Positions 1 to 64,000 of a stretch of 64,000 bases of DNA are shown piece after piece. The DNA is taken from the NCBI RefSeq assembly GCF_055900595.2, contig NZ_CM148325.1; one strand, 5' to 3'. The notes beneath the pieces were generated by a model. The model ran no database searches and was not told the origin of the DNA. It saw only the letters and a list, made by a program, of their open reading frames with translations. Within the stretch, counting starts at the first letter, position 1; the number at the start of each line of letters is the position of its first letter. The position numbers and the translations under genes were made by a program.

Positions 1-557
1 GTTCAATGGAACTTGACGAAATGCTCTCCCAGCGCGACAGCATCAACTCACGCCTGCTGCGTATTGTCGATGAGGCCACCAACCCGTGGGGGATTAAAGT
101 CACCCGTATTGAAATTCGCGACGTGCGCCCACCGGCAGAGCTTATCTCTTCGATGAACGCGCAGATGAAAGCGGAACGTACCAAACGCGCTTACATCCTT
201 GAAGCGGAAGGGATCCGTCAGGCGGAAATCCTCAAAGCCGAAGGTGAAAAACAGTCGCAAATCCTGAAAGCGGAAGGTGAACGTCAGTCGGCATTCTTAC
301 AGGCCGAAGCGCGTGAACGTTCTGCCGAAGCGGAAGCCCGCGCCACCAAAATGGTGTCTGAAGCCATCGCCTCCGGTGATATTCAGGCGGTGAACTACTT
401 CGTAGCGCAGAAATACACCGAAGCGTTACAACAGATCGGTTCGTCCAGTAACAGCAAAGTAGTGATGATGCCATTAGAGGCCAGCAGCCTGATGGGGTCG
501 ATTGCCGGGATTGCTGAACTGGTGAAAGACAGCGCCAACAAGCGGACTCAGCCATGA
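1..557 (+). CDS. qmcA: QmcA (YbbK) stomatin/prohibitin-family membrane protease modulator, 3' part (5' end outside window)
   Basis: ORF 6..557 translation has SPFH-family character with EAEG/KAEGE repeats; followed by overlapping ybbJ as in the E. coli qmcA-ybbJ operon. Confidence 0.85.
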
Positions 558-1012
558 TGGAGTTAATGGTCGTTCACCCACATATTTTCTGGCTCAGTCT
601 CGGCGGGTTGCTGCTGGCTGCCGAAATGCTGGGCGGCAATGGTTATCTGTTGTGGAGCGGCGTGGCAGCGGTGATTACCGGCCTGGTGGTCTGGTTGCTG
701 CCGCTGGGCTGGGAGTGGCAAGGGGTGATGTTTGCCATCCTGACGCTGCTCGCTGCCTGGCTGTGGTGGAAATGGTTGTCGCGGCGGGTGCGCGAACAAA
801 AGCACAGCGACAGTCATTTAAACCAGCGCGGGCAGCAGTTGATTGGCCAACGTTTTGTTCTGGAATCTCCGCTGGTCAACGGGCGCGGTCATATGCGCGT
901 CGGTGACAGTTCATGGCCCGTCAGCGCCAGCGAGGATCTCAGTGCAGGTACGCATGTTGAGGTGATTGCGATAGAAGGGATAACGCTGATTATCCGTGCG
1001 GTCATCGCCTGA
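554..1012 (+). CDS. ybbJ: NfeD-like inner membrane protein YbbJ
   Basis: 152-aa ORF with N-terminal hydrophobic helices and C-terminal beta domain; start overlaps qmcA stop. Confidence 0.85.
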
Positions 1013-1094
1013 TGCGACGCTGGCGCGTCTTATCATGCCTACAAAATATGCCCGAATCGTAGGCCAGATAAGGCGCTTGCGCCGCATCCGGCAT
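1011..1094. repeat. REP/BIME-type extragenic palindromic element (two REP units in inverted orientation)
   Basis: gatgcgacgctggcgcgtcttatcatgcctac ... gtaggccagataaggcgcttgcgccgcatccggcat immediately after the ybbJ stop. Confidence 0.6.
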
Positions 1095-1114
1095 ATAGCC
1101 GAGTAGAGGCAAAA

Positions 1115-1477
1115 TTACTCTTCCCGGCCTTTACCCATACTTTTTTGGTCTTCATCCGGATAATGTTTTTTTAGATATTCCAGGACGTTTTTATTGACCT
1201 TGTGTTGCGTATACACCCACCCTTTCCAGTAATCAGGCTGGTCCAGGTAAACTTCTGGCGGAATGGTGAAATCAGAAAGCGTTAACCATTCGGCTAACAG
1301 ATCGGGGTTTCGTTTCTGGATCAACTGCAACAGCATAATCAGTGACATAGCTGAGGCAGGAGCCGTACTATCGCCACTTAAATATTTCCACACTGTTGAC
1401 CGGTTCGAACGAAAAAGGATGGGAAGCAATGCCCGGTCCAGATTCATTTCATTAAAAATCTTCTCAAATTCATTCAT
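1115..1477 (-). CDS. hypothetical 120-aa protein, divergent from the autotransporter gene; possible small regulator
   Basis: ORF with plausible composition; separated from the TAA gene by an AT-rich ~370-bp region. Confidence 0.45.
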   Translation of the reverse strand: MNEFEKIFNEMNLDRALLPILFRSNRSTVWKYLSGDSTAPASAMSLIMLLQLIQKRNPDLLAEWLTLSDFTIPPEVYLDQPDYWKGWVYTQHKVNKNVLEYLKKHYPDEDQKSMGKGREE

Positions 1478-1844
1478 TTAAATGTTCCTGCCTGGCGTAA
1501 ACCTCTTAAAAATTGAGATTTATCAAAGAAACGCATTTTAGCACACATCAGGAACCGCTTCACGTTTAGTCCAGAAACAGAATTTATTTCGCTTATCAAA
1601 ACAAGTCTTTACTCTTTTATACATTGAAAGAGCACGAAATAATTTCCTTTTTTATTTATATGAGAAACATTTTTTGTTTCTTATTGGTGGTGTTTACGCT
1701 TACACCAGACAAAAATGCGCTTTACATCACACAAATGGCGGCGTAGATTTCGATCATATTGCAACGTATTTTATTTCTTATTAACAATATTATTTGTTTC
1801 TTATAGAAACATTAATGCGACTTATTTTAAACAAGAGAAAATGA

Positions 1845-2861
1845 ATGAAAACTGTAAACGTAGCTTTACTGGCACTCATAATTTCAGCAACATCCAGCCC
1901 TATTGTTTTAGCTGGTGATACCATTGAAGCGGCGGCAACAGAGCTTTCAGCCATTAACTCTGGCATGTCGCAATCGGAGATTGAGCAGAAGATTACCCGC
2001 TTTTTAGAACGCACCGACAACAGCCCCGCTGCATATACCTATTTGACTGAACATCACTACATCCCTTCTGAAACACCTGATACCACTCAGACTCCCCCTG
2101 CCCAGACAGATCCTGACGCAGGACAAAAAACCGTTGCCGCTACAGGTGATGTACAGACAACCGCCCGTTATCAGAGCATGATCAACGCCCGACAGTCTGC
2201 GGTAACTGATGCCCAGCAAACGCAAATTACAGAGCAACAGGCGCAGATCGTAGCCACACAAAAAACGCTCGCCGCGACTGGAGATACGCAAAATACTGCT
2301 CATTATCAGGAGATGATTAATGCCAGACTGGCGGCTCAAAATGAGGCTAATCAGCGCACTACCACGGAACAAGGGCAGAAAATGAATGCACTGACAACCG
2401 ATGTGGCAGCACAACAGCAAAAAGAAAGGGCTCAATACGATAAACAAATGCAAAGTCTGGCGCAGAAGTCTGTCCAGGCACATGAGCAAATTGAAAGTCT
2501 GAGACAAGATTCCGCACAAACGCAACAACAGTTAACCAACACGCAAAAACGGGTCGCAGATAACAGCCAACAAATTAACACGCTCAATAACCATTTCGAT
2601 TCGCTGAAAAACGAAGTTGAGGACAATCGTAAAGAAGCCAATGCGGGAACTGCATCTGCCATCGCTATCGCCTCACAACCACAGGTGAAAACCGGTGACT
2701 TGATGATGGTGTCAGCGGGAGCGGGAACGTTCAACGGTGAATCTGCGGTGTCTGTAGGAACATCTTTTAATGCCGGAACGCATACGGTACTTAAAGCAGG
2801 TATTTCTGCGGATACACAATCTGATTTCGGTGCGGGTGTCGGCGTGGGATATTCGTTCTAA
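1845..2861 (+). CDS. short trimeric autotransporter adhesin (signal peptide, Q-rich coiled-coil stalk with tandem ~40-aa repeats, YadA-like C-terminal membrane anchor)
   Basis: N-terminal signal peptide MKTVNVALLALIISATSSPIVLA; C-terminus ...ASAIAIASQPQ...GDLMMVSAGAGTFNGESAVSVGTSF...GAGVGVGYSF matches the YadA-type anchor pattern. Confidence 0.75.
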   Translation: MKTVNVALLALIISATSSPIVLAGDTIEAAATELSAINSGMSQSEIEQKITRFLERTDNSPAAYTYLTEHHYIPSETPDTTQTPPAQTDPDAGQKTVAATGDVQTTARYQSMINARQSAVTDAQQTQITEQQAQIVATQKTLAATGDTQNTAHYQEMINARLAAQNEANQRTTTEQGQKMNALTTDVAAQQQKERAQYDKQMQSLAQKSVQAHEQIESLRQDSAQTQQQLTNTQKRVADNSQQINTLNNHFDSLKNEVEDNRKEANAGTASAIAIASQPQVKTGDLMMVSAGAGTFNGESAVSVGTSFNAGTHTVLKAGISADTQSDFGAGVGVGYSF

Positions 2862-2914
2862 TTTTAACAGCAATTTCTTATTCGCAATTTTCCGCACATT
2901 ATTTAAGGTTAACA

Positions 2915-3337
2915 ATGATGAATAGCTCCATTAAATCGTTTTCCCTGCTGGCGGTTATATTACTGGCTGGCTGTAGTTCACCCACTTCCCGCATCGCAGA
3001 TTGCCAAGCGCAGGGAGTCAGTCATGACACCTGTTATCTCGCAGAACAACAGCGTCAGGCGGCTATTTTAAGTGCATCAGAAGCACAGGCATTTAAAAAT
3101 GCAGAAGCCGCACAACATGCCCAGGCCGCTAAAAAATCTATTTATAAAGGATTTGGCGTCACCTTCAGAATGAGCAGTAAGAACTTTGCTTATCTCAATG
3201 ATTCATTATGTGCCATAGATGAAGATAATGCCGATGCCACGGTTTATCAGTCGGGTCTGTATAACGTCATTGTTTATCATCACACAGGAAAAGTCGCCTT
3301 AATGAAAGAAGGCCAGTTTGTGGGTTATTTAAAATGA
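2915..3337 (+). CDS. putative lipoprotein (lipobox LLAGC), unknown function
   Basis: signal peptide plus LAGC lipobox; stop overlaps start of next ORF. Confidence 0.55.
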   Translation: MMNSSIKSFSLLAVILLAGCSSPTSRIADCQAQGVSHDTCYLAEQQRQAAILSASEAQAFKNAEAAQHAQAAKKSIYKGFGVTFRMSSKNFAYLNDSLCAIDEDNADATVYQSGLYNVIVYHHTGKVALMKEGQFVGYLK

Positions 3338-3528
3338 AACTCACGCTTATACATATTATGATTATTGGCGCTTTTATCTTTGCATTCTTGCAAGTGGTAT
3401 TATTAGCCTCCCTGGTTCACGCTGTGAATGTTAACAATGAAATCCAGGAAGGCTTATTTCAATCGGGGCGCATAATGGTAGAAAGTTTGCAGCATATTCT
3501 TTCGGTGCAAACGGGGATTAATGGGTAA
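3334..3528 (+). CDS. small hydrophobic membrane protein (64 aa), translationally coupled to upstream lipoprotein gene
   Basis: ATGA overlap with preceding gene; one clear TM helix (IMIIGAFIFAFLQVVLLASLV). Confidence 0.4.
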   Translation: MKLTLIHIMIIGAFIFAFLQVVLLASLVHAVNVNNEIQEGLFQSGRIMVESLQHILSVQTGING

Positions 3529-3616
3529 GGATACCGTTACCATTTCCAGAGCAATAGTCACCAGCGTAATTTTCTGGCACAGTTCAGGGAACTGAAATTT
3601 TGGCTAAGGAGTAGCC

Positions 3617-4840
3617 ATGCTTTTTCCCTGTCGAAAACCTGAAGTACGTCTACTGAATAATACCGCTGCAGGCGTCATTTTTTCGGTGAAGTCCGGGAAA
3701 GGATTTCTGTGTCAGTGTGTGATTTACGATCCGCACCCTTATGGGCTTATCCGTTCGCTCTGCTGGCAGGATGTCCCGTTAATACGTTTCTGGTCCGAGG
3801 CTGGCTGCCCCACCTGTGCGGAATTTGTCTACAGCGGTTTTGCGGATGATGAACAGGGAGCCGCCCGGTTTTTGTCTGCTCTCGAAAACTGGAATCGCCC
3901 GTGGTCTGGCATGACGGACGCTTTTGCCGCGCTGACACCGCTGTTCTCATGCATGGCTGATGGCTATTATCTGCTCGAAGATCGTGAACTTTACCCGACG
4001 GATGGCAACGGGCATTTCTTTTGGGCGGCAACGGACCATAGCGCCAGTAATCCGGCGACCGTTGCCGTCTGGGATCCTGAATATTGCTATTTCAGTGACA
4101 CCGCCCCCTGTTTTCTTCTACCCGGCCAGCCGCCATCACATTTTAATCCTGAGCGTACGACGTTTTATCGCAATAAACCGGACGCCCCCGCTCTGGCCTG
4201 GTATCTCCCTGATTCCTATCTCTGCGTTCTGCTCGACGGACACCATAAAGCAACAGCCGCCGCGCTGGAAGGGCGACCGCTCAAAACACTGGTGCTCAGC
4301 ACGGCAACCCATTTTAATGATGAGCAACAAACCCTGGTATTTCCTGGCGGAGAATGTCTGCACAAAACAGAGCTGCTGTGTCACGTTCCCAAACTCACTG
4401 AATGGAAAACATTACCGCCCAACGCATGGGAGAGTTTCGGCCCTGATAAGCACATCAGCCCATCCGAAACCTGGTCAGAAGAGTTGCAGCAGAGCGTCAG
4501 CCGGTACCCTTCACTGGATCAAGCCTGGCAAATTGTTGAGGCCGGGAATTTGAGCGAAGCTCGTATTAAGCGCATGATCCAACAAGGTTTGGAGGGGGAT
4601 GAAAAGGCTGATGTTATTTTGCAGGCACTGTTTTCCACACACTCGCCGCTTTTTGTTGACTTTGCTCGATTCGTTATCAGCCATCCGGCATACGCCATTT
4701 ATCGCCCTCTCACCTTCCGGTTGATGGCGCAAAACCGAACGCCGCAAGCAGATGCCTTTTTTCTGGATTTTGCCATCAACGATGACGGCGAACGTCCGGA
4801 GTTGACGAAAATAATGGACGACTATTTCCGTATGCCTTAA
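3617..4840 (+). CDS. hypothetical 407-aa protein, Cys-rich N-terminal part, no family recognised
   Basis: long uninterrupted ORF with RBS (aaggag) upstream; stop codon directly abuts the cueR stop. Confidence 0.6.
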   Translation: MLFPCRKPEVRLLNNTAAGVIFSVKSGKGFLCQCVIYDPHPYGLIRSLCWQDVPLIRFWSEAGCPTCAEFVYSGFADDEQGAARFLSALENWNRPWSGMTDAFAALTPLFSCMADGYYLLEDRELYPTDGNGHFFWAATDHSASNPATVAVWDPEYCYFSDTAPCFLLPGQPPSHFNPERTTFYRNKPDAPALAWYLPDSYLCVLLDGHHKATAAALEGRPLKTLVLSTATHFNDEQQTLVFPGGECLHKTELLCHVPKLTEWKTLPPNAWESFGPDKHISPSETWSEELQQSVSRYPSLDQAWQIVEAGNLSEARIKRMIQQGLEGDEKADVILQALFSTHSPLFVDFARFVISHPAYAIYRPLTFRLMAQNRTPQADAFFLDFAINDDGERPELTKIMDDYFRMP

Positions 4841-5248
4841 TTACCCCGCCCGATGATGACAGCAGCCAGAGAGATTTTCGATAATCGGGCAGTCGGCGCT
4901 GTCATCGCCAGGGCAGGCATTCGCCAGCGCCAGTAGCTGGTCGCGCATGGATTGCAGCTCCTCAATGTGTCGTTCGATCTCCGCCACTTTCTCCAGGGTG
5001 CGCCGTTTTACATCGGCGCTGTGACGCTGCGGGTCGTTAAACAGATTCACCAGTTCGCCGCTCTCTTCCAGGTTAAAGCCCACCTGGCGCGCCTGGCGCA
5101 GTAAGGTCAGTTCGTTGAGATGCTGCTGCGTGTAGGTTCGATAACCATTTTCGCTGCGCATCGGCGGCGTCACCAGCCCCTTTTCTTCATAGAAGCGAAT
5201 GGCTTTGCTGGTCAGGCCGGTAATTTTTGCTACATCGCTAATGTTCAT
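4841..5248 (-). CDS. cueR: MerR-family copper-responsive regulator CueR
   Basis: 135-aa translation [26 protein letters not shown]...[24 protein letters not shown] recognised as E. coli CueR. Confidence 0.95.
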
Positions 5249-6420
5249 CGTTCGCGCAACGCCTCCTGTGCTTTGTTAAAGGGTTTCAACAGATAATCCA
5301 GCACGCTTTTTTTGCCAGTGCGGATATCGACCGTCGCCACCATACCGGGAAATATCGGAAACTGCTGTTTGCTTTTATTTTCCAGATGGTTGCTGAAAGT
5401 GCGAATGTACACCCGATAGTAATAAACATCGCGCCGCACTTCATCCTGTACAGTGTCCGGTGAAATCACCGCCACTTCCCCTGGCAGGCCGCCGTAGATG
5501 GAGTAATCGTAAGCGGTTATTTTCACCAGCGATTTTTGCCCCGGATGGATAAACGCCACATCGCGGGGGGAGATTTTTGCCTCGATCAACAGTTGCTCAT
5601 CCAGCGGCACGATAGTCATGAGTTTACCACCGGGGGCGATGACGCCGCCAACCGTGGTGACGTCAATGTCCTGAACAATGCCTCGCACCGGCGCAGTAAA
5701 GTTGAGCCGGGTGAGAGAATCTTCCCGCCCGCGGATCACCGAACGCTGGGTTTCCACTTCCGCATTGGCTTTCGCTAACTCTTCGCGCGCTTGTACGTAG
5801 TATTGCGTACGCACGTCGCTAAGTTTGTTTTCCAGTTCATTGGCCTGGCGTTGCAGGCGCAGCACTTCAACGCTGCTCGCCGCCCCCTGTTTCACCAGCG
5901 GCTGGGTCATCGCCAGTTCGCGGTTGACCAGGCTAATCCCCTGCGTCAGCCCGGTGGTGGCTTTGTTCAACCCGTCGCGGCGAGTGTTATATAACGCCGT
6001 TTCCGACTCGATAAGTTCGGGGAATTTATTCAGTTCGTCAGGGAAGACCAGCGGTTTATTGCTCACTTCTGCCCGCAGCCGCGCCGAGGTTGCCAGCGCC
6101 GCATACAGCCGCGACATCGCTTCCTGGACGTCGGATTCCGTTTTGGTGCGGTTAAGCTGCGCCAGCGGCTGCCCCTGTTCGACAATATCGCCAACCTTCA
6201 CGTCGAGATGATACAAAATCCCGCCTTCCAGCGACTGCACCACCTGTTCGCGTCCAGAAGGTTCTACCGTGCCGCTGCCGGTGGTGACTTCATCAAGCTG
6301 GAAGTACCACGCCCAGCCGAGAAAACAGAGCAGCATCACAGCGGTAACGCGTACCGCCAGCGCCGAACGCGGCAAGCGGGGTTCAGTCAGGCCACGGTTG
6401 TATTGCAGTTGTCCGTTCAT
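5245..6420 (-). CDS. type I secretion membrane fusion protein (HlyD/LapC family periplasmic adaptor)
   Basis: 391 aa; N-terminal TM anchor, coiled-coil and beta-barrel/lipoyl motifs typical of HlyD family; overlaps ABC gene start and cueR start. Confidence 0.9.
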
Positions 6421-8579
6421 GCAGCAGACCCCTTATTCTTCTCCTGCAACACCACCCGTCGCGCCGTGGGTTCGCTCTGTTCACGCAAAATGGCCTCTTT
6501 CGCGCCATCCATCACAATCCGCCCCTGATCCATCACGATAATGCGGTCCACCAGTTGCAGCATCGCCGTGCGGTGAGTGGCGATGACCAGCGTGCGATGC
6601 CCAATCCACTGTTTTAGTTGTTCAATTAAATACGCTTCCGCCATTTCATCCAGCGAGGCGCTGGGTTCATCGAGCAGGACGATGTTGGGTTGAGAGATGA
6701 GGAGCCGCGCCAGCAGCAGCGTTTGCCGCTGGCCGCCAGAAAGACCAAATCCCCCTTCCTGAATCATGTAGTTAAGGCCGTTTTTCTGCTTCTGCACAAA
6801 CGGCAGCGCCCCGCTGAGGGTTAATGCGCGTTCGATATCTTCATCGCTGGCCTCCGGCATCCCCATGGTGAGGTTTTCCCGCAGCGAACCGAAGAACAGT
6901 CGCCCGGTCTGGCTGAGCAGCCCCATGTCGCGACGCAGATCTGCCGGATCAAGCTGCCCGATGCTGATGTTATCCAGCAGCACCTGCCCCTGCTGGGCGA
7001 TACGCATTCCGGCGAGCATTTGCAGTAGCGTTGATTTACCCGCGCCGTTGCGCCCGAGAATGGCGATTTTCTCACCGGCCTGAATGTTGAGTTTGCCAAT
7101 CGCTACATCGGCAATTTTCTCTTCTTCGTCGTAATAAAACACCGCGTTGCTAAACTGATAATTACCGTGCAGTACCGCTTTATGCACCAGTTTGCCGTGC
7201 TCCGGCTGATCCACCGGGCGCTTCATCAGTTCATCAAGCCCGTTACGCGCCACTTTCGCCTGCTGCCAGCGCGAAAGCACGCCGGATATCTGCGACAGCG
7301 GCGCGATGGTGCGCGAAGCCAGAATCGTCGTTCCGACCAGCGCGCCGGTGGTCATGTCGCCGCTCATCACCATAAAGCAGCCCACCAACAGCACCACCAC
7401 ATAGACGATGGATTGCACTTCCTGCGTCCAGGTGAGCAGCAGCCCGGTGAGAAAACGTTGCTTCATGCTGATAGATGACGCCACGTCGTTGGTGTGATTC
7501 CACTGATTCTGGAAACGCTGTTCAGCACGCAGCAGTTTAATGTCTTCAATCGACTGCACGGCCTCGACAAGCGTAGCGTTGCGCACTGCCGATTCGCGCA
7601 TCCCTTCGTTCGCCAGCCGCGCCAGCGGGCGTTGTACCAGCAGGCCGGGGATCACCAGCAACGGCAGCGCCAGCAAAACAACCAGCACCAGCCAGCCGCC
7701 GATCATCCACAGAATAAAAACAAACAGCAGGAAGAATGGCAGATCCGCTACCGCGCCAATGGTGGTGGAGGTGATCAGCTCCCGCACCGATTCCAGTTCG
7801 CGGATCTGTGAGATAAACGATCCGGTGGATTTCGATCGCACGTTATTTTTCAGCCGTAATGCGTGACCAAACACGCGATCCGAAATACGCAGATCCGCCC
7901 GTTTGCCGATCACATCGGAAAGGTGTGTGCGCACCATGCGCATACAGAACTCAAACAGGATCGCCATCATCACCCCGGCGAACAGCACCCATAGCGTCGG
8001 GTAGGACTGCGCCGGAACAACGCGGTCGTAAACCTGCATCGAGAAAATCATCGCCGCCAGCGCCAGCACGTTCGCCACCAGCGAGGCCAGCATAATATCG
8101 CCGTAGCGCCGCCAGTCTTTTAGCGAAAGATTCCAGAACCAGTTAGCCTGATACGGGCGAATGTAGTCATCCACCCGCGCATCGGGAATGGCGCTGAGCG
8201 GTCGTAGCAGCGCCAGTTCAACGATTTTGTCTTCTATATCCGTGACGTTTAGCGTAGTTTCCAGCCCTTCGTCACCGCTGAACTGAACGCTGATATTGTC
8301 GTGATTGTCGCGGCGGGTGATAACGCCAATCTGTTGATTATCAAACACCGCGATCAGCGGCAGCCGCCAGGGGTTAAGCGAATCAGCGGAAAATTCTACC
8401 AGCCGTAGCCCCATTCCCAGTTGCCGCGCCATGTCGGTGAGCAACTCTTCCCGCTTGCTGTCGCGCTCCCAGTTGACGGTCGCGCGCACATTCTCCTGGG
8501 AAAAATCGAGGCGGTAATAGCGCGCCACGGCGATCATCGCCTCCAGCCAGGCTTCCACGGACTGGGCATTTTTTTTCAT
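6417..8579 (-). CDS. type I secretion ABC transporter with N-terminal C39-like domain (HlyB/LapB type)
   Basis: 720 aa; Walker A GRNGAGKST, ABC signature LSGGQRQ, Walker B LLDEPSASLD, six-TM core, N-terminal peptidase-like domain. Confidence 0.9.
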   Translation of the reverse strand: MKKNAQSVEAWLEAMIAVARYYRLDFSQENVRATVNWERDSKREELLTDMARQLGMGLRLVEFSADSLNPWRLPLIAVFDNQQIGVITRRDNHDNISVQFSGDEGLETTLNVTDIEDKIVELALLRPLSAIPDARVDDYIRPYQANWFWNLSLKDWRRYGDIMLASLVANVLALAAMIFSMQVYDRVVPAQSYPTLWVLFAGVMMAILFEFCMRMVRTHLSDVIGKRADLRISDRVFGHALRLKNNVRSKSTGSFISQIRELESVRELITSTTIGAVADLPFFLLFVFILWMIGGWLVLVVLLALPLLVIPGLLVQRPLARLANEGMRESAVRNATLVEAVQSIEDIKLLRAEQRFQNQWNHTNDVASSISMKQRFLTGLLLTWTQEVQSIVYVVVLLVGCFMVMSGDMTTGALVGTTILASRTIAPLSQISGVLSRWQQAKVARNGLDELMKRPVDQPEHGKLVHKAVLHGNYQFSNAVFYYDEEEKIADVAIGKLNIQAGEKIAILGRNGAGKSTLLQMLAGMRIAQQGQVLLDNISIGQLDPADLRRDMGLLSQTGRLFFGSLRENLTMGMPEASDEDIERALTLSGALPFVQKQKNGLNYMIQEGGFGLSGGQRQTLLLARLLISQPNIVLLDEPSASLDEMAEAYLIEQLKQWIGHRTLVIATHRTAMLQLVDRIIVMDQGRIVMDGAKEAILREQSEPTARRVVLQEKNKGSAA

Positions 8580-8582
8580 TCT

Positions 8583-11500
8583 CTACACCACCATCAACTG
8601 ATGATTCGCCAGTAAAGTGGCGAGGTCGGTGTGCACGCCCGTCAGCGTGACCATGTTAGTTGTCGCAAAGCCGCCGCCCGTGCCGTCACGGTCGATCTGC
8701 ACGATGGTGTCGCTGCCGCTCTGGGTAACTTTGACAAAATCACCGATGTTTCCGGCCTGGGCATCCAGCGTTGCCACACCGTTGACATAGCTGGCTTTGC
8801 CGTTTCCGGTGTAGCCGCTGCCCTGTAACAGTTCACGAATATCAATGCGATCGGTGTCGGCGGTGCCTTCCCAGGTGCCTACCGTAAAGCCATTCACCAC
8901 GTCCGAACCGTTGCCCCCGGCGGCGTCACTGGCGTTAAGCAGTTTATATAGCAAGGTGTCGTGACCGCCGTTACCGATGTTGAGCGTGTCGTTGCCGCCG
9001 CGCCCTTCCAGTTGGTTATCGCCGCTGCTGCCGGTCAGAGTGTCATTAAAATTCGAGCCGGAAATCCCTTCGATATTGGTAAATGTCGAGGTATTAAAAC
9101 CGGTGGCCTGTGCGGTGGTAACGCTTAAGTTAGCGGTGACGCCCACCGTTGAGAGACGGAAATCGACCACGTCCATGCCGCCGTTCGCCAGCCAGGTTCC
9201 TGTGCCGGAGCTGTACACCCAGCCGCCGGAACCGTCGTAGGTGTCGGTGCCTGCGGTGGCGAAGAAGGTGTCGTTATAGCCAGTGCCGACAAACTTGCCG
9301 TTGTTGCTCGCCGTACCCGCTTCAGCACTGAGATCGTAAGCGTGAGTAGCATCGGTGGCCTGTAAGCCACCCCAGCTGGTATTCACCGTCTGGTCGATAT
9401 TGCTGGCGGTGGTGCCAGTGGATTTGATCAGCACCGCGTTGTAGGTTTCTCCAGCGTTAAGTCCGTAGAAGTTGACCAGCGCCGAGGTGTCGTTAACGCC
9501 CATCCCCGACTGCGGGTTGATGATTTGTGTCGCCACCAGCACGCCCGCCGAGTTGTACAGCTTCACGGTATTGCCGTAATAGACATTAATACCGTTGGGA
9601 TCGGTGATACGCAGGTGCAACGAGGTGCCGTAGCTCACCGTGTTAGTGTTACGGATGAGGAACACGCTGCCCGACTGTTTGGTTACCAGCACATCCACCG
9701 CGCCGTCCCAGTCGTAGTCCATTGCCGCCACGCCGCTGGTGGTGCCGCTCTGGCTGCCACCGAGTGCCGATTGTGTCCAGTTACTGGCGTTGCTGACGTT
9801 AGTATAAAGATACGACTGTCCGGTCTGGGCGATACGGGCGATGTCCATTAACCCGTCATGATCCCAGTCGACGGCCAGGCTGAATTGACTGGCGTAGGTG
9901 GTTGCCGTCGCGCCGACCGCCACCGGGCTACCCAGCACGCCGTTGGTGTTGAATAACAGCGAGCCGTAGTTAGCTCTTCCCTGGCTGGCGGGCAGGAAGA
10001 GGTCCATATCGCCGTCACCATCGAAATCGGCCCATGTCATGGAAACGGATGTCGAGTTTCCCCCCGAGCCAGGACTACTGAGGAAAGTATTGACGGTGTT
10101 TTGTCCCCAGACGAAGGTGCCATTGCCCTGGCTTATCAACGATGAGAGGGTGAAGTTGTTGTTCAGGTTGAAAGTGTGCTGAACCAGATCAATTCTGCCG
10201 TCATTATTAAGATCGACACCGGAACCTTCGTTGAGTGACAAATAACCTGTCACCGCCCCACCGACCGTAGCACTCCCCCCGTTATTAGCGGTGGTGGAGT
10301 TGCCTGTCAGGGTGCCGGCGTTGTTCCACAGGAAAGTGTTGGAGTCCGGCCCCCCGGCGTCGCCAATCCAGAAATCAAGATAACCGTCGCCCTCTTTATC
10401 GAACGCCACAATCGAGCCATACCACGTCAGGGTGCCAACGTTCACCTGGATGGCGCTGGAAAACGTACCGTCGCCGTTATTAGTAAAGCCGTTGATATAC
10501 CCCGTGCCGTAGTCATCACGGGTAATAAACAGATCGCCCGTACCGTTACGGTTGTAATCGGCGATGGAGCTGGTGGCATAGTTGTTGCCACTTTGCACCA
10601 GCGTCAGGGCGGTTTTCGACCAGGTGAGCGGATCGGTGGATTGCATAATTTGCTGGTTGGCCAGCACCGTCCACATCCCGTGGTTGTCGAGTCCATAAGT
10701 CAGCCCCCAGGCGGTGGATTTGCTGGTGGTGGTCCAGGTCGGTGTGTAATCTATCGCCGCGTTAACCGTTACCGTGCCAGTGCTGACGTTGGCGGTGTTG
10801 CCATTGCCCGCCGAGCTTTTCACCTGCGCGGTGACGTTATAGGCGGTCGCAGACGCCGCCAGCGCGTCGGTATCCGGCAGTTGTACATACCAGGTGTTGT
10901 GCGCCGGATCGACGACCACCGCACCGCCTGGCTGCGAAGTGTAAGTTTTGCCGTTGATCACCACTTCAACATACTGTCCGCTGGCGAGTGCCGCGGTGAG
11001 TACGCCGCTGATAATCGGCGTGGTATCGCGTGTGGTTTGATTGGTGATTTGCGCAAGCGTGGTCGGAATAGAGGTATCGACCGTCAGGACAAAATCACTG
11101 GAGGAGGTGATATTCCCGGCCAGATCCACCACTCGCGCACTGTAGGTGTACGCGCCGCTGACCAGACCACTGTCGCTGTAAGTCCAGTTCAGCGCGCCGA
11201 CCATCGTTACCGCACCTAACAGCAGACCGTTACGGTAGAGGTAAACGACTTCACCGCTGGCAAGCGGCGCAGAGAGCACGCCGTTGAGCAACGGCGTGGT
11301 GTCGTCGGTGGCCTGCGAATTGCTAAACGTCCCCTGCCGCTGCCCGACATCATCGGTATACGACACAATGGTCGGCGTGGCGGTGGGGTTAATCGTATCG
11401 ACCACCACCGTTTTCGATACCACCGGGCCTGTATTTCCCGCCAGATCCAGCACCCGTACCTGATAAACGTAGCTGCCGTCGGTCAGCGTGCGGCTGTCAG

Positions 11501-14500
11501 TGTAAGTCCACTGCGTACCGTTGGTGGTGAGCGTGGTCCAGGTCGCGCCGCCATCGAGGCTAATCTGCGCCACTTCGCCGCTGGCAAGCCCCGCCCCCAG
11601 CGAACCGGTCAGCGTGAGCGTGGTATCGCTGGTGATAAAGTCGGTGGCCGAACTCCCCGTATCGGTGCTGATGCTGGCGATGGTGAGCACCTGCGCCGGG
11701 TTAACGGTGTCAATCTGCGCCGACTGGCTGCCGGTTGCGCCAACGTTGCCCGCTAAATCAACCACCCGCACCTGCCAGGTGGTGGTGCCGTTGGTCAGCG
11801 TACGCCCGTCCACATATGTCCAGTTCAGACCGTCTGCGGCAACGGTCACGTTCACCCAGGTTGCGCCGTTGTCGGTACTGATTTGCGCGAACTCATTAGC
11901 GCCGAGCGCCGCGCCCAGCACGCCGCGCACGGTAAGCGTGGTGTCGCTGGTAATAAAATCGCTGCTGCTGGCTCCGGTGTCATCGCTGATACCGGTAATA
12001 GTGATGCTTTTCGCCGCTTCCGGGCTGATGGTGTCAACCACCACGTTTTGCGTCGCGGTCTGCCCGACATTCCCCGCCAGATCCACCACCCGCACCGTGT
12101 AATTCCATGTGCCGTCGGTGAGCGTGCGACCATCGGCATAGCTCCAGCTGGTGCCGATAACGGTTAAGGTGGCCCAGGTAACGCCACCATCAAGGCTGAT
12201 TTGCGCCCGTTCATCTGCCGCCAGCGCCGCGCCGAGCGTCCCGCGCACGGTCAACGTAGTGTCACGGGTCACAAAATCGCTGCTGCTTAACCCGGTGTCA
12301 TCGCTGATGCCCGCAATGACGATGGTTTTGCTCGCCAGCGGCGCGGTGGTATCCACGGTGACTATCTGGCTGGCGGTCGCGCCGATATTTCCGGCGGTGT
12401 CGATCACCCGTACCTGATAGTTGTAGTTACCGTCGGTCAGCGTGCGCCCGTCAAGATAAGTCCAGGTTAATCCATTTACCGCCAGATTCTGCCAGGTGGT
12501 GCCGCCATCGATACTGATTTGCGCGAACTCACCGGCAGAAAGTGCCGAGCCCAGCGTGCCGCTTACCGCAAGCGTCGTGTCGCTGGTGACAAAATCATTA
12601 GTAATCAGACCTGTATCGGTGGTGATCGCGCTAATGGCGATGGTTTTCACCGCGGGATCTGGCGCAGTAGTGTCGATCACCACATTCTGGCTATCAGTCG
12701 CCCCGACGTTGCCCGCCGCATCAATCACCCGCACCTGATAGAGATAGTTACCATCGGTCAGCGTGCGGCTGTCGTTATAGCGCCAGGTCGTGCCAGTAAC
12801 GGTAAGCGTGCTCCAGGTTACACCGCCGTCGATACTGATTTGCGCCGTCTCGTTACTGGCAAGCGCGGCGGTGAGTGAGCCGTTGACCACCACCGGGCTG
12901 ACGCTGGTGATAAAGTCGCTGGCGCTAAGGCCAGTGTCGGCTTGCAGGGAATCAATATTAATGCCCATCGCCGGGGCGCTGAGATCGACGGTAATGGTGT
13001 GATTGCTGCTACCGATGTTGCCAATGGCGTTGCTCACCGAAGCGTTAATCACATAGGCATTGCCGTCCGCCAGCGCGGTGACATCGGCGCTGCCGAGGGT
13101 GTAGCTCCAGCTACCACCGGTCTGCACCGTAGTGGTGTAGGTTTTACCGTTTAAGGTCAGAGTCAGCGTCTGCCCGACTGGGGCGGTGGTGGTGCCGCTG
13201 ATCACCAAAGACGCGCCGTGTTCCGCCGCGTTCACCACATCATCGCCCGCAAGGGTGTTAATGGTGACGGTGGGGACGTCGCCATTCAACGTCACGCCAC
13301 GGCTGGCGCTACCGGGGTTTCCGGCCTGATCGCTGACCGTCGCGCTGATGGTGTAGCTGCCGTCGCTTAATCCGGCAAACTGCTGCGCCGGAATAAACAC
13401 CGACCAGCTTCCGCCACTGCCGACCGTTGCGGTCCAGTTTTGTCCGTTAAAGGTGACGCTCACCGTCTGGCCCGCTTCGGCGGTGGTGGTGCCGCTGATG
13501 GTCTGCCCGGCAAGCTGCTCGGCGTTGTTGATAATATCGTCACCCGCCACCGTGGCGATGGTGACCGTTGGCGCAACGGTATCGACGGTCAGGGCGTGCG
13601 TGGTTTGACCGGGGTTACCGGCACGATCGTTCACGCTGGCGGTAATGGTCTGCGCACCCTGCCCGAGCGATGCCAGATCCGCCGCAGGCACGTTCAGCGC
13701 CCAAGTGCCATTGGCGGCAACCGTGGCGGTATAGGTTTTGCCGCCAAAGGTGACGGTGACCGTTTGCCCCACTTCCGCGCTGGTCGAGCCGTTAAGGGTT
13801 AACGGCTGCTGCTGTTCGGCGGCGTTGAGTCGATCGTCCGTCGAAACGGTGTTAATGCTGATAATCGGCGCGGTGAGATCCACCGCCACGCTGCGCGAGG
13901 CCGTGGCGCTGTTTCCGGCGCTGTCCTGCGCGGAGGCGCTAACCGTATAGCTGGTGCCATCCGCAAGCGCCGCAACGTCTGCCGCCGGCACGTTCACGCT
14001 CCAGCTCCCGTTGCTCTGAATGGTGGCGCTGTAGCCTTTGCCGTTAAGTAACACGGTCACCACCGTACCTGCGGCAAAGTTCGTTCCGGTGCCGCTCAGG
14101 GTCAGCGCACTGCCTGCTTCGGCGGCGTTAATCACGTCATCGCTGGCAACGGTGTTGATGCTGATTGCCACCGCCGTTAAATCGACGGTGAACGGATGGC
14201 TGACGCTGACCGGGTTTCCGGCGCTGCTCTGGCCTGTCACGTCAACGGTTAACGCCCCCGCAGGCCAGGCGCTGACGTTTGCCGCCGGAATGCCAACGCT
14301 CCAGCTTCCATCCGCCTGTACCGTGGTGGAATACGCCACACTGTTGATGGTAACCGTCAGCACAGCACCTGCATTCAGGCCGCTACTGCCGCCGGTGATC
14401 ACCAGCGCCTGACCATGCTCGATGCTGTTGACGATATCATCGCCCGCCACGGTATCCACCCGCAGCCCTGGCAGATTGGCATCAATGGTGATATCCCGCG

Positions 14501-17500
14501 TGCCGCTACCCGTATTGCCATTCGCGTTGGTAACCGAGGCGGTAATGGTCAAATCACCATTGCCCAACGCCTGGAGATCGGCTGCCGGAACGCTGACGCT
14601 CCAGCTTAAGTTGCCCTGTACCGTAGCGGTGTAAGTGTTACCGCCCAGCGTCACGGTAACTGTATCGCCAGCGGCGGCGCGGGTCACCCCCCCGCTGATG
14701 GTTTGATCGGCCCCGGCTTCGGCGGCGTTGATAATATCGTCGTCCGCCACGGTATTGATGGTGACGCCTGGCAGGCCGCTGTCGACCAGTAAATTCGCCT
14801 GGCTGCTGGCGGTGTTGCCTGCCGCACTGGTGGCGCTGGCGCTGACGGTATAGTTAGCCTGACCTAAGGCCGCCAGATCGCTCACCGGCACGGTTAAGGT
14901 CCAGTTGCCTGCTGCGTCGGTGGTAGCGCTGTAGTTATGACCGTTGAGCGTGACGGTAACCTGTGCGCCGGTCGCCAGCCCCGTACTGCTACCGCTGATG
15001 GTCAACGGCTGGCCTTTTTCATCGGCGTTCAGAACGTTATCGCTGCTGATGGCGTTAAAGGTAATGGTCGGCAGCCCGGTATTGACCGTCACCTGATGGC
15101 TGGCGTTGCCGCTGTTTCCGGCGGCGTCAGTGACGCTGGCGTTAATGGTCACCGTGCCGTTTGCCAGTGCCGAAACAACGCTTGCCGGGACGCCGACGCT
15201 CCAGTTGCCGCTGGCATCCAGCACCGTGGTGAAGGTATTTGTGCCGATAGTCACCGTCACGGTGTTACCGGTTGCCGCACCAGTGGCAGAGCCGCTGATA
15301 ATCTGCGCCTGGGCGTGTTCCGTCGCGTTGATCACATCATCACCCGCGACAGTGTTGATGGTGACGACCGGAACGGAAGTATCCACCGTCAGGTTGTGGT
15401 TAACCGAGGTCGGGTTTCCGGCCTTGTCGCTCACCGCCGCGCTGACGGTGTAGTTGCTGGCGGTCAGAGCGCTTAAGTCGGCTGGCGGTACGCTGATACT
15501 CCAGCTGCCGTCCGTTTGTACCGTGCCAGTATAGTTTGCGCCATTGAGCGTGACGGTCACCGTCTGCCCGGCTTCCGCCGTGCTGCTGCCGGTGATGGTC
15601 AGCGCCGCACCCGCTTCGGCGGCGTTAAGAATATCGTCGCCCGCAATGGTGTTAATGGTCACCGTTGGCGCGGTGGCATCGACGCTGTAAGCGTGGGTAG
15701 TGGTGGCACTGTTGCCGTTAACGTTGCTGACGCTGGCCTGCGCGCTGGCATCACCATCACGCAGGGCTGCCATATCCGCCGCCGGAACCGTGGTGCTCCA
15801 GGAACCATTCGCCGCGACACTTGCAGTATAGGTTTTACCGCCAAAGGTCACGGTGACCGTTTGCCCGGCCTCCACGCCAGAGGTGCTGCCGGAGAGCGTT
15901 AATGCCGCGCCTTTTTCAGCGGCGTTAATCACATCATCGGTGGTAATGGCGTTGATGCTGACCGCCACCGCCGAGAGATCGACAGTCACTGGATGCGTAA
16001 CGCTGACCGAGTTTCCGGCGGTAGTGCTGCCGCTCGCCGTAATCGTCACCGCCCCCGCAGGCCAGGCGCTGACATCCACCGCCGGAACGCCGACGCTCCA
16101 GGTGCCATCCGCCAGCACTGCCGCAACATAGGTTTGCCCGTTAATGGTCAGCGTGACATTGCTACCCACCGCCAGCCCAGAGCTGCTGCCGGTAATCACC
16201 AGCGCCTGACCGTGCTCGATAATGTTGACCACATCATCGCCCGCCACGGTATCGACCCGCAGACCGGGGAGATTCGCGTCTATGGTGATTTCGCGCGTGC
16301 CGTTACCGGTATTGCCTACGCTGTTCGTTACCGAAGCCGAAATGCTCAGCTCTCCGTTGCCCAACGCCTGTAACGCCGAAGCCGGAACATCGACACTCCA
16401 GCTTAAGTCTGCCTGTACCGTAGCGGTGTAAGTCGCCCCACCGAGCGTCACGGTCACCGTGTCGCCCGCCGCGGCCCTCGTGACCTGCCCGCTGATAGTT
16501 TGAGTTGCCCCCGCTTCGGCGGCGTTAATAATATCGTCCGTTGCCACAACGTTAATGGTGACGCCCGGTAGCGCGGTATTAACCTGCACGTTATGGCTGG
16601 CGGAACCGCTATTGCCATCAACATCGGTTGCGGCGGCAGTCACCGTATAAGTCGCTTCACCGAGCGTACCAACCGCAGACGCCGGAACAGTCACGCTCCA
16701 GTTCCCGGAAGCATCGGCAGTGGTGGTGTAATTTTGCCCGTTGAGCGTAACAGTTACCTGCGTGCCCGCAGGCTGGTTGCTGGTGCCGGAAATCGACAGA
16801 TCCGCGCCTTTCTCCGTGGCGTTGATGATGTCATCGACGGCGATGGTGTTAATGGCGAGTATCGGTGCACCGAGCGCCACGCTGACAGTGTGCGAGGCCG
16901 TGCCGCTGTTGCCTGCGGAGTCGGTAACCGTGGCGGTAATGGTCACATCGCCCTGGGCCAGCGCGGAAATCACGCTGGCAGGCACGCCGATGCTCCAGTT
17001 GCCGTTGGCGTCCAGCACGGTGGTGTAGGTGGTCGTGCCAATCGTCACGGAAACCGTGTTACCCGTCGTCGCGCCCGTTGCCGAGCCGCTGATAATCTGC
17101 GCCTGAGCATGTTCCGTGGCGTTAATGATGTCATCGCCTGCTACCGTGTTAATGGTGACGACCGGAGCGGCAAGATCCACCGTCAGGTTATGCGTCGCCG
17201 AGGTTGGGTTGCCCGCTTTGTCGCTGACCGCCGCGCTCACCGTATAGGGGCTGGCGGTAAGGTCGGCTAAATCGCCAGTTGGTACGCTGACGCTCCAGCT
17301 CCCGTCTGCCTGCACGTTGCCGCTGTAATTGATGCCGTTTAGCGTCACGGTCACTGTCTGCCCGGCTTCTGCGGTGCTGGTGCCGCTGATGGTCAGCGCC
17401 GATCCCGCTTCGGCGGCATTAAGAATATCGTCGCTGGCGATGGTGTTGATAGTAACGGAGGGCGCGGTGGCATCGACGCTATAAACATGCGTTGCCTGGG

Positions 17501-20500
17501 CGTTGTTACCCGCGACGTTGCTGACGCTGGCCTGGATGTTTGCTGCGCCATCCGGCAAGGTTGCGAGATCGGCTGCTGGGATCGTCAGCCCCCAGGTATT
17601 ATCCGCGGCAACCGTGGTGGTGTAGCTTTTGCCACCGAAAATAACGGTAATGGTCTGCCCCGCTTCCACGCCGGAGGTGGTGCCAGAAAGCTGCAAATCA
17701 GTGCCTTTTTCGGCGGCGTTTATCACATCGTCAGTGGAGAGTGTATTGATGGTAATCGCCACGGCAGCGAGATTGACCGTGACCGGATGGCTAATGCTGG
17801 TTGTGGTTCCGGCGGTATTAGTGCCAGAGACGGCAATATTGACCGTCCCCGTAGGCCAGTTAGCCACGTCCGCTGCCGGAACGCCGACGCTCCAGGTGCC
17901 ATCGGCGAGTACCGTTGCGCCGTAGGTGACGCTATTGATAACCACCGTCAACGCCGCGCCCGCCGCCAGTCCGGTACTACTGCCGGTGACCACCAGTGCC
18001 TGAGTGTACTCAATGCTGTTAATCACATCATCGCCTGCCACGGTATCAACCCGCAGACCTGGCAAGTTGGCATCTATCACGATGTCGTGCGTTGCGGTGC
18101 CGGTATTATTTGCGGAATTGGTCACCGAGGCGCTGATGGTCAGTTCACTGTTACCCAGCGCCTGCAAATCTGCCGCAGGCACGCTGACGCTCCAGCTTAA
18201 ATCTGGCTGCACGGTGGCAATGTATTGATTACCGCCGAGCGTGACAGTGACCGAATCTCCTGCTGCTGCCGTCCCCGTAACCTGTCCGCTGAGGGTCTGG
18301 TTAACGGCGATTTCAGCGGCGTTGATAATGTCATCGCCCGCCACGGTATTAATAATCACCCCAGGCAGGAGCGATTCGACATTCACCGTATGGGTGGTGC
18401 TGCCGTTGTTGCCCGCGCTGTCGGTGGCACTGGCGCTAATCTGGTATACCGCCTCGCCCAGTGCGCCGACCGCCGAAGCAGGCACGGTAACGCTCCAGTT
18501 GCCGGAGCCGTCGGTGGTGGCGCTGTACGCCAGGCCGTTCAACATCACGGTGACCGTAGTGCCTGCCGCCAGGCCGCTGGAGACGCCGCTGATGATCAGA
18601 TCCTGGGTTTTCTCGGTATTGTTAATGATGTCATCGCCGGAGACGGTGTTGATGGTCAGCGTCGGGCCGCTGAGATCAACGGTCACATCGTGAGTCGTGC
18701 TGTCGCTGTTGCCCGCGCGATCGCTCAGGCTGGCGGTGATGGTCTGGCTACCGGTTGCCAGTGCCGTGACATCCGCCGCCGGAATACCCACACTCCAGTT
18801 ACCGGAGGCGTCCAGCGTTGTGGTGTAGTTTTTACCGTTCAGATTAACCGTGACCACATCGCCCGCCGCCGCGCCCGTACTGGTGCCGCTCACCACCAGC
18901 GCCTGACCATGTTCGATGGCGTTGATAATGTCATCGCCCGCGACGGTATTAATGGTGAGATCCGGCGCGGTAACGTCCACCGCCAGTGCATGATCCGCGC
19001 TTGCCGGGTTGCCCGCTTTGTCGCTCACCGTGGCGGTCACGGTATAACTGCTGGCGGTTAATCCGCTTAAATCTGTCGCCGGAACGTTCACACTCCAGGT
19101 GCCATCGGCCTGGACGGTAGTCTGGTACGTGTTGTTATTGAGCGTGACAGTCAGCGTCTGCCCGGCCTGCGCCGTGGTGGTGCCGCTGATAGTTATCCCC
19201 GCGCCCGCTTCACTCACGTTGAGAATATCGTCGCTGGCGATGGTGTTGATGGTCACAAGCGGCGCGGTGGCATCGACGCTGTACGCGCGATCGGCCTGGG
19301 CGCTGTTGCCGTTAATGTTGCTGACACTCGCCTGCACGTTGCCCGCGCCGTCCGGCAACGCAGCGAGATCGGCAGGCGGCACATTCACCGTCCAGCTACC
19401 GTTGGCTTCCACAGTGGTGGTGTAATTTTTGCCGCCAAAGGTGACGGTCACCGTCTGCCCGGCTTCTACACCGCTGGTACTGCCGCTCACCACCAGCGTT
19501 TCGCCTTTTTCGACGGCATTGATCACATCATCGCCGGAGAGAGTGTTAATGGTTATGGCGACCGCCGCCAGATCGACGGTAACCGGATGGGTAATGGTGG
19601 AGGTTGTTCCGGCGCTGTTGGTGCCGCTTACCGTGATATCCACCGTACCCGCAGGCCAGTTGCTGACGTCTGCCGCCGGAACGCCGAGGTTCCATGTACC
19701 GTCAGCTAACACCGTGGCAGCGTAAGTGACGTTGTTAATCACGACCGTTAATGCCGTTCCTGCCGTCAGCCCGGTGCTGCTACCTGTTATCACCAGCGCC
19801 TGATTGTGCTCAATGCTGTTAATAACATCATCGCCCGCTACGGTATCGACCCGCAAACCAGGCAGATTGGCATCGATCGTAATATCGCGCGAGCCGCTGC
19901 CGCTGTTGCCCACGACGTTGGTGACCGAGGCGTTAACTGTCAGGTCGCCGTTACCAAGCGCCTGAATATCCGCCGCCGGAACGCTGACACTCCAGCTTAA
20001 ATTAGCCTGCACCGTAGCGGTGTAGGTGTTGCCGCCCAGCGTGACGGTGACCGTATCGCCCGCCGCCGCGCCCGTCACCTGCCCGCTGATGGTTTGCACA
20101 CTGCCCGCTTCGGCGGCATTAATAATGTCATCGGTTGCCACTGCGTTAATGGTAACGCCAGGTAAGGCGCTGTTGACCAGCACATTATGGCTGACGGAAT
20201 TACTGTTGCCTGCCGTGTCGGTAACGCTCGCCGTTACCGTGTAGTTGGCTTCACCCAACGCGCTAGCTGCCGAGGCTGGCACCGTGGCGCTCCAGTTGCC
20301 ACTGCTATCGGTGGTAGCGGTGTAATTTTGTCCGTTCAGCGTCACTGTAATGGTGGTGCCTGCGGGCTGATTACTGGTGCCAGTAATTTGCAGATCCGCG
20401 CCTTTTTCTGTGGCGTTAATCACATCATCGGTGGCGATAGTATTGATACCTATCGTTGGCGAGGTGAGATTCACGGTGACCGTGCGGCTGGCATCATCGC

Positions 20501-23500
20501 TGTTGCCTGCCGCATCGGTAATGGCCGCAGTGATGGTTTGCGGGCCGCTGCCCAGCGCAGTGACGTCTGCTGCCGGAACGCCGACGCTCCAGTTGCCGGA
20601 GGCGTCCAGCGTGGTGGTATAAGTTTTACTGTTTAACGTGATGGTGATGACATCGCCCGCTTCGCCGCCAGTGCTGGAACCGGAGATCACCAGCGCCTGT
20701 CCGTGTTCGGCGGCGTTAATGATGTCATCGCCGGAGACGGTGTTAATGGTTAAAACTGGCACGGTGAGATCCACCGCCAGGCCGTGAGTGGCGGTCGCCG
20801 GGTTACCCGCTTTGTCGCTTACCGAGGCGCTGACCGTGTACGGGCTGGCGGTCAGATTGCTGAGATCCGCCGTCGGCACGCTGACGCTCCAGCTACCGCC
20901 CGCCTGAACGGTGCCGATGTAAGCCACACCATTAAGCGTGACGGTTACCGTTTGCCCCGCTTCGGCGGTGCTGGTGCCGCTGATGGTTAACGGATTGCCC
21001 GCCTCAGCGGCGTTAAGAATATCGTCTGTGGCAATAGTGTTAATGGCAAGCGTCGGTGCCGTGGCGTCGACGCTGTAGGCGTGGGTTGCCGAAGCCGTGT
21101 TGCCGTTAATATTGCTGACACTGGCCTGTACCGTGGCGTCGCCGTCACGTAACGCGCTGAGATCGGCGGTGGGTAGAGTAGTTGTCCAGCTACCATCGCC
21201 CGCTACGGTAGCAATATAGGTTTTGCCGCCAAAGGTGACGGTGACGGTTTGCCCCGCTTCCACGCCGGAAGTGCTGCCGGAAAGGGTTAACTCTGCCCCT
21301 TTTTCAGCGGCATTAATCACATCGTCGCCGGAAACGGTGTTAATGGAGATCGCCACCGCCGCCAGATCGACGGTGACCGGATGGGTGATGGTGGAGGTTG
21401 TTCCGGCAGTGTTAGTGCCGCTTACCGTGATATCCACCGTCCCCGCAGGCCAGTTGCCCACGTCTGCCGCCGGAACGCCAACGCTCCATGTGCCATCGGC
21501 TAATACTGTCGCAGCGTAAGTGACCGTGTTAATCACCACTGTCAGCGCCGCGCCCGCCGCCAGCCCGCTGCTGCTACCGGTTATCACCAGTGCCTGAGCG
21601 TGCTCGATGCTGTTGACCACATCATCGCCCGCCACGGTATCGACGCGCAGACCCGGCAGGTTGGCGTCTATCACAATATCGCGCGAACCGCTGCCAGTAT
21701 TACCCACGCCGTTGGTTACCGAGGCATTAACTGTCAGTTCGCCATTACCGATAGCCTGAATATCCGCCGCCGGAACGTCCACGCTCCAGCTAAAATTGCC
21801 CTGCACGGTAGCGGTGTAGGTTTTCCCGCCAATCGCCACGGTAACCGTATCGCCCGCCGCCGCACCCGTCACCTGGCCGCTGATGGTCTGCGCCACGCCC
21901 GATTCCGCCGCGTTAATAATATCGTCGGTCGCCACCGGATTAATGGTGACACCCGGCAGCGCGGTATTCACCTGCACGTTATGGCTGGCGGAATTGCTGT
22001 TGCCCGCGCTGTCGGTGACGTTCGCCGTCACCGTGTAACTGGCGTCGCCCAGCGCACCGACGGCAGAGGCTGGCACCGTGGTGCTCCAGTTGCCTGCGGC
22101 GTCCGTCGTGGCGGAGTAATTTTGCCCGTTAAGCGTCACCGTAATTGTGGTGCCTGTTGGCTGATTACTGGTGCCGGAAATTTGCAGATCCGCGCCTTTT
22201 TCCGTGGCATTAATCACGTCATCGCTGGCAATGGGGTTGATGCCAATGGTCGGCGCGGTAAGGTTAACGGTGACCGTGTGCGTCTCGTTGTCGCTGTTGC
22301 CAGCCACATCGGTAACGGTCGCCGTCACGGTTTGCGGGCCGCTGCCCAGCGCAGAGACATCCGCAGCCGGAACGCCGACGCTCCAGTTTCCGGAGGCGTC
22401 CAGCGTGGTAGTGTAGGTTTTATTGTTTAGCGTGACGCTGACGATATCGCCCGCCTCCCCGCCAGTGCTGGAACCGGAAATCACCAGCGCCTGCCCGTGT
22501 TCGGCGGCGTTAATAATATCATCGCCCGCAATGGTGTTAATGGTCAGTACCGGAACGGTGAGATCCACCGCCAGATTATGCGTGGTGCTCGCCGGGTTGC
22601 CCGCTTTGTCATTGACCGTCGCCGTCAGGGTATGGCTGCCATCGGTCAATGCCTCAAGATCTGCCGCCGGAATAGTAATACTCCAGCTGCCGTCCGCCTG
22701 CACTGTTGCCTGATAGGTCTGCACGGTCGGGCTGTTAAGCGTTACCGTAACAATCTGCCCCGCTTCAGCGGTGGTGCTGCCGCTCACCGTCACGCCCGCA
22801 TCGGCTTCGCTGGCGTTGACGATATTGTCGCTGGCGACGGTATTGATAATGATGGTTGGCGCGCTGCTATCGACGCTGTAGTTATGCACCGCCGAGGCGC
22901 TATTGCCATTGATATTGCTGACGCTGGCCTGCGCGGAGGCGCTGCCCTCAGGTAATGCTGCCAGATCGGCGGCAGGAACGGTGGCAGTCCAGCTACCATC
23001 GCTCGCCACGCTGGCGGTGTAATTTTTCCCGCCAAAGTTGACGGTGACGGTTTGTCCTGGCTCTACATTAGTGGTGGTGCCGGAAAGAGTTAAATCAGCG
23101 CCTTTTTCTGCGGCGTTAATCACGTCGTCCGTGGCGATGGTGTTGATTGTGATCGCCGCCGGAGTGAGATCCACCGTTACCGGATGCGTAATGCTCACCG
23201 GATTTCCGGCGCTACTTTCCCCGGATACAGCAATAGACACTGTTCCCGCAGGCCAGGCGCTAACCTGCGCCGCCGTGACGCCCACGCTCCAGCTACCATC
23301 GACCTGCACCGCAGTGGTGTATTCCACATTATTAATCGTAACTGTAAGCGGGGTGCCTTCTGCCAGCCCCGAGCTGCTGCCGGTGACCACCAGCGCCTGC
23401 CCGTGTTCGATGATATTGACCACATCATCGCCCGCTACCGTATCGACCCGCAGACCGGGCAGATTGGCGTCGATGGTGATATCCCGCGTGCCGCTGCCGG

Positions 23501-26500
23501 TGTTGCCGTTTTGATTGGTGACCGAGGCGCTCACCGTTAAATCACCATTACCCAGCGCCTGAATATCCGCCGCCGGAACGCTCACGCTCCAGCTTAAACC
23601 GGCCTGCACGGTGGTGCTGTAAGTATTACCGCCCAGCGTAACGGTTACCGTGTCGCCAACGGCGGCTCCAGTCACCTGCCCGCTGATGGTTTGCGCAGCC
23701 CCCGCTTCGGCGGCGTTAATAATATCGTCGGTTGCCACCGGGTTAATAGTCACGCCGGGCAGCGCGCTGTCGACCAGCACGTTATGGCTGGCGGTGGCGC
23801 TGTTGCCGATATCGCTGGTCACCGCCGCCGTTACCGTATAGTTGGCCTGGCCCAGTGCGGTTACCGCCGATGCCGGAACGGTGACGCTCCAGTTACCGGA
23901 GGCGTCGGTCGTGGTGGTGTAATTTTGCCCGTTCAGCGTCACTGTGATGGCGGTATTAACAGGCTGATCGCTGGTGCCGGTAATTTGAACATCGGCCCCT
24001 TTTTCGCTGGCGTTAATCACATCATCGCCCGCAATGGTGTTAATGCCAATCACCGGCGCGGCGGTATCAACCGTGACGGTCAGTGACTGGCTACCCGTAT
24101 TTCCGGCGCGATCAGTCACTGAAACGTTGATCGGATAACTGCCGTCCACCAGTCCGCTGACAACGGAGGCCGGAACGCCCAGACTCCAGTTGCCGGAAGC
24201 ATCCACCACCGTGGTGTAATCCACATCATTCAGCGTAACGGTGACAATATCGCCCGCCTGCGCGCCGGTGACCGTGCCGCTGATGATTTGCGCCTGGGTA
24301 TGTTCCGGCGTGTTAATGACGTTATCGGTTGCCACCGGATTAATGGTCACCACCGGCGGCGTGGCATCGACCAGCGCCACCCGTGAGACGCTGGTCGGAT
24401 TACCCGCGACATCGTTCACGCTCGCGGTCACCGTGGCGTTGCCGTCAGCCAGTGCGCCAACGTTGGCGGCGGGAACGGTCACGCTCCAGGAGCCAACTGA
24501 CTGCACGACGCCCTGATAGGTCTGCCCATTAAGCGTGACGGTCACCGTCTGCCCCGGCTGAGCGTCGGTGGTGCCAGTGATTTGCAGATCCTGACCACTT
24601 TCGGCGGCGTTAATGATGTTATCAGCCGTCAGCGAGTCGATGCTTAAAGCCGGAGCCAGGCTGTCGACGGTAATGGTGCGGGAGGTGTCGCCTGTGTTAC
24701 CGCTGATATTAGTAACGGTCGCAGTGATTTCCGTCGCACCGTCTGCCTGGCTACTCACCGCGCTGGCGGGAACGGTCAGGCTCCAGCCGCCACCTGCCTG
24801 AACGGTAGTGGTAAAGGTCTGCCCGGCGAATTTCACTACTACGGTTTGCCCGGTTTCCACCAGCTGCGTGGTACCGGTCAGCGTCAATGGCGCGCCTTTT
24901 TCTGCGGCATTGATAATGTCATCGCCGGAGACGGTATTGATGGTAATAAGCACCGCGCCCGGATTAACCTCCACGTTGCGATCGATAGTAACCGGGTTCC
25001 CGGCGGGGTCCGTTGCGCTGGCATTAACCACTATCGTACCCGGCGTCAGTGCCTGTAGATCTGCCGCAGGCACGCCTACCTGCCAGTTGCCGTTGCTGTC
25101 GGTCACCCCCTGGTAGGTGTTGCCGCCGAGCAAAACAGTGACCACTCTTCCGGCGGACAAATTAGTACTGCTACCGGTGATAATCAGGTTTTGCTGCTGC
25201 TCAACGGCATTGATCACATCATCGCCCGCGATGGTGTCAATGCGCAGCCCCGGCAGCCCGGCGCTGATGGTGATATCAAGCGCACTGCTACCCGTATTGC
25301 CATGTACGGTAGTAACCGAAGCATTAATGGTTAACGCACCATCGCCCAGCGCCTGTAAATCTGCCGCCGGAACGTTCACGCTCCAGGTGAGATTGCTGCC
25401 CACCGTCGCCGTGTAAGTATTGCCGCCCAGTTCAATAGTGACCGTATCGCCCTGCGCGGCGCCCACGACGACGCCACTCAGGGTTTGATCTGCTCCCGCT
25501 TCGGCGTTGTTGACAATGTTGTCGCCCGCAAAGGTGTTGATGATCACCTGCGGCAGCACCGTATCGACCAGCAAATTGCTCTGCGCGGTGCCAGTGTTGC
25601 CGGTCACATCGGTGGCGCTGGCAGTGACGGTGTAATTGGTGTTCGCAAGATTAACAACATCACTCACCGGAACGCTCAGCGACCAGACGCCGCCGCTGAC
25701 CTGAGCGCTATACGTGACATTATTCAACGTCACGCTAACTGTACCGCCATCGGGCAAATTGCTGGTGCCGCTTAACGTTAGCGGCTGCTGAGACTCCAAC
25801 GCATTCAGTACGTTATCTCCGCTGATAGCATCTATCGCGACTTGCGGCGCGACGCCCGCCAGGGTGATGTTATGAGTCGCTGTACCGGTATTTCCGGCGG
25901 CATCGGTCACCGTGACGATAATATCGTTAGGGCCACGCGCTAGAGTGCGAGTTACCGCCGGATCAAGCGCCACATTCCAGCTACCGTCTGCCTGCACCAC
26001 GCCGGACAGAACTGTGGCGCCTAACTTGACGGTGACCGTGTCGCCAGGGGAAGCCCCACTGACCCGCCCGGAAATAATCTGCGCCACAATCTGTTCGGCG
26101 GTATTAAGAATATCGTCACCCGCAACGGTGTTAACGCTGACCACTGGCGCACCGGTGTCTACTGTGAAATTTACGCTGTTGCTGGTGGTGTTTCCTGCCC
26201 GGTCGCTGACGCTGGCATTTATGGCGTAGTCGCCATCTGCCAGCGCCTGCACTTCTGCGGCAGGCAGCGTCACTTGCCAGGTTCCGTCACTACCGACAGT
26301 TGCTGTGTGGCTTTTCCCGTTAACGGTCAGTGTTACGGTTTGCCCGGCTTCTGCGTTCGAAGTGCCGCTCACTACCAGCGAGGCATTATGTTCTGAGGCG
26401 CTGACAATGTTGTCCTGAGCGATGGTGTTGATTGCAAGTGTTGGCGGCTGGGTATCGACCGTTAGCAGCTGCGCTCCGGTGACCGTATTGCCCGTGGCAT

Positions 26501-27560
26501 CTTTCCCACTGACCAGCACCGCCTGATTGCCTTCGCCTAATGTCTGGGCGTCGGCGGTCGGCACCTGCACGCTCCACGCGCCGTTAGCGCCTACGCTGGT
26601 GGTGTAAGTTTTGCCGTTTAGCGTGACGGTGAGTTCCGTTCCCTGTGCCAGATGGCTACTGGTGCCAGAAAGGGTAAACCCGGCGGCCTGTTCGCTGGCG
26701 TTAATGATGTTATCGCCTGCGGTGGTGGCGAGCTGTACGGCGGCCTGACTATTGTCGATGGTTAACGTTATCGACCCGGCGTTGGTAATGGTGCTGCCGA
26801 CGATTTGCACCACTGACCAGGTATGTTCGCCCGCGCTTTGTGTGGGCAAATCGACGCTCCAGCGTCCATCGCTACCGACCTGGGTACTGGCGATGGTGTC
26901 ACCATTGCTGTCTTTAATCTGGATGGTCGCCCCCGCCTGTCCGCTGCCGCTAAAGGTTGGCGTAGTGTCATCGGTGATATCGTTGGCGGAAAGAATACCG
27001 CGTTGATCGCCCTGATTATCGGTTACCAAAAACGATGGAGTGGCATTGCCGGGTTCGGCTGGCGGAGGGTTGTTAACCACTTCAGTTTTTGAGTCATCAT
27101 CACCACCGCTTGCCAGTAAAGCGCCAAGCGCGCCACCACCTACCGCGGCACCCGCTAACCATCCCCACGGGAAGGCACTGGTCTGAGCGACGGTATCAAG
27201 ATACGGCGCAATGCTTTCAATTGCGGTAGTCTGAGCGGTCAGCTCCACGGGCGCTAATCCACCCGCCGCGGTATCGGCAAAGGTGACATGAGTCAGCTGT
27301 TGCCCATCGGCAAACACCAGTTCGGATTGCTCGCTGGTATTTGCCGCTTGCAGGAAATAACCATTACAGCGGATCACCGTGCCGTCCTGCATATAAATCA
27401 GCAGATCGTTTCCATCGCGCACATAACGCGCAACGGCAGAGGCCTGAGCATGAACCTGCACCACGGAGGGCTCATAAATGACAACCGTAACGTCGCCAGG
27501 ATTAATCAGCGTTTGTTTGACGGATGTTTTTCGCGAAATAACATCAATAATCAGGCTCAT
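8583..27560 (-). CDS. giant T1SS-secreted adhesin (6,325 aa): LapA-like N-terminal module, ~45-50 Ig-like repeats, FG-GAP-like calcium-binding repeats, RTX-type GG repeats and C-terminal secretion signal
   Basis: single 18,978-nt ORF; ~100-aa repeats each with the ...INT(V/I)AGDD(I/V)INAAE... core; DFDGDGDMD / DWDHDGLMD / DYDWDGAVD motifs; GGNDTLNIGNGGHDTL near C-terminus; flanked by T1SS genes. Confidence 0.9.
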   Translation of the reverse strand: MSLIIDVISRKTSVKQTLINPGDVTVVIYEPSVVQVHAQASAVARYVRDGNDLLIYMQDGTVIRCNGYFLQAANTSEQSELVFADGQQLTHVTFADTAAGGLAPVELTAQTTAIESIAPYLDTVAQTSAFPWGWLAGAAVGGGALGALLASGGDDDSKTEVVNNPPPAEPGNATPSFLVTDNQGDQRGILSANDITDDTTPTFSGSGQAGATIQIKDSNGDTIASTQVGSDGRWSVDLPTQSAGEHTWSVVQIVGSTITNAGSITLTIDNSQAAVQLATTAGDNIINASEQAAGFTLSGTSSHLAQGTELTVTLNGKTYTTSVGANGAWSVQVPTADAQTLGEGNQAVLVSGKDATGNTVTGAQLLTVDTQPPTLAINTIAQDNIVSASEHNASLVVSGTSNAEAGQTVTLTVNGKSHTATVGSDGTWQVTLPAAEVQALADGDYAINASVSDRAGNTTSNSVNFTVDTGAPVVSVNTVAGDDILNTAEQIVAQIISGRVSGASPGDTVTVKLGATVLSGVVQADGSWNVALDPAVTRTLARGPNDIIVTVTDAAGNTGTATHNITLAGVAPQVAIDAISGDNVLNALESQQPLTLSGTSNLPDGGTVSVTLNNVTYSAQVSGGVWSLSVPVSDVVNLANTNYTVTASATDVTGNTGTAQSNLLVDTVLPQVIINTFAGDNIVNNAEAGADQTLSGVVVGAAQGDTVTIELGGNTYTATVGSNLTWSVNVPAADLQALGDGALTINASVTTVHGNTGSSALDITISAGLPGLRIDTIAGDDVINAVEQQQNLIITGSSTNLSAGRVVTVLLGGNTYQGVTDSNGNWQVGVPAADLQALTPGTIVVNASATDPAGNPVTIDRNVEVNPGAVLITINTVSGDDIINAAEKGAPLTLTGTTQLVETGQTVVVKFAGQTFTTTVQAGGGWSLTVPASAVSSQADGATEITATVTNISGNTGDTSRTITVDSLAPALSIDSLTADNIINAAESGQDLQITGTTDAQPGQTVTVTLNGQTYQGVVQSVGSWSVTVPAANVGALADGNATVTASVNDVAGNPTSVSRVALVDATPPVVTINPVATDNVINTPEHTQAQIISGTVTGAQAGDIVTVTLNDVDYTTVVDASGNWSLGVPASVVSGLVDGSYPINVSVTDRAGNTGSQSLTVTVDTAAPVIGINTIAGDDVINASEKGADVQITGTSDQPVNTAITVTLNGQNYTTTTDASGNWSVTVPASAVTALGQANYTVTAAVTSDIGNSATASHNVLVDSALPGVTINPVATDDIINAAEAGAAQTISGQVTGAAVGDTVTVTLGGNTYSTTVQAGLSWSVSVPAADIQALGNGDLTVSASVTNQNGNTGSGTRDITIDANLPGLRVDTVAGDDVVNIIEHGQALVVTGSSSGLAEGTPLTVTINNVEYTTAVQVDGSWSVGVTAAQVSAWPAGTVSIAVSGESSAGNPVSITHPVTVDLTPAAITINTIATDDVINAAEKGADLTLSGTTTNVEPGQTVTVNFGGKNYTASVASDGSWTATVPAADLAALPEGSASAQASVSNINGNSASAVHNYSVDSSAPTIIINTVASDNIVNASEADAGVTVSGSTTAEAGQIVTVTLNSPTVQTYQATVQADGSWSITIPAADLEALTDGSHTLTATVNDKAGNPASTTHNLAVDLTVPVLTINTIAGDDIINAAEHGQALVISGSSTGGEAGDIVSVTLNNKTYTTTLDASGNWSVGVPAADVSALGSGPQTVTATVTDVAGNSDNETHTVTVNLTAPTIGINPIASDDVINATEKGADLQISGTSNQPTGTTITVTLNGQNYSATTDAAGNWSTTVPASAVGALGDASYTVTANVTDSAGNSNSASHNVQVNTALPGVTINPVATDDIINAAESGVAQTISGQVTGAAAGDTVTVAIGGKTYTATVQGNFSWSVDVPAADIQAIGNGELTVNASVTNGVGNTGSGSRDIVIDANLPGLRVDTVAGDDVVNSIEHAQALVITGSSSGLAAGAALTVVINTVTYAATVLADGTWSVGVPAADVGNWPAGTVDITVSGTNTAGTTSTITHPVTVDLAAVAISINTVSGDDVINAAEKGAELTLSGSTSGVEAGQTVTVTFGGKTYIATVAGDGSWTTTLPTADLSALRDGDATVQASVSNINGNTASATHAYSVDATAPTLAINTIATDDILNAAEAGNPLTISGTSTAEAGQTVTVTLNGVAYIGTVQAGGSWSVSVPTADLSNLTASPYTVSASVSDKAGNPATATHGLAVDLTVPVLTINTVSGDDIINAAEHGQALVISGSSTGGEAGDVITITLNSKTYTTTLDASGNWSVGVPAADVTALGSGPQTITAAITDAAGNSDDASRTVTVNLTSPTIGINTIATDDVINATEKGADLQITGTSNQPAGTTITVTLNGQNYTATTDSSGNWSATVPASAASALGEANYTVTASVTDTAGNSNSVSHNVLVNSALPGVTINAVATDDIINAAEAGSVQTISGQVTGAAAGDTVTVTLGGNTYTATVQANLSWSVSVPAADIQALGNGDLTVNASVTNVVGNSGSGSRDITIDANLPGLRVDTVAGDDVINSIEHNQALVITGSSTGLTAGTALTVVINNVTYAATVLADGTWNLGVPAADVSNWPAGTVDITVSGTNSAGTTSTITHPVTVDLAAVAITINTLSGDDVINAVEKGETLVVSGSTSGVEAGQTVTVTFGGKNYTTTVEANGSWTVNVPPADLAALPDGAGNVQASVSNINGNSAQADRAYSVDATAPLVTINTIASDDILNVSEAGAGITISGTTTAQAGQTLTVTLNNNTYQTTVQADGTWSVNVPATDLSGLTASSYTVTATVSDKAGNPASADHALAVDVTAPDLTINTVAGDDIINAIEHGQALVVSGTSTGAAAGDVVTVNLNGKNYTTTLDASGNWSVGIPAADVTALATGSQTITASLSDRAGNSDSTTHDVTVDLSGPTLTINTVSGDDIINNTEKTQDLIISGVSSGLAAGTTVTVMLNGLAYSATTDGSGNWSVTVPASAVGALGEAVYQISASATDSAGNNGSTTHTVNVESLLPGVIINTVAGDDIINAAEIAVNQTLSGQVTGTAAAGDSVTVTLGGNQYIATVQPDLSWSVSVPAADLQALGNSELTISASVTNSANNTGTATHDIVIDANLPGLRVDTVAGDDVINSIEYTQALVVTGSSTGLAAGAALTVVINSVTYGATVLADGTWSVGVPAADVANWPTGTVNIAVSGTNTAGTTTSISHPVTVNLAAVAITINTLSTDDVINAAEKGTDLQLSGTTSGVEAGQTITVIFGGKSYTTTVAADNTWGLTIPAADLATLPDGAANIQASVSNVAGNNAQATHVYSVDATAPSVTINTIASDDILNAAEAGSALTISGTSTAEAGQTVTVTLNGINYSGNVQADGSWSVSVPTGDLADLTASPYTVSAAVSDKAGNPTSATHNLTVDLAAPVVTINTVAGDDIINATEHAQAQIISGSATGATTGNTVSVTIGTTTYTTVLDANGNWSIGVPASVISALAQGDVTITATVTDSAGNSGTASHTVSVALGAPILAINTIAVDDIINATEKGADLSISGTSNQPAGTQVTVTLNGQNYTTTADASGNWSVTVPASAVGTLGEATYTVTAAATDVDGNSGSASHNVQVNTALPGVTINVVATDDIINAAEAGATQTISGQVTRAAAGDTVTVTLGGATYTATVQADLSWSVDVPASALQALGNGELSISASVTNSVGNTGNGTREITIDANLPGLRVDTVAGDDVVNIIEHGQALVITGSSSGLAVGSNVTLTINGQTYVAAVLADGTWSVGVPAVDVSAWPAGAVTITASGSTTAGNSVSVTHPVTVDLSAVAVSINAITTDDVINAAEKGAALTLSGSTSGVEAGQTVTVTFGGKTYTASVAANGSWSTTVPAADMAALRDGDASAQASVSNVNGNSATTTHAYSVDATAPTVTINTIAGDDILNAAEAGAALTITGSSTAEAGQTVTVTLNGANYTGTVQTDGSWSISVPPADLSALTASNYTVSAAVSDKAGNPTSVNHNLTVDTSVPVVTINTVAGDDVINATEHAQAQIISGSATGAATGNTVTVTIGTNTFTTVLDASGNWSVGVPASVVSALANGTVTINASVTDAAGNSGNASHQVTVNTGLPTITFNAISSDNVLNADEKGQPLTISGSSTGLATGAQVTVTLNGHNYSATTDAAGNWTLTVPVSDLAALGQANYTVSASATSAAGNTASSQANLLVDSGLPGVTINTVADDDIINAAEAGADQTISGGVTRAAAGDTVTVTLGGNTYTATVQGNLSWSVSVPAADLQALGNGDLTITASVTNANGNTGSGTRDITIDANLPGLRVDTVAGDDIVNSIEHGQALVITGGSSGLNAGAVLTVTINSVAYSTTVQADGSWSVGIPAANVSAWPAGALTVDVTGQSSAGNPVSVSHPFTVDLTAVAISINTVASDDVINAAEAGSALTLSGTGTNFAAGTVVTVLLNGKGYSATIQSNGSWSVNVPAADVAALADGTSYTVSASAQDSAGNSATASRSVAVDLTAPIISINTVSTDDRLNAAEQQQPLTLNGSTSAEVGQTVTVTFGGKTYTATVAANGTWALNVPAADLASLGQGAQTITASVNDRAGNPGQTTHALTVDTVAPTVTIATVAGDDIINNAEQLAGQTISGTTTAEAGQTVSVTFNGQNWTATVGSGGSWSVFIPAQQFAGLSDGSYTISATVSDQAGNPGSASRGVTLNGDVPTVTINTLAGDDVVNAAEHGASLVISGTTTAPVGQTLTLTLNGKTYTTTVQTGGSWSYTLGSADVTALADGNAYVINASVSNAIGNIGSSNHTITVDLSAPAMGINIDSLQADTGLSASDFITSVSPVVVNGSLTAALASNETAQISIDGGVTWSTLTVTGTTWRYNDSRTLTDGNYLYQVRVIDAAGNVGATDSQNVVIDTTAPDPAVKTIAISAITTDTGLITNDFVTSDTTLAVSGTLGSALSAGEFAQISIDGGTTWQNLAVNGLTWTYLDGRTLTDGNYNYQVRVIDTAGNIGATASQIVTVDTTAPLASKTIVIAGISDDTGLSSSDFVTRDTTLTVRGTLGAALAADERAQISLDGGVTWATLTVIGTSWSYADGRTLTDGTWNYTVRVVDLAGNVGQTATQNVVVDTISPEAAKSITITGISDDTGASSSDFITSDTTLTVRGVLGAALGANEFAQISTDNGATWVNVTVAADGLNWTYVDGRTLTNGTTTWQVRVVDLAGNVGATGSQSAQIDTVNPAQVLTIASISTDTGSSATDFITSDTTLTLTGSLGAGLASGEVAQISLDGGATWTTLTTNGTQWTYTDSRTLTDGSYVYQVRVLDLAGNTGPVVSKTVVVDTINPTATPTIVSYTDDVGQRQGTFSNSQATDDTTPLLNGVLSAPLASGEVVYLYRNGLLLGAVTMVGALNWTYSDSGLVSGAYTYSARVVDLAGNITSSSDFVLTVDTSIPTTLAQITNQTTRDTTPIISGVLTAALASGQYVEVVINGKTYTSQPGGAVVVDPAHNTWYVQLPDTDALAASATAYNVTAQVKSSAGNGNTANVSTGTVTVNAAIDYTPTWTTTSKSTAWGLTYGLDNHGMWTVLANQQIMQSTDPLTWSKTALTLVQSGNNYATSSIADYNRNGTGDLFITRDDYGTGYINGFTNNGDGTFSSAIQVNVGTLTWYGSIVAFDKEGDGYLDFWIGDAGGPDSNTFLWNNAGTLTGNSTTANNGGSATVGGAVTGYLSLNEGSGVDLNNDGRIDLVQHTFNLNNNFTLSSLISQGNGTFVWGQNTVNTFLSSPGSGGNSTSVSMTWADFDGDGDMDLFLPASQGRANYGSLLFNTNGVLGSPVAVGATATTYASQFSLAVDWDHDGLMDIARIAQTGQSYLYTNVSNASNWTQSALGGSQSGTTSGVAAMDYDWDGAVDVLVTKQSGSVFLIRNTNTVSYGTSLHLRITDPNGINVYYGNTVKLYNSAGVLVATQIINPQSGMGVNDTSALVNFYGLNAGETYNAVLIKSTGTTASNIDQTVNTSWGGLQATDATHAYDLSAEAGTASNNGKFVGTGYNDTFFATAGTDTYDGSGGWVYSSGTGTWLANGGMDVVDFRLSTVGVTANLSVTTAQATGFNTSTFTNIEGISGSNFNDTLTGSSGDNQLEGRGGNDTLNIGNGGHDTLLYKLLNASDAAGGNGSDVVNGFTVGTWEGTADTDRIDIRELLQGSGYTGNGKASYVNGVATLDAQAGNIGDFVKVTQSGSDTIVQIDRDGTGGGFATTNMVTLTGVHTDLATLLANHQLMVV

Positions 27561-27668
27561 AATGGCATTCCTGATAAATGGCGCATATCCTTAGCGAGTC
27601 CATTTATCTAAATAAGACAAAGGTAATCACTTAACAACGATGCATACCTGATATTAATAATGGCAGGA

Positions 27669-29024
27669 TTATTTTAAGTCGGGTAAGTCGTTGTATAAGC
27701 CCTGTTTAATTCCCGCTAATGGAATAAGGTTATTCACCGCAGCGGCATAATTTACGGCGGCGACCCAGCCATCATAATTGGCATTTATTTCAGCCGATTG
27801 CGCCTGAAAAACATCTTGCTCGACGGTTAATAGATCATTCAGGCTTCGGTTACCCAATTTATATTCATTTTGATAAACATCCCGCGTTCTGTGCGCACTT
27901 TCGGATTGCGCTAAACCGGCCTCTTCACGTCCCCGTGCCCCAGTCCAGTTGGCATACGCCACCGACGCCCGTTGCATAACATCTAATTTCGCCTGCTCAA
28001 CCTGCGAGGCAGAGATTTTTTGTTGCCCTTCGGCCTGTTGCACCTGGGCTGAAACCGCGCCGCCCTGATACAACGGCGCGTTGACGTTCAGTTGTAACTG
28101 GTCATCCCAGTACGAGCGGTCGCTGGTCTGGTAGCGCGTTTTGCCGCCCTGAATACTGAGCGTCGGCCAGTATTGCGATTTGGTTTTTTCCACACCGTAC
28201 TGAGCAGACTGACGTAAGTTTTCTGCCGCCAGAACCAGCGGTATGGACTGGTAATCAATATTTTTTAGCGACACTGGCTGCTCGGCTAATTCAGCAGGTG
28301 GCGCGGCTATCCTCTCCGGCTGTACACCAGTGAGCACCGCCAGTTGCGCTTTGGCGCTTGCCATTTGCGCCTGGTATTGCTCCAGCGTCGAGCGCATTGC
28401 CGCTATACGCGTCTGTGCCTGTAATTCATCGGATGATGAGTTAAGCCCGGCGTTGGCGCGCAGTGCCGCCATGTTGTAGACATTTTCCAGAGAGTGAATA
28501 TTACGCTGCGCAGCGTCGCACAACGCCTGATATCGGCTCACTTCCATATAGGTCGTCGCCGTTTTTTCGGCTACGTCAGTTAAGGTTGCCATCAGTTTAA
28601 AGCGGTAGCTGTCACGAGCGGCGGTTTGTAGTTTGATATCGTTATCTGTTTTACCGAAGTCATACACCAGCTGCGTCAGGGTTATGCCATAAGAGACGTT
28701 GTTATCCAGCCTGCCGCTGGAGTCCGTTTGCCGGGACGGCCCCGCGTTGCCGGTTAATCCAACGTGTGGATACCAGGCACTTTTGGCTTCATCGATTTGC
28801 GCTTCGCCAATACCTATCTGCGCCGCCTGTTGAGTGACGTCGGGATTTCGCGCAAAGGCGCGTAATATACTTTCCTGTAAAGATAATCGGGCAACTGGCG
28901 TTACCGCTGGGGCGTTCGCCCATTGTGGCAGCGGTGCAGCAATTGTAGCTTCTCCCATCACCATAAAACTTATTAAAAAAATAAGTCCATTATTTTTACG
29001 GTTTTTAAACTGGAATCGCGCCAT
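27669..29024 (-). CDS. TolC-family outer membrane channel of the type I secretion system
   Basis: 451 aa with signal peptide and two repeated coiled-coil/beta halves typical of outer membrane efflux proteins; first gene of the OMP-adhesin-ABC-MFP cluster. Confidence 0.85.
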   Translation of the reverse strand: MARFQFKNRKNNGLIFLISFMVMGEATIAAPLPQWANAPAVTPVARLSLQESILRAFARNPDVTQQAAQIGIGEAQIDEAKSAWYPHVGLTGNAGPSRQTDSSGRLDNNVSYGITLTQLVYDFGKTDNDIKLQTAARDSYRFKLMATLTDVAEKTATTYMEVSRYQALCDAAQRNIHSLENVYNMAALRANAGLNSSSDELQAQTRIAAMRSTLEQYQAQMASAKAQLAVLTGVQPERIAAPPAELAEQPVSLKNIDYQSIPLVLAAENLRQSAQYGVEKTKSQYWPTLSIQGGKTRYQTSDRSYWDDQLQLNVNAPLYQGGAVSAQVQQAEGQQKISASQVEQAKLDVMQRASVAYANWTGARGREEAGLAQSESAHRTRDVYQNEYKLGNRSLNDLLTVEQDVFQAQSAEINANYDGWVAAVNYAAAVNNLIPLAGIKQGLYNDLPDLK

Positions 29025-29327
29025 AGATAAGTCACTTCCTTCCAGGTCATTATTTTAACTGGTTTTTATAACCAGTCTCATTTTATTAAGAAGGGTAATA
29101 ACTTGTGCACCTCTTTTGTCGAACATTGAGATTGGAAAAGAAATGCAGTTAAAAAGCTTATACGTTATTTATTTAGAATACACTACGACTTTTAGATTAC
29201 CATCATACGCATTAAGAATAATCCACAGCAATAAGTGATTAGTATCACAGATTTATCGCGTATATATCATTTTTTTGTGACTTATTTATTAAAGGAATAA
29301 GAAAGGAAATTTGAATTAAAGACAAAG

Positions 29328-29350
29328 GCGCAGTACAGAAAGTACTGCGC
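29328..29350 (-). terminator. putative terminator hairpin downstream of ybaT
   Basis: perfect 9-bp inverted repeat gcgcagtac-agaaa-gtactgcgc just 3' of the ybaT stop. Confidence 0.45.
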
Positions 29351-29361
29351 GCAGAGAGGTT

Positions 29362-30654
29362 TTATACGGCTTTATTGCGCTTCATGACCATTGCCACAAT
29401 AAGGCTGAGTAAGAGTGCGCCAATAATCCATATCAGCGCACGACTGCCCTGGGACCACAGACTGTAGATGAAGCCAACGATCACCAACAACATAACCAAC
29501 GTGCCAACGATAAGAATCGGCAACGAGGCATGGATATCATGACGCAGGCGCATCGCCACCACAAACACCGCCAGGTAGCAGATCAAAAAGGTGGCACTGG
29601 CAACGCTGGCGAGTGAGCCTAAATTTAGCGCCGCCGTCATCAGCATAATCAACACCACGACGATGATGTTGCCCCAGGTACTCTGCCGCCACAGAGATTT
29701 ATTCATTAGCTTCGGCAGTTCGCGTTCGCTTCCCATGTTGTCCATGATGTTAAACACGGCGAACAGGTTCGCGTTGATGGCTGAAGCCGTCGCCAGTAAA
29801 GCACCGATGACAACGATCACATAACCCACATGCCCGAGGAGCGGAGATGCGGCCTGCGCTACGGCGGTATCGGCATATTTTTCTAACTCTAATGCCGATA
29901 CATCGCTAAGCAGTACCAGCGCCAGCGCGATGTAAAGCAGTGTGGTAACGCCAATCGCCACCAGAAACGCCCGTGGCATAATGACCGCCGGATCTTTCAC
30001 TTTATCCGCCGCGTTCGCCATCATGCCAAAGCCCGCATAGGCAAGGAAGGTTATCCCGATACAGGAGAAGAACGCACCGGAGCTGGGAGGCGCAGAGACG
30101 GAAATATGCGCCGGTTGTAGCGACCAGACACCGGCAATAATCAGCAATAACAGGATCATCATTTTAATGCCGACGAGGATCACTTCCAGCCGCCCTACCG
30201 CATGGTTGCTTAAGGAGTTGAAAAGCGTCATCACCGCAATGATCCCCAACGCGTAGAGCAAAATAAGGTGCTCCTCCTGGCTGCCTTCATGCAAAAACTG
30301 CACGGCATAAGCGCCAAAAGCACGGGCGACCATGGCGATACTCACCGCCAGCGTCAACAGGTACAGTAACGAGAGCGCCAGCGAAAAGACGCCGTTGCCT
30401 AATCCGCGACGAAAGAAGTCGATAATACCGCCATTGCTGGGATAGCTCGCCCCCAGACGCGCATAGGCATAACCGGAAAACATCGCCACAATACCGCCAA
30501 AAGCAAAGGCGACCCAGGTCGAGGCTTCCATTAGCAACGCAGCCTGCCCCAGCAGCGCGAAGATCCCCGCCCCCACCATTGCCCCAATGCCGATGGAAAC
30601 GACGTTCCATAGACCGAGAGGTTTGTTACCGTTATTACCTTCCGTGTTCATCAT
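29362..30654 (-). CDS. ybaT: APC-family amino acid transporter YbaT
   Basis: 430-aa polytopic membrane protein, immediately downstream of glsA as in E. coli. Confidence 0.9.
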   Translation of the reverse strand: MMNTEGNNGNKPLGLWNVVSIGIGAMVGAGIFALLGQAALLMEASTWVAFAFGGIVAMFSGYAYARLGASYPSNGGIIDFFRRGLGNGVFSLALSLLYLLTLAVSIAMVARAFGAYAVQFLHEGSQEEHLILLYALGIIAVMTLFNSLSNHAVGRLEVILVGIKMMILLLLIIAGVWSLQPAHISVSAPPSSGAFFSCIGITFLAYAGFGMMANAADKVKDPAVIMPRAFLVAIGVTTLLYIALALVLLSDVSALELEKYADTAVAQAASPLLGHVGYVIVVIGALLATASAINANLFAVFNIMDNMGSERELPKLMNKSLWRQSTWGNIIVVVLIMLMTAALNLGSLASVASATFLICYLAVFVVAMRLRHDIHASLPILIVGTLVMLLVIVGFIYSLWSQGSRALIWIIGALLLSLIVAMVMKRNKAV

Positions 30655-30656
30655 GA

Positions 30657-31589
30657 TCAGCCCTTAAACACGTTATAGCCGAGTTGCTTAGCGACCGATG
30701 CCACCATTTTTTGACCGCGAACACTGTTGCCTTCTTCGTCCAGCGGTGGTGAGAACGCGGCAATTCCCATCACGCCAGGGACGACCGCCAGAATACCGCC
30801 ACCTACACCGCTTTTGCCCGGTAAACCAACGCGATACGCCCAGTCACCGGAGCGACCATACAGCCCTTCCATCATCATTTCGGCCAGAATGTACGGCACG
30901 TTGTCGGCCTGAAGAACGCGTTTATGCGTCAGCGGATTCACACCACCCGCCGCCAGCGTCGCGCCAAGCGTTGCCAGTTCAATAGTATTGAGGAGCGTGG
31001 AGCACTGACGGGTATACACGTCACAGGCTTCCATTGCATCACAATAGAGATATCCGGCGGAGTACAGCAGCCAGGCTATGGCCCGGTTATGGAAGTTGGT
31101 TGTTTATTCCGACTGGTTGACTTCATCAGAGAGCGCTACCTGCTCACCAGCCAGTTGTTGTTGGATATGTAAAATTCGCTGCCAGCGTTGTTCGGCATTT
31201 TCAGCGTTAATCAGGCTGGTGGTGGCAATAGCGCCAGCATTTACCAGTGGCGAAAGCGGTTTGCCGCCATGCAACTCTAAGGCGATAACCGAGTTAAAGG
31301 GCAATCCGGTCGGGTCAGCGCCAATTTTGTCCTGTACCGCCTGCGGGCCGACATCTTCTAACGCGAGGGCTAACGTACAGACTTTTGAAATGGATTCCAG
31401 CGCAAAGCGGTAATCACTGTCACCCGCGCTAAAGACTTTACCATCGCAGGTCACGATAGCCACTGCCGCCAGTTGACTGGGCACATTCGCCAGAAAGGGA
31501 ATGTAATCGGCATTTTGTCCGCCGTTAAGTGAGTGAAATTGGGTGTAAGCCTGATCCACTGCCTGCTGTAATGTGTTTGCATCTAACAT
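30657..31589 (-). pseudogene. glsA: glutaminase 1 gene interrupted by one in-frame TAA (codon 162); otherwise full length
   Basis: ORFs 31104..31589 and 30657..31034 are in the same frame and together give the 310-aa glutaminase; minus-strand reads tcg gaa TAA aca acc. Confidence 0.8.
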
Positions 31590-31780
31590 CTTTTGTTAAC
31601 TCCTTTTTATAGATGCGGGAGGGGATTCCTCACCCCGGTGCCGATTTTCAGGCATCCTGATTTAACTTAGCACCCGCGACTTAACTACAGGAAAACAAAG
31701 AGATAAATGTCTAATCCTGATGCAAATTGAGCCGATTTTTTAATCTTTACGGACTTTTACCCGCCTGGTTTATTAATTTC

Positions 31781-31799
31781 TTGACCTTCCCCTTGCTGG
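31781..31799 (+). promoter_or_regulatory. copA promoter -35 hexamer and left half of the CueR operator, cut off at the prophage junction
   Basis: TTGACCTTCCCCTTGCTGG matches the copA promoter/CueR box recalled from E. coli K-12, but the right half of the dyad and the -10 are replaced by different sequence from about 31800. Confidence 0.55.
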
Positions 31800-31868
31800 G
31801 GACAAAGAACTGCGTGGTGTAAAATAACACCACGCAATATCAATAAGTTACATAACCACTTTAACTCT

Positions 31869-32882
31869 CTACCTCCCTTTTTCCTCAAAATGTGGACACT
31901 CAATGGACATATCACATAGCGGATTATGCATCACAGCATCGCTTAAATAATCCGGCGAAAAATGCGCATAAGTCATTGTCTGAGATATATCTGCATGACC
32001 GAGGATTTTTTGAAGAGAAATAATATTCCCCCCATTCATCATAAAATGGGTGGCAAATGTATGCCTCAATACATGAACCGCTTGACCGTCCGGCAAATTA
32101 GGCTTAGCCACCTTCAGTTTCAGCCTAAACCATTTATAACTCACCCGAAATAAACGCCCCTCCTTGCGATGTTTTACAAGCCTAACAACATCATCAGAAA
32201 CAGGAACAACCCGACGCTTATTATTTTTTGTGAAATTAAATACAACCTTATTACCGATAATATGTTCCCCCATTAGCTGATATGCTTCATTCCAGCGACA
32301 GCCTGTAGACAACAAAAGGACAGCCATTCGGTAATAATCTCCCGAACCCTTGCAGATAGAAAGAAACGCACCAATCTCTTCATGATTAAGATAAGCCATC
32401 TCTGGGGTTTTTTCCTTGAGGCGAGGAAGCGACAATACAGGGTTACTACCGTGATATTCACCAATCTCTGCCATAGCCTTTAACGCAGCGCTAAACGCAA
32501 AAAGATCATGGTTGATTGTAGATGCCTTAACCCCTTGATCGAGACGGCGCGATCTATATTCAGCAACCATGCGTTCATCAATCTCGTACATCATAGGGTC
32601 ACCCATATCAAGACAAATACACTGGAGGTTATTCAGTCTACGATTCGCGTAATCCTTGTGACGACCTATCAGTAACCACCACGTCGCAATGAAATCGCTT
32701 AAATATCGCTTGTCCAGAAGATTACCGAAAACATCAACAGAAGGGCGATCAGCAAGAACTTCGCGTTCAAATGCTACAGCCAGATTTTTTTTCTCAAACT
32801 TCCGACGAATGCGCCTTCCCTTACTTCCGTCGGGTCGAATGTCCACAAAATAGCGACCATCTTCGAGCTTCTTAATTGACAT
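31869..32882 (-). CDS. int: P2-family tyrosine integrase
   Basis: MSIKKLEDGRYFVDIRP... close to P2 Int N-terminus; C-terminal R..H..R..Y catalytic region (HVLRHTFATH, MTYAHF); ORF track start 32912 probably too far upstream. Confidence 0.9.
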   Translation of the reverse strand: MSIKKLEDGRYFVDIRPDGSKGRRIRRKFEKKNLAVAFEREVLADRPSVDVFGNLLDKRYLSDFIATWWLLIGRHKDYANRRLNNLQCICLDMGDPMMYEIDERMVAEYRSRRLDQGVKASTINHDLFAFSAALKAMAEIGEYHGSNPVLSLPRLKEKTPEMAYLNHEEIGAFLSICKGSGDYYRMAVLLLSTGCRWNEAYQLMGEHIIGNKVVFNFTKNNKRRVVPVSDDVVRLVKHRKEGRLFRVSYKWFRLKLKVAKPNLPDGQAVHVLRHTFATHFMMNGGNIISLQKILGHADISQTMTYAHFSPDYLSDAVMHNPLCDMSIECPHFEEKGR

Positions 32883-32951
32883 AAGAAGACCCTCCAACAG
32901 TCCATTCTCCATCTTGAAAACAGATAGAGAAAACGTATTCCTTATAAAGAG

Positions 32952-33251
32952 TTAACCAGTCTGTTTCCCTGATTGGGGTGACGTTGTTTCGACGTGCCCA
33001 CAGTGTGCGAGAGCCGGGGCTATTTGCCCGTGTTCTGGGTCGATGCGGTCATACATAAACCAATTCTGATACTTATGAAAACGGGGGTGACCAAATATCT
33101 TAATTGCAGATTCCAATGTCATCTTAGATTTGTCACGCTCATAGCCGTGATAGGTTGTGTAATTAAGCCCTACTAAATCAACAAATTGCTGTTTTGTTAG
33201 CCTTTCCGAATCTCGCATGATCGCTAACTTTTCACCTTGAGTATTTGACAT
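32952..33251 (-). CDS. C: P2 C-type immunity repressor
   Basis: 99 aa, MSNTQGEKLAIMRDSERLTKQQFVDL...GQIAPALAHCGHVETTSPQSGKQTG closely resembles P2 C. Confidence 0.9.
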   Translation of the reverse strand: MSNTQGEKLAIMRDSERLTKQQFVDLVGLNYTTYHGYERDKSKMTLESAIKIFGHPRFHKYQNWFMYDRIDPEHGQIAPALAHCGHVETTSPQSGKQTG

Positions 33252-33345
33252 ATTTACGAGTACTCCATATAGTTACGCAAAAACAACATTCCTAGCCTAA
33301 AACGGCAAAACACCGTCAAAGGCCGATTAGGCTAAGCAAGCCTCA

Positions 33346-33993
33346 ATGAATGGCAACCTTGGAGTGTATCAAAAAATGGCAAAACAACGAGATTTTGAAC
33401 AAATCACGACACATCAGCATTGCCGTCTCTATCCATTAGACGGCTACATCACGATGAACGTGTGCAAAATGAGTTCAACGCAGGCTGGACGCATACGTGA
33501 TATGAGTCTGAGCGACTTACAACAACAGGAGTTTGTTAGCCCAGAGGAGTTTGCATACATCACGGGGCGCACCTACAAAGCAGCCAAAAACATCATGGAC
33601 CGAAACGAAAGCCTGCTTATTAAGGAATACGCCACGCCAGACGCAACACGACCTAAGCGATTTATCAGACTCCAGCACTACTGGGCCGCAATTATCAACA
33701 ACAAAGCATCGCTGACACCACGCGAGCATCTATTTATCAATGAGATTCGAAACAACAAAACGCTTTACCGCGAGATGATGAAAATCAATCTCAAGATTCG
33801 CGAAGGGCGAGAAGTCTCGAAAAAAAACCAAGATACTCCCATCAATCGCAATCAGCGGCATAACACCAAAAGGAGTTTTCCCATGTGCGACCTGAGCAAA
33901 GCAGAGCTAATTGCAATCATATTGTTTGCCATAGATTTTGGTTTTCTTTTGAGCGGCGCAATTCTCCTTCCTGCAATTAACAGGAAAAATTAA
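33346..33993 (+). CDS. Cox/Apl-like HTH excision and switch regulator; start uncertain, C-terminal hydrophobic tail
   Basis: segment EFAYITGRTYKAAKNIMDRNESLLIKEY resembles Cox/Apl HTH; divergent from C; probable true start near 33502. Confidence 0.45.
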   Translation: MNGNLGVYQKMAKQRDFEQITTHQHCRLYPLDGYITMNVCKMSSTQAGRIRDMSLSDLQQQEFVSPEEFAYITGRTYKAAKNIMDRNESLLIKEYATPDATRPKRFIRLQHYWAAIINNKASLTPREHLFINEIRNNKTLYREMMKINLKIREGREVSKKNQDTPINRNQRHNTKRSFPMCDLSKAELIAIILFAIDFGFLLSGAILLPAINRKN

Positions 33994-34023
33994 TCACCAC
34001 TGCAAATAACAAGAGCCAACAAC

Positions 34024-34239
34024 ATGACCCCAAGACAAGTATTAATCTCCAAAAATGATGACATATTGCACTTTCAAGTAAAATACATAATAGCCACAAC
34101 AAAGGTAGGAACATCAATCTATATACACTATCAGAATTTCTATCTGGAGAGAGTCTTCGAAACGGAAGGAGAAGCCCAGAAGTTTTTGATACACATAAAA
34201 GATTGCATAGAAGGAAAAATAAGACCAGGGGATCAATAA
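34024..34239 (+). CDS. hypothetical early protein (71 aa)
   Basis: ORF in early operon; stop overlaps next start (TAATG). Confidence 0.35.
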   Translation: MTPRQVLISKNDDILHFQVKYIIATTKVGTSIYIHYQNFYLERVFETEGEAQKFLIHIKDCIEGKIRPGDQ

Positions 34240-34547
34240 TGCGAAAACATTATTCACAACCATATATCCGTAACAGTGCGCCACGCAGCAATAACCGCTG
34301 GAGCCTGCGCGAAACACACGCAACACCAGGCGGTCACGTTGTAAAACAAACTGGGGAACACACCTGGCTGATTGAGCAGGCTGGACTCGTGATCCACAGA
34401 TGCAACCGCAATCCGTTTACCGGAAACCGCATCTTTGCACTGAGCAGCGGCGACAACCAGTTCGGGCAGGATTTCACGCTACACGAAGCCCTGCGAACTG
34501 CCGACCGCTTAATCGCGGGGCGCAGCTTTCAGCACCCGGATTACTAA
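34239..34547 (+). CDS. hypothetical early protein (102 aa)
   Basis: ATG at 34239 overlapping upstream stop. Confidence 0.4.
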   Translation: MRKHYSQPYIRNSAPRSNNRWSLRETHATPGGHVVKQTGEHTWLIEQAGLVIHRCNRNPFTGNRIFALSSGDNQFGQDFTLHEALRTADRLIAGRSFQHPDY

Positions 34548-34590
34548 AGAAAAGTCGGCTTAATAAGCCCTGAGCCAGTCTTAATAAGAC

Positions 34591-34848
34591 ATGAGAGGCG
34601 ATAAGATGAAAAGAGCCTACAAAGAAATCGCTAACGACATACTTCAGAATTATCACCTAACCCTTGCAAACGAGGGTGTCGCCTATGATGAGCAATCGTT
34701 CCGCGCAATGCAGGGTGGGATTCTTGGGCTGTATATCGCCGCCACAGCCAGCGGCGACCTCGAAGCGCTGGCAGAATTAAAGGTTATCTATCCGAAAGAA
34801 CTTGGCGAAGACCTGATTAAACCCTATCTCATTGAGGAGCTGGCATGA
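34591..34848 (+). CDS. hypothetical early protein (85 aa)
   Basis: ORF with RBS; co-directional with early operon. Confidence 0.4.
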   Translation: MRGDKMKRAYKEIANDILQNYHLTLANEGVAYDEQSFRAMQGGILGLYIAATASGDLEALAELKVIYPKELGEDLIKPYLIEELA

Positions 34849-34970
34849 ATATTCTTATCTCGTGGTTAATTCTCATCCTCGCCATTATTTGCGCGGTGGG
34901 AATCATGCGAATTATTAACGGCATTAAAACCATCGAATCATTATTTACTGGCGACAAGCGCCATAAATAA
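34845..34970 (+). CDS. small hydrophobic peptide (41 aa, MNILISWLILILAIICAVGIM...), translationally coupled
   Basis: hand translation; ATGA overlap with upstream ORF; below the ORF-track size cut-off. Confidence 0.3.
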   Translation: MNILISWLILILAIICAVGIMRIINGIKTIESLFTGDKRHK

Positions 34971-35050
34971 ATAACCGGAAATTACCAGAAAGCAAGAAAA
35001 CATCCGCAACGGCGGAGGGATTCCCTTACGCCTGAAATAAGGAGCAGCGA

Positions 35051-35266
35051 ATGAGTAAACCACTAACCAGCATTGAGCGAAAAATTGTTTTTATGAATGT
35101 GGCAGGCGTGCAGTTCGAAGTGGATAAGCAGGTCATCGTCTCCGAAACGAGATGCCCGGCAGCAGGTGAGCAATGCACCTACCTGACACTGGCAGACGGC
35201 ACGCAAATAACCGCCGTCACCGACACCATTCGCGAGCTTGTGATTATCAGAGGGGTTAAACGATGA
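35051..35266 (+). CDS. hypothetical early protein (71 aa)
   Basis: ORF with RBS aaggagc; stop overlaps next ORF. Confidence 0.4.
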   Translation: MSKPLTSIERKIVFMNVAGVQFEVDKQVIVSETRCPAAGEQCTYLTLADGTQITAVTDTIRELVIIRGVKR

Positions 35267-35475
35267 CCAGCAAATACACCACCAACGCACGCAAGCCAGG
35301 CAAGGAGGCACGTCATCACATTGCCGTTCTGCGCAATCTCATCATGTGCGAAATCGACGACTTTGTGGCGGGACTGGGCCAGCCGGGCGAGCCAGCAACA
35401 CCGGGCGAAATACACAAAGAACTACGCCGCCGCATAGAAAGCGCGGTGGATTACGTCATGAACCCGAACGACTGA
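35263..35475 (+). CDS. hypothetical early protein (70 aa)
   Basis: ATGA-coupled to upstream ORF. Confidence 0.4.
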   Translation: MTSKYTTNARKPGKEARHHIAVLRNLIMCEIDDFVAGLGQPGEPATPGEIHKELRRRIESAVDYVMNPND

Positions 35476-35515
35476 CCAGAACGCGAGCGCGCGCCGGATG
35501 ACGCACGCATAACGC

Positions 35516-36001
35516 TTAGCGGGAAGCGCCAACCGTAAGGCTGGCAATGATTTTTTCGGAGAGTGAGAGAGATTCGCGATGATTAAGACCAAGAGCAGCA
35601 CAAGCTTTATTGCGCGCCGGGTTGTCCATGCATTCAAGCACCGGAGAGTCCTGCTTCTCAATTTCCACCAGTCGCGCCAGCAACACCTCCGTGCTGAGAC
35701 CGTCGCTTTCAGTAATCAGGACGTTATAGCGATGAGCCTGTTCTTTTGCAGCCTGAGCGCGTCGCCCAAATTTCCAGGCGATATTGCAGCCACTAAGCAC
35801 AGCCACGATACCACCCAGCAACCAACTGAAATTGCTGTCTGCAAACACAGTAGCCCCAGACGTAAGGATGACAGCATTAATCACCGTATCCATACGGCGG
35901 TTAAACACCTCCGAAATATGTTCAAGCCAGTAACTGTTCCAGAGACGAAACATGACCTCGTGTCGCCGTTCGGCATGATTTTCAGTTGGTTGTCTGTTCA
36001 T
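35516..36001 (-). CDS. 2-TM membrane protein encoded antisense to the early operon (possible moron)
   Basis: 161 aa with a hydrophobic hairpin (VINAVILTSGATVF ... FSWLLGGIVAVLSGCNIAW) followed by a charged helical tail. Confidence 0.5.
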   Translation of the reverse strand: MNRQPTENHAERRHEVMFRLWNSYWLEHISEVFNRRMDTVINAVILTSGATVFADSNFSWLLGGIVAVLSGCNIAWKFGRRAQAAKEQAHRYNVLITESDGLSTEVLLARLVEIEKQDSPVLECMDNPARNKACAALGLNHRESLSLSEKIIASLTVGASR

Positions 36002-36244
36002 TGCGGTTTAACCCTCCTCATCATCTCGCCCCTGCCCTTTTTCAGGCGCGGGAGCCGGTTGCCGTGGCACATGAAATTTATCGCTATCAGACATTTATTT
36101 TTTCCCGTGTGTTGTTGAACAAACTGCCCGCACAGTTTTGACGGAACGGCGGGCGCTTCAAGCGTAACACACCCTTCTTTTCCGGTTGAAGGCGAAAAAA
36201 ACCGGACAGCTACCCGACACAAACCAGACCAGCGGAGAACTGCC

Positions 36245-36799
36245 ATGTACGCACTTAAACCTATGGGGATACCAGGCAAAGCCCCGGCGCATGTGAAAGC
36301 CTGGACACAGCAGGAAGATGATTTGCTGATCACCCTGTACCCGCAGCACACAGCACGAGATATCGCCGGACGTCTGGGGCGCAGCTACGAAGGAGTTCGC
36401 GGCCGCATTTCTCGTCTGCGTGAACAGGGCAGGATTGGCATCAAGCAGCAAAGACTAAGCGATGAGATGATCGCCACGCTCATCAGGAACCGCCACACCA
36501 GGTCCCTCAAGGAACTGGCACACATGGCGAAAGTTTCGACACGCACGGTAACCAACCGATTGAGGGCGCTGGGCTACAGCCTGATCAAATGCGGAGAACT
36601 GCATAAAAACGCCGTCTACAGCGACTGCATCGTTGAGATTATCAACCAGTTACGCGACGAGCAGGGCCTGACGTTCAGGGAAATCGCGCAGCGCCTTAGC
36701 CACGAACTACAGCCGAACCCCACCCCGGCACTTGCTCGCCATCTCTACTGGCGCCGCACAGCAGCCGACGCCGTACTCCGCGAACTGTTACCAGATTGA
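36245..36799 (+). CDS. hypothetical DNA-binding protein with three HTH-like segments
   Basis: 184-aa ORF; repeated ...(R/K)x(L/I)AxxLGxSxxxVxxRLxxL... motifs. Confidence 0.5.
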   Translation: MYALKPMGIPGKAPAHVKAWTQQEDDLLITLYPQHTARDIAGRLGRSYEGVRGRISRLREQGRIGIKQQRLSDEMIATLIRNRHTRSLKELAHMAKVSTRTVTNRLRALGYSLIKCGELHKNAVYSDCIVEIINQLRDEQGLTFREIAQRLSHELQPNPTPALARHLYWRRTAADAVLRELLPD

Positions 36800-37119
36800 G
36801 CAATCACCATGTACACACAAAAAAACCGCTTGCAACAACAAACCGGAACAGGGTACGCTTCCCCCGCACCTCATAAAACGGGTGTCGGGTTTCGCAGCCT
36901 GCTGACTAGCAAAGCGCACAACCGCGCCAGCGGTTTTTTTGTGCGTACTGTATTGCCACGTCTTTTTCGCACACGAATTATGGCGGGGCGTACGGGGCCG
37001 ACTTCGGTCGGGCCGGGTTCTTTGCTAGCCGGTACTGCGAACCTCGTACGTCTCGCCACCCACAGTTTCGCAGCTCTGGATGGTGAGTTTTTAAAACTTA
37101 CTAGCAAAGAGGCCACACC

Positions 37120-37338
37120 ATGGCAAACCGCAAACAGCGCCGCGCTACTGCGGAGCATCACCACGTCCGCGCCCAAATCGACAAACGCCTTTTCCGCGCA
37201 TCACGCGTTGCACGCATCATGCACATCAACATGCTGCATGAACGCAGAGGGGCACTACCGAACACCTATATCGCCTCCGTTTTCAGCTATCTGGCGGACG
37301 ATCTCGCCGAGCTGCAACACCTCATTAACCAGCACTGA
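37120..37338 (+). CDS. hypothetical small protein (72 aa)
   Basis: ATG preceded by aaagagg RBS. Confidence 0.35.
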   Translation: MANRKQRRATAEHHHVRAQIDKRLFRASRVARIMHINMLHERRGALPNTYIASVFSYLADDLAELQHLINQH

Positions 37339-37410
37339 TAAACATCCCGAAGCCATCCTGCGCCCGTTCGCGGGAGGCTTCCACACATCTGTAGTCGGGA
37401 GGATTGCGCC

Positions 37411-37779
37411 ATGATTCTGGCTGACGATTTTCTGGAGTACCTGAACAACACCGAGCGCGACCTGTACGCGCGCGTTCTCACCCGTTACGAGAAATACAAA
37501 CTTTCACTGCCAGAGCATCAACTCCGCGAAGGCGATATCGACATTGAAGGGCGCTACATCGTCAGGCGCCGCATAGCGGGCTACGGCATCTGGCGTGTCA
37601 CCGGACTTGAGCATTCATTGCTGACCATCTGCCAGAGTCCGTCCGGCGTGATAACGGAGATCGTCGCCGATAGTCTGCGACTCACCCATCACAGCGCCAC
37701 CCCGGAAGAAACGCTGGCAGAAACCCAGCGTCTGTGTCGCGTCATTGCCAACGCCGCCCTCCGCGCAGACAGGAGGTAA
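37411..37779 (+). CDS. hypothetical protein (122 aa) immediately upstream of gene A
   Basis: ORF with RBS ggagg; ends 4 nt before A. Confidence 0.45.
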   Translation: MILADDFLEYLNNTERDLYARVLTRYEKYKLSLPEHQLREGDIDIEGRYIVRRRIAGYGIWRVTGLEHSLLTICQSPSGVITEIVADSLRLTHHSATPEETLAETQRLCRVIANAALRADRR

Positions 37780-37782
37780 GCG

Positions 37783-40272
37783 ATGGAGTTCGTCAGAGAC
37801 TGGCAAAAACCGCGCCCCGCTATCGGGCGCGAAGGCTTACCCGTACCTGAAACCGCACTGGATACCATCCTGAAGTGTTACCGCGCAGACGAAGAGCGCG
37901 CACTGCACGCTGAAGAGCAGGGTCATCCGCTTGCGGGCACAACCATCGGTAACGCGATCGACAAGTGGGAAGGCGCACAGGAGCGCCAGGAAGAGGCCAT
38001 CACGCTCACACAGGAAGCGAGAAGACACCCGCCCACCCTTATTGAGGAAACCCTCAAAGAGCTGGACACCCTGCCCAAGTGGTTGAGGCTGCCGCTGATT
38101 AAGCACCTGAACTTTTTAAGGCGCAAACAGGAGGACGAACAACAGAAAGGCAAGCGCGGCAAGGACACCCGCAAATATGAGCGCTTCCTGAAAAACGGCA
38201 TCCCCGCACGTCTTCGCCGTATTCGTGAGATTAACGCTCGCTTTGCACCGTTAAGTTTTCAGGCCGCTGCCATGCGCGAGAGTCTGGAAGAACTGATCAC
38301 ACTGCCGAACCTGAGCCGTGAACGCATCCAGAAAATAGCCGTACTGCTTGCCAGCGCCGTTAAAATGCATCTTGCCGACGCAATGGACAAGGCCCGCGAA
38401 ATAACAGGGAACGACAAAGACGACAACCTGAACAACTGGCTGATTGCCTACCAGTATATTGGTCGCCGTGTCCTGAAGCTGGGGATCACCCCACCATACT
38501 GGAGCGCCCTTGAACTCCGCCCCGACCGCAGAAGCCCCCCGGACGTGACACTGGTTCCGGGCGCTGTTTTGCGCCTGAACGACGCCGAATGGTGGAATAA
38601 AAAACTTCGCCAGATGCACGACGTCTGGCGTGAGGAACTTTTACGTGCAGCGGGCCTTGTATCCCGCCAGACCTCCGTTTATGTGAGCCGTGAAGCGCTG
38701 GCAGACTTCCGCGAAAAACAGGCCCGTACCCGCGATTTTCTCAAAGCGCACGACGTGGAGAACGAAGACGGCGAACGCATCAGTCTGGAAGATATCTACT
38801 ACGCCAGTACATCCAACCCGCATAACCGCCGCAACGAGATGATGGCGTGCGTTAAGGGAATGGAGCTTATCGCACAGGAACGCGGCGACGTGGCCTTCTT
38901 CGTCACGGTCACAGCCCCGTCTCGTTTTCACAGCGTCACCGACGCAGGCACGCTGAACCCGAAATACAAAGGCGCAACCGTAAAGGACGCCAGCGACTAT
39001 CTGGTTTATAACTTCTTCGCCTCCGCCCGCAAACTCATCAAAAAAGAGAAGCGGGGCTGGTACGGCATTCGCACCGTGGAGCCTCACCACGACGGCACGC
39101 CCCACTGGCACATGCTGGTATTCACAAGCCCTGAGAACGAAGAGCGCATCACGGAAATCATGTGCAATGCCGCCATTCGCGAAGACCGGGCAGAGCTGGG
39201 CGACGACATCACCCCGCGCTTCAAGTGCGAGAAGATAGATCCCGAAAAAGGCACGCCAACCAGCTACATCGCCACCTACATAGGCAAAGGCATTGACGCC
39301 GCTGCATTCGGCGACACGGATCCAAAAACAGGTAAACCGCCCGTTGACCACGAAAGCGGAAAACCTATGGCGGACACCGTGGAAAACGCCGTCGCCTGGG
39401 CGCGCCTGCATCGCATTCGCCAGTTCCAGTTCTTTGGCCTCCCTTCCCGTCAGGTGTGGCGTGAGTTCCGCCGCCTTGCCGGACAAATGGCACGCAACCC
39501 GAAGGGGCCGCAGGCACTGACCAACCCCAAAGCCGACGCCCTCCTTGTTGCAGCCGATACGGGGTGTTTTGCCAGCTACATCATGCATCAGGGCGGTGTG
39601 CTCATTCCCCGTAGTGAATATCTGGCCCGCACAGCCTACGTCACCGCAGAAGAGCCGAACAATTACAGCGAATTCCCCGAGCGCATTTACGGTATCCGCA
39701 TGCCGGAACTGGGGGAGGACTTCACGTTATGCACCCACCCGGAAGAGTGGAAAATCGTCAGAAAGGAACCGGAACCAGACAACCGCACGGGCGAGGGTTT
39801 TGACCTTCAGGGCGGCCCCGCCGCCCCTTGGACTCGTGGCAATAACTGTCACCCTGACGAAAAAACAACCAACAACAGCACACAAACAGAACAGTCAGAG
39901 TGGGCAAAACTGCCCCCCTTACCCCCATCGTCGGACGGTTTTGTGAGCTGGTTTAAGTCGCTTAAGAGGCCGGACAGGAAAAAACTACAAAGATTGCTCA
40001 AAAAACGCACCGAAGAGAGTCGCCAGAACGCCAGCGGCGGCACCGACACACCCACCGACACCATTAACCTGGGCGTTGTGCTGCCGGAACTGCCGGAAAT
40101 CGTGCAAGTCCGCCGCGATCTGGAAGCGCTGGGCGCGGACTTCCCCGAAGCAATGGCCCATTCCGTCTTTATGGGTGCCCGCGTTCGTCTGGGTGACGGT
40201 CGCACCGTTCACCGCGACGAGCAGACCGGGCGCATCACCGTCACCAGTCTGCAACCGGAGGCGAAACCATGA
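37783..40272 (+). CDS. A: P2 gpA-type rolling-circle replication initiator
   Basis: 829 aa; position after the early genes and length fit the P2/186 A protein; HxH-type motif region (HWHMLVF). Confidence 0.85.
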   Translation: MEFVRDWQKPRPAIGREGLPVPETALDTILKCYRADEERALHAEEQGHPLAGTTIGNAIDKWEGAQERQEEAITLTQEARRHPPTLIEETLKELDTLPKWLRLPLIKHLNFLRRKQEDEQQKGKRGKDTRKYERFLKNGIPARLRRIREINARFAPLSFQAAAMRESLEELITLPNLSRERIQKIAVLLASAVKMHLADAMDKAREITGNDKDDNLNNWLIAYQYIGRRVLKLGITPPYWSALELRPDRRSPPDVTLVPGAVLRLNDAEWWNKKLRQMHDVWREELLRAAGLVSRQTSVYVSREALADFREKQARTRDFLKAHDVENEDGERISLEDIYYASTSNPHNRRNEMMACVKGMELIAQERGDVAFFVTVTAPSRFHSVTDAGTLNPKYKGATVKDASDYLVYNFFASARKLIKKEKRGWYGIRTVEPHHDGTPHWHMLVFTSPENEERITEIMCNAAIREDRAELGDDITPRFKCEKIDPEKGTPTSYIATYIGKGIDAAAFGDTDPKTGKPPVDHESGKPMADTVENAVAWARLHRIRQFQFFGLPSRQVWREFRRLAGQMARNPKGPQALTNPKADALLVAADTGCFASYIMHQGGVLIPRSEYLARTAYVTAEEPNNYSEFPERIYGIRMPELGEDFTLCTHPEEWKIVRKEPEPDNRTGEGFDLQGGPAAPWTRGNNCHPDEKTTNNSTQTEQSEWAKLPPLPPSSDGFVSWFKSLKRPDRKKLQRLLKKRTEESRQNASGGTDTPTDTINLGVVLPELPEIVQVRRDLEALGADFPEAMAHSVFMGARVRLGDGRTVHRDEQTGRITVTSLQPEAKP

Positions 40273-40679
40273 ACCGTTATCATTGTGTACTGCCGCGCCA
40301 CTACTTCGGTCAGATTATGCGCTCGCGTATTCCGGCGGTCACGCTGCGAAACCTGAGCACGGTACCGCAGCCGGGCGATGAGCTGGAAATCGCCGTAGCA
40401 GGCCCTGACCGTTCAGCCAGCTGCGTGACCGCCGACGTGCTGAACGCCGTGCCCGTAGGTGGTGACTGGCTGGTTGCCATCCGCTTCCGCCAAGACCCGT
40501 TCGCACCTGAACCGCTCACCCCCGCAGGCCGCATCATGCAGAACTGGCGGGATGAACGCGCGAAGGCGAACTGCGAAAAACTGATTAACAGGATTGCCAC
40601 GACAAACCGACATGCCGCGCTGGCGCGCCGGATATACCCCGCAAAATCAACACAACCAACAGGAGTAAAAGGCCCATGA
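40269..40679 (+). CDS. hypothetical 136-aa protein translationally coupled to A (position of P2 orf91)
   Basis: ATGA overlap with A stop. Confidence 0.5.
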   Translation: MNRYHCVLPRHYFGQIMRSRIPAVTLRNLSTVPQPGDELEIAVAGPDRSASCVTADVLNAVPVGGDWLVAIRFRQDPFAPEPLTPAGRIMQNWRDERAKANCEKLINRIATTNRHAALARRIYPAKSTQPTGVKGP

Positions 40680-40822
40680 AAAGAATCGCCGGAACTGACT
40701 ACCAGGAGCTGCTTAAAGCGGTGGAAAACTACCGTTCAGCGCTGGTGTGGTGTGAGATTAAGCCCTGTGACCCGGGAGCAGTTAAGGATTGCAACCGGCG
40801 CGTGAGGACATTCAGCGCGTAA
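40676..40822 (+). CDS. hypothetical 48-aa Cys-containing peptide, coupled to upstream ORF
   Basis: hand translation MKRIAGTDYQELLKAVENYRSALVWCEIKPCDPGAVKDCNRRVRTFSA; ATGA overlap. Confidence 0.3.
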   Translation: MKRIAGTDYQELLKAVENYRSALVWCEIKPCDPGAVKDCNRRVRTFSA

Positions 40823-40937
40823 TTGGCTACCGCTATGTAGCAGCCATTATTGACCTTGTGAATGAACTGGAGGAAGCAAAAGAGCGCATCGCAGAACTGG
40901 AAACCCAGAATAACCCCAACCAGCAGGAGCAGAAGCC

Positions 40938-41519
40938 ATGAAAAAAAGAGACCTTAAAAAACACCTCCGTAGTCAGATTGAATATTTTGAAGATAAGGCT
41001 GCAAAAACAGGGCTTTCCGGTAAAGAGAACATGAACTTCAGGGCACACCTCCTGACGTGGAGAATACTTAATATCACGAGAGATGGACTTGAGCCGCTAG
41101 CCTACCTGATGGAAGATGGCGAGACCCTCATACAGGATCCCAATGTGGAAATGGAGAAGAAAGAGATGGACCTGCCGATAATCGGGCTGTTTGAGATCCC
41201 TGAACTAATAGGACGTTATGAACACGAAAACCGCCAGCTTGCCGCCTTTTTATCCGTGACAATCGAACGACTGGAAACCGTGAAACACGATATTCCGTTC
41301 GGTTTTGATGAGCGCACCGAGGGTGATTTGCTCAGCTTTCAGATTGCCCTGAACGTGCTCACCGCAGAGCCTTCTGCGTGGCTACGCCCGGAACGGCACC
41401 ACAACACGTTCGCATTTACCGTAATTCCCTACGATGCCGCACAGGAAGAGGATAACTTCGAGACCAGGCTTGTTCCCCTGTATCAGATTGCGGATTTCTA
41501 TACGTTGATTCGCTGGTAA
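40938..41519 (+). CDS. hypothetical 193-aa acidic protein (prophage cargo)
   Basis: ORF followed by a strong intrinsic terminator; no recognisable family. Confidence 0.55.
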   Translation: MKKRDLKKHLRSQIEYFEDKAAKTGLSGKENMNFRAHLLTWRILNITRDGLEPLAYLMEDGETLIQDPNVEMEKKEMDLPIIGLFEIPELIGRYEHENRQLAAFLSVTIERLETVKHDIPFGFDERTEGDLLSFQIALNVLTAEPSAWLRPERHHNTFAFTVIPYDAAQEEDNFETRLVPLYQIADFYTLIRW

Positions 41520-41534
41520 TCCCCCACAGTAAAA

Positions 41535-41557
41535 CAGCCCGACCGGGCTGTTTTTTT
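41535..41557 (+). terminator. rho-independent terminator
   Basis: cagcccgaccgggctg hairpin followed by T7. Confidence 0.6.
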
Positions 41558-41614
41558 ATCTGATATTTTTGATAACGTTGACCGGCTCATTAGCAAAAAA
41601 GCAAAGAGGAAAAC

Positions 41615-42001
41615 ATGAAAGCCCGTATCGGGATCATCCCGGAAAAAGCCCTGCGCCAGCACCTGATTGATATTGCCAGAGGGAAGCGAAAACCACAGCC
41701 CGACGAGCCAAAGGTATGGTTTTCATCCATCAATGCGGCAGGCCAGACGCTGAGCAATGAAAATATCGCCCTTCTGCGTCTTATGAATGAGGAGAAGCCG
41801 CAGACCATGACCGCACTTGCGGAGTTATCCGGCAGAAAACTGAGCAACCTGTCTGTAACCCTGAAAATGCTGAGCAGCTACGGTTTTGTCAGTCTGGAAA
41901 AGAAAGGGAATACTGTACACCCGAAAGCACTTTTTACCGATTTTGAAATCATCGTTGATCCGTCCGTGGGTTCAGTACATCGCGCCACCGCCCGGCCCTG
42001 A
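41615..42001 (+). CDS. standalone winged-helix DNA-binding protein (128 aa)
   Basis: C-terminal half TMTALAELSGRKLSNLSVTLKMLSSYGFVSLEKKG has wHTH character; RBS agaggaaaacATG; flanked by terminators on both sides. Confidence 0.5.
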   Translation: MKARIGIIPEKALRQHLIDIARGKRKPQPDEPKVWFSSINAAGQTLSNENIALLRLMNEEKPQTMTALAELSGRKLSNLSVTLKMLSSYGFVSLEKKGNTVHPKALFTDFEIIVDPSVGSVHRATARP

Positions 42002-42012
42002 AGTGCGCAATA

Positions 42013-42040
42013 AACAGCCCCGTTCGGGGCTGTTATTTAT
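42013..42040. terminator. bidirectional terminator between convergent genes
   Basis: cagccccgttcggggctg hairpin with T-rich flank. Confidence 0.55.
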
Positions 42041-42411
42041 TCCAGAATCAGCTGTTCAGGTGTGCAGCCGTACAGTCTGGCAAGGCGCTCAATATTTGCC
42101 CTGCGCGGGCGTTCTGTTCTTTCGAATTCGGACACGGTAGCCTGCCTGATACCCAGCGCATCCGCCACCTGCTTTTGCGTCATTCCGCGATAGATTCGCC
42201 ACGCCGCCTGCATGGTGCAGCCACGTTCCGAGAGGATGTTGACCACCTCGTTGGGATACAGCGTATCAGGCGATGCACTCGGTTCGTTCTGGACGTCCTC
42301 GTAGAGTTCGTCAAGGTCGCTGTCTCCTGCCAGTTTTTCAAACAACGCCACTGGCAGAATGACGGATACCCTGTTACCCGCACCGTCAGTAATAAACTGA
42401 ATCTGACTCAT
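42037..42411 (-). CDS. XRE-family HTH antitoxin (HigA-like)
   Basis: C-terminal MTQKQVADALGIRQATVSEFERTERPRRANIERLARLYGCTPEQL is a Cro/C1-type HTH; adjacent to RelE/ParE toxin gene. Confidence 0.7.
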   Translation of the reverse strand: MSQIQFITDGAGNRVSVILPVALFEKLAGDSDLDELYEDVQNEPSASPDTLYPNEVVNILSERGCTMQAAWRIYRGMTQKQVADALGIRQATVSEFERTERPRRANIERLARLYGCTPEQLILE

Positions 42412-42484
42412 TTGCCCCTCCTGCTAAACATCGGTTTATTTTTTAATTTGCTGCCGGTGATAAAAAACGGCGGGTCGCCCCGCC

Positions 42485-42757
42485 TTAGTATGTTGTCGAG
42501 GTTCTCCGCTGAATACGGAGGATCCTGATAACCACTATCTGCCCTCCCTCAATCGTGAACCTGACACGGTAATGATTTACCCTGAGTCTGTACTCCCCGC
42601 CCGAGTCAGTGAGCTTTTTAATATCCAGATTCTGGAACTTCGGATAGCCATAAAGCGCGTTAACTTTCTCGCGTAAGGATTTCTGATCCCTCGCTGGCAA
42701 AACCCGTAAATCTTTGATTGCCCGAGGGGTCCACATGATTTCAGTCGTCATAAACAC
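42485..42757 (-). CDS. RelE/ParE-family type II toxin
   Basis: ~90 aa with the ...EYRLRVNHYRVRFTIEGGQIVVIRILRIQRR core typical of RelE/ParE toxins. Confidence 0.7.
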   Translation of the reverse strand: MFMTTEIMWTPRAIKDLRVLPARDQKSLREKVNALYGYPKFQNLDIKKLTDSGGEYRLRVNHYRVRFTIEGGQIVVIRILRIQRRTSTTY

Positions 42758-43340
42758 ACCGGAAGCAAATTATTAAAGAGCCGTGCCCGCTGGCACACCT
42801 TAAATATAGGTTTTAACCCCTATATTGTCAAACAAAATCCCTATATCATGAAGTAAAAAAGCACCTCCCGCGACCTCCCTTTCCGGTGCACGAAAGTGCA
42901 CAAATTTGCACAATTTTTTTGAACGACTTTTTGCCCTTCCGGCCCGTGTGGCGTCTGGATCCGTCGGGGATCCGTGCGTGCACGAAAAAAGGCCTTTTTC
43001 TGCGCGCAGGTGACGGGGGAACAGCCCGCGTTTCAGGGGGTAAATAGCATTCCCTGAACGATGTTGCAGTGACACAACAGAATGGCTGTATTTCTCACGC
43101 TGAGCGTGAAAAAGACGTAAGGGCTTTTGATTTGATGGGGTGAAAGATAAGGCCGTCAAAATCGCACTGAGGCAGCGAGAATATGTCGTCAGAGTTGCGG
43201 GGTTGCGTAAGCATCCGCCCGGCGATGATGGCTACAGGGCTGGAGATGTTGTGAAATTATCTGAAGGAATAACCAGCTTGCAGGAGAACCCGGGCAAAGT
43301 CAGAATAGCGGCAGGCATCAACTCAAAAGAGGATAATGTC

Positions 43341-43844
43341 ATGAGCCACTTTAATGATTTATGCCAGATCAATCGTGAAGCTGAAGAAAAACGCGCTGAG
43401 GCAGCTCAAATTTTGCGGGATGAAGCGGCAAGGCTGATTGATTTCTATGAAGAATGGCTGGGGCTTCCATCCATGTACTGGGAAGACGATGATGGCGACC
43501 TGCACCGCTACGTGGAGACAGGCTTGCCATGTAAGACAGCGGCGGATTTTAGTCCTCTTTCAGTCCACAATATCGCATCTGCACCAGACAATATTTTCCG
43601 CATGGCCGTACGAACCTGGGTTAAGTCATCTGACAGCAGCTACCCGGTAAGCGTGGTTATTGCACTTGAATTATATTCAGTAGATGCGGAACGGGTGTCT
43701 CTGAGAGTCCGGGTGGAAGACGATATTTCTGTTCGCGTATTTATCAATAAACCCAGCGAAGAAGCCTGGGGCGATGTTGTTATGCACATGAAAAAGCACA
43801 TCGCTAATCACCTGAAAAAGCGAGCGCCATCAGCACTTCGTTAA
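43341..43844 (+). CDS. hypothetical 167-aa protein (prophage cargo); alternative GTG start at 43140
   Basis: ATG at 43341 with aaagagga RBS; followed by bidirectional terminator before Q. Confidence 0.5.
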   Translation: MSHFNDLCQINREAEEKRAEAAQILRDEAARLIDFYEEWLGLPSMYWEDDDGDLHRYVETGLPCKTAADFSPLSVHNIASAPDNIFRMAVRTWVKSSDSSYPVSVVIALELYSVDAERVSLRVRVEDDISVRVFINKPSEEAWGDVVMHMKKHIANHLKKRAPSALR

Positions 43845-43859
43845 GCAGAGCTGGAGAGT

Positions 43860-43884
43860 CGGGGCATAAATTTTTTATGCCCCG
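43860..43884. terminator. bidirectional terminator between the cargo gene and Q
   Basis: cggggcat-aaatttttt-atgccccg hairpin. Confidence 0.5.
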
Positions 43885-43910
43885 GCGAAGCAGCAGACAA
43901 GCGAAGCGCG

Positions 43911-44966
43911 TCAGGATATGGGCCGGGTGTCTAACAGTGCGTAAGGGTTAAAACGGATCACCTCTTCGCCCAGCCAGTCGTTGACGTGTTTCATTGCTTC
44001 CATGACGGGCATCAGTTCGTTAATGGCAAACACACGGGCTGCCTTCTCCACATCCCCGAATGACCCCTTCTCACCCGGCATGGCCCCCATCAGCTGAGGT
44101 GGCACGCGGTGCACAGCCAGCACGTCATCACGCGATGCGGCCTTGACGTTCATGAACTCATCCTTTGCGGTGATTTGCTGAAACGGCAAAATCTGTACGC
44201 CATCCTTACCACCTCCCGCCGCGTGGATGAGCAGATTTTTAAACGCCCCGCCACCACGCGCGCTTTGCAGTGTTTCCCGCAGTTTTTCCATGCTTTCACG
44301 GTCAACCTGCGCCGCACCGATGTAGACAATACAGCCCGCGTGTGAGCCGTTATCGTAGTAGAGCTTGCGGAAGATATCGGCGGAATGTGACAGGCTGGCA
44401 GACAGCAGGCCGCCCAGGTAATCCGGCATCCCGTAAATCTCCTGGTTGATATCAGGATTCATCAGGTGGCATATCGTCCCCTCACGAAAGCGGTACTCTT
44501 CCTGTCCTTCCTGTATATACCACCATGATTTCATATCGCTGCCACGTCGCATGTATTTCGCCAGCGCCCGGCGCAGGGCCAGCGGTTCGCCAAGCATGTT
44601 GCGCCGCAGCTCAAGACAGGCATTACCGAACACAAACCAGTCCATCGCCACCCCGGCGAACTCCTGGCGGGACAGCAGAGGATGTGGAATATAGCAGCCC
44701 AGCAGCACATTACGTTTGAAGCTGAGCGCCGACTGGTGCCAGGACGTCTGGCGGGCAGCCCGTGCCAGTCCGTACCAGTCAACGGGCGTTTCAAACCACC
44801 GCCCGTTGTCGGCGCAGTACATGCTGTCCAGCAGGTCGGCCCCTGACAGCCGGTAAGGTCCTTCAAACGTGAAGGCACTCAGTGTCGGGTCGCTTCGCAG
44901 GGAATCCGCAAGGCTGCCCTGCGCTGCGCGGGCGTTCGTACGTCGTTGTTTATTTTTTCTGCTCAT
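43911..44966 (-). CDS. Q: portal protein (P2 gpQ-like)
   Basis: 351 aa; position downstream of terminase P in the leftward P-Q operon. Confidence 0.85.
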   Translation of the reverse strand: MSRKNKQRRTNARAAQGSLADSLRSDPTLSAFTFEGPYRLSGADLLDSMYCADNGRWFETPVDWYGLARAARQTSWHQSALSFKRNVLLGCYIPHPLLSRQEFAGVAMDWFVFGNACLELRRNMLGEPLALRRALAKYMRRGSDMKSWWYIQEGQEEYRFREGTICHLMNPDINQEIYGMPDYLGGLLSASLSHSADIFRKLYYDNGSHAGCIVYIGAAQVDRESMEKLRETLQSARGGGAFKNLLIHAAGGGKDGVQILPFQQITAKDEFMNVKAASRDDVLAVHRVPPQLMGAMPGEKGSFGDVEKAARVFAINELMPVMEAMKHVNDWLGEEVIRFNPYALLDTRPIS

Positions 44967-46717
44967 CAGAACTCCGTAACACTGAAGGGGGCGGCATCAT
45001 GTTCACCGCCGACAGGTTCGTTGATAACGGCCAGCATGGTGGCCCATGCAAGATCGCCATGGCTTACGCCTCTTGCGCGATCTGTTTCGTAGGTGATAAA
45101 TCCGGCCTGCGTTTTTGTTTTGCGTACCGCGTTAAAGGCGCTCACCAGTTCGCGCTCGCTGCGGTCGTACTCCCACCGCCCGGCGCGCATGAGCTGCAGC
45201 ATCTTCAGAACCAGCGTGCGCTTTGATGACAGGGTGAAGGTGTAGGGAATGGCTGCCGGAAAAAAGCGCTTCACAATCTGATACACCGCATCCCCGTGAC
45301 CGCCGGTTACGTCAATACCGATATGCTCAACGTTATAGCGAAAGGTGAACTCTTCAATCACCTTCGCCTGCGCCTCAAACTCCAGCCCCTGCACCCGCCG
45401 CGTCTCCACGGTGCGAAAACGCCCGCCCGGTACGGCTGGCGGCACCACCACGACAACCGCCCCGCTGTCACCGTTCCCGCTACTGCCGTTGGCGTCGTAC
45501 CCAATCCACACAGGGCGGTTCCCCATCGGACGCGGTGCAAACGGCTTCCAGTCCGGCCACTCGTCGTATCCGTCAACACCGCAGCCAATCAGGATATTCA
45601 GGTTAAATGCCGATTCCCCTTCGCGAGCAAATTCACACATGTAGAGATTGCGGAACTCGTCTTCAGTGTTATTGCGCCGGATTTTGTCAATGTTGGTTAA
45701 CGTCCATCCCTGACTGACCACATCTTCCAGCGTCACAATTTGCCGCCAGATATAGTCAGGACAGATAAGGCCGTTATGAAGCGCATTCCAGCTCACATCA
45801 AAATGCTGACGTTTATGAGTACGAAGCCCTTCATTCCAGTGATCGCCGTTCCAGTATGCATACGCCTCATGTGTTTCACTTGATGGCGTGGAAAAATAGG
45901 TACACCGCAAACCATCCAGCGTTGCCATAGCAGCAGCCACCTTGCGCAGCTCTGCGAAACGCCCCGTCCAGAAAAACTCATCAAAATACAGATTCCCTGT
46001 GTACGCTTGCGCGGTGGCCGCAGAAGTGCCGAGAAAATGCAGCTCTGCACCGTTGGAGAGGATGACTTTATCGCCCCCTTTCAGTTCCACATCAACTTCA
46101 GATGCAGCCTTCTGAATAATGCTTTTAAACTGGAGCGCCTGACGACGAGACGCAGACAAAAAAATCTGGTTACGCTGGTAAGGTTGTGCCACATCGTCAC
46201 GCAGCGCCATCAGCAGCGCTTCCTGCGCAAAATACCAGGTCGCCCCAATCTGGCGGGATTTCAGGATCATCCTGTCAGTAATTCCGGCACGCTCACAGGC
46301 ACCGATAGCATCAAGCCATTTGCGCTGGTGTCCGGCCAGCCTGTCGGTAATTTTTTCCCGCAGCGCCGCGATCTGTTCCGGCGTGAAATGATTTTTGTGT
46401 TTTTTCGCCCGGCCTTTCTTTCCTGTTGCCGTCTCATCCGGCAGACCGTCATGCAGCTTTTTAAGCTGACGGGTCAGCAAATCAATTTCCTTAAAGTCCC
46501 CGCCTGTTTTATTCTGTTTTTCCGTGAGCTGAATGAGTCGCGCATCCATGGACTGCGTGACACGCTGAACCGGGGGCGTCTCATCCCACTGGTCGCGTTT
46601 TTTCCACGAATGGATCGTGTTCTGGTTGATACCCATAAGGCGGGAAATTTCCGCAACAGGGTAACCCTGCCAGTACAGCTGGCGTGCCCGCTGGCGAACA
46701 AATGTATCCTGAATCAT
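44966..46717 (-). CDS. P: terminase large (ATPase) subunit (P2 gpP-like)
   Basis: 583 aa; N-terminal HTH-like segment, ATPase and nuclease regions. Confidence 0.9.
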   Translation of the reverse strand: MIQDTFVRQRARQLYWQGYPVAEISRLMGINQNTIHSWKKRDQWDETPPVQRVTQSMDARLIQLTEKQNKTGGDFKEIDLLTRQLKKLHDGLPDETATGKKGRAKKHKNHFTPEQIAALREKITDRLAGHQRKWLDAIGACERAGITDRMILKSRQIGATWYFAQEALLMALRDDVAQPYQRNQIFLSASRRQALQFKSIIQKAASEVDVELKGGDKVILSNGAELHFLGTSAATAQAYTGNLYFDEFFWTGRFAELRKVAAAMATLDGLRCTYFSTPSSETHEAYAYWNGDHWNEGLRTHKRQHFDVSWNALHNGLICPDYIWRQIVTLEDVVSQGWTLTNIDKIRRNNTEDEFRNLYMCEFAREGESAFNLNILIGCGVDGYDEWPDWKPFAPRPMGNRPVWIGYDANGSSGNGDSGAVVVVVPPAVPGGRFRTVETRRVQGLEFEAQAKVIEEFTFRYNVEHIGIDVTGGHGDAVYQIVKRFFPAAIPYTFTLSSKRTLVLKMLQLMRAGRWEYDRSERELVSAFNAVRKTKTQAGFITYETDRARGVSHGDLAWATMLAVINEPVGGEHDAAPFSVTEF

Positions 46718-46782
46718 TTCTCCCCCTCATGTGATTCAGGCAGTTTACTCACCCCTTACAGGCCTCCTGCCATGCCCGGTGT

Positions 46783-46806
46783 TGTCGGCATTCGCTTACA
46801 ACAAAC
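46783..46806 (+). promoter_or_regulatory. Ogr-type late promoter element (TGT-N12-ACA dyad) in the divergent P/O control region
   Basis: TGTcggcattcgcttACA at 46783-46800, about 70 nt upstream of the O start. Confidence 0.45.
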
Positions 46807-46871
46807 GCACTTTGTCTGTCCCTGCCCCGTTTTGCCATCATGAGACAAACGATCATCACGAGGGCCCGACA

Positions 46872-47708
46872 ATGCCTGAACAGAAAAAAACATCCCGTAA
46901 AACATTCCGCGTGGCCGTTTCCGGTCCCACCGCAGACGGTCGCGAAATCAGTGCCGCAGATTTGCGCGCGGCGGCCAGTAACTTCAACCCTGAGATTTAC
47001 GGCGCACGCGTGAACGTGGAGCACTGGCTTTCACCGGTTCCGTCCAGTGAATTTTCCGCCATGGGTGATGTGACGGCACTGAGCACAGAAGAAATCACCG
47101 AAGGTCCGCTGGTCGGTCGTACTGCGCTGTATGCGGAAATCGAACCCACCGACCGCATGAAAAATCTGGTCTCCCGGGGTAAGAAAATTTACTCCAGTAT
47201 TGAGCTGGCACGAAATTTCACCCCTACGGGCACCCCGTATCTTATTGGCCTTGCCATGACAGACACCCCGGCAAGCATCGGCACGGAGCGTCTTCAGTTC
47301 GCCCTGCAGCAGCGCCGTTCGGTCATGACCTTCAATAATCAGCAGACGGAAGCACCGATGTTCTCTGACGCCATTGAGGCTGAAGTGATCGAACTGACGG
47401 AGCGCCGCAGCGAGGAAGGTGCGCAGTGGTTTAACCGCGTGATGAACATGATTGGGCGAGGACGCAGGGCTGACGACACCCGGTTCTCCCGCATTCATGA
47501 CGCCGTTGAGGGGATAGCCTCATCGCATGCCGACCTTCTCGACCGCTTCAGTGCACTGGAATCGCGCCATCAGGCAGACAGACAGAAAGTCGCCACCCTG
47601 TCCACTGAGCTGGCAGAGCTGAAAAACAGACTGCGCGGACTGGACGCTGATCAGCAAAGTCGTTTTACGGCAACCGGCGGGCAGTCCAGACAACTGGCTG
47701 ACTACTGA
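46872..47708 (+). CDS. O: capsid scaffolding protein (P2 gpO-like)
   Basis: start MPEQKKTS with RBS; position between P and N. Confidence 0.85.
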   Translation: MPEQKKTSRKTFRVAVSGPTADGREISAADLRAAASNFNPEIYGARVNVEHWLSPVPSSEFSAMGDVTALSTEEITEGPLVGRTALYAEIEPTDRMKNLVSRGKKIYSSIELARNFTPTGTPYLIGLAMTDTPASIGTERLQFALQQRRSVMTFNNQQTEAPMFSDAIEAEVIELTERRSEEGAQWFNRVMNMIGRGRRADDTRFSRIHDAVEGIASSHADLLDRFSALESRHQADRQKVATLSTELAELKNRLRGLDADQQSRFTATGGQSRQLADY

Positions 47709-47736
47709 CAGAAATAACCACAAGAGGTGATAACCG

Positions 47737-48876
47737 ATGAATCTGATCATGAGCGATGCCGCGCGGGCCGAGCTTTTTGCTTACCAGGCACAACAGGCAG
47801 AGATGAATAACATCACGATATCTGCGCTCTCCTCCCGCTTTTCGGTACAACCGGCAGTGCAGCAGAGATTTGAAAACGCATCAAAGGAAAGCCATGATTT
47901 TCTTCAGAAAGTCAACAGCATTGGTGTGACAGAGCAGAAAGGTGAAAAGGTACTCCTGGACACCACCGGGCCGGTTGCGCGCACGAACAGCAGTTATGAC
48001 GGCACAAATCGTCGTAACCCGCTGAATGTGGTGGACATGAAAGCGCGACGCTATGAGTGCGAGCAGGTGAACTACGACACCTTCATCTCCTACCCTCAGC
48101 TTGACATGTGGGCCGGACACCCTGACTTCCAGCTGCGTGTGAGTCGCCAGATTGCCAGACAGGTGGCACTTGATCGCATCATGACAGGTTTTAACGGTAC
48201 GCACCATGCGGAAGTCTCGGATATAAAAAAACACCCGCGACTTGAGGACGTCAATAAGGGGTGGCTGCAGGATATCAGGGACCAGGCCCCGCAACGCGTC
48301 ATGAAAGACGTGATGCTGACTGCGCGCAATATGGACAATTCGGTGGCATACACCGGCAGATACGCCAATCCCGATGCACTGATCCAGGATGCACGCTCAT
48401 CCCTGCTTGACGAATGGCACAAGGACGCAGACGACCTCGTTGTCATCATGGGGCGAAACCTCTTTAACTCCCTGCGCCTGCCGGTCCTGAACAGTATCAG
48501 CATGCAGAATCCGAATGCCGAACTGCTTGCCGGACAGCTCATTGTGTCAACGCGGACCATTGGCGGCCTTGATGTGTACCTTGCGCCATTTTTCCCGGCT
48601 CAGTCAATACTCATCACCTCATTCAGCAACCTGTCGGTTTACTGGCAGAAGGGGTCCATGCGTCGTCTCATGAAGGATGAGCCCGAATACAACCGTATCG
48701 CCATCTATCAGTCCGTTAACGACTGCTATGTGGTTGAGGACCATGGTAAGTGCGCACTGATTGAGAATATCAGCTTTGCCGAATATGACCATGACGCGCC
48801 GGACTGGTACCGGGACGCCACAAAAGCACTGTCAGCGCAGGCTGAAGACAGGGATGCAGGGGAAGAGGAGGATTAA
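47737..48876 (+). CDS. N: major capsid protein (P2 gpN-like)
   Basis: 379 aa; segments YECEQVNYD, DFQLRVSRQ, IMTGFNG align with P2 N as recalled. Confidence 0.9.
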   Translation: MNLIMSDAARAELFAYQAQQAEMNNITISALSSRFSVQPAVQQRFENASKESHDFLQKVNSIGVTEQKGEKVLLDTTGPVARTNSSYDGTNRRNPLNVVDMKARRYECEQVNYDTFISYPQLDMWAGHPDFQLRVSRQIARQVALDRIMTGFNGTHHAEVSDIKKHPRLEDVNKGWLQDIRDQAPQRVMKDVMLTARNMDNSVAYTGRYANPDALIQDARSSLLDEWHKDADDLVVIMGRNLFNSLRLPVLNSISMQNPNAELLAGQLIVSTRTIGGLDVYLAPFFPAQSILITSFSNLSVYWQKGSMRRLMKDEPEYNRIAIYQSVNDCYVVEDHGKCALIENISFAEYDHDAPDWYRDATKALSAQAEDRDAGEEED

Positions 48877-48878
48877 CC

Positions 48879-49661
48879 ATGCTGACACCGGCACAGGCTC
48901 ATTTCCAGCGCGTGATGGCTTTACGGGCAGGAACGGCAGCAGAAAACGAGGATATCGTGGCCCGCACGGCTCATGAGCAGGTCCTTCACCGTCTGCGCCT
49001 GGCACAGCAACGCATAAAGGGCGTCCAGGCAAAAGCGGCAAAGGCCGCGCTCAAGCGTGAAATGCTGCCGGGTTTTGCAGGCTGGATAGACGGCACGCTG
49101 GAAGCCGACGGCGGACAGCAGGATGAGGTGATAGCCACACTCATGGTGTGGGCCGTGGACTGTGGCGACCTGGCGCTTGCACTGCGCATCGGGGATTATG
49201 TGGTTCGCCACAACCTCACGATGCCTGACAACTTCGGGCGTACGGCAGCCACGGTACTGACCGAGGAAATCTGCAACCCTGTTCTGACACAGGCCGGAAC
49301 GGATGCACACGCCGATTTGTCCGGCTACATCGAACCGCTGGACACCCTCTGGCAAATTGTCGCGAACCGGGACATGCCCGATGAGGTCCGCGCCAAGCTG
49401 TGCAAGGCATGCGCCTTTGCCCGTCGTGGCCTGACCGATGCCGACAGCATGGCGGTGAGTCTGAAGCTGTTCCGTGAGGCAATGCACCTTAACCCGAATG
49501 CGGGGGTAAAACGTGAGATTGCCACGCTTTCACGGGCCCTGAAAAAGGCCGGACAGGATGAAGCCGCTGCCGCACAGGAGCCTGCGGCACAGAAAGATAC
49601 AACCAGAGAACAGACCACGACGCCGAAGGCGAAAGCGAAAGCGAAGGCGAAACGTGGTTAA
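48879..49661 (+). CDS. M: terminase small/endonuclease subunit (P2 gpM-like)
   Basis: 260 aa; position and P2-like order. Confidence 0.85.
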   Translation: MLTPAQAHFQRVMALRAGTAAENEDIVARTAHEQVLHRLRLAQQRIKGVQAKAAKAALKREMLPGFAGWIDGTLEADGGQQDEVIATLMVWAVDCGDLALALRIGDYVVRHNLTMPDNFGRTAATVLTEEICNPVLTQAGTDAHADLSGYIEPLDTLWQIVANRDMPDEVRAKLCKACAFARRGLTDADSMAVSLKLFREAMHLNPNAGVKREIATLSRALKKAGQDEAAAAQEPAAQKDTTREQTTTPKAKAKAKAKRG

Positions 49662-49763
49662 CGGCTGACCCCGTCAGAAGGCGGCGTGCCGGGCGTTCCG
49701 GTTACGGTTTTCCGTTCCCCTTACACCCGGCACCCACCGCTTTTTTTTCTGAAGGAGCGATTT

Positions 49764-50258
49764 ATGAGCATGGTCGCAAGACCGGAAGCCGCCCCTGCGC
49801 GGGACGACATCACCGACACCGACGACGGCGACGCCACCATCACCGCCGGGGCATTCTGGCCGGAGATTGTGCTGCGGGAGCTGCGCCTTGCAGTACGCCT
49901 GCCGGGCCGCATCACCTCCACACGTCTGGCGCACGTTGCCACGGGAGCCGTGGCTCACGTCACGCGGGAGCTGGAAGAGTGGCAGCAGGCGCAAATCGCC
50001 GCAGGATTCAGCACGCTGACAGACGTACCTGCCGCCACCATCAACGGTGAGAGCGTCAACGCCTGGCATTACCGGCACGCCGTCTACAGCGCCACCCGTG
50101 CCCTGATTCTGGAGCGCTGGCGGGATGTGGACACCACCGACAAGGGGGACCGCAGGGCTGACGCACTGGATGAGCAGGTGGAGGACCTGTGGCGCGACGT
50201 GCGCTGGGCGATTTCCGATATTCTCGGCTTTCCCCGTCTTTTTGTGGAGCTTGTGTGA
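49764..50258 (+). CDS. L: capsid completion protein (P2 gpL-like)
   Basis: ATG at 49764 with aaggagcg RBS. Confidence 0.8.
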   Translation: MSMVARPEAAPARDDITDTDDGDATITAGAFWPEIVLRELRLAVRLPGRITSTRLAHVATGAVAHVTRELEEWQQAQIAAGFSTLTDVPAATINGESVNAWHYRHAVYSATRALILERWRDVDTTDKGDRRADALDEQVEDLWRDVRWAISDILGFPRLFVELV

Positions 50259-50455
50259 TGAAAGTGAGGGCACTTCAGGGGGACACCGTGGATTTACTCT
50301 GTTTCCGGCACTACGGCACCACGCAGGGGGTGACCGCACAGGTACTTGATGCCAATCCCGGGCTCTGCCGCCAGGTAATTCTGGAAGCGGGACAGGAGGT
50401 GGAGATGCCGGAGCCGGAAAGGAAACAGCAACGCGAAAAGGTAAAGCTATGGTGA
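50258..50455 (+). CDS. X: tail protein X (P2 gpX-like)
   Basis: 65-aa ORF MKVRALQGDTVD... at the X position. Confidence 0.75.
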   Translation: MKVRALQGDTVDLLCFRHYGTTQGVTAQVLDANPGLCRQVILEAGQEVEMPEPERKQQREKVKLW

Positions 50456-50739
50456 CGGGATTTTTTCAGCGCGTCAGTGACTGGATCACCTTCTGGGCGT
50501 CAGTGACGGCAACAACCATTGGTGTTATGACCATCAGCGAAAAAATTGCGCTGGCCGGGCTGCTTCTGGGGTCACTTTCCGCCATCCATGCCTGGCGCCA
50601 CCGCAGGCGTACGGAGCAGGCAATGAAGCGCCGCAATGACCTTATCGCCCGCATCCTGGCACGTTCAGAAAACCGCGAGCTTCACGACGGTGAGAGACGG
50701 GCACTGGACAGCGTGAGACAGGACGGAGAAGAGCGGTGA
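50449..50739 (+). CDS. holin (probably pinholin, partner of SAR endolysin)
   Basis: 96 aa with hydrophobic helices, charged C-terminus; precedes endolysin. Confidence 0.7.
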   Translation: MVTGFFQRVSDWITFWASVTATTIGVMTISEKIALAGLLLGSLSAIHAWRHRRRTEQAMKRRNDLIARILARSENRELHDGERRALDSVRQDGEER

Positions 50740-51281
50740 AGCTGCCGGTAAAACGTTATGCGGTGGCGGCCATTGTGGCGCTGGGCGTCTCCATGGCACC
50801 CGGTGAACTGAGAACCTCACGGGAAGCACAGATAAAAATCGCCACCCGGGAAGAGTGCCGGGCGACACCGTACCGTGATATTGCAGGAGTAATGACCGTG
50901 GGATGTGGTTCAACAGGGGGCGTGGAGAACCGGGTTTACGGAGAAAAGGAGGTGGCCCGCCGCTGGGTGAATGACCTGCGGCACGCGGAAAACTGTATCA
51001 ACCAGAACTTCAGCGGTGCCGCCATGCCCCAGTCCGCCTTTGAGGCGATGACCGACGCGGCGTTCAACGTCGGCTGTACCGGCCTGATGTGGTACCGGGA
51101 CAGGAGCGGCAACCGGCAGCGCACCACCATCTGGAAGCACGCACAGGCGCACCGCTGGGTGGCGATGTGCGGGAGACTGACCGATTTTGTCAACAGTGGC
51201 GGACGCCGCTCACAGGGGCTGGTTAACCGCCGGGAGGAGTTCAGACAGTGGTGTCTTCGCGACACGGGAGGCAGCACATGA
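50736..51281 (+). CDS. SAR endolysin (T4-lysozyme-like muramidase with N-terminal signal-arrest-release segment)
   Basis: N-terminal YAVAAIVALGVSMAP; catalytic E-D-T spacing in REECRATPYRDIAGVMTVGCG; GTG start overlapping holin stop. Confidence 0.85.
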   Translation: MKLPVKRYAVAAIVALGVSMAPGELRTSREAQIKIATREECRATPYRDIAGVMTVGCGSTGGVENRVYGEKEVARRWVNDLRHAENCINQNFSGAAMPQSAFEAMTDAAFNVGCTGLMWYRDRSGNRQRTTIWKHAQAHRWVAMCGRLTDFVNSGGRRSQGLVNRREEFRQWCLRDTGGST

Positions 51282-51685
51282 GACCGGTTTACGCCGTGAT
51301 TGTTGCCCTCATGGTGACCGCCCTGACGGCAGTGGCCATGTGGCAGTCATACCGGCTGGGGCGTGCCGGTGAGGCACGTGACGCCGCAGAGCAGCAGCTG
51401 GGCGAATACAGCCGTGCGCTGCGTGAATCCTCCGCCGTTATCAGCGATGCCTCCGCCGTACTGCATGAGGTGATGACGCAGCGACAGCAAAGGGCACAGG
51501 AAGGAGAAGCCAGACGTGAACAGCTTCGCGAAATTACTGCGACGGATGAGTGCGCCCGCGCTCTTCCTGACCACCGTTTTACTGACCGGCTGCGCGAACA
51601 CACGGAACGCGCCACTGCCCGCGCCCTCCTTCCGGTTCATTCCGGCGGGACTGACGACGGGAACACGGCCCCCGCCCTTCCCTGA
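51278..51685 (+). CDS. lysB: i-spanin (LysB/Rz-like)
   Basis: N-terminal TM helix then coiled-coil; ATGA overlap with endolysin. Confidence 0.7.
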   Translation: MRPVYAVIVALMVTALTAVAMWQSYRLGRAGEARDAAEQQLGEYSRALRESSAVISDASAVLHEVMTQRQQRAQEGEARREQLREITATDECARALPDHRFTDRLREHTERATARALLPVHSGGTDDGNTAPALP

Positions 51686-51830
51686 ACACCCCACCTGGGG
51701 AAATATCGGGATATGGAGCGACAGCCTCCTGGATGCACTGGAAACCTGCAACGCAGACAAACAGGCCATTGAGGCGCTGGAGCGCCGGAGACTCAACCGA
51801 CAGAACGGAGGGGGACATGCTGAAAAGTAA
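51516..51830 (+). CDS. lysC: o-spanin lipoprotein (LysC/Rz1-like), overlapping lysB in another frame
   Basis: lipobox LLTGC after signal peptide; Pro-rich; overlapped arrangement as in P2. Confidence 0.7.
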   Translation: MNSFAKLLRRMSAPALFLTTVLLTGCANTRNAPLPAPSFRFIPAGLTTGTRPPPFPEHPTWGNIGIWSDSLLDALETCNADKQAIEALERRRLNRQNGGGHAEK

Positions 51831-52281
51831 ATCCCTGAGCACACACATGAGTACAGCGTGCCGGTGGTGCAGGGCCAACCCGGAAAAGTTCACCGTGTTC
51901 ATTGAACGTGGCGGGATAGAGACCACCGGCGAGACGCCGACGTTCGTGTACAACTACCGGCTCGTGATGTTCGTCATGGACTACACGGGCGACCTGGACG
52001 ACCTGACGCTGCCGCTGATTGTCTGGCTGGCAGAGAACCAGCCGCAGTTGCTGCTTAATCCTGAGCGCAACGGCGATATTCAGTTCACGGCGGCCATTAA
52101 CGACGACGACAGTGCGGACGTGCTTTTTGAGGTGCCGCTGCGCGAGCGCGTGCGCGTCACCCGCAGGGATGACGGCACCCTCACAACGGAACATCTGCCG
52201 GAGCCGAAATCGCGCATCCCGCAGGACGGCGACTGGTCGCACATTCTGGAGGATGTGACGTGGGAGGTGACCGGTGACTGA
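51817..52281 (+). CDS. R: tail completion protein (P2 gpR-like)
   Basis: start MLKSKSL with RBS ggaggggg. Confidence 0.8.
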   Translation: MLKSKSLSTHMSTACRWCRANPEKFTVFIERGGIETTGETPTFVYNYRLVMFVMDYTGDLDDLTLPLIVWLAENQPQLLLNPERNGDIQFTAAINDDDSADVLFEVPLRERVRVTRRDDGTLTTEHLPEPKSRIPQDGDWSHILEDVTWEVTGD

Positions 52282-52915
52282 CAGGGCTTTCACTGAACTG
52301 GACCGCACAATGCGGACCATCAGTAGCGGACTTTCCCCGCAGGCACTGAGCCGGATTGCCGGGCAGCTTGCCAGAGAGCTTCGCCGCAGCCAGCAACAGC
52401 GCATGCGTGCACAGAAAGCGCCGGACGGTACACAGTGGGAGCCGCGCAGACGGCGCATCAGCCGCCTGCAGCAGCGTATCCGCTTCATCCGGAACAACGA
52501 AACCCGCACGCTGAAAAACTGGCATCACGACGTGAGCAGACACGGACGCACCATCACCGGCTGGGATGAGGATAAGGGAGGCCTGCGCACCTTCTACCGG
52601 GAGGATATCACCCGTTATATTGAAATCAGCACCCGCCGCATCAGCCGCAACGCCACAAAGACCGTACCGATGTTTGCGAAGCTGCGCACGGCACGCTACC
52701 TGAAAGCCAGAGGCGATGCGGGCGGTCTGACCGTCGGTTATGACGGCGTGGCGGCACGCATTGCCCGCGTTCACCAGTTCGGGGAGCGCGACCGGGTGGC
52801 CGCAGGGGTGTATACGGATTATCCGGCCCGTGAACTTCTTGGAATAACACCGGCAGATGAACGGCTGATTGCCGACAGGTTACTGAACCGCATTGCGGGA
52901 GAAATATCATCATGA
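52274..52915 (+). CDS. S: tail completion/virion morphogenesis protein (P2 gpS-like, longer than P2 S)
   Basis: position after R; overlapping reading frames. Confidence 0.75.
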   Translation: MTDRAFTELDRTMRTISSGLSPQALSRIAGQLARELRRSQQQRMRAQKAPDGTQWEPRRRRISRLQQRIRFIRNNETRTLKNWHHDVSRHGRTITGWDEDKGGLRTFYREDITRYIEISTRRISRNATKTVPMFAKLRTARYLKARGDAGGLTVGYDGVAARIARVHQFGERDRVAAGVYTDYPARELLGITPADERLIADRLLNRIAGEISS

Positions 52916-53493
52916 ACGCGGAGCTTATGCGCCTTATCAGCAACATTATCAGAACCGGCGTGATTTTCGACGTGAACCCGCAGACCTGGGAGGTCCGGGT
53001 GCGCAGTGGCGGACTGGAGACAGGCTGGCTTCGCTGGAGCACCGCGCGGGCGGGCGCGTTCAGTGTCTGGGTGCCGCCAGCCACCGGTGAACAGGTGGCG
53101 TTCGTCTGTATCGGTGGTAATCCCGAAACCGCGATAATCATCGGCAGCCTCTGGAGCGATGATATCCCGGCACCGGGCAGCACACTGAAGGAAATCATCA
53201 TGACAGCACCGGACGGTGCGGTATTCCGCTACGATGCAGACGCCGGTGCACTGGAGGTTAAGGGGATTAAAACAGCCAGCATTCAGGCCGACACGCGCAT
53301 CACCCTGGACACGCCGGAGGTGGTGTGTACCCGCAAACTTATCACCGCCACCCTGGAGGTGCAGAACGGCGGCGAGATGCGCGGCAGCATATCCCACAGC
53401 GGCGGCAGCCTGACATCCAACGGTATCACCGTTCATACGCACACCCACGGTGGCGTCAGGACGGGCCCGGGCACCACGGGAGGCCCGCAATGA
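52912..53493 (+). CDS. V: baseplate spike protein (P2 gpV-like)
   Basis: 193 aa; conserved HTHTHGG-like C-terminal apex motif. Confidence 0.85.
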   Translation: MNAELMRLISNIIRTGVIFDVNPQTWEVRVRSGGLETGWLRWSTARAGAFSVWVPPATGEQVAFVCIGGNPETAIIIGSLWSDDIPAPGSTLKEIIMTAPDGAVFRYDADAGALEVKGIKTASIQADTRITLDTPEVVCTRKLITATLEVQNGGEMRGSISHSGGSLTSNGITVHTHTHGGVRTGPGTTGGPQ

Positions 53494-53840
53494 CCGCTGT
53501 TTACAGGGGGATGAACCCGCAGGGAACCGGCACGCTGAGCGACAGCGAACACCTGAAAAACAGCGTGCGGGATATCCTGACCACACCGCCAGGCAGCCGG
53601 GTGATGCGCCGCGAATACGGCAGCCTGTTACCGGACCTCATCGACGAGCCCATGAACGACACCACGCGTTTACAGTGCATGAGCGCCACGGTGACTGCGC
53701 TGGCGCGCCATGAACCCCGTATAGCACTGCAGAACGTCGATGTGAACTGGCGGGCTGGCGGACGCGCCGTGGTGACGTTATCCGGCATCATCACCGAAAC
53801 CATGCAGAACATCACATTCAGTATCACCATAAGGGAGTAA
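53490..53840 (+). CDS. W: baseplate wedge protein (P2 gpW-like)
   Basis: start MTAVYRGMNPQGTG; P2 order. Confidence 0.85.
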   Translation: MTAVYRGMNPQGTGTLSDSEHLKNSVRDILTTPPGSRVMRREYGSLLPDLIDEPMNDTTRLQCMSATVTALARHEPRIALQNVDVNWRAGGRAVVTLSGIITETMQNITFSITIRE

Positions 53841-53843
53841 ATC

Positions 53844-54740
53844 ATGCCTTCCGTTGACCTGTCACAGTTACCGGAACCGGCCATCATCGCGCAGCCGGAT
53901 TTTGAGTCCATCCTGGCAGACATTAAAACCATGATGGTGAGCTCCTTCCCGGAAGAATACCGCGCCGCCGTCACCCGTGCCCTTACTCTGGAATCCGAGC
54001 CATTGAACATCATTTCCCAGGCCATGGCCTTTCGTGAAATGCTGCTTCGCCAGCGCATCAATGAAGCCGCCCGCGCCTGCATGCTCAGCCACAGCCGGGG
54101 CAGTGACCTGGACAATCTGGCTGCCAACAACAACACCCGCCGCCTGGTCATTCATCCGGCCACTGATACCACGGAAGCAGTGATGGAAAGCGACACATCG
54201 CTGCGTCTGCGTGCCCAGTCAGCCTGGGACGGCCTGAGTGTGGCCGGACCGTCCGGCGCGTATGAGTATTTTGCCCGGAGCGCAAGCGGTCTTGTCCGTG
54301 ATGCGCGCGCCATCAGCCCGTCACCGGCCACAGTCACCGTCTCCATCCTGTCAGCAGACGGTGACGGCACCGCCGGTGAGGCGTTACTGAACACGGTGCG
54401 CACCGCCCTGAATGCCGAGAACGTGCGCCCGGTTGCCGACCGCCTGACTGTGCAGAGTGCTACCATCGTGAACTGGGAAATGGAAGCGAAGCTGTATTTT
54501 TATCCAGGGCCGGAGTCTGAACCCATGCTTGCGGCCGCTGACGCCGCTTTCCGTGCATGGCTGGCAGACCAGGGCCGTATCGGTCAGGATGTGGCCCTGT
54601 CAGCCATCACTGCAGCGCTGCATGTTCACGGTGTCCAGCGCGTTGAGGTCATAAAACCCACGCAGAACATCACCATCAGTGACACTCAGGCAGCCAGATG
54701 TACCACATTCAGCATCAGCGAAGGAGGACGCAATGAGTGA
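53844..54740 (+). CDS. J: baseplate protein J
   Basis: 298 aa at the J position. Confidence 0.85.
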   Translation: MPSVDLSQLPEPAIIAQPDFESILADIKTMMVSSFPEEYRAAVTRALTLESEPLNIISQAMAFREMLLRQRINEAARACMLSHSRGSDLDNLAANNNTRRLVIHPATDTTEAVMESDTSLRLRAQSAWDGLSVAGPSGAYEYFARSASGLVRDARAISPSPATVTVSILSADGDGTAGEALLNTVRTALNAENVRPVADRLTVQSATIVNWEMEAKLYFYPGPESEPMLAAADAAFRAWLADQGRIGQDVALSAITAALHVHGVQRVEVIKPTQNITISDTQAARCTTFSISEGGRNE

Positions 54741-55461
54741 CAGGAAAAAAACAGACAGCGCACAGCACAGTACATCACTGCTTCCACCGTCCGCAGGGCC
54801 ATTCATGCGCGCCACAGAGGCGACAGGAGTACGCATCAGTACCATACCGGTGGACGCCGACACCCTGTGGTCGCCGGACCGCTGCCCTGCTCACCTCCTG
54901 CCCTACCTTGCATGGGCATGTTCCGTTGACCGCTGGGACCGCAACTGGCCGGAAGAGACCAGACGACAGGTGATTGGCCAGTCCTGGAAGGTACACCGCC
55001 AGAAAGGAACGGTCAGCGCACTGAGGGAAACAGCCGCAGCATTCGGTTATGAGATGACCATCAGTGAATGGTGGGAGCATGGAGGGCAGCCGGGCACCTT
55101 TACTGTGACCATCGGGGCAGACACTCAGGGCATCGGCCCTGAAACATGGCTGGAGATGGAGGATCTGCTCAATGATGCACGTCCGGTTTCACGTCATATG
55201 ACGGGGCTTTATGCCGCCCTGCGTTCTGGCGTGACGGTTTACTGCGCTGCGGGAGCAGGCTGTGATGAGCTTGTAACCATTCACCAGAAAGCTCGCGCCT
55301 CCCTGGCGGGCCAGGTGACCATCATCGCAGCAGGAGACACACACACAACCGACAGTGTGACCGTACTGCCGGGGGTTCCGTCAGGTATGTACGGGGAGAT
55401 CTGTATCCGTACCGGCGCAGGTATATTCGTGAGTGAGATTGTGGAGGTTATCACCTTATGA
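54733..55461 (+). CDS. I: baseplate/tail protein I
   Basis: start MSDRKKTD with RBS aaggagg, overlapping J stop. Confidence 0.8.
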   Translation: MSDRKKTDSAQHSTSLLPPSAGPFMRATEATGVRISTIPVDADTLWSPDRCPAHLLPYLAWACSVDRWDRNWPEETRRQVIGQSWKVHRQKGTVSALRETAAAFGYEMTISEWWEHGGQPGTFTVTIGADTQGIGPETWLEMEDLLNDARPVSRHMTGLYAALRSGVTVYCAAGAGCDELVTIHQKARASLAGQVTIIAAGDTHTTDSVTVLPGVPSGMYGEICIRTGAGIFVSEIVEVITL

Positions 55462-56573
55462 ACACCGATTTTTATTCCGTTCTGACGGATGCCGGGCTGA
55501 AAAAACTGGCGGCAGCCGCAGCATCAGGGAATCAGATGAAAATCACCCATATGGCTGTAGGCGACGGAAACGGAAAAGCCGTAACACCCGGCAGGGCCGA
55601 CACCAGGCTTGTCAGGGAAAAATACCGTGCGCCACTGAACAGTCTGGAAGAAGACACAGAGAGACCGGGGCATGTTATCGCAGAAATGGTGATACCTGAA
55701 AAACAGGGAGGGTGGTGGATCAGAGAATTCGGATTATTCGACGAAGACGGCGGAATGATTGTTACAGGCAAATTTCCTGACACATGGAAGCCTGCACCTG
55801 GTCAGGGTGGAGCACGACTGATATCAGTGAAAGTGGTTGTGGCAGTATCACATACAGAAAACATTGTGCTGAAAGTGGATCCTTCTGTTGTCATGGCAAC
55901 CCGGGAATGGGTGAACACAAAAGCAGAGCAGTTAAAGAAAGAGCTCAGACAACCTGATGCAACCACCAAAACAAAAGGCATTGTTCAGCTTAGCAGTGAC
56001 ATCAACAGCACCTCTGAAACGCAGGCTGCCACCCCCGGAGCGGTAAAAGCCGTGAATGATCGTGTGGACGGAAAACAGGACGCGGATCCCACGCTCACAT
56101 CTCTGTCCGGGAAAAATGCACAGCAACTGAGGCAGCTTCTGGGGCTGGGCACGCTTGCCACCCTGAACAGGGGCACCGGTTCAGGGAATGTGCCGGACAT
56201 GAGTCACTTTGCGAGTAAAAAAGCAGACTACGGTTACCAGTGTTTTCCTGGCGGCATAATGATCCAGTGGCTGCGGATCCCCTCAGACCACACAGAAAGA
56301 GCTGTCAGTCAGGAAGCCCGGGTGGCACTAAGCGGCGTGCGACTGTTTTCAGTGGAGGGTAACTGGAACGGTAATAACATGATTAAGACCCTGGCAAACT
56401 ACCAGTGGCCGAGAGTTTTCGGGGCAATTTATGCGACCGTTGCAACCAGGAATCACGGATCTGCATGGCGAGTATATCCGGTGTCCGCGAACAAGGATGT
56501 GCGTGTCGTATCCATTGCCTGGGCGGGAGAAGGTACAGATGACACTTATGTGGTTGGGGTGGGAAGAGTATGA
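55458..56573 (+). CDS. H: tail fibre protein (gpH-like conserved N-terminus, short divergent C-terminal receptor-binding region)
   Basis: N-terminus MNTDFYSVLTDAGLKKLAAAAASGN..ITHMAVGDGNG resembles P2 H; 371 aa versus ~670 in P2. Confidence 0.8.
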   Translation: MNTDFYSVLTDAGLKKLAAAAASGNQMKITHMAVGDGNGKAVTPGRADTRLVREKYRAPLNSLEEDTERPGHVIAEMVIPEKQGGWWIREFGLFDEDGGMIVTGKFPDTWKPAPGQGGARLISVKVVVAVSHTENIVLKVDPSVVMATREWVNTKAEQLKKELRQPDATTKTKGIVQLSSDINSTSETQAATPGAVKAVNDRVDGKQDADPTLTSLSGKNAQQLRQLLGLGTLATLNRGTGSGNVPDMSHFASKKADYGYQCFPGGIMIQWLRIPSDHTERAVSQEARVALSGVRLFSVEGNWNGNNMIKTLANYQWPRVFGAIYATVATRNHGSAWRVYPVSANKDVRVVSIAWAGEGTDDTYVVGVGRV

Positions 56574-57016
56574 AAATGATGTGGTCGCCGTCTGTGGGCG
56601 GTTTTTTTGGTGAAGACAGCAGCCATATACCGGAAGATGCGGTGGAGGTTGATGAATCGATGTGGAGCAGGATGATGGAGGGACAACTTGAGGGAAAAAT
56701 TATCGTTAACGGCCCTGACGACCTGCCTGTTCTGGAAGAGCGTCCGGGACCGGGGCCAGAAGAATACCGGCATCAGGCTCGCCTTGAGCTTGCTGACCTT
56801 CGCCGACAGGGGCTGGAACACATAGAGTCGATGCGCTGGCGTGACAAAGCGGTCATGAACAGGCTGGGAGAAGAGGAGAAGCAGGAGTATAACGCCTGGC
56901 TTGACTGGCTCGACGCGCTTGACAGTACGGACATATCAGGGGCACCGGATGTGGTGTGGCCGGTGATGCCCGTCACGGTGGTTCCTGAACATCCTCAGAA
57001 AAAATTGCCGGAGTGA
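56570..57016 (+). CDS. tail fibre assembly chaperone (Tfa/gpG-like)
   Basis: C-terminal ...YNAWLDWLDALD...VVWPVMP resembles the conserved Tfa C-terminus. Confidence 0.65.
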   Translation: MKMMWSPSVGGFFGEDSSHIPEDAVEVDESMWSRMMEGQLEGKIIVNGPDDLPVLEERPGPGPEEYRHQARLELADLRRQGLEHIESMRWRDKAVMNRLGEEEKQEYNAWLDWLDALDSTDISGAPDVVWPVMPVTVVPEHPQKKLPE

Positions 57017-57022
57017 ACAGCC

Positions 57023-57050
57023 TCCGGCCTGAGACTGCACTCAGGCCGGA
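57023..57050. terminator. bidirectional terminator hairpin between convergent tfa and U
   Basis: 11-bp stem tccggcctgag / ctcaggccgga. Confidence 0.55.
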
Positions 57051-57057
57051 AATTCTG

Positions 57058-57504
57058 TTATCTGCCAGCATTGCGGATGATACCCGAAAGCATATCAGAC
57101 ACCGACGGCATCATTCGCTCCCGCAAATCCTCATCACAGCGTTCCATACTGACAGTGAACTCAATTTTTTTGGCCTTACCGTGGCGGTCAAGTTCGCTTC
57201 GCGTTGTGCGGACAGCCGTTATCACATACATGCCGTATATCTGCCCCACACCGTCAATCAGCGGCCATGGGCGGCCAGTGTAAGCCTGCGTCGTTAAAAG
57301 GCTGAGGGAAACCTCACCGCCGGTAATTTCGGGATAAAGCACACCGGACAACGTGATCTGGTCGTCACCCGCCCCGATATACTGCCAGCTGGCCGAACGA
57401 TTGATGCGTTCATTTTTAACGTGGCGCCAGGTTTTATTATGTTGCAGTTGTTGATGAGGCAGCGTGCGCAACTCAAAAACAAACATGCCGTAAATCATCA
57501 TCAT
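57058..57504 (-). CDS. U: tail protein U
   Basis: 148 aa; MMMIYGMFVFELRTLPHQ...ITLSGVLYPEITGG...GRPWPLIDGVGQIYGMYVI resembles P2 U. Confidence 0.85.
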   Translation of the reverse strand: MMMIYGMFVFELRTLPHQQLQHNKTWRHVKNERINRSASWQYIGAGDDQITLSGVLYPEITGGEVSLSLLTTQAYTGRPWPLIDGVGQIYGMYVITAVRTTRSELDRHGKAKKIEFTVSMERCDEDLRERMMPSVSDMLSGIIRNAGR

Positions 57505-57515
57505 GCGAGGTACTC

Positions 57516-60500
57516 CTAATCTCTGTCACGGAAACTACCGACTGTCTGGCGGATACGGCGTTCCATTTCCGCACGGACGGCATCACCCACCATTTTTGCC
57601 AGTTCGCGCGGGTTTTGCGTGTGAACATCATGCAGGTGAATATGCAGTTCGCCAGTTAATCCCCATGGTGCCGGATCACTCTGACGCGGTCGGGGCGATG
57701 CGGGGGATATGGGCTGGCGCACAGCCTCAACCACCGGACGGGATGTTGCCGTTACGACGGGTGTCATTACCGGCGCAATATTGCCGGACACTACCGGTTT
57801 AATTACCGGGGAGAGCGTCGGTATAACATCGCCAGCCATAACCGGTTTGATCGCTGGCGAAATAACCGGAGCAACAGACTCAGCCATGACGGAACTGACA
57901 GGCTGAGGCGCTCTCACTATGCCAGCATCGATAACCAGCATGAGCTCGCGTACTGCCTCAAGGACAGGACGGGATATTGCCGCCATCACTGGTGTCATTA
58001 GCGGGGAGAACGTCGGCATGACATCGTGAGTCATAACCGGTTTGATCACCGGCGAAACCACCGGCGTAATATTACCGGACAGTACCGGACGGACGACCGG
58101 AGGAATAACCGGCACATTATTCACGGACACCACCGGCTTCACGACCGGCGACACGTTCGCCGTGGTGGATATCAGCGGCGAAACACTGACAGGCGGTGGC
58201 GCTGGCAGCGGTGGCAACGAAGGCACACTGACCGACGGCACCTGCGGCAGTCTGACAGGTGGCTCACTGACACTACCCGGTAACAGGGAAGCTGCGCGGT
58301 TAAAGCGTTCCTCCTTCCACTCACCACGAACGGCCAGCGCTTCCGGCAGGTTTTTAAAGATAATATCGCCGGGACCAGTGCGTTTTTTCGCCTGTTTCGC
58401 CTCATCCAGCAGGCCACCGGTGTTATCGACGATTTTATTCAGGCGACGCATGGTGCCGGTATTCTCCCCCGTCAGCGGAGCAGTTGCTGCAGGTGCAGGT
58501 ACTGGCGGCTTTTTGTCTTTGTCATTTTGCGGCGGATTAATGACATTAACATCCGCCAGGAGCATGGCGGCTTTCTCGTTCAGCAGCTCCTTCTGCTTCA
58601 GCTCTTCCGCCTTTTTCCGGGCGCGCTCAACCGCCGACGGAATCAGCCCGAGTTTTTCCAGCACCCGGGTTAATGAGTCAATCAGCAGCGTAACCGGACC
58701 GGTCACCAGATTGCTGATAAACTCCCCGACCTTCTGCCCGAACGTCCGCCCGGCTTCCGTGCACTTGTCCAGCTCATCCTTTGTTGTGCTTACCGGCGCG
58801 AACAAATCCACGAACCACTGCCACACACGCCCGATTGTCTGCCCGACATACTCAAACAATGGTCCCAGTGGTGCCACAGCCTCGCGCAGTGGCGTAAGCC
58901 CCTGCCACAGGCCGGACAAGAACCCGCCCACGACAGCCTTCAGCTGGTCCCAGTGCCGCCAGATAAGCACTGCCGCACCGACCAGTGTCGCCACCACAAG
59001 GCCCACCGGACTTAACAGAAAACCCAGCGCCCCGCCAAGTGCGCCCACCGCACCACTCACCATCCCCCACAGTGCGGGCAGACCTGACAGTCTGAGCGCC
59101 AGTATTCCGATACCGCGCCCCAGTGAAATCAGTGCGCCGCCAGGTGAAGTGAACGCAGCCAGCAGACCACCACGCAGCGCGCCAAGTCCCGCCTGCACAC
59201 CACGAAGCCGCCCCGCAACTACGCCCAGCAGTGCAGCAAACCGTCCGGCACCGGAGGTGATACCGACAAACAGCACGCGCCAGCCACCGATACCGCCCAG
59301 CGGACCACCGAGTACGCCGCGCAGCTGCGTCAGTAACGGCAGCGCACGACCGAGGCCGGATGTGCCGGTCAGCAGGGCAAACCCAAGACGCAGTTTTGCC
59401 AGCGGCCCCATCAACACACCAGTGGCAAGTGACAGCGCCCCCATGGCCGCAACCGCAGCCAGCAGTGCACCACCGGCAATCAGCAGTTGTTTTGTCAGTT
59501 CAGGGTGCGCCTGGGCCAGCGCGGTGACTTTCGCAATAACCCGGGTGAACGACTGCGTGACAGAACGCAGCGGCCCGTCAACGAGGTCAGCGACACGGAT
59601 ACGCAGCCCTTCCCATGCGCTGTTCAGTGATTTCAGGTCGCCGTCCAGGTTGTCCGCCATGATTCTGGCGTTTTCTTCCAGTTCGCCGTTCGCTGCCTGA
59701 ATCTCACGCGTCAGGCGCGGCAGGTTTTTTTCGCCTGCCTGTTCAACCAGGCTCATCAGGGAGACATACGCCTCCTGCCCGGCAATATCTGAAAAGAACG
59801 AGACTTTTGCCGCGTTACCGTATTTACGGGTGGCCTGATACAGCTCATACAGGATATCTTCCATCGGGCGCATGTTCCCGTAAGCATCCTGCGTTTCCAC
59901 GCCCAGCTGTTTCAGCGCCTTTGCTGCCGCTTTAGGCGGGTTCACAAGGCGGGACAGACTGGAGCGCAGCGCCGTACCAGCATCACTGCCACGTATCCCC
60001 ATCGACCCAAGCAACCCGGTCATGGCTGCGGTCTGTTCAAGAGACAGACCGAGTGAGGCGGCGACCGGTCCCGTATATTTCATCGTCTCACCAAGCCCGC
60101 GCAGGTCGGTATTGGTGCGGGTGAACGTTGCGGCCAGCGTGTCACCCACGCGGTTCATCTGGTCGGCAGACAACCCGAACTGCGTAAGGATATTTGAGCT
60201 GATATCGGCCGTCTGACCGAGGTCCATGCCGCTGGCCGTTGCCAGATTCAGCACGCCGGGAAGAGCCGCCTGTATCGCCTGCGGCGTGAACCCCGCCATG
60301 GCAAGGAACGCCTGACCGCTGGCAGCATCACCTGCGGTAAACTGCGTTTCGGAGCCGAGTTTAAGCGCCTGTTCGCGCAGCGCCTTAAACTGCGGACTGT
60401 TTTTGTCAATACGGGTCAGCGCCTGGACGCGCGACATCTCCTTACCAAAACTGACCGCCGGTTGCAGGAAACGCCCGGCCGCATAGCCACCTGCCGCTGC

Positions 60501-61094
60501 CGTGCCGACTGCCGTAAATCCACCCGCTTTCAGTTTTCCCGCCATCTCCTGAGCGCGGAAATATTGCTGGCGTGCCTGCGTGACGCGTGCCAGAGTCTGC
60601 CGTTCACGTTCCAGCTGTTCGTTGTATTGCTGTGTTCGCCGTATGGCCTGTTGAATGGTGTTGTCACTGCCGGAAAGCGCAATACCGTGACGCCGCAGCT
60701 CACCACCCAGTTCGCGCATTCGCTGAACTTCACGCGCACGGACCTCATTGAGACGCTCAAGTTTGAGGCTCAAATCGTTCATCAGCTTTTTCTGTTTGTC
60801 AGACAGCACGGTTCCGGCGCGCTGAATTTGCTGAAGTGCGCTTAACTGGCGTTGTGCCCGGGCAATGCCGTTTCCGGCCTTGTTTGCAGCCTCGCGGGCG
60901 CGATCAAATGAACGGGCGTGGCGTTCCAGGTTTTTGATCGCACCCTGCGTTCTCTGTATGGAGTCGCCAAGCTGGCCCATCATGCGACGGGCGTTTTCGG
61001 TGGGACGGGTCAGCCTGTCAACAGCGCTGAAGGCGACCCGTATATCAAGCGTTTTCATGCTCTGCGTTCCCGCTGCGAAGGGCCGCCCGCTCAC
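57516..61094 (-). CDS. T: tail tape measure protein (gpT-like, 1,192 aa, with Pro/Val-rich tandem repeats near the C-terminus)
   Basis: long helical protein with a transmembrane-like glycine-rich central region; located between E and U. Confidence 0.85.
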   Translation of the reverse strand: MSGRPFAAGTQSMKTLDIRVAFSAVDRLTRPTENARRMMGQLGDSIQRTQGAIKNLERHARSFDRAREAANKAGNGIARAQRQLSALQQIQRAGTVLSDKQKKLMNDLSLKLERLNEVRAREVQRMRELGGELRRHGIALSGSDNTIQQAIRRTQQYNEQLERERQTLARVTQARQQYFRAQEMAGKLKAGGFTAVGTAAAGGYAAGRFLQPAVSFGKEMSRVQALTRIDKNSPQFKALREQALKLGSETQFTAGDAASGQAFLAMAGFTPQAIQAALPGVLNLATASGMDLGQTADISSNILTQFGLSADQMNRVGDTLAATFTRTNTDLRGLGETMKYTGPVAASLGLSLEQTAAMTGLLGSMGIRGSDAGTALRSSLSRLVNPPKAAAKALKQLGVETQDAYGNMRPMEDILYELYQATRKYGNAAKVSFFSDIAGQEAYVSLMSLVEQAGEKNLPRLTREIQAANGELEENARIMADNLDGDLKSLNSAWEGLRIRVADLVDGPLRSVTQSFTRVIAKVTALAQAHPELTKQLLIAGGALLAAVAAMGALSLATGVLMGPLAKLRLGFALLTGTSGLGRALPLLTQLRGVLGGPLGGIGGWRVLFVGITSGAGRFAALLGVVAGRLRGVQAGLGALRGGLLAAFTSPGGALISLGRGIGILALRLSGLPALWGMVSGAVGALGGALGFLLSPVGLVVATLVGAAVLIWRHWDQLKAVVGGFLSGLWQGLTPLREAVAPLGPLFEYVGQTIGRVWQWFVDLFAPVSTTKDELDKCTEAGRTFGQKVGEFISNLVTGPVTLLIDSLTRVLEKLGLIPSAVERARKKAEELKQKELLNEKAAMLLADVNVINPPQNDKDKKPPVPAPAATAPLTGENTGTMRRLNKIVDNTGGLLDEAKQAKKRTGPGDIIFKNLPEALAVRGEWKEERFNRAASLLPGSVSEPPVRLPQVPSVSVPSLPPLPAPPPVSVSPLISTTANVSPVVKPVVSVNNVPVIPPVVRPVLSGNITPVVSPVIKPVMTHDVMPTFSPLMTPVMAAISRPVLEAVRELMLVIDAGIVRAPQPVSSVMAESVAPVISPAIKPVMAGDVIPTLSPVIKPVVSGNIAPVMTPVVTATSRPVVEAVRQPISPASPRPRQSDPAPWGLTGELHIHLHDVHTQNPRELAKMVGDAVRAEMERRIRQTVGSFRDRD

Positions 61095-61571
61095 GCCAGG
61101 CGACCACCTCGCCGGGATCCATCAGGAAGATTTCAGCGGGAGACCAGTTGAAAATAACGGCGATATCCGCCACAAAGTCTTCAATATGCTCAAAGGGCAC
61201 GACGGTTATCAGCCTGCCGTCGCCGCCACGCTCTTCCCGCCAGAGTCCTGACCGGCCAAAAAATTAACCGCCACCCCGCACAGCTGAATAAAATCAGCGG
61301 ACCCCATGCGCTTAAGCAGAACCTCGTCCAGTCGCGGCGAAGTGACGCGCGGGAGTAACTCAAACATCGCGTCCGTTTTCATGTTCAGCACGTCAAGCAG
61401 TGACAGCCCGCGCAGTGAACCGGCCTGCTGTACAGCAGGCGTGATTTCCACATACGTGATTTTTTTGTTACCGAGCACAAGGGGCGTTTTCAGCGTCACG
61501 CCGCGCTCACTGGTCACGTCCGCCGCATCAGCACCGTCAGTAACAGGGGCAACAACCGGATTTTCTTTCAT
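61045..61571 (-). other. predicted E+E' product made by -1 programmed frameshift at TTTTTTG (61257-61263), extending to a TGA at 61045 and overlapping the T start
   Basis: hand translation of the -1 frame after the slippery heptamer gives ~70 more codons. Confidence 0.5.
61209..61571 (-). CDS. E: tail assembly chaperone E
   Basis: 120-aa ORF between FII and T containing a T6G slippery site near its 3' end. Confidence 0.8.
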   Translation of the reverse strand: MKENPVVAPVTDGADAADVTSERGVTLKTPLVLGNKKITYVEITPAVQQAGSLRGLSLLDVLNMKTDAMFELLPRVTSPRLDEVLLKRMGSADFIQLCGVAVNFLAGQDSGGKSVAATAG

Positions 61572-61621
61572 GAATAAAACCTCAAATCAGGGGGCGACGC
61601 CACGCGCCGCCGTGGAAAACA

Positions 61622-62140
61622 TTAACCACCAAGACCAATCGCCGAGCGCACGCGGTCCGGGAAGACGCTTTTGCCGTCCTTGCGTTCGATGTGGTTCAGT
61701 AAATCAATCTCCAGCACCGGACGGTCGTTAATGCTGAGTTTGTAGTAGGTACTTTTGACCGCATAGGTGTGAGACGTGACCTCACCCTGTTTGGCCTCCC
61801 CGGTATCAATTTCCGTCACGCGACCGCGAAGCTCAATCTCGTACAGGTCACTCTGTTCTTCATCGTTGTAGTACTCACCGACAAAGCGCAGCAGCGTACC
61901 GTCAATCGTTCCGCCGTACTTGAGGAACAGTTCGCGGGTCGGCCCGCCCATGGTGAAACTCGCATCCAGCGCGCCGTCATCCAGGCCAAGGTCGATATTT
62001 ACTGCACCGGCCATACCACCACCGCGATAGGCTTCCGTTTTACGGGTCAGTTTGGGGGCCGTGAAGCCGGTCACTCTGCCAATCTGGTTCACCCCGTCAG
62101 TAAACAGCGTGAACACCCTGAGATTTTTTGGTACGGCCAT
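61622..62140 (-). CDS. FII: tail tube protein FII
   Basis: 172 aa, position after the sheath gene. Confidence 0.9.
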   Translation of the reverse strand: MAVPKNLRVFTLFTDGVNQIGRVTGFTAPKLTRKTEAYRGGGMAGAVNIDLGLDDGALDASFTMGGPTRELFLKYGGTIDGTLLRFVGEYYNDEEQSDLYEIELRGRVTEIDTGEAKQGEVTSHTYAVKSTYYKLSINDRPVLEIDLLNHIERKDGKSVFPDRVRSAIGLGG

Positions 62141-63423
62141 TAAGCACCTCCAAGCGTCGCAAATGCAGGACCAAAGAATTCATCAGTAAACGTCTGGTAA
62201 AGTTCCATATCCTCAAGCGGCGGAACGGGCGTGTACTTGTAGCGGATACGCACGCGTCCCTGACGAAGTTCCGTGGTGCTGTTATCCACCACGTCATACC
62301 AGCACTCCGCACCAACGAGACGTCCTGACGTAACCAGCGCATCCAGTTTTGCGCGAATTGCGCTTAACACGTCTTTCACATTAGCAGGGGTCAGCGGGGC
62401 ATCAATCGTTTCAAACTGCGCTTCCGCAACAGAATCAGCCAGCACCTGAGCGGTTCGCGTGTACACCTCAAAGATATACGCCTTCGTTTCCGGCGTACGG
62501 TTGCCCCAGAAGCGGAAACCGTTACGGCGAATGATGGTGGTGATTTCCTTGTTGTTGAGATTGTTGGCATCGCTGTCTTCGGACTGAAGGGACCAGAACA
62601 CCGGGCTGGAAATACCCAGCACATTTCTTACCGGCACGTTGGACAGCGATTTATGCCAGCCCTGTTCGTGGTCAATACGTGCACGTAAACCGCAGGCGTA
62701 CGCCGCAGCCGGGAAGACCTCATTAGCGCCGGATTTCGGGTTATGGGCGATGAAGTCAGGCCAGAGCAGCATAAGTTCGCGCTCGTTAAATCTGGCGCGG
62801 TAGCTGATTGCATCAGCGGGCTTCTTGCAGTTGTGACAGCCCGCGTAGACAAATGCGCGAAGTTTTTCTGCAATTACACACAGGGATTTTGTGACAGCTT
62901 CAGTATCCAGTCCGGGCGCTGCGATGATGCGCGGACGGTAACCGATGGCATCATCCTGTTCAGCTATCAGAAGTGCATACATACCGGTATAATTACCGTC
63001 GTCATCCGTGCCACCAATGACATACTGGTCCTGCGTTTTGTGTGGGTATACAGGATGTGCATCTTCAGACTCATCAATACCAAAAAATGCCCTGTCTTCA
63101 GGATCCAGATGACCGAATGATGTAACTCCTGTATCCGGGGCGCCCTGAGAACTGGCATCAGGAACGCGCACCACAATCACCTTCGTGCTCACCTGGTCGG
63201 CGACAGCCTTAAGTGAACGGTACAGCGTGCCCTTTGTGCCGGTCTTACCCAGCACATCACTGACGCGGGTCAGCAGTATGGGTTTGTTCAGCGGGAACAG
63301 AGTTTCATCCGCGTCATCTGCCGTAGCCACAATACCAATAACACTGGAATCCACATCATTAATGGCGGTGGTAAGGCCGGTACTTTCCCTTACGCGCGCA
63401 CCATGAAAGCGTGTTTCACTCAT
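62140..63423 (-). CDS. FI: contractile tail sheath protein FI
   Basis: strong similarity to P2 FI (KLRAF, IDHEQGWHKSLSNV, RRNGFRFWGNRT, YKYTPVPPLE); likely start MSETRF at 63423. Confidence 0.9.
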   Translation of the reverse strand: MSETRFHGARVRESTGLTTAINDVDSSVIGIVATADDADETLFPLNKPILLTRVSDVLGKTGTKGTLYRSLKAVADQVSTKVIVVRVPDASSQGAPDTGVTSFGHLDPEDRAFFGIDESEDAHPVYPHKTQDQYVIGGTDDDGNYTGMYALLIAEQDDAIGYRPRIIAAPGLDTEAVTKSLCVIAEKLRAFVYAGCHNCKKPADAISYRARFNERELMLLWPDFIAHNPKSGANEVFPAAAYACGLRARIDHEQGWHKSLSNVPVRNVLGISSPVFWSLQSEDSDANNLNNKEITTIIRRNGFRFWGNRTPETKAYIFEVYTRTAQVLADSVAEAQFETIDAPLTPANVKDVLSAIRAKLDALVTSGRLVGAECWYDVVDNSTTELRQGRVRIRYKYTPVPPLEDMELYQTFTDEFFGPAFATLGGA

Positions 63424-63583
63424 ATGTTTCACCCTTGTCTGGCTGGTTGATTTTGCGTAATCATTACCCACGATGCCGCCGGTATCATCTCCTGCCCGTT
63501 CTCACCGTTCGCTTACAACAAACAGCCGTTCACCACGGTCGCACGCCGTGAAAACATGACGGGACACACCACGAGGGCAGACC

Positions 63584-64000
63584 ATGACCGACCTGTTAAT
63601 CAACGTTCCGTCACCGGATATCGAAATCACCATCAACAACAACAGACTCCGTAACGTCACGGAGCGGCTCATGACGCTGTCACTGACCGACAACCGGGGC
63701 TTTGAGGCGGACCGCGTCACCCTGACCATTGACGACGCGGACGGGCAGCTTCAGCTGGCACAGCGCGGCGCACGCCTGAACGTGATGATTGGCTGGCGCG
63801 GGGAGGCGCTGGTTAACAAGGGTGTCTACATCGTTGATGAAGTGACGTGGGAAGGCCCGCCGGACAAACTGACCATCACCGCCAGCAGCGCCGATTTTCG
63901 CGAAGAGTTCAACGTGAAGCGTGAAGTCTCCTGGCACGACGTGACGGTAAAACAGGTTGTGTCAGCCATCGCGCACCGCTACGGCCTGAAAGCACAGATA
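63584..64000 (+). CDS. D: tail protein D, N-terminal part (continues beyond window)
   Basis: MTDLLINVPSPDIEITINNNRL... resembles the P2 D N-terminus; ATG at 63584. Confidence 0.75.
   Translation, partial: MTDLLINVPSPDIEITINNNRLRNVTERLMTLSLTDNRGFEADRVTLTIDDADGQLQLAQRGARLNVMIGWRGEALVNKGVYIVDEVTWEGPPDKLTITASSADFREEFNVKREVSWHDVTVKQVVSAIAHRYGLKAQI

What the first reader, a model, noticed from the sequence alone, without database searches (positions are those of the whole stretch)
41535..42040. Monocistronic winged-helix gene insulated by terminators on both sides
orf128 (41615-42001) has its own RBS, an upstream terminator at 41535-41557, and a bidirectional terminator right after its stop. The C-terminal half looks like a winged HTH while the N-terminal ~60 aa is unassigned. 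A self-contained DNA-binding unit in a prophage cargo region could be a regulator of the neighbouring cargo, or a single-gene exclusion factor.
Basis: partly seen in the sequence, partly recalled or inferred. Interest (0 to 1): 0.5.

Follow-up and report, generated by a model that had tools for sequence, protein, structure and literature searches.

The report
Orphan antitoxin gene, toxin replaced
This small DNA-binding gene is the surviving antitoxin-type half of a two-gene TumE/TumA toxin-antitoxin module in a P2-like prophage, whose toxin gene and promoter were overwritten by another cargo cassette; this is an ordinary kind of decay, not a new stand-alone regulator.

Summary
The ORF (41615-42001, 128 aa), its Shine-Dalgarno sequence and both flanking hairpins are real. 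The gene is not a self-contained unit. It belongs to the HVO_A0114 winged-helix family (Pfam PF25212, 3e-16).

- **Intact pair in sister prophages.** In sister E. coli P2-like prophages the same gene follows a TumE/DUF6516 toxin gene, with a 4-bp ATGA overlap.
- **What happened here.** An 857-bp cassette (orf88, orf193, terminator; 40696-41552) replaced the tumEA promoter and the first ~103 codons of tumE. The "5' leader" of orf128 (41556-41618) is the last 20 codons of tumE.
- **No promoter.** No sigma-70-like promoter lies between the terminator and the ATG.
- **Rarity.** Among 5,426 complete E. coli genomes, tumA occurs at 16 places, 13 paired and 3 orphan.
- **Asymmetric decay.**
  - 37 of 37 viral TumE loci carry tumA.
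  - 23 of 67 species loci found with tumA have a degraded tumE.
- **Neighbours not conserved.** None of the neighbouring cargo genes (RelE/HTH pair, orf234, orf193) is found next to tumA elsewhere.

Verdict: an orphan TumA-type antitoxin/autorepressor. It is probably poorly transcribed in lysogens. Its antitoxin role is inferred, not tested. It is a new member of a known kind, of low interest. Purifying selection on toxin-less tumA in other genera leaves room for a trans-acting role.

The parts
40696..41552 (+). 857-bp replacement cassette. It holds orf88 (40676-40941, frameshifted in the window), orf193 (40938-41519) and a terminator. It occupies the place of the tumEA promoter plus tumE codons 1-103 of sister prophages.
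   Evidence: - blastn of the window against L001 is colinear over 37128-40695 (98.4%) and 41553-47000 (99.2%). Window 40696-41552 stands where L001 has 3569-3997.
- The cassette is found in only 3 of 5,426 complete E. coli genomes, always in this context.
- An orf193 homologue (52% identity) sits in the same hotspot of another P2-like prophage that has no tumA.
41531..41558 (+). Intrinsic terminator that closes the cassette, and probably the translationally coupled A-orf136-orf88-orf193 chain. The recombination junction lies in its U-tract.
   Evidence: It has a 10-bp stem, a 4-nt loop and a run of 7 U. MFE is -15.2 kcal/mol, z = -4.4. Homology to L001 resumes at 41553.
41556..41618 (+). Remnant of the tumE toxin gene: the last 20 codons plus the stop (LSDIFDNVDRLISKKAKRKT*). 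It carries the Shine-Dalgarno of orf128 (GAGGA, 41606-41610) and the ATGA stop/start overlap.
   Evidence: - It aligns to the L001 TumE C-terminus, LSDFFDNVDRLINEVTKGKA*.
- A weak match to the TumE HMM covers positions 103-124.
- None of the invariant His/Asp residues of the toxin family is retained.
41615..42001 (+). orf128: HVO_A0114-family winged-helix protein, the TumA-type partner (inferred antitoxin/autorepressor) of TumE. It is intact.
   Evidence: - Pfam PF25212 matches at 3e-16 and phrog_11214 at 7.7e-21.
- RefSeq names it 'HVO_A0114 family putative DNA-binding protein'.
- It is 91% identical to the paired copy in L001.
- It keeps all 29 invariant family positions.
- The AF2 model (pLDDT 73.5) has beta-alpha-beta-alpha, then a wHTH, then a beta strand.
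42013..42034 (.). Hairpin between the convergent stops of orf128 and the 124-aa XRE-HTH gene. It is a plausible bidirectional terminator with weak U-tracts, and it was inherited from the intact tumEA locus.
   Evidence: MFE is -17.0 (+) and -18.6 (-) kcal/mol. The hairpin is conserved in L001 at 4457-4480, which has a better U-tract.

Best explanation
**Identity (shown).** orf128 is the downstream gene of a two-gene TumE-TumA-type toxin-antitoxin module: a TumE/DUF6516 toxin followed by an HVO_A0114 winged-helix partner. P2-like prophages carry this module in the gpA-gpQ cargo hotspot.

**How the intact module is built (anatomy shown; activity, binding and autoregulation inferred).**
- One promoter upstream of tumE drives both genes. 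In the sister locus L001 it is TTGAAT-16-TGnTATGAT at 3610-3637.
- The promoter is overlapped by 16-nt direct repeats and TGAATAAA/TTTATTCA palindromes.
- tumA is translationally coupled to tumE through an ATGA overlap.
- The TumA dimer is inferred to bind and neutralise TumE. TumE family members inhibit translation (PMC10584680).
- TumA is also inferred to repress the operon through its wHTH.

**What happened in the window (shown).**
- Recombination in the hotspot replaced 429 bp, holding the promoter, the candidate operator and tumE codons 1-103.
- The incoming 857-bp cassette carries orf88, orf193 and a strong terminator.
- What is left is an intact tumA with the last 20 tumE codons as its leader.

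**Present state (inferred).**
- The gene has no promoter or operator of its own.
- It can be transcribed only by read-through of the terminator from the upstream chain of overlapping genes A-orf136-orf88-orf193.
- In P2 that chain belongs to the early operon, which is repressed in lysogens.
- It is therefore most likely a recent, weakly expressed orphan antitoxin with no cis partner. It could still bind a TumE toxin or a tumEA operator supplied in trans.
For: - **Family.** Pfam HVO_A0114 matches at 3e-16, and RefSeq uses the same name.
- **Sister prophages.** Strains TUM9803, LH50-c, CS5L and others have tumE (375 nt) overlapping the same gene by 4 bp. Their flanks are 98-99% identical to the window.
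- **Breakpoints.** They lie at 40695/40696 and 41552/41553. The remnant translates to the TumE C-terminus.
- **Partner is TumE.**
  - 15 of 30 partner-family members match Pfam TumE PF20126, best 1.6e-9.
  - The AF2 model (pLDDT 85.6) has two helices and a beta-sheet, as described for TumE (PMC10584680).
  - AFDB50 hits are uncharacterised proteins plus one named DUF6516 family protein.
- **Pairing in genomes.** Of 67 assessable species loci, 44 have a full-length TumE directly upstream and 21 have truncated copies or remnants.
- **Pairing in viral contigs.** 37 of 37 TumE loci have TumA directly downstream, and 17 of 18 TumA loci have TumE.
- **Pairing in E. coli.** There are 13 paired places, 3 orphan tumA, and no tumE without tumA.
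- **Independent orphaning.** In contig L115 a Doc/Phd cassette replaced the 5' part of tumE, again leaving ~23 tumE codons.
- **No promoter.** No sigma-70-like promoter lies upstream of orf128 in the window, while the L001 promoter and repeats lie in the deleted segment.
Against: - The antitoxin function of the HVO_A0114-type partner has not been shown experimentally. The six TumA proteins tested in PMC10584680 were encoded by short synthetic fragments of 289-388 bp, flanks included, too short to hold a 387-bp gene like orf128. They came from subcluster 1a, and the paper describes the partner as predominantly upstream in cluster 1. The paper calls TumA antitoxins diverse and unrelated.
- The E. 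coli TumE copy itself does not reach significance in Pfam or NCBIfam. Its membership is transitive, through homologues 44-64% identical.
- orf128 is fully intact and keeps all invariant residues.
- tumA in toxin-degraded lineages of other genera is under purifying selection as strong as in intact pairs, dN/dS 0.01-0.13. This argues that orphan copies can be functional rather than idle.
- The consensus promoter scan is crude. It cannot exclude a weak or non-sigma-70 promoter in the tumE remnant.
Confidence: 0.8

Rival explanations
1. The orphan is kept because it is useful in trans. It would act as an anti-addiction or immunity factor that neutralises TumE toxins, or represses tumEA operons, of co-resident or incoming P2-like phages and other elements. 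Alternatively it has a toxin-independent regulatory role.
For: - Strain GF60 carries both the orphan copy (100% identical to the window) and an intact tumE-tumA in a second, sister P2-like prophage.
- orf128 is intact with all invariant residues.
- Toxin-less tumA in Photorhabdus, Xenorhabdus and Serratia has dN/dS of 0.01-0.13, the same as intact pairs.
- Three Photorhabdus species share one internal tumE deletion yet keep tumA.
- Orphan antitoxins with counter-defence roles are documented for other TA families (PMC11257639, listed; abstract only read).
Against: - No recognisable promoter is present, and a strong terminator lies directly upstream.
- Two of the three E. coli genomes with the orphan have no tumE anywhere.
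- The orphan allele differs from GF60's paired allele at 11 residues, all within residues 1-67, so cross-neutralisation is not assured.
- The arrangement is very rare, 3 of 5,426 genomes, and looks recent.
- In the lineages where purifying selection is seen, the native promoter is retained. Here it is not.
Confidence: 0.15
2. One reading: orf128 is an autonomous transcription regulator of the neighbouring cargo, meaning the RelE/XRE-HTH pair and the 234-aa gene controlled from 42758-43140.
For: It is a wHTH protein. It lies adjacent to a divergent control region that holds a strong promoter-like site, 11 of 12 matches at 42831-42803 on the - strand.
Against: - The neighbours are never found near tumA homologues in 69 other loci.
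- In sister prophages the same neighbours coexist with the complete tumEA pair, so no special link to the orphan exists.
- The RelE/XRE pair has its own HTH protein for autoregulation.
- Operator-like repeats from the tumEA promoters have no match in 40-44 kb.
Confidence: 0.04
3. One reading: orf128 is a single-gene phage-exclusion or defence factor.
For: It lies in the P2 gpA-gpQ hotspot, which is enriched in anti-phage systems (PMC9122126).
Against: - No effector or enzymatic domain is present. The whole 128-aa protein is a wHTH plus a small beta-alpha element.
- PADLOC hits are only to the wHTH domains of CasR/CARF regulators, E 3e-5 to 9e-3.
- The family's constant partner is a toxin that is missing here.
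Confidence: 0.01

Closest known systems
TumE-TumA toxin-antitoxin superfamily (DUF6516/PF20126 toxin; Durairaj et al. 2023, PMC10584680)
   Same: - Sister prophages have a bicistronic, overlapping tumE-tumA pair.
- The partner family matches Pfam TumE.
- The partner's fold is two helices plus a beta-sheet.
- The orf128 family is a small DNA-binding protein, as predicted for TumA partners.
- Decay is asymmetric: the toxin is lost and the partner kept.
   Different: - The toxin is absent here except for 20 codons.
- The gene order is toxin first, whereas the paper reports DUF6516 mostly downstream of its partner.
- The HVO_A0114-type partner is not one of the six experimentally tested TumA proteins, so its antitoxin activity is inferred.
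HVO_A0114 family (Pfam PF25212) putative DNA-binding proteins
   Same: There is a significant profile match over residues 30-105 (3e-16), the same length class, and a wHTH core.
   Different: None found. It is a regular member. The family itself has no experimentally defined function in the literature searched.
ArsR/SmtB and MarR winged-helix repressors
   Same: The wHTH fold of residues ~46-105 superposes on ArsR, CzrA and SmtB. The best hit is 6j05 at E 7e-4, rmsd 2.4 A over 67 columns.
   Different: - The NCBIfam ArsR/SmtB match scores 23 bits against a cut-off of 55.
- The protein has no cysteine, so no ArsR-type thiolate site can form (read from the translation).
- It has a different N-terminal beta-alpha-beta element and no MarR-type dimerisation helices.
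Orphan antitoxins of type II TA systems
   Same: The antitoxin-type gene is intact while the toxin is deleted or degraded. The pattern recurs across lineages, in 23 of 67 loci.
   Different: Here the loss came from cassette replacement that also removed the promoter and candidate operator. The gene now sits behind a terminator, unlike most orphan copies in other genera, which keep the native promoter.

Membership tests
HVO_A0114 family (Pfam PF25212) | Significant match to the family profile | tested here: met
   PF25212 i-Evalue 3e-16, residues 30-105, model positions 4-79 of 84. All 120 listed homologues but one carry PF25212.
HVO_A0114 family (Pfam PF25212) | Winged helix-turn-helix fold | tested here: met
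   The AF2 model has helices 48-60, 65-72 and 76-89 and a wing at 92-105. Foldseek PDB top hits are ArsR/SmtB/CzrA wHTH proteins.
TumE-TumA TA system (antitoxin component) | Adjacent, co-oriented bicistronic partner of the TumE/DUF6516 family | tested here: not met
   In the window only the last 20 codons of tumE remain, at 41556-41618. The feature is met in sister prophages L001, L073 and L074. It is also met in 44 of 67 species loci and 37 of 37 viral TumE loci.
TumE-TumA TA system (antitoxin component) | The partner belongs to Pfam TumE (PF20126) and has its alpha+beta fold | tested here: met
   15 of 30 members of the partner alignment match PF20126 at E<=0.001, best 1.6e-9. The E. coli copy alone gives no hit, but a precomputed weak PF20126 hit is on record. 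AF2 pLDDT is 85.6, with two helices plus a beta-sheet.
TumE-TumA TA system (antitoxin component) | The toxin arrests growth and the partner neutralises it | not testable with these tools
   This was shown only for six other pairs of subcluster 1a in PMC10584680. There are no data for HVO_A0114-type partners. The only indirect support is asymmetric decay: tumE is never found without tumA, while tumA is often found without an intact tumE.
TumE-TumA TA system (antitoxin component) | Autoregulation through an operator in the operon promoter | not testable with these tools
   Candidate operators are direct repeats and palindromes over the -10 in L001 and ATGATTAGATCAT in Photorhabdus. The corresponding segment is deleted in the window, and no copy occurs in 40-44 kb.
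ArsR/SmtB metalloregulators | Score above the curated family cut-off, and metal-ligand residues | tested here: not met
   NF033788 scores 23 bits against a cut-off of 55. The protein contains no cysteine (sequence).
MarR family | Match to the MarR profile across the wHTH and dimerisation helices | tested here: not met
   Pfam MarR gives E 0.0034 over 48 residues only. NCBIfam TcaR scores 13 bits against a cut-off of 170.
Rho-independent terminator (upstream, 41531-41558) | Stable G+C-rich hairpin followed directly by a U-tract | tested here: met
   A 10-bp stem and a run of 7 U. MFE -15.2 kcal/mol, and 0 of 200 shuffles fold as well.
Rho-independent terminator (downstream, 42013-42034, bidirectional) | Stable hairpin with U-tracts on both strands | tested here: inconclusive
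   The hairpin is stable, at -17.0 and -18.6 kcal/mol. The tails are interrupted: UUAUUUAUU on the + strand and UUUAUUG on the - strand.
Known anti-phage defence systems (PADLOC) | Match to a defence-system protein model | tested here: not met
   Only weak hits to the wHTH domains of CasR/CARF regulators for orf128. There are none for TumE, orf193 or orf234.

The most novel reading that the evidence does not exclude
Toxin-less HVO_A0114/TumA genes are not debris. They would be selected trans-acting factors: immunity or anti-addiction against TumE toxins of competing P2-like phages, or regulators with a toxin-independent target.

The window's copy, together with the co-resident intact tumEA prophage in strain GF60, would be an example of one prophage disarming the TA module of a sibling.

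This reading is not excluded. Orphan tumA shows dN/dS of ~0.06 in other genera, and the window's copy is fully intact.
Probability: 0.15. Interest if true: 0.5.

Novelty: new member of a known kind. Interest (0 to 1): 0.25.

Why it matters
The result matters mainly for annotation. A gene that looks like an insulated stand-alone regulator is in fact the leftover half of a TA module. Its 'own' RBS and leader are toxin-gene remnants, and its 'upstream terminator' belongs to the cassette that destroyed the toxin.

It also documents three further points:
- TumE/HVO_A0114 pairs are cargo of the P2 gpA-gpQ hotspot.
- The toxin gene of this pair is repeatedly lost while the wHTH partner stays under purifying selection. 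This is indirect support for the still untested antitoxin role of the HVO_A0114 family.
- Hotspot cassette exchange can cut through operons.

None of this is surprising to a TA or phage specialist.

Tried and rejected
- **Phage GenBank records.** tblastn of orf128 found no match, so context came from E. coli genomes and IMG/VR instead.
- **NCBIfam and Pfam on the E. coli TumE copy.** Neither gave a hit. This was resolved by scanning 30 homologues individually.
- **Solved structures.** A sequence search gave only weak wHTH hits with E >= 0.007. Foldseek against the PDB aligns only the C-terminal ~70 residues well. No structural relative was found for the N-terminal beta-alpha-beta element.
- **Promoter in the tumE remnant.**
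  - The consensus scan found none.
  - Reading the sequence by eye, TTGATA and TTGACC could serve as -35 boxes, but no acceptable -10 follows.
- **Operator-like motifs in the window.** There are no hits in the cargo region. The ATGAT-N3-ATCAT hits all lie in the repetitive giant ORF or at 48170.
- **orf193 as a replacement toxin partner.** Rejected for three reasons:
  - A terminator lies between orf193 and orf128.
  - An orf193 homologue occurs in a P2 hotspot without tumA.
  - It has no Pfam, NCBIfam or PADLOC match.
- **Known RNA families in 40-44 kb.** Nothing reached the gathering threshold.
- **Post-orphaning drift.** The 11 amino-acid differences from the paired allele are not evidence of drift.
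  - Synonymous changes accompany them, 13 synonymous against 11 non-synonymous codons.
  - The alleles are mosaic. L072 has the same cassette with the L001-type tumA, and L074 is a third mosaic.
Full report
**1. What is at the coordinates**

- ORF 41615-42001 (+, ATG, 128 aa) exists.
- A GAGGA Shine-Dalgarno lies 5 nt upstream of the ATG.
- Upstream, 41531-41554 folds into a 10-bp hairpin followed by a run of 7 U. MFE is -15.2 kcal/mol, z = -4.4, and 0 of 200 shuffles fold as well.
- Downstream, 42013-42034 forms a 9-bp G+C-rich hairpin between the convergent stops of orf128 and a 124-aa HTH gene. MFE is -17.0 (+) and -18.6 (-) kcal/mol. Both U-tracts are interrupted.
- The physical observation therefore holds.
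- A promoter is missing. The consensus scan finds no sigma-70-like site on the + strand anywhere between the end of gene A (40272) and the ATG.

**2. Genomic setting**

The region is a P2-like prophage. Its genes in order are:
- replication endonuclease gpA (37783-40272);
- a conserved orf136;
- the cargo region;
- portal (43911-44966, - strand) and terminase (44966-46717, - strand).

The cargo region is the gpA-gpQ hotspot of P2-like phages, described as a reservoir of anti-phage systems (PMC9122126). G+C drops from ~0.60 to ~0.48-0.50 across 40700-43900.

**3. Identity of orf128**

- It matches Pfam HVO_A0114 (PF25212) at 3e-16 over residues 30-105. The MarR, HTH_20 and TrmB matches are only marginal.
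- It matches phrog_11214 (unknown function) at 7.7e-21.
- NCBIfam ArsR/SmtB scores 23 bits against a cut-off of 55.
- RefSeq calls the identical protein 'HVO_A0114 family putative DNA-binding protein'.
- The AF2 model (pLDDT 73.5) has these elements in order:
  - beta1 (2-7), alpha (10-21), beta (34-36), alpha (39-45);
  - a three-helix wHTH (48-60, 65-72, 76-89);
  - a beta wing (92-105) and a last strand (109-114).
- Foldseek against the PDB aligns only the wHTH part to ArsR/SmtB/CzrA proteins, best 6j05 at E 7e-4.
- The N-terminal 45 residues are a conserved part of the family, not an unassigned region.

**4. The key finding: the gene is half of an operon**

- megablast against 5,426 complete E. 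coli genomes found three genomes with the window's arrangement. Six more match only from window ~41553 rightward.
- In those six, the gene upstream of the orf128 orthologue is annotated 'DUF6516 family protein' or 'toxin-antitoxin system TumE family protein'.
- In TUM9803 (locus L001), tumE (3689-4063) overlaps the orf128 orthologue (4060-4446) by ATGA.
- blastn shows the window and L001 are colinear at 98.4% over 37128-40695 and at 99.2% over 41553-47000. In between, window 40696-41552 (857 bp) stands where L001 has 3569-3997 (429 bp).
- The 429 bp lost are the tumEA promoter region and the first ~103 codons of tumE.
- Window 41556-41618 translates, in the frame that ends in the ATGA overlap, to LSDIFDNVDRLISKKAKRKT*. 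This is the counterpart of the TumE C-terminus LSDFFDNVDRLINEVTKGKA*.
- Two conclusions follow. The 'own RBS' and 5' leader of orf128 are toxin-gene remnants. The 'upstream terminator' is the end of the incoming cassette, with the junction lying in its U-tract.

**5. Is the lost partner really a TumE toxin?**

- TumE-TumA was defined in PMC10584680. DUF6516 proteins are toxic in E. coli, are neutralised by the adjacent gene, and inhibit translation.
- The E. coli copy alone gives no Pfam or NCBIfam hit.
- However, 15 of 30 members of its family match Pfam TumE PF20126 at E<=0.001, best 1.6e-9. These members are 44-64% identical to the E. coli copy (alignment A3).
- A precomputed weak PF20126 hit is on record for an almost identical copy that differs at one residue.
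- The AF2 model (pLDDT 85.6) has two helices flanking a beta-sheet, matching the description in the paper.
- AFDB50 neighbours are uncharacterised proteins, with one named DUF6516 family protein among the listed hits.
- The family has invariant His/Asp positions: PHG.RY..T.H, DN.H and DH.H. None of them survives in the window.

**6. How constant is the pairing?**

- *Genomes, found with the orf128 family.* 69 species-representative loci were recovered, of which 67 could be assessed.
  - 44 have a full-length TumE ORF ending at or overlapping the tumA start.
  - 12 have truncated or frameshifted TumE.
  - 11 have no ORF of 50 aa or more, and 9 of those still show TumE remnants. Several are internal deletions that fuse the first ~20 codons to the last ~12-25.
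- *Viral contigs, both directions.* 37 of 37 loci found with TumE have a full HVO_A0114 ORF directly downstream. 17 of 18 loci found with TumA have TumE upstream.
- *E. coli.* tumA occurs at 16 places in 15 genomes. 13 are paired, 3 are orphan, and tumE never occurs without tumA.
- *Reading.* The decay is one-sided, which is what a toxin/antitoxin relationship predicts. The genome set was ascertained through tumA, so only the viral and E. coli counts are unbiased.
- *Independent event.* The one viral orphan (L115) arose separately. A cassette with Doc and Phd genes and a small ClpX-zinc-finger-like ORF replaces the 5' part of tumE. About 23 tumE codons remain.

**7. The replacement cassette**

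- It carries orf88, orf193 and the terminator.
- The genes A, orf136, orf88 and orf193 overlap one another by ATGA. The cassette therefore reads as an extension of the upstream operon, closed by the terminator.
- orf193 has no Pfam, NCBIfam or PADLOC match. It has only two clusters of relatives among 5.8 billion proteins.
- The 52%-identical relative sits in the same A-orf136-X-Q position of another P2-like prophage that lacks tumA. orf193 is therefore hotspot cargo of its own, not a new partner of orf128.
- The cassette occurs in 3 of 5,426 E. coli genomes, always in this context.

**8. State of the orphan**

- orf128 is intact and keeps all 29 invariant family positions.
- It differs from the paired L001 allele at 11 residues, all within residues 1-67.
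- This is not drift after orphaning.
  - 13 synonymous codon changes accompany the 11 non-synonymous ones.
  - The alleles are mosaic. Br_112_kylling (L072) has the same cassette and remnant but the L001-type tumA, and metagenomic L074 is a third mosaic paired with an intact tumE.
- In L001 the promoter is TTGAAT-16-TGnTATGAT. It is overlapped by two 16-nt direct repeats spaced 20 bp apart and by TGAATAAA/TTTATTCA palindromes.
- Photorhabdus loci have ATGATTAGATCAT at the equivalent place.
- These are candidate operators. They lie in the deleted segment, and no similar site occurs in the window's cargo region.
- From general P2 biology (my knowledge, not tested here), the A-containing early operon is repressed in lysogens. 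An orf128 that depends on read-through of a strong terminator should then be poorly expressed in a lysogen.

**9. Evidence that keeps a functional reading open**

- Pairwise dN/dS of tumA is 0.01-0.13 between lineages with degraded tumE. This equals the value for intact pairs, 0.02-0.09.
- Three Photorhabdus species share the same internal tumE deletion yet keep tumA and the promoter.
- Strain GF60 carries the orphan (100% identical to the window) and also a sister P2-like prophage with an intact tumEA.
- Against this, the other two orphan-bearing genomes have no tumE at all.

**10.

- Regulator of neighbouring cargo: none of RelE, XRE-HTH, orf234, orf193 or orf136 has a homologue within 3 kb of tumA in 69 other loci. 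Sister prophages carry the same neighbours together with the full tumEA pair.
- Single-gene exclusion factor: the protein has no effector domain, and PADLOC gives only weak wHTH-domain hits.

**11. Caveats**

- The antitoxin activity of HVO_A0114-type partners has not been tested. The TumA proteins validated in PMC10584680 were encoded by short synthetic fragments from subcluster 1a. The paper describes the partner as predominantly upstream in cluster 1 and the antitoxins as diverse and unrelated.
- No paper in the searchable library mentions HVO_A0114 or PF25212.
- The promoter scan is consensus-based only.
- The dN/dS figures are pairwise Nei-Gojobori estimates, not tree-based, and recombination is evident.

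**12. Verdict**

orf128 is an orphan TumA-type (HVO_A0114) antitoxin/autorepressor gene. A hotspot cassette overwrote its toxin gene and promoter. It is a new member of a known kind. Interest is low (0.25), with a modest chance (~0.15) that toxin-less tumA genes have a selected trans-acting role.

Noticed in passing
window 40676-40941 (about 40797): orf88 of the cassette is frameshifted in the window by a 1-nt deletion in a G run (CCGGGC becomes CCGGC), relative to all three complete E. coli genomes that carry the cassette. The window is therefore not identical to any of them. The translational coupling chain into orf193 is broken, unless this is a sequencing error.
   Followed up: partly
window 42037-42757 (- strand), promoter-like site 42831-42803, terminator-like site 42484-42469: The convergent neighbour is a toxin-first RelE-like (90 aa; TIGR02385 at 1e-4, phrog_1213 at 1e-14) plus XRE-HTH (124 aa, phrog_7241) pair, a HigBA-like arrangement. 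It has an 11-of-12 sigma-70 consensus promoter. A terminator-like hairpin sits between the two genes. The hotspot thus holds one apparently intact TA pair next to the orphan one.
   Followed up: partly
window 40938-41519 (orf193); L076 5001-5576: orf193 is nearly an ORFan. It has no Pfam, NCBIfam or PADLOC match and only two protein clusters of relatives in 5.8 billion sequences. Both sit in the gpA-gpQ hotspot of P2-like prophages. Its function is unknown.
   Followed up: partly
loci L003-L071 (tumA homologues in 69 species); L031, L040, L051 at 2830-3010: Loss of tumE is recurrent: 23 of 67 loci have truncations, frameshifts or internal deletions. tumA is retained with dN/dS of 0.01-0.13. 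P. luminescens, P. akhurstii and P. thracensis share one internal deletion that fuses ~18 N-terminal to ~12 C-terminal tumE codons, with the promoter kept.
   Followed up: partly
L115 821-2504 (IMGVR_UViG_2757320580_000004): This is an independent orphaning of tumA in another P2-like contig. The 5' part of tumE is replaced by a Doc toxin, a Phd-like antitoxin and a 123-aa ORF. The C-terminal part of that ORF matches the N-terminal zinc-binding domain of ClpX (1e-13). A stable hairpin precedes the ~23-codon tumE remnant.
   Followed up: partly
C-termini of tumA homologues (loci L003-L070; window 41978-41998): 56 of 70 family members end in -Ala-Ala and 6 more in -Val-Ala. This resembles a C-terminal degron of the ssrA/ClpX type (from memory, untested). 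The E. coli P2-hotspot alleles, including the window, end in -ATARP instead.
   Followed up: no
E. coli GF60 NZ_CP172185.1: 3197952-3198338 and 4365293-4366050 (L073): One strain carries two sister P2-like prophages. One has the orphan tumA (identical to the window) and the other has an intact tumE-tumA pair.
   Followed up: partly
window 8583-27560 (- strand): A giant ORF of 6,325 aa with internal repeats. The motif TTGATCACATCAT recurs at 15328, 19519 and 25210. It lies upstream of the prophage and is unrelated to the finding.
   Followed up: no
window 43140-43844: The 234-aa ORF (GTG start; annotated as 197-213 aa in RefSeq) matches phrog_5091 (unknown function, 3.5e-52). Its DNA is the most widespread part of this hotspot, contributing to partial matches in over 1,100 E. 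coli genomes.
   Followed up: no

Follow-up and report, generated by a model that had tools for sequence, protein, structure and literature searches.

Judged by its sequence, the locus, carried by a P2-like prophage, encodes a type II toxin-antitoxin module with the toxin gene first. The two genes are small, adjacent, and co-oriented, and one of them is homologous to a known toxin family. The prophage is P2/P88-like, and the module occupies its cos-proximal hotspot. The window analyzed here is a 64,000-nucleotide stretch of contig NZ_CM148325.1 (NCBI RefSeq assembly GCF_055900595.2). Every feature described in a first-pass annotation of the window was recovered at the positions given there, all on the minus strand, and a single correction concerned the start of the toxin gene (Table 1).

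Table 1. Features of the toxin-antitoxin locus, listed in the direction of its transcription, with window positions
Feature	Position	Strand	Basis
Upstream operator half-site ATATAGGG, 21 nt upstream of the left palindrome arm	42839..42846	-	Sequence; copies in relatives
-35 hexamer TTGACA	42826..42831	-	Promoter scan; conserved in the alignment of relatives
Palindromic operator (predicted) AATATAGG-N8-CCTATATT, fills the promoter spacer and overlaps the -10 hexamer	42803..42826	-	Unique in window; covariation
-10 hexamer TATATT	42803..42808	-	Promoter scan; alignment of relatives
Predicted stem-loop at the mRNA 5' end, GUGCC-AGCG-GGCAC	42783..42796	-	Structure prediction
Fold-back 5' arm UAAUUUGCUUCCGGUG, includes the weak toxin ribosome-binding site (GGUG)	42757..42772	-	Duplex and fold computations
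RelE-type toxin gene, 88 aa, stop codon included	42485..42751	-	Pfam, PHROG, catalytic residues, predicted fold
GC hairpin GGCGGG-GCGA-CCCGCC, starts directly after the toxin stop codon	42469..42484	-	Terminator scan; conservation
T6 run, gives the hairpin canonical intrinsic-terminator form in this lineage	42462..42467	-	Terminator scan
Fold-back 3' arm CACCGGCAGCAAAUUA	42444..42459	-	Duplex energy; MFE and centroid structures
Strong antitoxin ribosome-binding site AGGAGG	42417..42422	-	Sequence
Antitoxin gene, 124 aa	42037..42411	-	Profile matches; fused AlphaFold model
GC hairpin separating the antitoxin gene from the convergent gene 41615-42001	42013..42034	.	Terminator scan (+ strand)

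The first gene had been assigned to the RelE/ParE toxins, and the superfamily held. The protein matched Pfam ParE_toxin (4.4e-9), a family (PF05016) that spans RelE and ParE both, and a RelE-like toxin family in PHROG (1e-14). Alignment placed toxin residues R55, R57, R62, R82, and Y88 opposite K52, K54, R61, R81, and Y87 of E. coli RelE, and among 21 sequences R62 and Y88 are invariant while R55, R57, and R82 are at least 90% conserved. An AlphaFold model of the toxin fused to the antitoxin had a mean pLDDT of 76.6, with values of 81 to 95 in the toxin part, and the best Foldseek matches of the toxin model in the PDB were RelE3, T. thermophilus RelE, M. tuberculosis RelE1 and RelE2, and aRelE (E values of 3e-4 to 8e-3). 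ParE structures matched less well (0.04 to 0.17), and these poorer matches, together with the presence of the RelE catalytic set, argue against ParE, a gyrase poison. No PADLOC model fit the toxin. The protein would be a ribosome-dependent mRNA nuclease of the RelE type, served by a weak ribosome-binding site. Translation most likely starts at ATG 42751, which we prefer because the N termini of homologs (MTT... or MTQ...) and most RefSeq annotation agree on it. The first-pass gene (42485 to 42757) ended correctly at TAA (42487 to 42485), but its GTG start at 42757 was that of the mechanical open reading frame only. Part of the RefSeq records begin the toxin at an internal ATG, 42736 (83 aa).

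The second gene encodes an Xre-type helix-turn-helix (HTH) protein (Pfam HTH_3, 8.6e-11), in keeping with its earlier description as an HTH antitoxin. An N-terminal segment (residues 1 to 30), which matched RelB-like sequences weakly and was modeled with moderate confidence in the fused AlphaFold prediction, is joined by an acidic linker to a C-terminal HTH_3 domain (residues 72 to 121). PADLOC returned generic HTH matches only, as did comparison of the sequence with solved structures, where HigA2 and other two-domain antitoxins were absent from the matches. That the toxin arrests growth and is bound and neutralized by the antitoxin is a prediction, indirectly supported by co-inheritance of the genes and by the moderately confident N-terminal segment. 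The ribosome-binding site, already noted as strong, lies 5 nt ahead of the antitoxin ATG. Beyond the gene, the hairpin shared with the convergent neighbor reads CAGCCCC-GAAC-GGGGCUG and then UUUAUUG on the minus strand, and it likely serves as a terminator for both strands.

How the module relates to known families is mixed. Like HigBA of Proteus vulgaris, Streptococcus pneumoniae, and Mycobacterium tuberculosis, it has a reverse gene order, a toxin of the RelE superfamily, and an antitoxin of the HTH (Xre) type, which would act as repressor of the promoter it is expressed from. The toxin, however, matched no HigB-type family in Pfam or NCBIfam, HigB structures fell behind RelE in the Foldseek comparison (E values of 0.004 to 0.08), and the antitoxin has its extra, weakly RelB-like N-terminal segment. 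The closest toxins by sequence and predicted fold are those of RelBE from E. coli and Methanocaldococcus jannaschii (RelBE3; PDB 3bpq), with which the module also shares the catalytic residues and the faint RelB resemblance. Unlike RelBE, the gene order here is reversed, the antitoxin would bind DNA through an HTH rather than a ribbon-helix-helix, and the toxin scored 22.7 bits against NCBIfam TIGR02385 (RelE_StbE), below the curated cutoff of 27.9. RefSeq names it a RelE family toxin despite that score.

The module is present in 9 of 5,426 complete E. coli genomes, and relatives occur in phages, plasmids, and chromosomes of Enterobacterales. A word-indexed protein search with the toxin found three near-identical matches only, and relatives were gathered through the antitoxin and a full HMMER search (288 representatives; E values up to 1e-3). 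The proposed partnership of the two genes was borne out, as they form a conserved cognate pair: tblastn placed the toxin ahead of the antitoxin in 10 of 19 species loci, the loci fetched through antitoxin homologs showed that order with a single exception, and the order is kept across the phages, plasmids, and chromosomes. In Xenorhabdus, the order is instead antitoxin, strong terminator, toxin, with the operator promoter ahead of the antitoxin. Cotranscription is thus not obligatory in the family. We note that the gene pair is unannotated in Klebsiella phage 3LV2017, an isolated phage.

A promoter missing from the first-pass annotation, TTGACA-17-TATATT (42831 to 42803), matches 11 of 12 consensus positions ahead of the toxin gene, and transcription is predicted to start near 42796. 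The inverted repeat ATATAGG-N8-CCTATAT (42804 to 42825), which that annotation did report, is the sole match in the window with one mismatch allowed and occurred in none of 100 shuffles; chance origin was rejected on both counts. Widened by one base per arm, the palindrome spans 42826 to 42803. The additional half-site reported upstream is, on the coding strand, a direct repeat of the left palindrome arm, and the window holds two copies of ATATAGGG in all, both at the operator (42825 to 42818 and 42846 to 42839). Relatives have one or two upstream copies. Moreover, half-site variants track variants of the antitoxin recognition helix across 22 loci: TAGGG occurs with ..TVSEFE, TAAGG with ..AVSQFE, TAGA with ..SVSAME, and GTTAGC with ..YL[CS]QIE. 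The repeats both overlap the promoter and covary with the recognition helix, which supports the operator well, and they would act in autoregulation, as suggested previously. A single sigma-70 promoter would drive the toxin and then the antitoxin, and the HTH antitoxin, alone or toxin bound, would repress it through ATATAGGG-type sites over the -35 to -10 interval. A 119-aa open reading frame with a TTG start (42800 to 43159) overlaps the promoter and was taken as spurious. A short hairpin at the 5' end of the mRNA recurs at the same place in most relatives with differing sequence, and RNAalifold gave no consensus for it.

The 73-nt spacer between the genes (42484 to 42412) begins with the GC hairpin and T6 run that had been read as an intrinsic terminator. 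The arms GGCGGG (42484 to 42479) and CCCGCC (42474 to 42469) enclose GCGA with a free energy of -12.6 kcal/mol, and a single G separates the stem from the T6 run. With six G-C pairs and 6 U's in the next 8 nt, the anatomy is that of a canonical terminator. The terminator scan picked up the hairpin, with 8 terminator-like sites in the 2-kb region versus 2.3 +/- 1.6 in shuffles. Of 23 related loci, 14 keep GGCGGG-loop-CCCGCC with a free energy no higher than -12.6 kcal/mol (consensus, GGCGGG-GNRA-CCCGCC), three more have different GC hairpins at the same place, and chance origin was rejected by the shuffles and the conservation. The stem lies 3 to 7 nt from the toxin stop codon in 11 of the 14, 0 nt in the window, and 9 and 18 nt in two others, while the remaining spacer varies from 38 to 176 nt. 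The T run is not conserved, as only the E. coli copy and two relatives have a canonical terminator-like tail, and in distant relatives the genes overlap with no hairpin between them. Because the hairpin is conserved and the T run mostly is not, only a few lineages may terminate here, and what the hairpin conserves may be a stable 3' end. With the U run absent from most relatives, termination cannot be its conserved role. To call a terminator between toxin and antitoxin unusual, as the first-pass annotation did, was an overstatement, since HicA^T B of IncI2 plasmids provides a precedent, a toxin-first module in which experiments showed an internal intrinsic terminator to increase toxin mRNA relative to antitoxin mRNA by about 10-fold (Lin et al., NAR 2025, PMC11878559). 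The related suggestion that attenuation sets the ratio of the two products fits the predicted anatomy, but attenuation after the toxin gene would cut the antitoxin mRNA and not the toxin mRNA.

What termination would mean for expression is altered by a complementarity that is new here and was overlooked before. The spacer just past the hairpin (42444 to 42459) is complementary to the toxin ribosome-binding region (42757 to 42772) at 15 of 16 nt, and the 5' arm sits within a conserved 5' untranslated region (5'UTR) motif, GCTCTTTAAnAATTTG. The duplex of the window has a computed energy of -25.3 kcal/mol, matched by 0 of 500 shuffles, and pairing was found again in about 12 lineages with differing arm sequences. 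A plasmid lineage with 48% antitoxin identity has its own perfect 12-bp pair, CAUGGAGAGGCA with UGCCUCUCCAUG. Duplexes between the 5'UTR and the post-hairpin tail came to -15.6 to -34.2 kcal/mol in 10 lineages, in 8 of which none of 500 shuffles was as low. When cognate and noncognate combinations were set out in a matrix, the cognate tail was the best partner for 6 of the 10 UTRs, and the cognate duplexes summed to -241.6 versus -150.7 +/- 16.8 when permuted, a sum that 0 of 200,000 permutations reached. Per-lineage energies, the matrix, and the permutation test took the place of RNAalifold, which recovered the GC hairpin alone from the 5'UTR, hairpin, and tail because indels break the alignment of the arms.

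Folding of whole transcripts gave 18 to 26 UTR-tail pairs in 10 of 11 lineages, and the pairing appeared in both the MFE and the centroid structures of the 407-nt window transcript (z = -3.0). Opening the toxin ribosome-binding region of the window was computed to cost 17.0 kcal/mol in the long form versus 9.2 in the short form that ends at the hairpin, and 10 of 11 lineages shared this excess of the long form over the short. For the antitoxin ribosome-binding site, the cost of opening was 8.3 kcal/mol. The outer helix of the window MFE structure also reaches that site through G-U pairs. MFE folds leave the toxin ribosome-binding site partly base-paired even in the short form, at 8 of 11 positions for the window. 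Among hairpin-bearing loci, the long-range helix was absent from the global fold of one (L023), and two (L037 and L038) gave no significant complementarity. The sense duplex was the more stable in four lineages, five were neutral, and the window favored antisense. With no consistent advantage for the sense duplex, the arms may alternatively act as an inverted repeat at the DNA level. An antisense RNA antitoxin like that of hok was rejected: no opposite-strand promoter-like site was found in the spacer or 5'UTR, an Rfam scan of 41500 to 43900 (E values up to 1) gave no match, and the antitoxin is a protein.

The sequences themselves show the identity and conservation of the genes, the covariation of the operator, the conservation of the hairpin, and a complementarity whose arms covary. 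How the parts would work together is predicted by computation throughout, for termination, for pairing of the RNA in vivo, and for each effect on expression. The account we favor, and hold to be somewhat probable, is that of a type II module whose expression is controlled by the operator, the hairpin, and the fold-back. In E. coli, a fraction of the transcripts should stop at the hairpin and its U6, directly past the toxin gene. This short form of about 335 nt would contain the toxin gene alone with a comparatively open ribosome-binding region, and the read-through form would add a box of 16 nt able to pair with the 5'UTR and ribosome-binding site of the toxin, closing a loop of roughly 300 nt around the toxin gene and leaving the strongly translated antitoxin gene available. 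Long mRNA would yield mainly antitoxin, short mRNA could yield toxin, and the ratio of the two proteins would follow termination efficiency. Lineages with no U run would set the ratio through spacer cleavage and trimming as far as the hairpin. Moreover, ribosomes inhibit terminators that lie close to stop codons in precedents from the literature, and as a possible feedback, a ribosome that completes the toxin gene should keep termination down here because the hairpin abuts the stop codon.

The hairpin might simply be a partial terminator, one that sets the mRNA ratio next to a complementarity that has no function. The window terminator has canonical features, and exactly this mechanism has been demonstrated by experiment in HicA^T B (PMC11878559). 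We think it unlikely, however, as the complementarity is far beyond chance, its arms coevolve across lineages that share no arm sequence, and most relatives with both hairpin and complementary box have no U run. Alternatively, the hairpin would be no terminator but a guard for the 3' end of a processed toxin mRNA. The AU-rich spacer would be cleaved and trimmed 3' to 5' up to the hairpin, which would take away the inhibitory box and switch on toxin translation, with the E. coli T6 being incidental. Most lineages conserve the hairpin without a U run, it is tied in position to the toxin stop codon and not to the antitoxin start, the fold-back is present in lineages without a U run, and hok mRNA offers a precedent. 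Yet the G and T6 tail of the window satisfies terminator definitions, short U runs sufficed in HicA^T B, and no processing site is identifiable from the sequence, such that we give this explanation rather poor odds.

Termination after the toxin gene could also be complete if a second promoter, located within the spacer or in the toxin gene's 3' end, served the antitoxin alone. Xenorhabdus, where the terminator separates an operator-driven antitoxin gene from the toxin gene, would suit such an arrangement, as would the long spacers of two loci (L023 and L024), in which candidate promoters lie 31 to 34 nt ahead of the antitoxin start. Internal antitoxin promoters are reported in other type II systems (PMC11878559). 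In the window, however, neither the toxin open reading frame nor the spacer contained a promoter at even 8 of 12 matches, and related loci had no site at a conserved position. The 50 nt from the T run to the antitoxin start are filled by the complementary box and the ribosome-binding site, and the fold-back makes sense on read-through RNA only. We therefore regard two separate transcription units as highly improbable. Since no internal promoter was found in the window, a terminator at the hairpin would have to be leaky.

The module resembles HicA^T B and hok/sok in different parts of its design. Like HicA^T B (PMC11878559), it is a toxin-first type II module on mobile elements with a GC-rich intergenic hairpin and a short U run, and the distant relatives here parallel the sister subfamily HicA^O B, whose genes overlap without a hairpin. 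The toxin family, however, is HicA there and RelE here, and termination is proven there and predicted from sequence here. Furthermore, the hairpin of HicA^T B reduces translation of the antitoxin, whose ribosome-binding site it directly precedes, whereas the present one keeps its place relative to the toxin stop codon and has behind it a box with complementarity to the region where ribosomes bind the toxin message, a pairing that the consulted text of PMC11878559 does not report for HicA^T B. In hok, full-length and truncated mRNAs differ by a tac/fbi fold-back (PMC9841398 and references in it). As computed, the present locus would resemble hok in that long-range 5'-3' pairing closes the toxin message and hides the ribosome-binding site, and a 3'-shortened form would be translatable. 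Whereas hok is of type I and sets antisense RNA against a membrane peptide toxin, the module encodes a protein antitoxin downstream on the same long RNA, and its short form may come from termination rather than slow 3' processing.

How toxin-first modules avoid self-poisoning is poorly understood, and the puzzle arises because the antitoxin is both transcribed and translated second. The internal terminator of HicA^T B is the one experimental answer so far. The present locus suggests a second layer, a conserved and coevolving complementarity between 5'UTR and spacer by which the long transcript would be antitoxin only and the short transcript toxin competent. To our knowledge, only type I systems, hok among them, have so far been found to use such long-silent/short-active transcript logic. 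If the pairing is nonfunctional, the locus would be an ordinary RelE/HTH module with a terminator like that of HicA^T B. More tentatively, we speculate that the module is a hok-like RNA switch built around a protein antitoxin, in which the fold-back locks the toxin on the bicistronic mRNA such that only antitoxin is made, and hairpin-ended RNAs, whether from termination or 3' trimming, make toxin. Blocked host transcription or translation, for instance by an infecting phage, would then shift output from antitoxin to toxin, and the module might serve the P2 defense hotspot as a suicide device that infection triggers. We consider this reading as a whole possible but doubtful. In P2-like phages, the family occupies the cos-proximal anti-phage hotspot.

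The toxin and antitoxin genes clearly form a cognate pair. Loci were drawn from three sources: contigs sampled at one genome per species, contigs that encode single homologues, and records of phages and plasmids. Homologues of the antitoxin number 43 at cluster level, at 51-79% identity, and are spread over the Enterobacterales. A homologous toxin was found by tblastn directly upstream of the antitoxin in 10 of 19 species loci, and among loci fetched via individual homologues the order toxin then antitoxin was kept in all but that of Xenorhabdus bovienii, where it is reversed. The antitoxin has a C-terminal HTH_3 domain (8.6e-11) and a weak RelB-like match at residues 5-28, and the match to PHROG 7241 spans the whole protein (1.3e-29). 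The first-pass annotation described a toxin-first pair whose spacer holds a hairpin, T6, and a strong antitoxin ribosome-binding site, with an inverted repeat upstream. We confirm that observation, as the genes, the spacer and all that it was said to contain, and a unique, promoter-embedded inverted repeat were found. The proposed extent of the toxin holds for its stop and its mechanical GTG start, but the ATG at 42751, which gives 88 aa, better fits the homologues and the majority of RefSeq annotation. We note that the RefSeq start varies between 42751 and an internal ATG at 42736 (83 aa; used in two RefSeq genomes) among E. coli genomes with identical sequence over 42736-42757.

Features of the module, all on the minus strand, and of its surroundings
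Feature	Position	Strand	Basis or remark
Toxin ORF	stop TAA 42487-42485; mechanical start GTG 42757	-	ORF reading
Antitoxin ORF	42411-42037	-	ORF reading
Toxin/antitoxin spacer	73 nt	-	sequence
Antitoxin ribosome-binding site AGGAGG	42422-42417	-	5 nt 5' of antitoxin ATG
Hairpin GGCGGG-GCGA-CCCGCC	42484-42469	-	begins at base after toxin stop; dG -12.6 kcal/mol
G then T6	T6 = 42467-42462	-	hairpin and tail reported by terminator scan
Spacer box CACCGGCAGCAAAUUA	42459-42444	-	
Toxin 5'UTR box UAAUUUGCUUCCGGUG	42772-42757	-	
Short stem-loop at predicted mRNA 5' end	42796-42783	-	
Promoter TTGACA-17-TATATT	42831-42803	-	scan, 11/12 positions
Inverted repeat AATATAGG-N8-CCTATATT	42826-42803	-	fills promoter spacer, overlaps -10
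Direct repeats (T)GTGCA(C)	42887-42911	-	three, exact 10-bp spacing
193-aa ORF	40938-41519	+	followed by terminator 41531-41554
HVO_A0114-family gene	41615-42001	+	convergent neighbour
234-aa ORF	43140-43844	+	between cos-proximal region and portal gene
Portal gene	43911-44966		

The hairpin is part of the toxin gene's 3' end and is under selection, since a conserved stem stays near the stop codon while the bases between stop and stem vary by locus and the distance from hairpin to antitoxin start varies widely. In three distant relatives (a gammaproteobacterial MAG, Geobacter, and Azonexus), toxin stop and antitoxin start share 4 nt, which leaves no spacer; in the Enterobacterales clade, spacers are 38-176 nt long. 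A survey of 23 loci with spacers found GGCGGG-loop-CCCGCC kept in 14, some stems having one or two more pairs and loops being mostly GNRA, and different GC hairpins in the same place in three (Ewingella, CGGUGAG/CUCGCCG; Alysiella, GGCAGGGC/GCCCUGCC; phage PPyecE, CUGGCGG/CCGCCAG). The stem begins 3-7 nt after the stop in 11 of 14 loci, 0 nt after it in the window, and 9 and 18 nt after it in two others. Because a terminating ribosome almost fully represses a terminator a few bases from the stop codon (Li et al., PMC4824070) and the stem lies 0-7 nt away in most loci, termination should depend on toxin translation. A canonical T tail is limited to the window (6 T in 8) and the related loci L033 (6) and L028 (5), the remaining loci having 0-4 T. 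According to Lin et al. (PMC11878559), a GC hairpin with only UUU between hicA and hicB cuts hicB mRNA about 10-fold, and a sister subfamily has overlapping genes without the hairpin. Thus, HicA^T B makes a toxin-first internal terminator a known device rather than the unusual one first supposed, and short U-runs can suffice.

The spacer past the hairpin is complementary to the toxin 5'UTR. In the window, the two boxes match at 15 of 16 positions, and the 5'UTR box takes in the toxin's weak ribosome-binding site. The 5'UTR motif GCTCTTTAAnAATTTG is conserved across lineages, and complementarity between 5'UTR and post-hairpin tail recurs in relatives with different sequences.

Complementary arms in relatives (L numbers denote related loci)
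Locus	5'UTR	Tail
L028	ACAGAGGA	UCCUCUGU
L029	CACAGGGG	CCCCUGUG
L027	AGAAGGA	UCCUUCU
L023, L024	UUUGAG	CUCAAA
L003	GCUGUCAAGA	CUUUUGACAGC
Leclercia plasmid, 48% antitoxin identity	CAUGGAGAGGCA	UGCCUCUCCAUG

For 10 lineages, the final 38 nt of each 5'UTR were paired with the first 42 nt past the hairpin; duplex energies ranged from -15.6 to -34.2 kcal/mol, against an average of about -10 for shuffled tails, and the observed energy was reached by 0 of 500 shuffles in 8 lineages, 1 in L027, and 7 in L023. When all 10 UTRs were paired with all 10 tails, the cognate tail was the best partner for 6, and the cognate sum of -241.6 (permuted, -150.7 +/- 16.8) was reached by 0 of 200,000 permutations. 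We conclude that the two arms co-evolve. Moreover, when the transcripts were folded from their predicted 5' ends up to the antitoxin start, 10 of 11 lineages showed 18-26 long-range pairs, with a similar ensemble expectation, and the helix was present in both the MFE and the centroid of the 407-nt window transcript (z-score, -3.0; 0 of 100 shuffles folded as well). In the window, opening the region around the toxin ribosome-binding site (-18 to +12) was computed to take 17.0 kcal/mol in the read-through RNA and 9.2 kcal/mol in the RNA ending at the hairpin; opening the antitoxin site in the read-through RNA took 8.3 kcal/mol. For 10 of 11 lineages, the toxin site was likewise computed to be costlier to open in the long form, the excess being 3-13 kcal/mol. 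In MFE folds of the short form the ribosome-binding site is still partly paired, and in the window fold the outermost G-U-rich helix also contacts the antitoxin ribosome-binding site.

A comparison of duplex stability on the two strands gave no consistent advantage to sense: it was clearly better in 4 lineages, the two strands were about equal in 5, and antisense was better in the window. The complementarity may therefore be a DNA-level inverted repeat; any read-through RNA, however, would still carry both arms. Complementarity was not found in L004, L005, L008, and L030, loci without a strong hairpin, or in L011, L032, L037, and L038, which do have a hairpin. RNAalifold did not recover the fold-back helix because indels misalign the arms. 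The predicted fold-back is like the tac/fbi pairing of hok mRNA, but the module has a protein antitoxin, and the internal hairpin is like that of HicA^T B, but toxin family and hairpin position relative to the genes differ. In the literature searched, no type II system with a comparable fold-back came up. Should the pairing be non-functional, the module would be a new case of the arrangement known from HicA^T B.

How the operon is controlled at its promoter is suggested by comparison. The inverted repeat reported upstream of the toxin indeed sits inside a near-consensus promoter, and its pattern is unique in the 64-kb window with one mismatch allowed (0 in 100 shuffles); ATATAGGG occurs twice in the window, both times at the module promoter region. 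Fifteen aligned promoter regions conserve TTGACA, the palindrome ATATAGGG-N6-CCCTATAT, and a -10 of TATATT or TATAAT, with one or two extra ATATAGGG copies upstream of the palindrome. A palindrome precedes the first gene at 22 of 22 loci, and its half-site varies together with the predicted recognition helix of the antitoxin. Such co-variation gives good, though indirect, support for antitoxin binding at the half-sites and for repression of the promoter by the antitoxin.

Half-sites and predicted antitoxin recognition helices
Half-site	Recognition helix
ATATAGGG	G-I-x-Q-[AS]-T-V-S-E-F-E
ATA(T)AAGG (Rahnella, Ewingella)	..[AS]AVSQFE
ATATAGA (Pantoea)	..ASVSAME
TATATAGT	..SGVAKME
TATAAG (Alysiella)	..AALSQIE
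GTTAGC-N3/4-GCTAAC (distant relatives)	..[AP]YL[CS]QIE

No promoter-like site was found in the window's toxin ORF or spacer, down to 8/12 matches, and thus antitoxin expression appears to need read-through. Elsewhere, L023 (Morganella) and L024 (Pectobacterium polonicum) have long spacers of 169-174 nt with promoter-like sequences 31-34 nt before the antitoxin start (L024, TTGATA-17-CATTAT, 9/12; L023, ATTGCA-16-TATCAT, 8/12). Some family members, to judge by these motifs, may have gained a separate antitoxin promoter.

Most likely, operator repression is combined with two mRNA forms, one ended by the hairpin and one read through and folded back. The antitoxin, or the toxin-antitoxin complex, would repress the promoter at the operator, and the mRNA would start with the short stem-loop, with toxin translation driven by the weak site. 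A fraction of transcripts would end at the hairpin and U6, giving toxin-only RNAs with a comparatively open ribosome-binding region. Read-through RNA would gain the complementary box, fold back onto the toxin ribosome-binding region, and serve chiefly for antitoxin synthesis, which would start at the strong AGGAGG site. Where relatives have no U-run, cleavage within the AU-rich spacer followed by trimming to the hairpin could produce the short form, much as full-length hok mRNA is converted to a truncated one (PMC9841398). The hairpin adjoins the stop codon, and for that reason active translation of the toxin should favor read-through, a negative feedback; if translation or new transcription were lost, the toxin-competent RNA would be favored. 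We note that most relatives examined also have a 5'-end hairpin of different sequence (stems include GUGCC/GGCAC, UCCCA/UGGGA, and CCGA/UCGG), followed by the conserved 5'UTR motif. It is probably a stabilizing stem-loop; a formal covariation test of it failed because the loops do not align.

The module is a RelE-superfamily/Xre type II system with HigBA-like gene order, but its toxin lies outside the HigB family. The toxin matches Pfam ParE_toxin (4.4e-9) and PHROG 1213, "RelE-like toxin" (1e-14), its closest solved sequence is M. jannaschii RelE3 (3.7e-4), and it scores 22.7 bits against NCBIfam RelE_StbE, below the curated RelE cutoff of 27.9. When 20 family members were aligned with E. coli RelE, toxin R55, R57, R62, R82, and Y88 matched RelE K52, K54, R61, R81, and Y87, and R62 and Y88 were invariant in the alignment. 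An AlphaFold model of a toxin-linker-antitoxin fusion, built with 20 paired sequences, had a mean pLDDT of 76.6 (81-95 in the toxin part), and its top PDB matches were RelE toxins, with YoeB, HigB, and ParE behind.

A P2/P88-like prophage carries the module between its portal gene and its replication gene, at the cos-proximal site that Rousset et al. (PMC9122126) described as a hotspot of anti-phage systems. The module is near-identical in 9 of 5,426 complete E. coli genomes, and the regulatory regions of three E. coli copies compared base by base do not differ. Relatives occupy the same position in Klebsiella, Serratia, and metagenomic P2-like prophages; others are carried by plasmids of Citrobacter, Leclercia, Pantoea, Rahnella, and others or lie at unrelated chromosomal sites. 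One is found in the isolated Klebsiella phage 3LV2017 (L036 552-1275; NC_047817), where the RefSeq record annotates neither gene even as both ORFs are intact (toxin, 87 aa; antitoxin, 124 aa) and operator, hairpin, and complementary box are present. In the N15-like telomere phage of X. bovienii (L026 1300-2560), the operator promoter is followed by the antitoxin, and the toxin comes last, behind an AT-rich spacer of 228 nt that holds a strong terminator (CCCGC-TTCG-TGCGGG-T5). That cassette is bordered by two ~55-nt copies of the telK 3' end, roughly 85% identical by eye, which suggests a circularly permuted module inserted by recombination.

The surroundings of the module also vary. The convergent neighbor encodes an HVO_A0114-family DNA-binding protein, which a DUF6516/"TumE family toxin" gene precedes in 5 of the 8 best-matching E. 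coli copies and in L001. In the window and three other genomes, an unrelated 193-aa ORF without a family match replaces that gene, and thus the regulator is without its usual partner. The 234-aa ORF matches PHROG 5091, of unknown function (3.5e-52), and had no match in NCBIfam or PADLOC; it is a further cargo gene of the hotspot. Finally, the three direct repeats, TTGTGCAAAT, TTGTGCACTT, and TCGTGCACCG, stand just upstream of the module promoter, and similar repeats flank the module in L002, L003, L021, L024, L027, and L033. Within the region, only the 64 bp at 42887-42950 are conserved in genomes of P88/P2-like phages; there they lie at or near the genome ends and therefore adjoin cos. We speculate that the repeat array may bind a packaging or other phage protein.

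Follow-up and report, generated by a model that had tools for sequence, protein, structure and literature searches.

The 583-bp gap between the start of the toxin ORF (42757) and the ATG of orf167 (43341) is, with a probability of roughly 0.8, a four-part mosaic in which positions 42887-43030, the centrepiece, form the packaging (cos) site of a P2-family prophage of the P88-like type (Xuanwuvirus). The position of this centrepiece, its conservation, its architecture and its homology to mapped cos sites were observed directly in the window, which is the whole 64-kb stretch of DNA that was analysed, and in its relatives. An earlier note on this DNA had described a gap of about 580 bp, a length that agrees with our measurement, and had read it as one long control region. 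That reading did not survive the comparison, because the TGCAC array in the gap lies at a fixed distance to a cohesive-end sequence whatever the neighbouring genes.

Genomic context of the interval

The interval and its surroundings contain the following features.

37783-40272: gpA-like ORF, on the replication gene A side of the interval
42485-42757, minus strand: ParE/RelE-superfamily toxin gene, left border of the interval (Pfam ParE_toxin PF05016, E = 3.8e-9)
43265-43340, plus strand: leader of the orf167 cassette, with a Shine-Dalgarno GAGGA (43329-43333) placed 7 nt ahead of the ATG at 43341
43341-43844, plus strand: orf167, cargo in the cos-to-portal slot, right border of the interval
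43860-43884: bidirectional terminator hairpin CGGGGCATAA-ATTTT-TTATGCCCCG, assigned from its sequence and its conservation after the block at 43031-43264
43911-44966, minus strand: portal gene (RefSeq name)
44966-46717, minus strand: large terminase (RefSeq name)
48879-49661, plus strand: gpM-type small terminase (Pfam Phage_term_smal PF05944, E = 4.4e-37)

In P2-family phages the cos site is bordered by gpA-side cargo on one side and by the 3' end of the portal gene on the other, with cargo hotspots to either side (PMC9122126, PMC5694545). The interval was found in this same gap, in a prophage that encodes gpM, gpP and the portal, and the layout recurred in every relative examined, including P88 and phiT5282H. 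It was noted that the toxin-antitoxin pair and orf167 fill the two known hotspots, one on each side of cos, the toxin gene being cargo within the gpA-to-cos hotspot; both the pair and orf167 are in themselves ordinary in nature.

No Pfam match was found for orf167, and its relatives comprise only 8 protein clusters. In P2-like prophages of Edwardsiella and Salmonella its homologues are found in this slot too, and the ATG at 43341 is supported by the uniform length, 167 aa, of every homologue from other genera. P88-like phages without orf167 are homologous up to 43264 and again from about 43849, immediately before the terminator. Both orf167 and, on the opposite strand, the portal operon terminate at this hairpin. 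It is conserved directly past the 43031-43264 block in P88, Shae_phiSM and Chuche, and it is the equivalent of P2 tQ and 186 tW, which are annotated at the same relative place in their records.

Motifs within the interval

The three phased TGCAC sites reported earlier were recovered as GTGCAC at 42886-42891, GTGCAC at 42896-42901 and TTGCAC at 42906-42911, and direct reading placed the TGCAC starts at 42887, 42897 and 42907, a 10-bp spacing. A fourth TGCAC that had escaped the earlier note lies at 42979-42983, exactly 72 bp after the third. The GGATCC pair was also found as described (42957-42962 and 42968-42973, 11 bp apart), and the palindrome reported as A6-GGCC-T6 is present at 42985-42999 with a right arm of T5 rather than T6. 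The operator-like repeats near the toxin proved to be an inverted repeat and two copies of a 21-nt direct repeat. All of these motifs are beyond chance. TGCAC-N5-TGCAC-N5-TGCAC occurs once in the 64-kb window compared to 0.00 expected (100 shuffles), GGATCC-N5-GGATCC likewise once against 0.00, and TGCAC itself is under-represented across the window, with 112 copies observed and 216 expected.

The toxin-antitoxin genes and their promoter

The left 100 bp of the interval hold the control elements of the toxin-antitoxin genes.

42037-42411, minus strand: putative antitoxin with a C-terminal XRE-type HTH, downstream of the toxin (Pfam HTH_3 PF01381, E = 5.4e-11)
42803-42831, minus strand: sigma-70-type promoter of the toxin-antitoxin genes, with -35 TTGACA at 42831-42826, a 17-nt spacer and -10 TATATT at 42808-42803
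42803-42856: operator-like repeats, from a repeat search and their overlap with the promoter hexamers

The toxin gene carries the RefSeq name 'type II toxin-antitoxin system RelE family toxin', and the ParE_toxin and HTH_3 Pfam matches place a toxin of a type II family next to a putative DNA-binding antitoxin. The 73-bp gap between the two genes holds a terminator-like hairpin (42469-42484). With 11 of 12 consensus matches, the promoter is the best promoter-like site in 42300-43950 and is directed at the toxin start. Its spacer is occupied by an inverted repeat, AATATAGG (42803-42810) and CCTATATT (42819-42826) with N8 between them, and the 21-nt direct repeat (42815-42835 and 42836-42856) holds a further CCCTATAT copy. 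This overlap of promoter and palindrome matches the expectation for a toxin-antitoxin operator, and by analogy with the usual autoregulation of type II systems the antitoxin would bind these repeats. A strong sigma-70 promoter, an 8-N8-8 palindrome in its spacer and one extra half-site upstream are shared with known type II promoter-operators; unlike the comparison system, the toxin gene comes first here, and autoregulation is putative.

The probable core packaging region

The segment common to other genera of P2-like phages is composed of the following elements.

42887-43030, plus strand: core cos (packaging) region of the P88-like prophage
42887-42911, plus strand: sites 1-3, TGCAC in the same orientation with 10-bp phasing, starting at 42887, 42897 and 42907
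42912-42978: spacer of fixed length and variable sequence, 72 bp from site 3 to site 4, start to start
42979-42983, plus strand: site 4, TGCAC followed by an A-run, matching the beginning of the 55-bp cos core of P2 and P4
42985-42999: A6-GGCC-T5 palindrome, between site 4 and the cut region

Homology to every relative begins exactly at 42887, which is site 1. Novemvirus phiT5282H and further P2-like prophages of E. coli keep only the segment 42887-43030, in each case next to the portal gene. The non-coding core, 91% identical to that of P88, is better conserved than the genes beside it, with 78% for the portal DNA and 81% for the large-terminase DNA. In the relatives the conserved unit is TGCACAA, and the flanking G that creates the two GTGCAC palindromes is not kept. 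After sites 1-3 comes a conserved A/T tract, AATTTTTTTGA, which extends to 42923.

This tract bears on one alternative, in which a hairpin of sites 2-3 (GTGCA-CAAATT-TGCAC) and the T7 run form an intrinsic terminator shielding cos from rightward cargo transcription. A pattern scan did flag the plus strand at 42896-42911 plus AATTTTTTTG as terminator-like, and the T-run is conserved in TGCAC-type phages. We nonetheless regard a terminator as highly improbable: the stem has just 5 bp, P2, 186 and P4 share the site architecture without a T-run, and the adjacent genes lie on the minus strand, so that there is nothing obvious to terminate. Such a hairpin would also leave site 1, site 4 and the fixed 72-bp spacing unexplained.

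Both GGATCC copies sit in the spacer and are retained within Xuanwuvirus but not in other lineages. At the position of the palindrome, other Xuanwuviruses carry A7-CGCGC-T5 or A7-CGCG-T6, from which it appears that the A-run and T-run are kept and the centre is free; other genera have no palindrome there, and P2 has the dyad CCGCCCCGTGAAGCGGGCGG. As judged from these sequence comparisons, the GGATCC pair and A6GGCCT5 are lineage-specific filler of cos segments whose length is conserved. The distance from site 4 to GGYGA is 29-31 nt across the relatives. A search of 42887-43030 for the IHF consensus WATCAANNNNTTR with at most 1 mismatch returned no match, so a lambda-style bend is not evident.

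Conservation of the four-site architecture

P2, 186 and P4 have 5' cohesive ends of 19 nt, together with the 55-bp core that the accessible text of PMC5694545 and PMC9594776 cites from Ziermann & Calendar 1990. From these three genomes we defined a four-site architecture of three phased TGCAY-type sites, a fourth site at +72 bp and the end 29-31 nt further on. TGCAT was found at -123/-124, -111, -101 and -29 from their annotated, experimentally known cohesive end, and TGCAC at 42887/42897/42907/42979 of the window repeats this arrangement in a 10/10/72 pattern. Ungapped identity between P2 and P4 is confined to two islands, -113 to -97 and -29 to +26, the second island spanning 55 bp and so being as long as the cited core; the P2 and P4 spacers between the islands are equal in length and unrelated in sequence. 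The accessible papers treat only the 55-bp core as conserved cos, and the upstream triplet island may therefore be under-described.

We surveyed 80 IMG/VR contigs encoding portal relatives at 48-99% identity. The strict pattern was present in 36 of them, with a spacing that was always (10 or 13, 10, 72) despite the wide ranges allowed, and site 4 together with a cos-like GGYGA..GGGG was present in 74. Of 68 unique cos regions, 59 had an exact TGCAY at -72 from site 4, 52 had one at -82 and 32 had one at -92, and no other offset emerged. Overall, the four-site pattern was found in about 70 diverse P2-like contigs. P4-like satellites, in which the cos site is the only recognised homology with P2-like helpers (PMC9122126), gave a similar picture: the strict pattern (13, 10, 72, 29) occurred at 72 of 80 Psu-encoding loci, and 7 of the remaining 8 were single-base variants (72-79/80 overall). 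Homology among these loci stops just past GCGCGC. The distance from site 3 to site 4 was 72 bp at every matching locus, though 65-80 was allowed, the sole exception being one of the 72 strict-pattern satellites, with a 78-bp spacer. The conservation of the repeats in related elements, which had been suggested as a check, is thus strong for the phased TGCAC sites.

The genes beside the array vary: old in P2, psu in P4, the toxin-antitoxin pair here and other cargo elsewhere. The earlier note had taken the phased sites as a sign of cooperative binding by a regulator. Their phasing and shared orientation do fit cooperative protein binding, but at a packaging site rather than in gene control. The array, the GGATCC pair and the palindrome could in principle be operators bound cooperatively by the antitoxin or by an HVO_A0114-family protein (41615-42001) and controlling the toxin operon or orf167. 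HTH proteins are encoded close by, the sites are phased on one helix face, and a cargo promoter can abut the array, as in P2, where old-tin transcription begins some 30-40 bp away from TGCAT sites 1-2. Operator function is nevertheless very unlikely, since the array is kept whatever its neighbours, with the toxin-antitoxin pair, the HVO_A0114 gene and orf167 missing from most carriers. Further, the four sites point in the same direction, their palindromic flanks are not conserved, and the toxin-antitoxin promoter (42803-42831) lies outside the conserved block, as homology starts at site 1. The fixed distance of the array to the cohesive end and its retention beside psu in P4-like satellites argue instead for a packaging site and not for control of the toxin or orf167.

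The motif itself was found to switch in concert between lineages, being TGCAT in P2, 186 and P4, TGCAC in the window prophage and, in Edwardsiella, TGAAC at sites 2-4 with the spacing again 10/10/72. All 80 Psu loci were of the TGCAT type, and no satellite with a TGCAC-type cos was found among them. These patterns bear on what binds the sites. The small terminase gpM is most likely the binder, as inferred from the features above. It is unlikely, though less so than operator function, that the TGCAC sites are bound by something else, for instance the large terminase, some other phage protein or a nucleoid protein of the host, acting in cos-end protection, in circularisation after injection or in hotspot recombination. 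Hotspots do flank cos, recombination at cohesive ends has been proposed (PMC9122126), and near cos the phiCTX entry has an annotated IHF site and repeats. The concerted switch between TGCAT, TGCAC, TGAAC and YGCAG, however, argues for a co-evolving phage-encoded partner and not for a conserved host protein; satellites, which rely on the helper terminase, retain the helper's motif type, and the core is without an IHF consensus.

A ParR/parC-type centromere was also considered, as P88 has parM/parR just upstream and a ParM gene lies next to the array in P88 and its relatives. This candidate was rejected, because in the window, P2, 186 and P4 the array has no adjacent ParM gene.

The predicted cohesive end

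The four-site match to P2, 186 and P4 places the cohesive end of the window prophage at about 43009-27.

43009-43027, plus strand: predicted cohesive-end segment GGTGACGGGGGAACAGCCC, about 18-19 nt, in four-site register with P2, 186 and P4; the exact cuts are inferred

The predicted end starts 30 nt past site 4 (GGTGAC at 43009), compared to 29 nt in P2, 186 and P4, and by analogy with P2 and 186 its overhang would be 5'. Its alignment to GGCGAGGCGGGGAAAGCAC, the P2 cohesive end, gives 13 matches over 19 positions, with one gap of 1 nt. Relatedness to the mapped 19-nt end and 55-bp core is visible in site 4, the A-run and GCGCGC, all of which are present. As direct similarity to the mapped P2/186/P4 end is weak, the case rests on the architecture and on intermediates: three relatives (L047, L064 and L082) combine TGCAC sites with a P2-like GGCGAGGCGGGGGAGCA at the same offset and so bridge the two types. 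The predicted end is unchanged in every retrieved prophage-derived copy of the Xuanwuvirus type, and the isolated-phage records P88_4B11 and Chuche have 5-7-nt deletions inside it, a circumstantial observation.

The accessible literature and records yielded no mapped physical ends for P88-like phages, and the phage and E. coli records examined carried no P88-type cos annotation. Among the accessible papers, none dealt with a P88/Xuanwuvirus cos. The interval supplies explicit coordinates for the P88-type cos.

Three other placements of the end were examined and set aside. GGCG...CGGGGA...GCAC (42950-42983) resembles an expanded P2-like cohesive end, and the four-site register puts this segment inside the 72-bp spacer. 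The first base of the P88_4B11 record, the only linear P88-like one, corresponds to 42932 and so lies 77 nt away from the predicted end; the record is without a terminal repeat, and its start was taken as arbitrary or assembly-derived. Aligning CTGCGCGC before the predicted end with the TGCGCGC after the P2 end would make the AT-rich palindrome the end. This alternative register was rejected because the palindrome segment is not conserved in other genera, whereas GCGCAGGTGACGGGGGAACAGCCC is also present in Novemvirus phiT5282H.

The lineage-specific block

Between the core and the orf167 leader lies a block particular to the P88-like lineage.

43031-43264: conserved non-coding block of the P88-like lineage, in which two stretches form hairpins (43033-43059, 43091-43112) and a 42-codon ORF remnant starts at GTG 43140

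Of 5426 E. coli genomes, about 1100 carry 42887-43264 with identical borders, mostly left without a PGAP annotation. Unrelated sequence takes the place of 43031-43264 in prophages whose core is almost the same, and on this comparison the packaging core appears able to do without the block. The 42-codon ORF is annotated as gp22 in P88, and in the window it reads through into orf167.

It had been suggested that the interval is long enough to hide a small RNA or a peptide gene. Rfam, covariation, codon-position and frame checks gave this no support, and we consider it quite unlikely that an expressed small gene is present, whether the 42-codon ORF at GTG 43140 or an sRNA from 43031-43264 ending at the shared terminator. 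The identical borders in about 1100 genomes speak in its favour, as do a 42-codon ORF that is intact in most relatives, a terminator directly after the block in phages without orf167 and the folding of 43028-43270 into several hairpins. Against a peptide, this ORF, which alone among the small ORFs recurs, varies about equally at the three codon positions (15/17/17 variable columns), with no codon-position bias; it is frameshifted in 2 of about 24 relatives and is usually left uncalled by PGAP. Against an sRNA, the covariation term in RNA consensus folding of 43028-43270 was negligible (-0.83 kcal/mol), and only two pairs were scored as compensatory, both resting on the one sequence that has alignment gaps. 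An Rfam scan of 41500-44500 returned no family at threshold, the only hit being gyrA RNA on the terminator hairpin (22 bits compared to a gathering score of 45). No promoter-like site was found on the plus strand, and the replacement of the block in prophages with a near-identical core likewise argues against a small gene.

A packaging model and its implications

We propose that after induction the phage terminase would recognise 42887-43030 on replicated phage DNA. The recognition module would be the four same-orientation TGCAC(AA) sites, three at 10-bp phase and the fourth 72 bp (about seven helical turns) on, and most likely a gpM small-terminase oligomer would bind them cooperatively. The fixed-length spacer may be looped or wrapped between them. 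The large terminase would then be positioned about 30 bp past site 4 and would place staggered nicks in GGTGACGGGGGAACAGCCC, at about 43009-43027, giving cohesive ends of about 19 nt.

A wider and more tentative proposal, to which we give slightly less than even odds, is that the phased TGCAY array and the fixed 72-bp spacer are the missing cosB-equivalent of the whole P2 family, a gpM loading platform outside the 55-bp core whose motif classes co-evolve with gpM and set packaging-specificity groups. If this were true, the TGCAT, TGCAC, TGAAC and YGCAG groups would determine the satellites or cosmids that a given helper packages, and the window prophage would belong to a TGCAC/GGTGAC group with no cross-packaging with P2, 186 or P4. 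Motif classes could in this way set helper-satellite and helper-cosmid compatibility. The comparison suggests a length of about 150 bp for the functional packaging signal of P2-family phages and P4-like satellites, with the triplet, the fixed spacer and the 55-bp core as its parts. Such a length fits the reported effect of lengthening the flanks of the 55-bp cos, which increased transduction of P2/P4 cosmids by a factor of more than 1000 (PMC9594776). Annotators should first read a long palindrome-rich gap by a P2-like portal gene as cos between cargo hotspots and not as regulation.

Comparison with known packaging systems

The lambda cos consists of cosQ, cosN and cosB, with the gpNu1 sites R3, R2 and R1 and the IHF site I1. 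The present region would work in a similar manner, with short phased repeats on one side of a predicted nicking site that may recruit small terminase, and with a spacer that would have to join distant sites. Unlike lambda cos, however, the region has no sequence similarity to it, its small terminase is of a different family (Phage_term_smal PF05944), all four of its sites point one way, and its core is without an IHF consensus. P2, moreover, packages from circular monomers.

The mapped cohesive end of phiCTX (Pseudomonas, Citexvirus) is AGGCGTGGCGGGGGGACGACT, and its GenBank record annotates repeats R3-R6 around cos and an IHF site about 290-320 bp upstream of the end. YGCAG at -110, -100 and -29 from GGCG in phiCTX represents the equivalents of sites 2, 3 and 4. 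Compared to the window, phiCTX differs in its motif, in extra copies at -84 and -38 and in a site 3-4 spacing of 71 rather than 72.

The closest comparison is with P2, 186 and P4, from which the window differs in its motif (TGCAC, not TGCAT), in a site 1-2 spacing of 10 rather than 12-13, and in having GCGCGC before the predicted end instead of after it. The spacer and the segment from site 4 to the cut carry the lineage-specific GGATCC pair and A6GGCCT5 here, the cohesive ends of the window prophage are predicted, and GGTGACGGGGGAACAGCCC differs from the P2 end GGCGAGGCGGGGAAAGCAC at 6 of 19 positions plus a 1-nt indel. In common with these three, the window has its cos region between gpA-side accessory genes and the portal, with the gpM and gpP set and cargo hotspots on both sides. 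It also shares three phased sites plus one at 72 bp, a cut, here predicted, about 29-31 nt past site 4, and a G-rich end that starts GG(C/T)GA..GGGG with GCGCGC nearby.

Repeat motifs and a putative promoter between the toxin gene and orf167

The toxin ORF and the orf167 ATG (43341) are separated by 583 bp within a P2-type prophage, which was recognized from its gene content, Pfam matches and RefSeq names. The toxin is of the ParE/RelE type and the protein downstream of it carries an XRE helix-turn-helix (Pfam), while orf167 has no Pfam match.

Features of the prophage and of the interval (motifs read from the sequence)
near 31.9-32.9 kb, integrase
37783-40272, gpA-like replication gene
42808-42803, toxin strand, -10 element TATATT
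42831-42826, toxin strand, -35 element TTGACA, 17-nt spacer to the -10
42886-42891, GTGCAC
42896-42901, GTGCAC
42906-42911, TTGCAC
42957-42962 and 42968-42973, GGATCC pair
42985-42999, palindrome A6-GGCC-T5
43911-44966, minus strand, portal
44966-46717, minus strand, large terminase
between the large terminase and gpM, scaffold and capsid genes
48879-49661, gpM small terminase (Pfam PF05944)

The TGCAC and GGATCC motifs listed in the earlier note were all located at their positions, and its A6-GGCC-T6 palindrome was recovered with five T rather than six. The TGCAC starts (42887, 42897, 42907; sites 1-3) are spaced by 10 bp, and a fourth site at 42979 was absent from that list. The 10-bp-spaced triple and the GGATCC pair each had a single occurrence in the 64 kb, where shuffles gave an expectation of 0.00, and TGCAC itself is rarer than expected on both strands (112 versus 216 +/- 16; dinucleotide-preserving shuffles, whole 64 kb). 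Across the cos regions of relatives, the consensus unit of each site is TGCACAA with the preceding base able to vary, which makes the GTGCAC palindromes incidental.

The region's highest-scoring promoter-like site (11/12) was found on the toxin's strand within 42803-42856. Its spacer is filled by the inverted repeat AATATAGG-N8-CCTATATT, with one more half-site upstream, which confirms the operator-like repeats proposed near the toxin; the segment reads as an ordinary toxin-antitoxin promoter-operator. It was also noted that the 73 bp from the toxin stop (42485) to the start of the putative antitoxin (42411) contain a G+C-rich hairpin and then a T-run (GGCGGGGCGACCCGCC GTTTTTTATC; 42469-42484, minus strand). 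Toxin-first pairs seldom have a terminator-like signal of this kind between their genes, and it could let toxin and antitoxin be expressed independently.

The conserved core as a probable cos site

A 391-bp query (42880-43270) was 100% identical to E. coli LH50-c, and its closest named phages were P88-like (Xuanwuvirus, Peduoviridae). In all P88-like phages and approximately 1100 of 5426 complete E. coli genomes, the homologous stretch runs from 42887, precisely where the first TGCAC starts, to 43264, and the sequence on either side has the character of variable cargo. Only 42887-43030 is common to other genera, including Novemvirus phiT5282H, and to other E. coli P2-like prophages; this core always lies beside the portal gene, with 43031-43264 swapped for unrelated sequence. 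Identity between the window and P88 was 91% in the non-coding core versus 78% in portal and 81% in terminase DNA.

In P2, 186 and P4, whose cohesive ends are annotated from experiment, TGCAT occurs at -123/-124, -111, -101 and -29 from the first base of the 19-nt end, giving three phased sites and a fourth exactly 72 bp past the third. The TGCAC spacings in the window and phiT5282H are 10, 10 and 72. Ungapped comparison of P2 with P4 revealed identity islands at -113 to -97 (sites 2-3) and -29 to +26 (55 bp), separated by a spacer of equal length and unrelated sequence. The second island has the length of the 55-bp P2/P4 cos core that PMC5694545 and PMC9594776 credit to Ziermann and Calendar. 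Sequence comparison demonstrates the four-site architecture, how it is conserved and how it relates to mapped cos sites. We place the probability at about 80% that 42887-43030 serves as cos for a P2-family prophage, in a P88-type variant amid a mosaic interval. Longer flanks around the P4 cos raised P2 cosmid transduction >1000-fold (PMC9594776), which fits a functional role for DNA beyond the 55-bp core.

The P2 old-tin transcript is annotated to start (L005, the P2 record, 1425-1427; P2 33424/33426) approximately 30-40 bp from TGCAT sites 1-2 (P2 33452, 33464), so this cargo promoter abuts or overlaps the cos array; terminase binding and cargo transcription could interfere with each other in P2.

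Conservation across relatives and satellites

We surveyed 80 IMG/VR contigs encoding portal relatives (48-99% identity). A regular expression with wide spacing ranges matched 36 of the 80, always with spacings of (10 or 13, 10, 72) and always adjoining the portal; most unmatched contigs had a one-base difference in site 1 or 2. Site 4 was followed 29-31 nt on by a cos-like GGYGA..GGGG at 74/80 loci. Among 68 unique regions, exact TGCAY was found at -72 (59 regions), -82 (52) and -92 (32) from site 4, and at no other offset.

The strict (13, 10, 72, 29) pattern was also present at 72 of 80 loci encoding relatives of Psu, a protein of satellite P4, with a single locus among the 72 having a spacer of 78 bp and not 72, and seven more carried single-base variants. 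Homology among the Psu loci stops right after GCGCGC. Because the packaging signal is the only recognized homology between satellite and helper (PMC9122126), the triplet belongs to that signal.

The conservation of the TGCAY-type repeats in related elements, a check that the earlier note named, extends to P2-like contigs and P4-like satellites. The earlier note's proposal of cooperative regulator binding stands in part: such binding is plausible, but the packaging enzyme is a likelier partner than a transcription regulator. A transcriptional operator array, as the phased sites might suggest, is contradicted by two findings: the sites are conserved whichever genes lie nearby, and satellites retain them. 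Sites 2-3 with the adjacent T-run make a weak case for a terminator: the stem has just 5 bp, and TGCAT-type phages lack such a structure. A ParR centromere was excluded, as the repeats are present in genomes without parMR.

Predicted cohesive end and proposed mechanism

The predicted cohesive end, GGTGACGGGGGAACAGCCC (43009-43027), begins 30 nt past site 4 and matches the P2 end GGCGAGGCGGGGAAAGCAC at 13/19 positions with one gap. Relatives including L047, L064 and L082 have GGCGAGGCGGGGGAGCA at this offset together with TGCAC sites and so bridge the window-type and P2-type ends, and GCGCAGGTGACGGGGGAACAGCCC is common to Xuanwuvirus-type copies and phiT5282H. The predicted end was intact in every prophage copy retrieved, and deletions of 5-7 nt inside it, corresponding to window 43017-43030, were noted in two isolated-phage records, P88_4B11 (L002, ~80-100) and Chuche (L009, ~2640-2650). 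The deletions, a circumstantial point, may reflect an assembly artefact where cohesive ends meet. The P88_4B11 record also has its first base 77 nt to the left of this segment.

In the proposed mechanism, which is modelled on lambda cosB, gpM would occupy the four same-orientation sites cooperatively, with sites 1-3 sharing one helix face. The 72-bp spacer (about seven turns), which is conserved in length and not in sequence, would be looped or wrapped to bring site 4 into the array, and the large terminase would be placed about three turns beyond site 4 and nick both strands. It is possible that a non-terminase protein binds the sites instead. No IHF consensus, at up to one mismatch, was found in 42887-43030. 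In this lineage the spacer holds the GGATCC pair and the site 4-to-cut segment the A6GGCCT5 palindrome; in these segments, the dyads of other lineages differ or are lacking.

The 43031-43264 block and flanking cargo

Within the P88-like lineage, 43031-43264 is 85-90% conserved with fixed borders, and it appears dispensable for the cos core. A 42-codon ORF here, gp22 in the P88 annotation, shows no bias among codon positions (15/17/17 variable columns), carries a frameshift in two relatives and is rarely called by PGAP; the stop codon is missing from the window copy, whose frame continues into orf167. No Rfam family reached threshold for the block, its covariation term in RNA consensus folding was negligible and no plus-strand promoter-like site was found. 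The suggestion of a hidden small RNA or peptide gene was therefore not borne out, though the block possibly yields a small transcript or acts in packaging termination.

The gpA-to-cos segment is a defence hotspot of P2-like phages (PMC9122126), and PMC5694545, citing Dodd and Egan 1996 and Nakayama 1999, describes the cos-to-portal slot as a cargo hotspot. In phages without orf167, homology does not pick up again until about 43849, immediately ahead of a bidirectional terminator hairpin (43860-43884); therefore, 43265-43848 is an inserted cassette of leader and orf167. Every orf167 homologue from Salmonella, Edwardsiella and other E. coli has 167 aa and occupies the cos-to-portal slot, which supports the ATG at 43341 over longer gene-caller frames. 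The RefSeq/PGAP start in LH50-c (GTG 43251, 197 aa) and the JGI start (43140, 234 aa), which extend into the conserved cos-proximal block, are probably over-calls because homologues in other genera have 167 aa.

The orf167 family is very small (8 clusters among 5.8 billion proteins). Its copies (window 43341-43844; Edwardsiella tarda L178/L179 and Salmonella L180, each 2501-3004) share an identical slot of P2-like prophages, from cos to the portal gene, in all three genera that were compared, and the Edwardsiella prophage carries a toxin-antitoxin pair (Gp49/HigB-like toxin plus HTH) across cos from orf167. From gpA to the toxin-antitoxin pair (40269-42001), the cargo differs from that of LH50-c (NZ_CP100500.1; L177 17818-19122), with a 428-bp shift in coordinate offset: a DUF6516 gene precedes the HVO_A0114-family DNA-binding gene in LH50-c, and the window instead has a 193-aa ORF without Pfam match (40938-41519). 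This fits rapid turnover of the hotspot. The matching LH50-c prophage may be defective despite its intact-looking cos, because RefSeq flags its tail tape-measure gene (L177 37361-39136, ~window 60.2-62.0 kb) as incomplete. Outside the prophage, a 6325-aa ORF (8583-27560, minus strand) is annotated in the matching RefSeq record as a BapA-related adhesin SiiEA, and its neighbours (5245-8579, 27669-29024) are a TolC-family gene and genes probably for type I secretion.

Comparison with known cos systems

In the Edwardsiella tarda prophage the sites read TGCAA, TGAAC, TGAAC and, 72 bp on, TGAAC, with GGTGACGGGGG 31 nt past the last. TGAAC thus replaces TGCAC at sites 2, 3 and 4 (L178 2097-2240) with the 10/10/72 spacing unchanged. 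Lineage-specific motifs at equal positions, with several sites changed together, would be the expected product of co-evolution with a phage-encoded DNA-binding protein.

Our analysis offers two modest gains: a precise annotation of cos in P88-like phages, and a view, across the family, of a site triplet and a spacer fixed at 72 bp that lie upstream of the classical core of 55 bp. No description of the triplet and spacer was found in the accessible literature, and priority is not claimed. In the Pseudomonas phage phiCTX, YGCAG stands at -110, -100 and -29 relative to the mapped end, and repeats and an IHF site around cos are already annotated in the GenBank record of this phage. The element described here is of a kind already known, a P2-family cos with an ordinary toxin-antitoxin promoter on one side and a cargo leader on the other.
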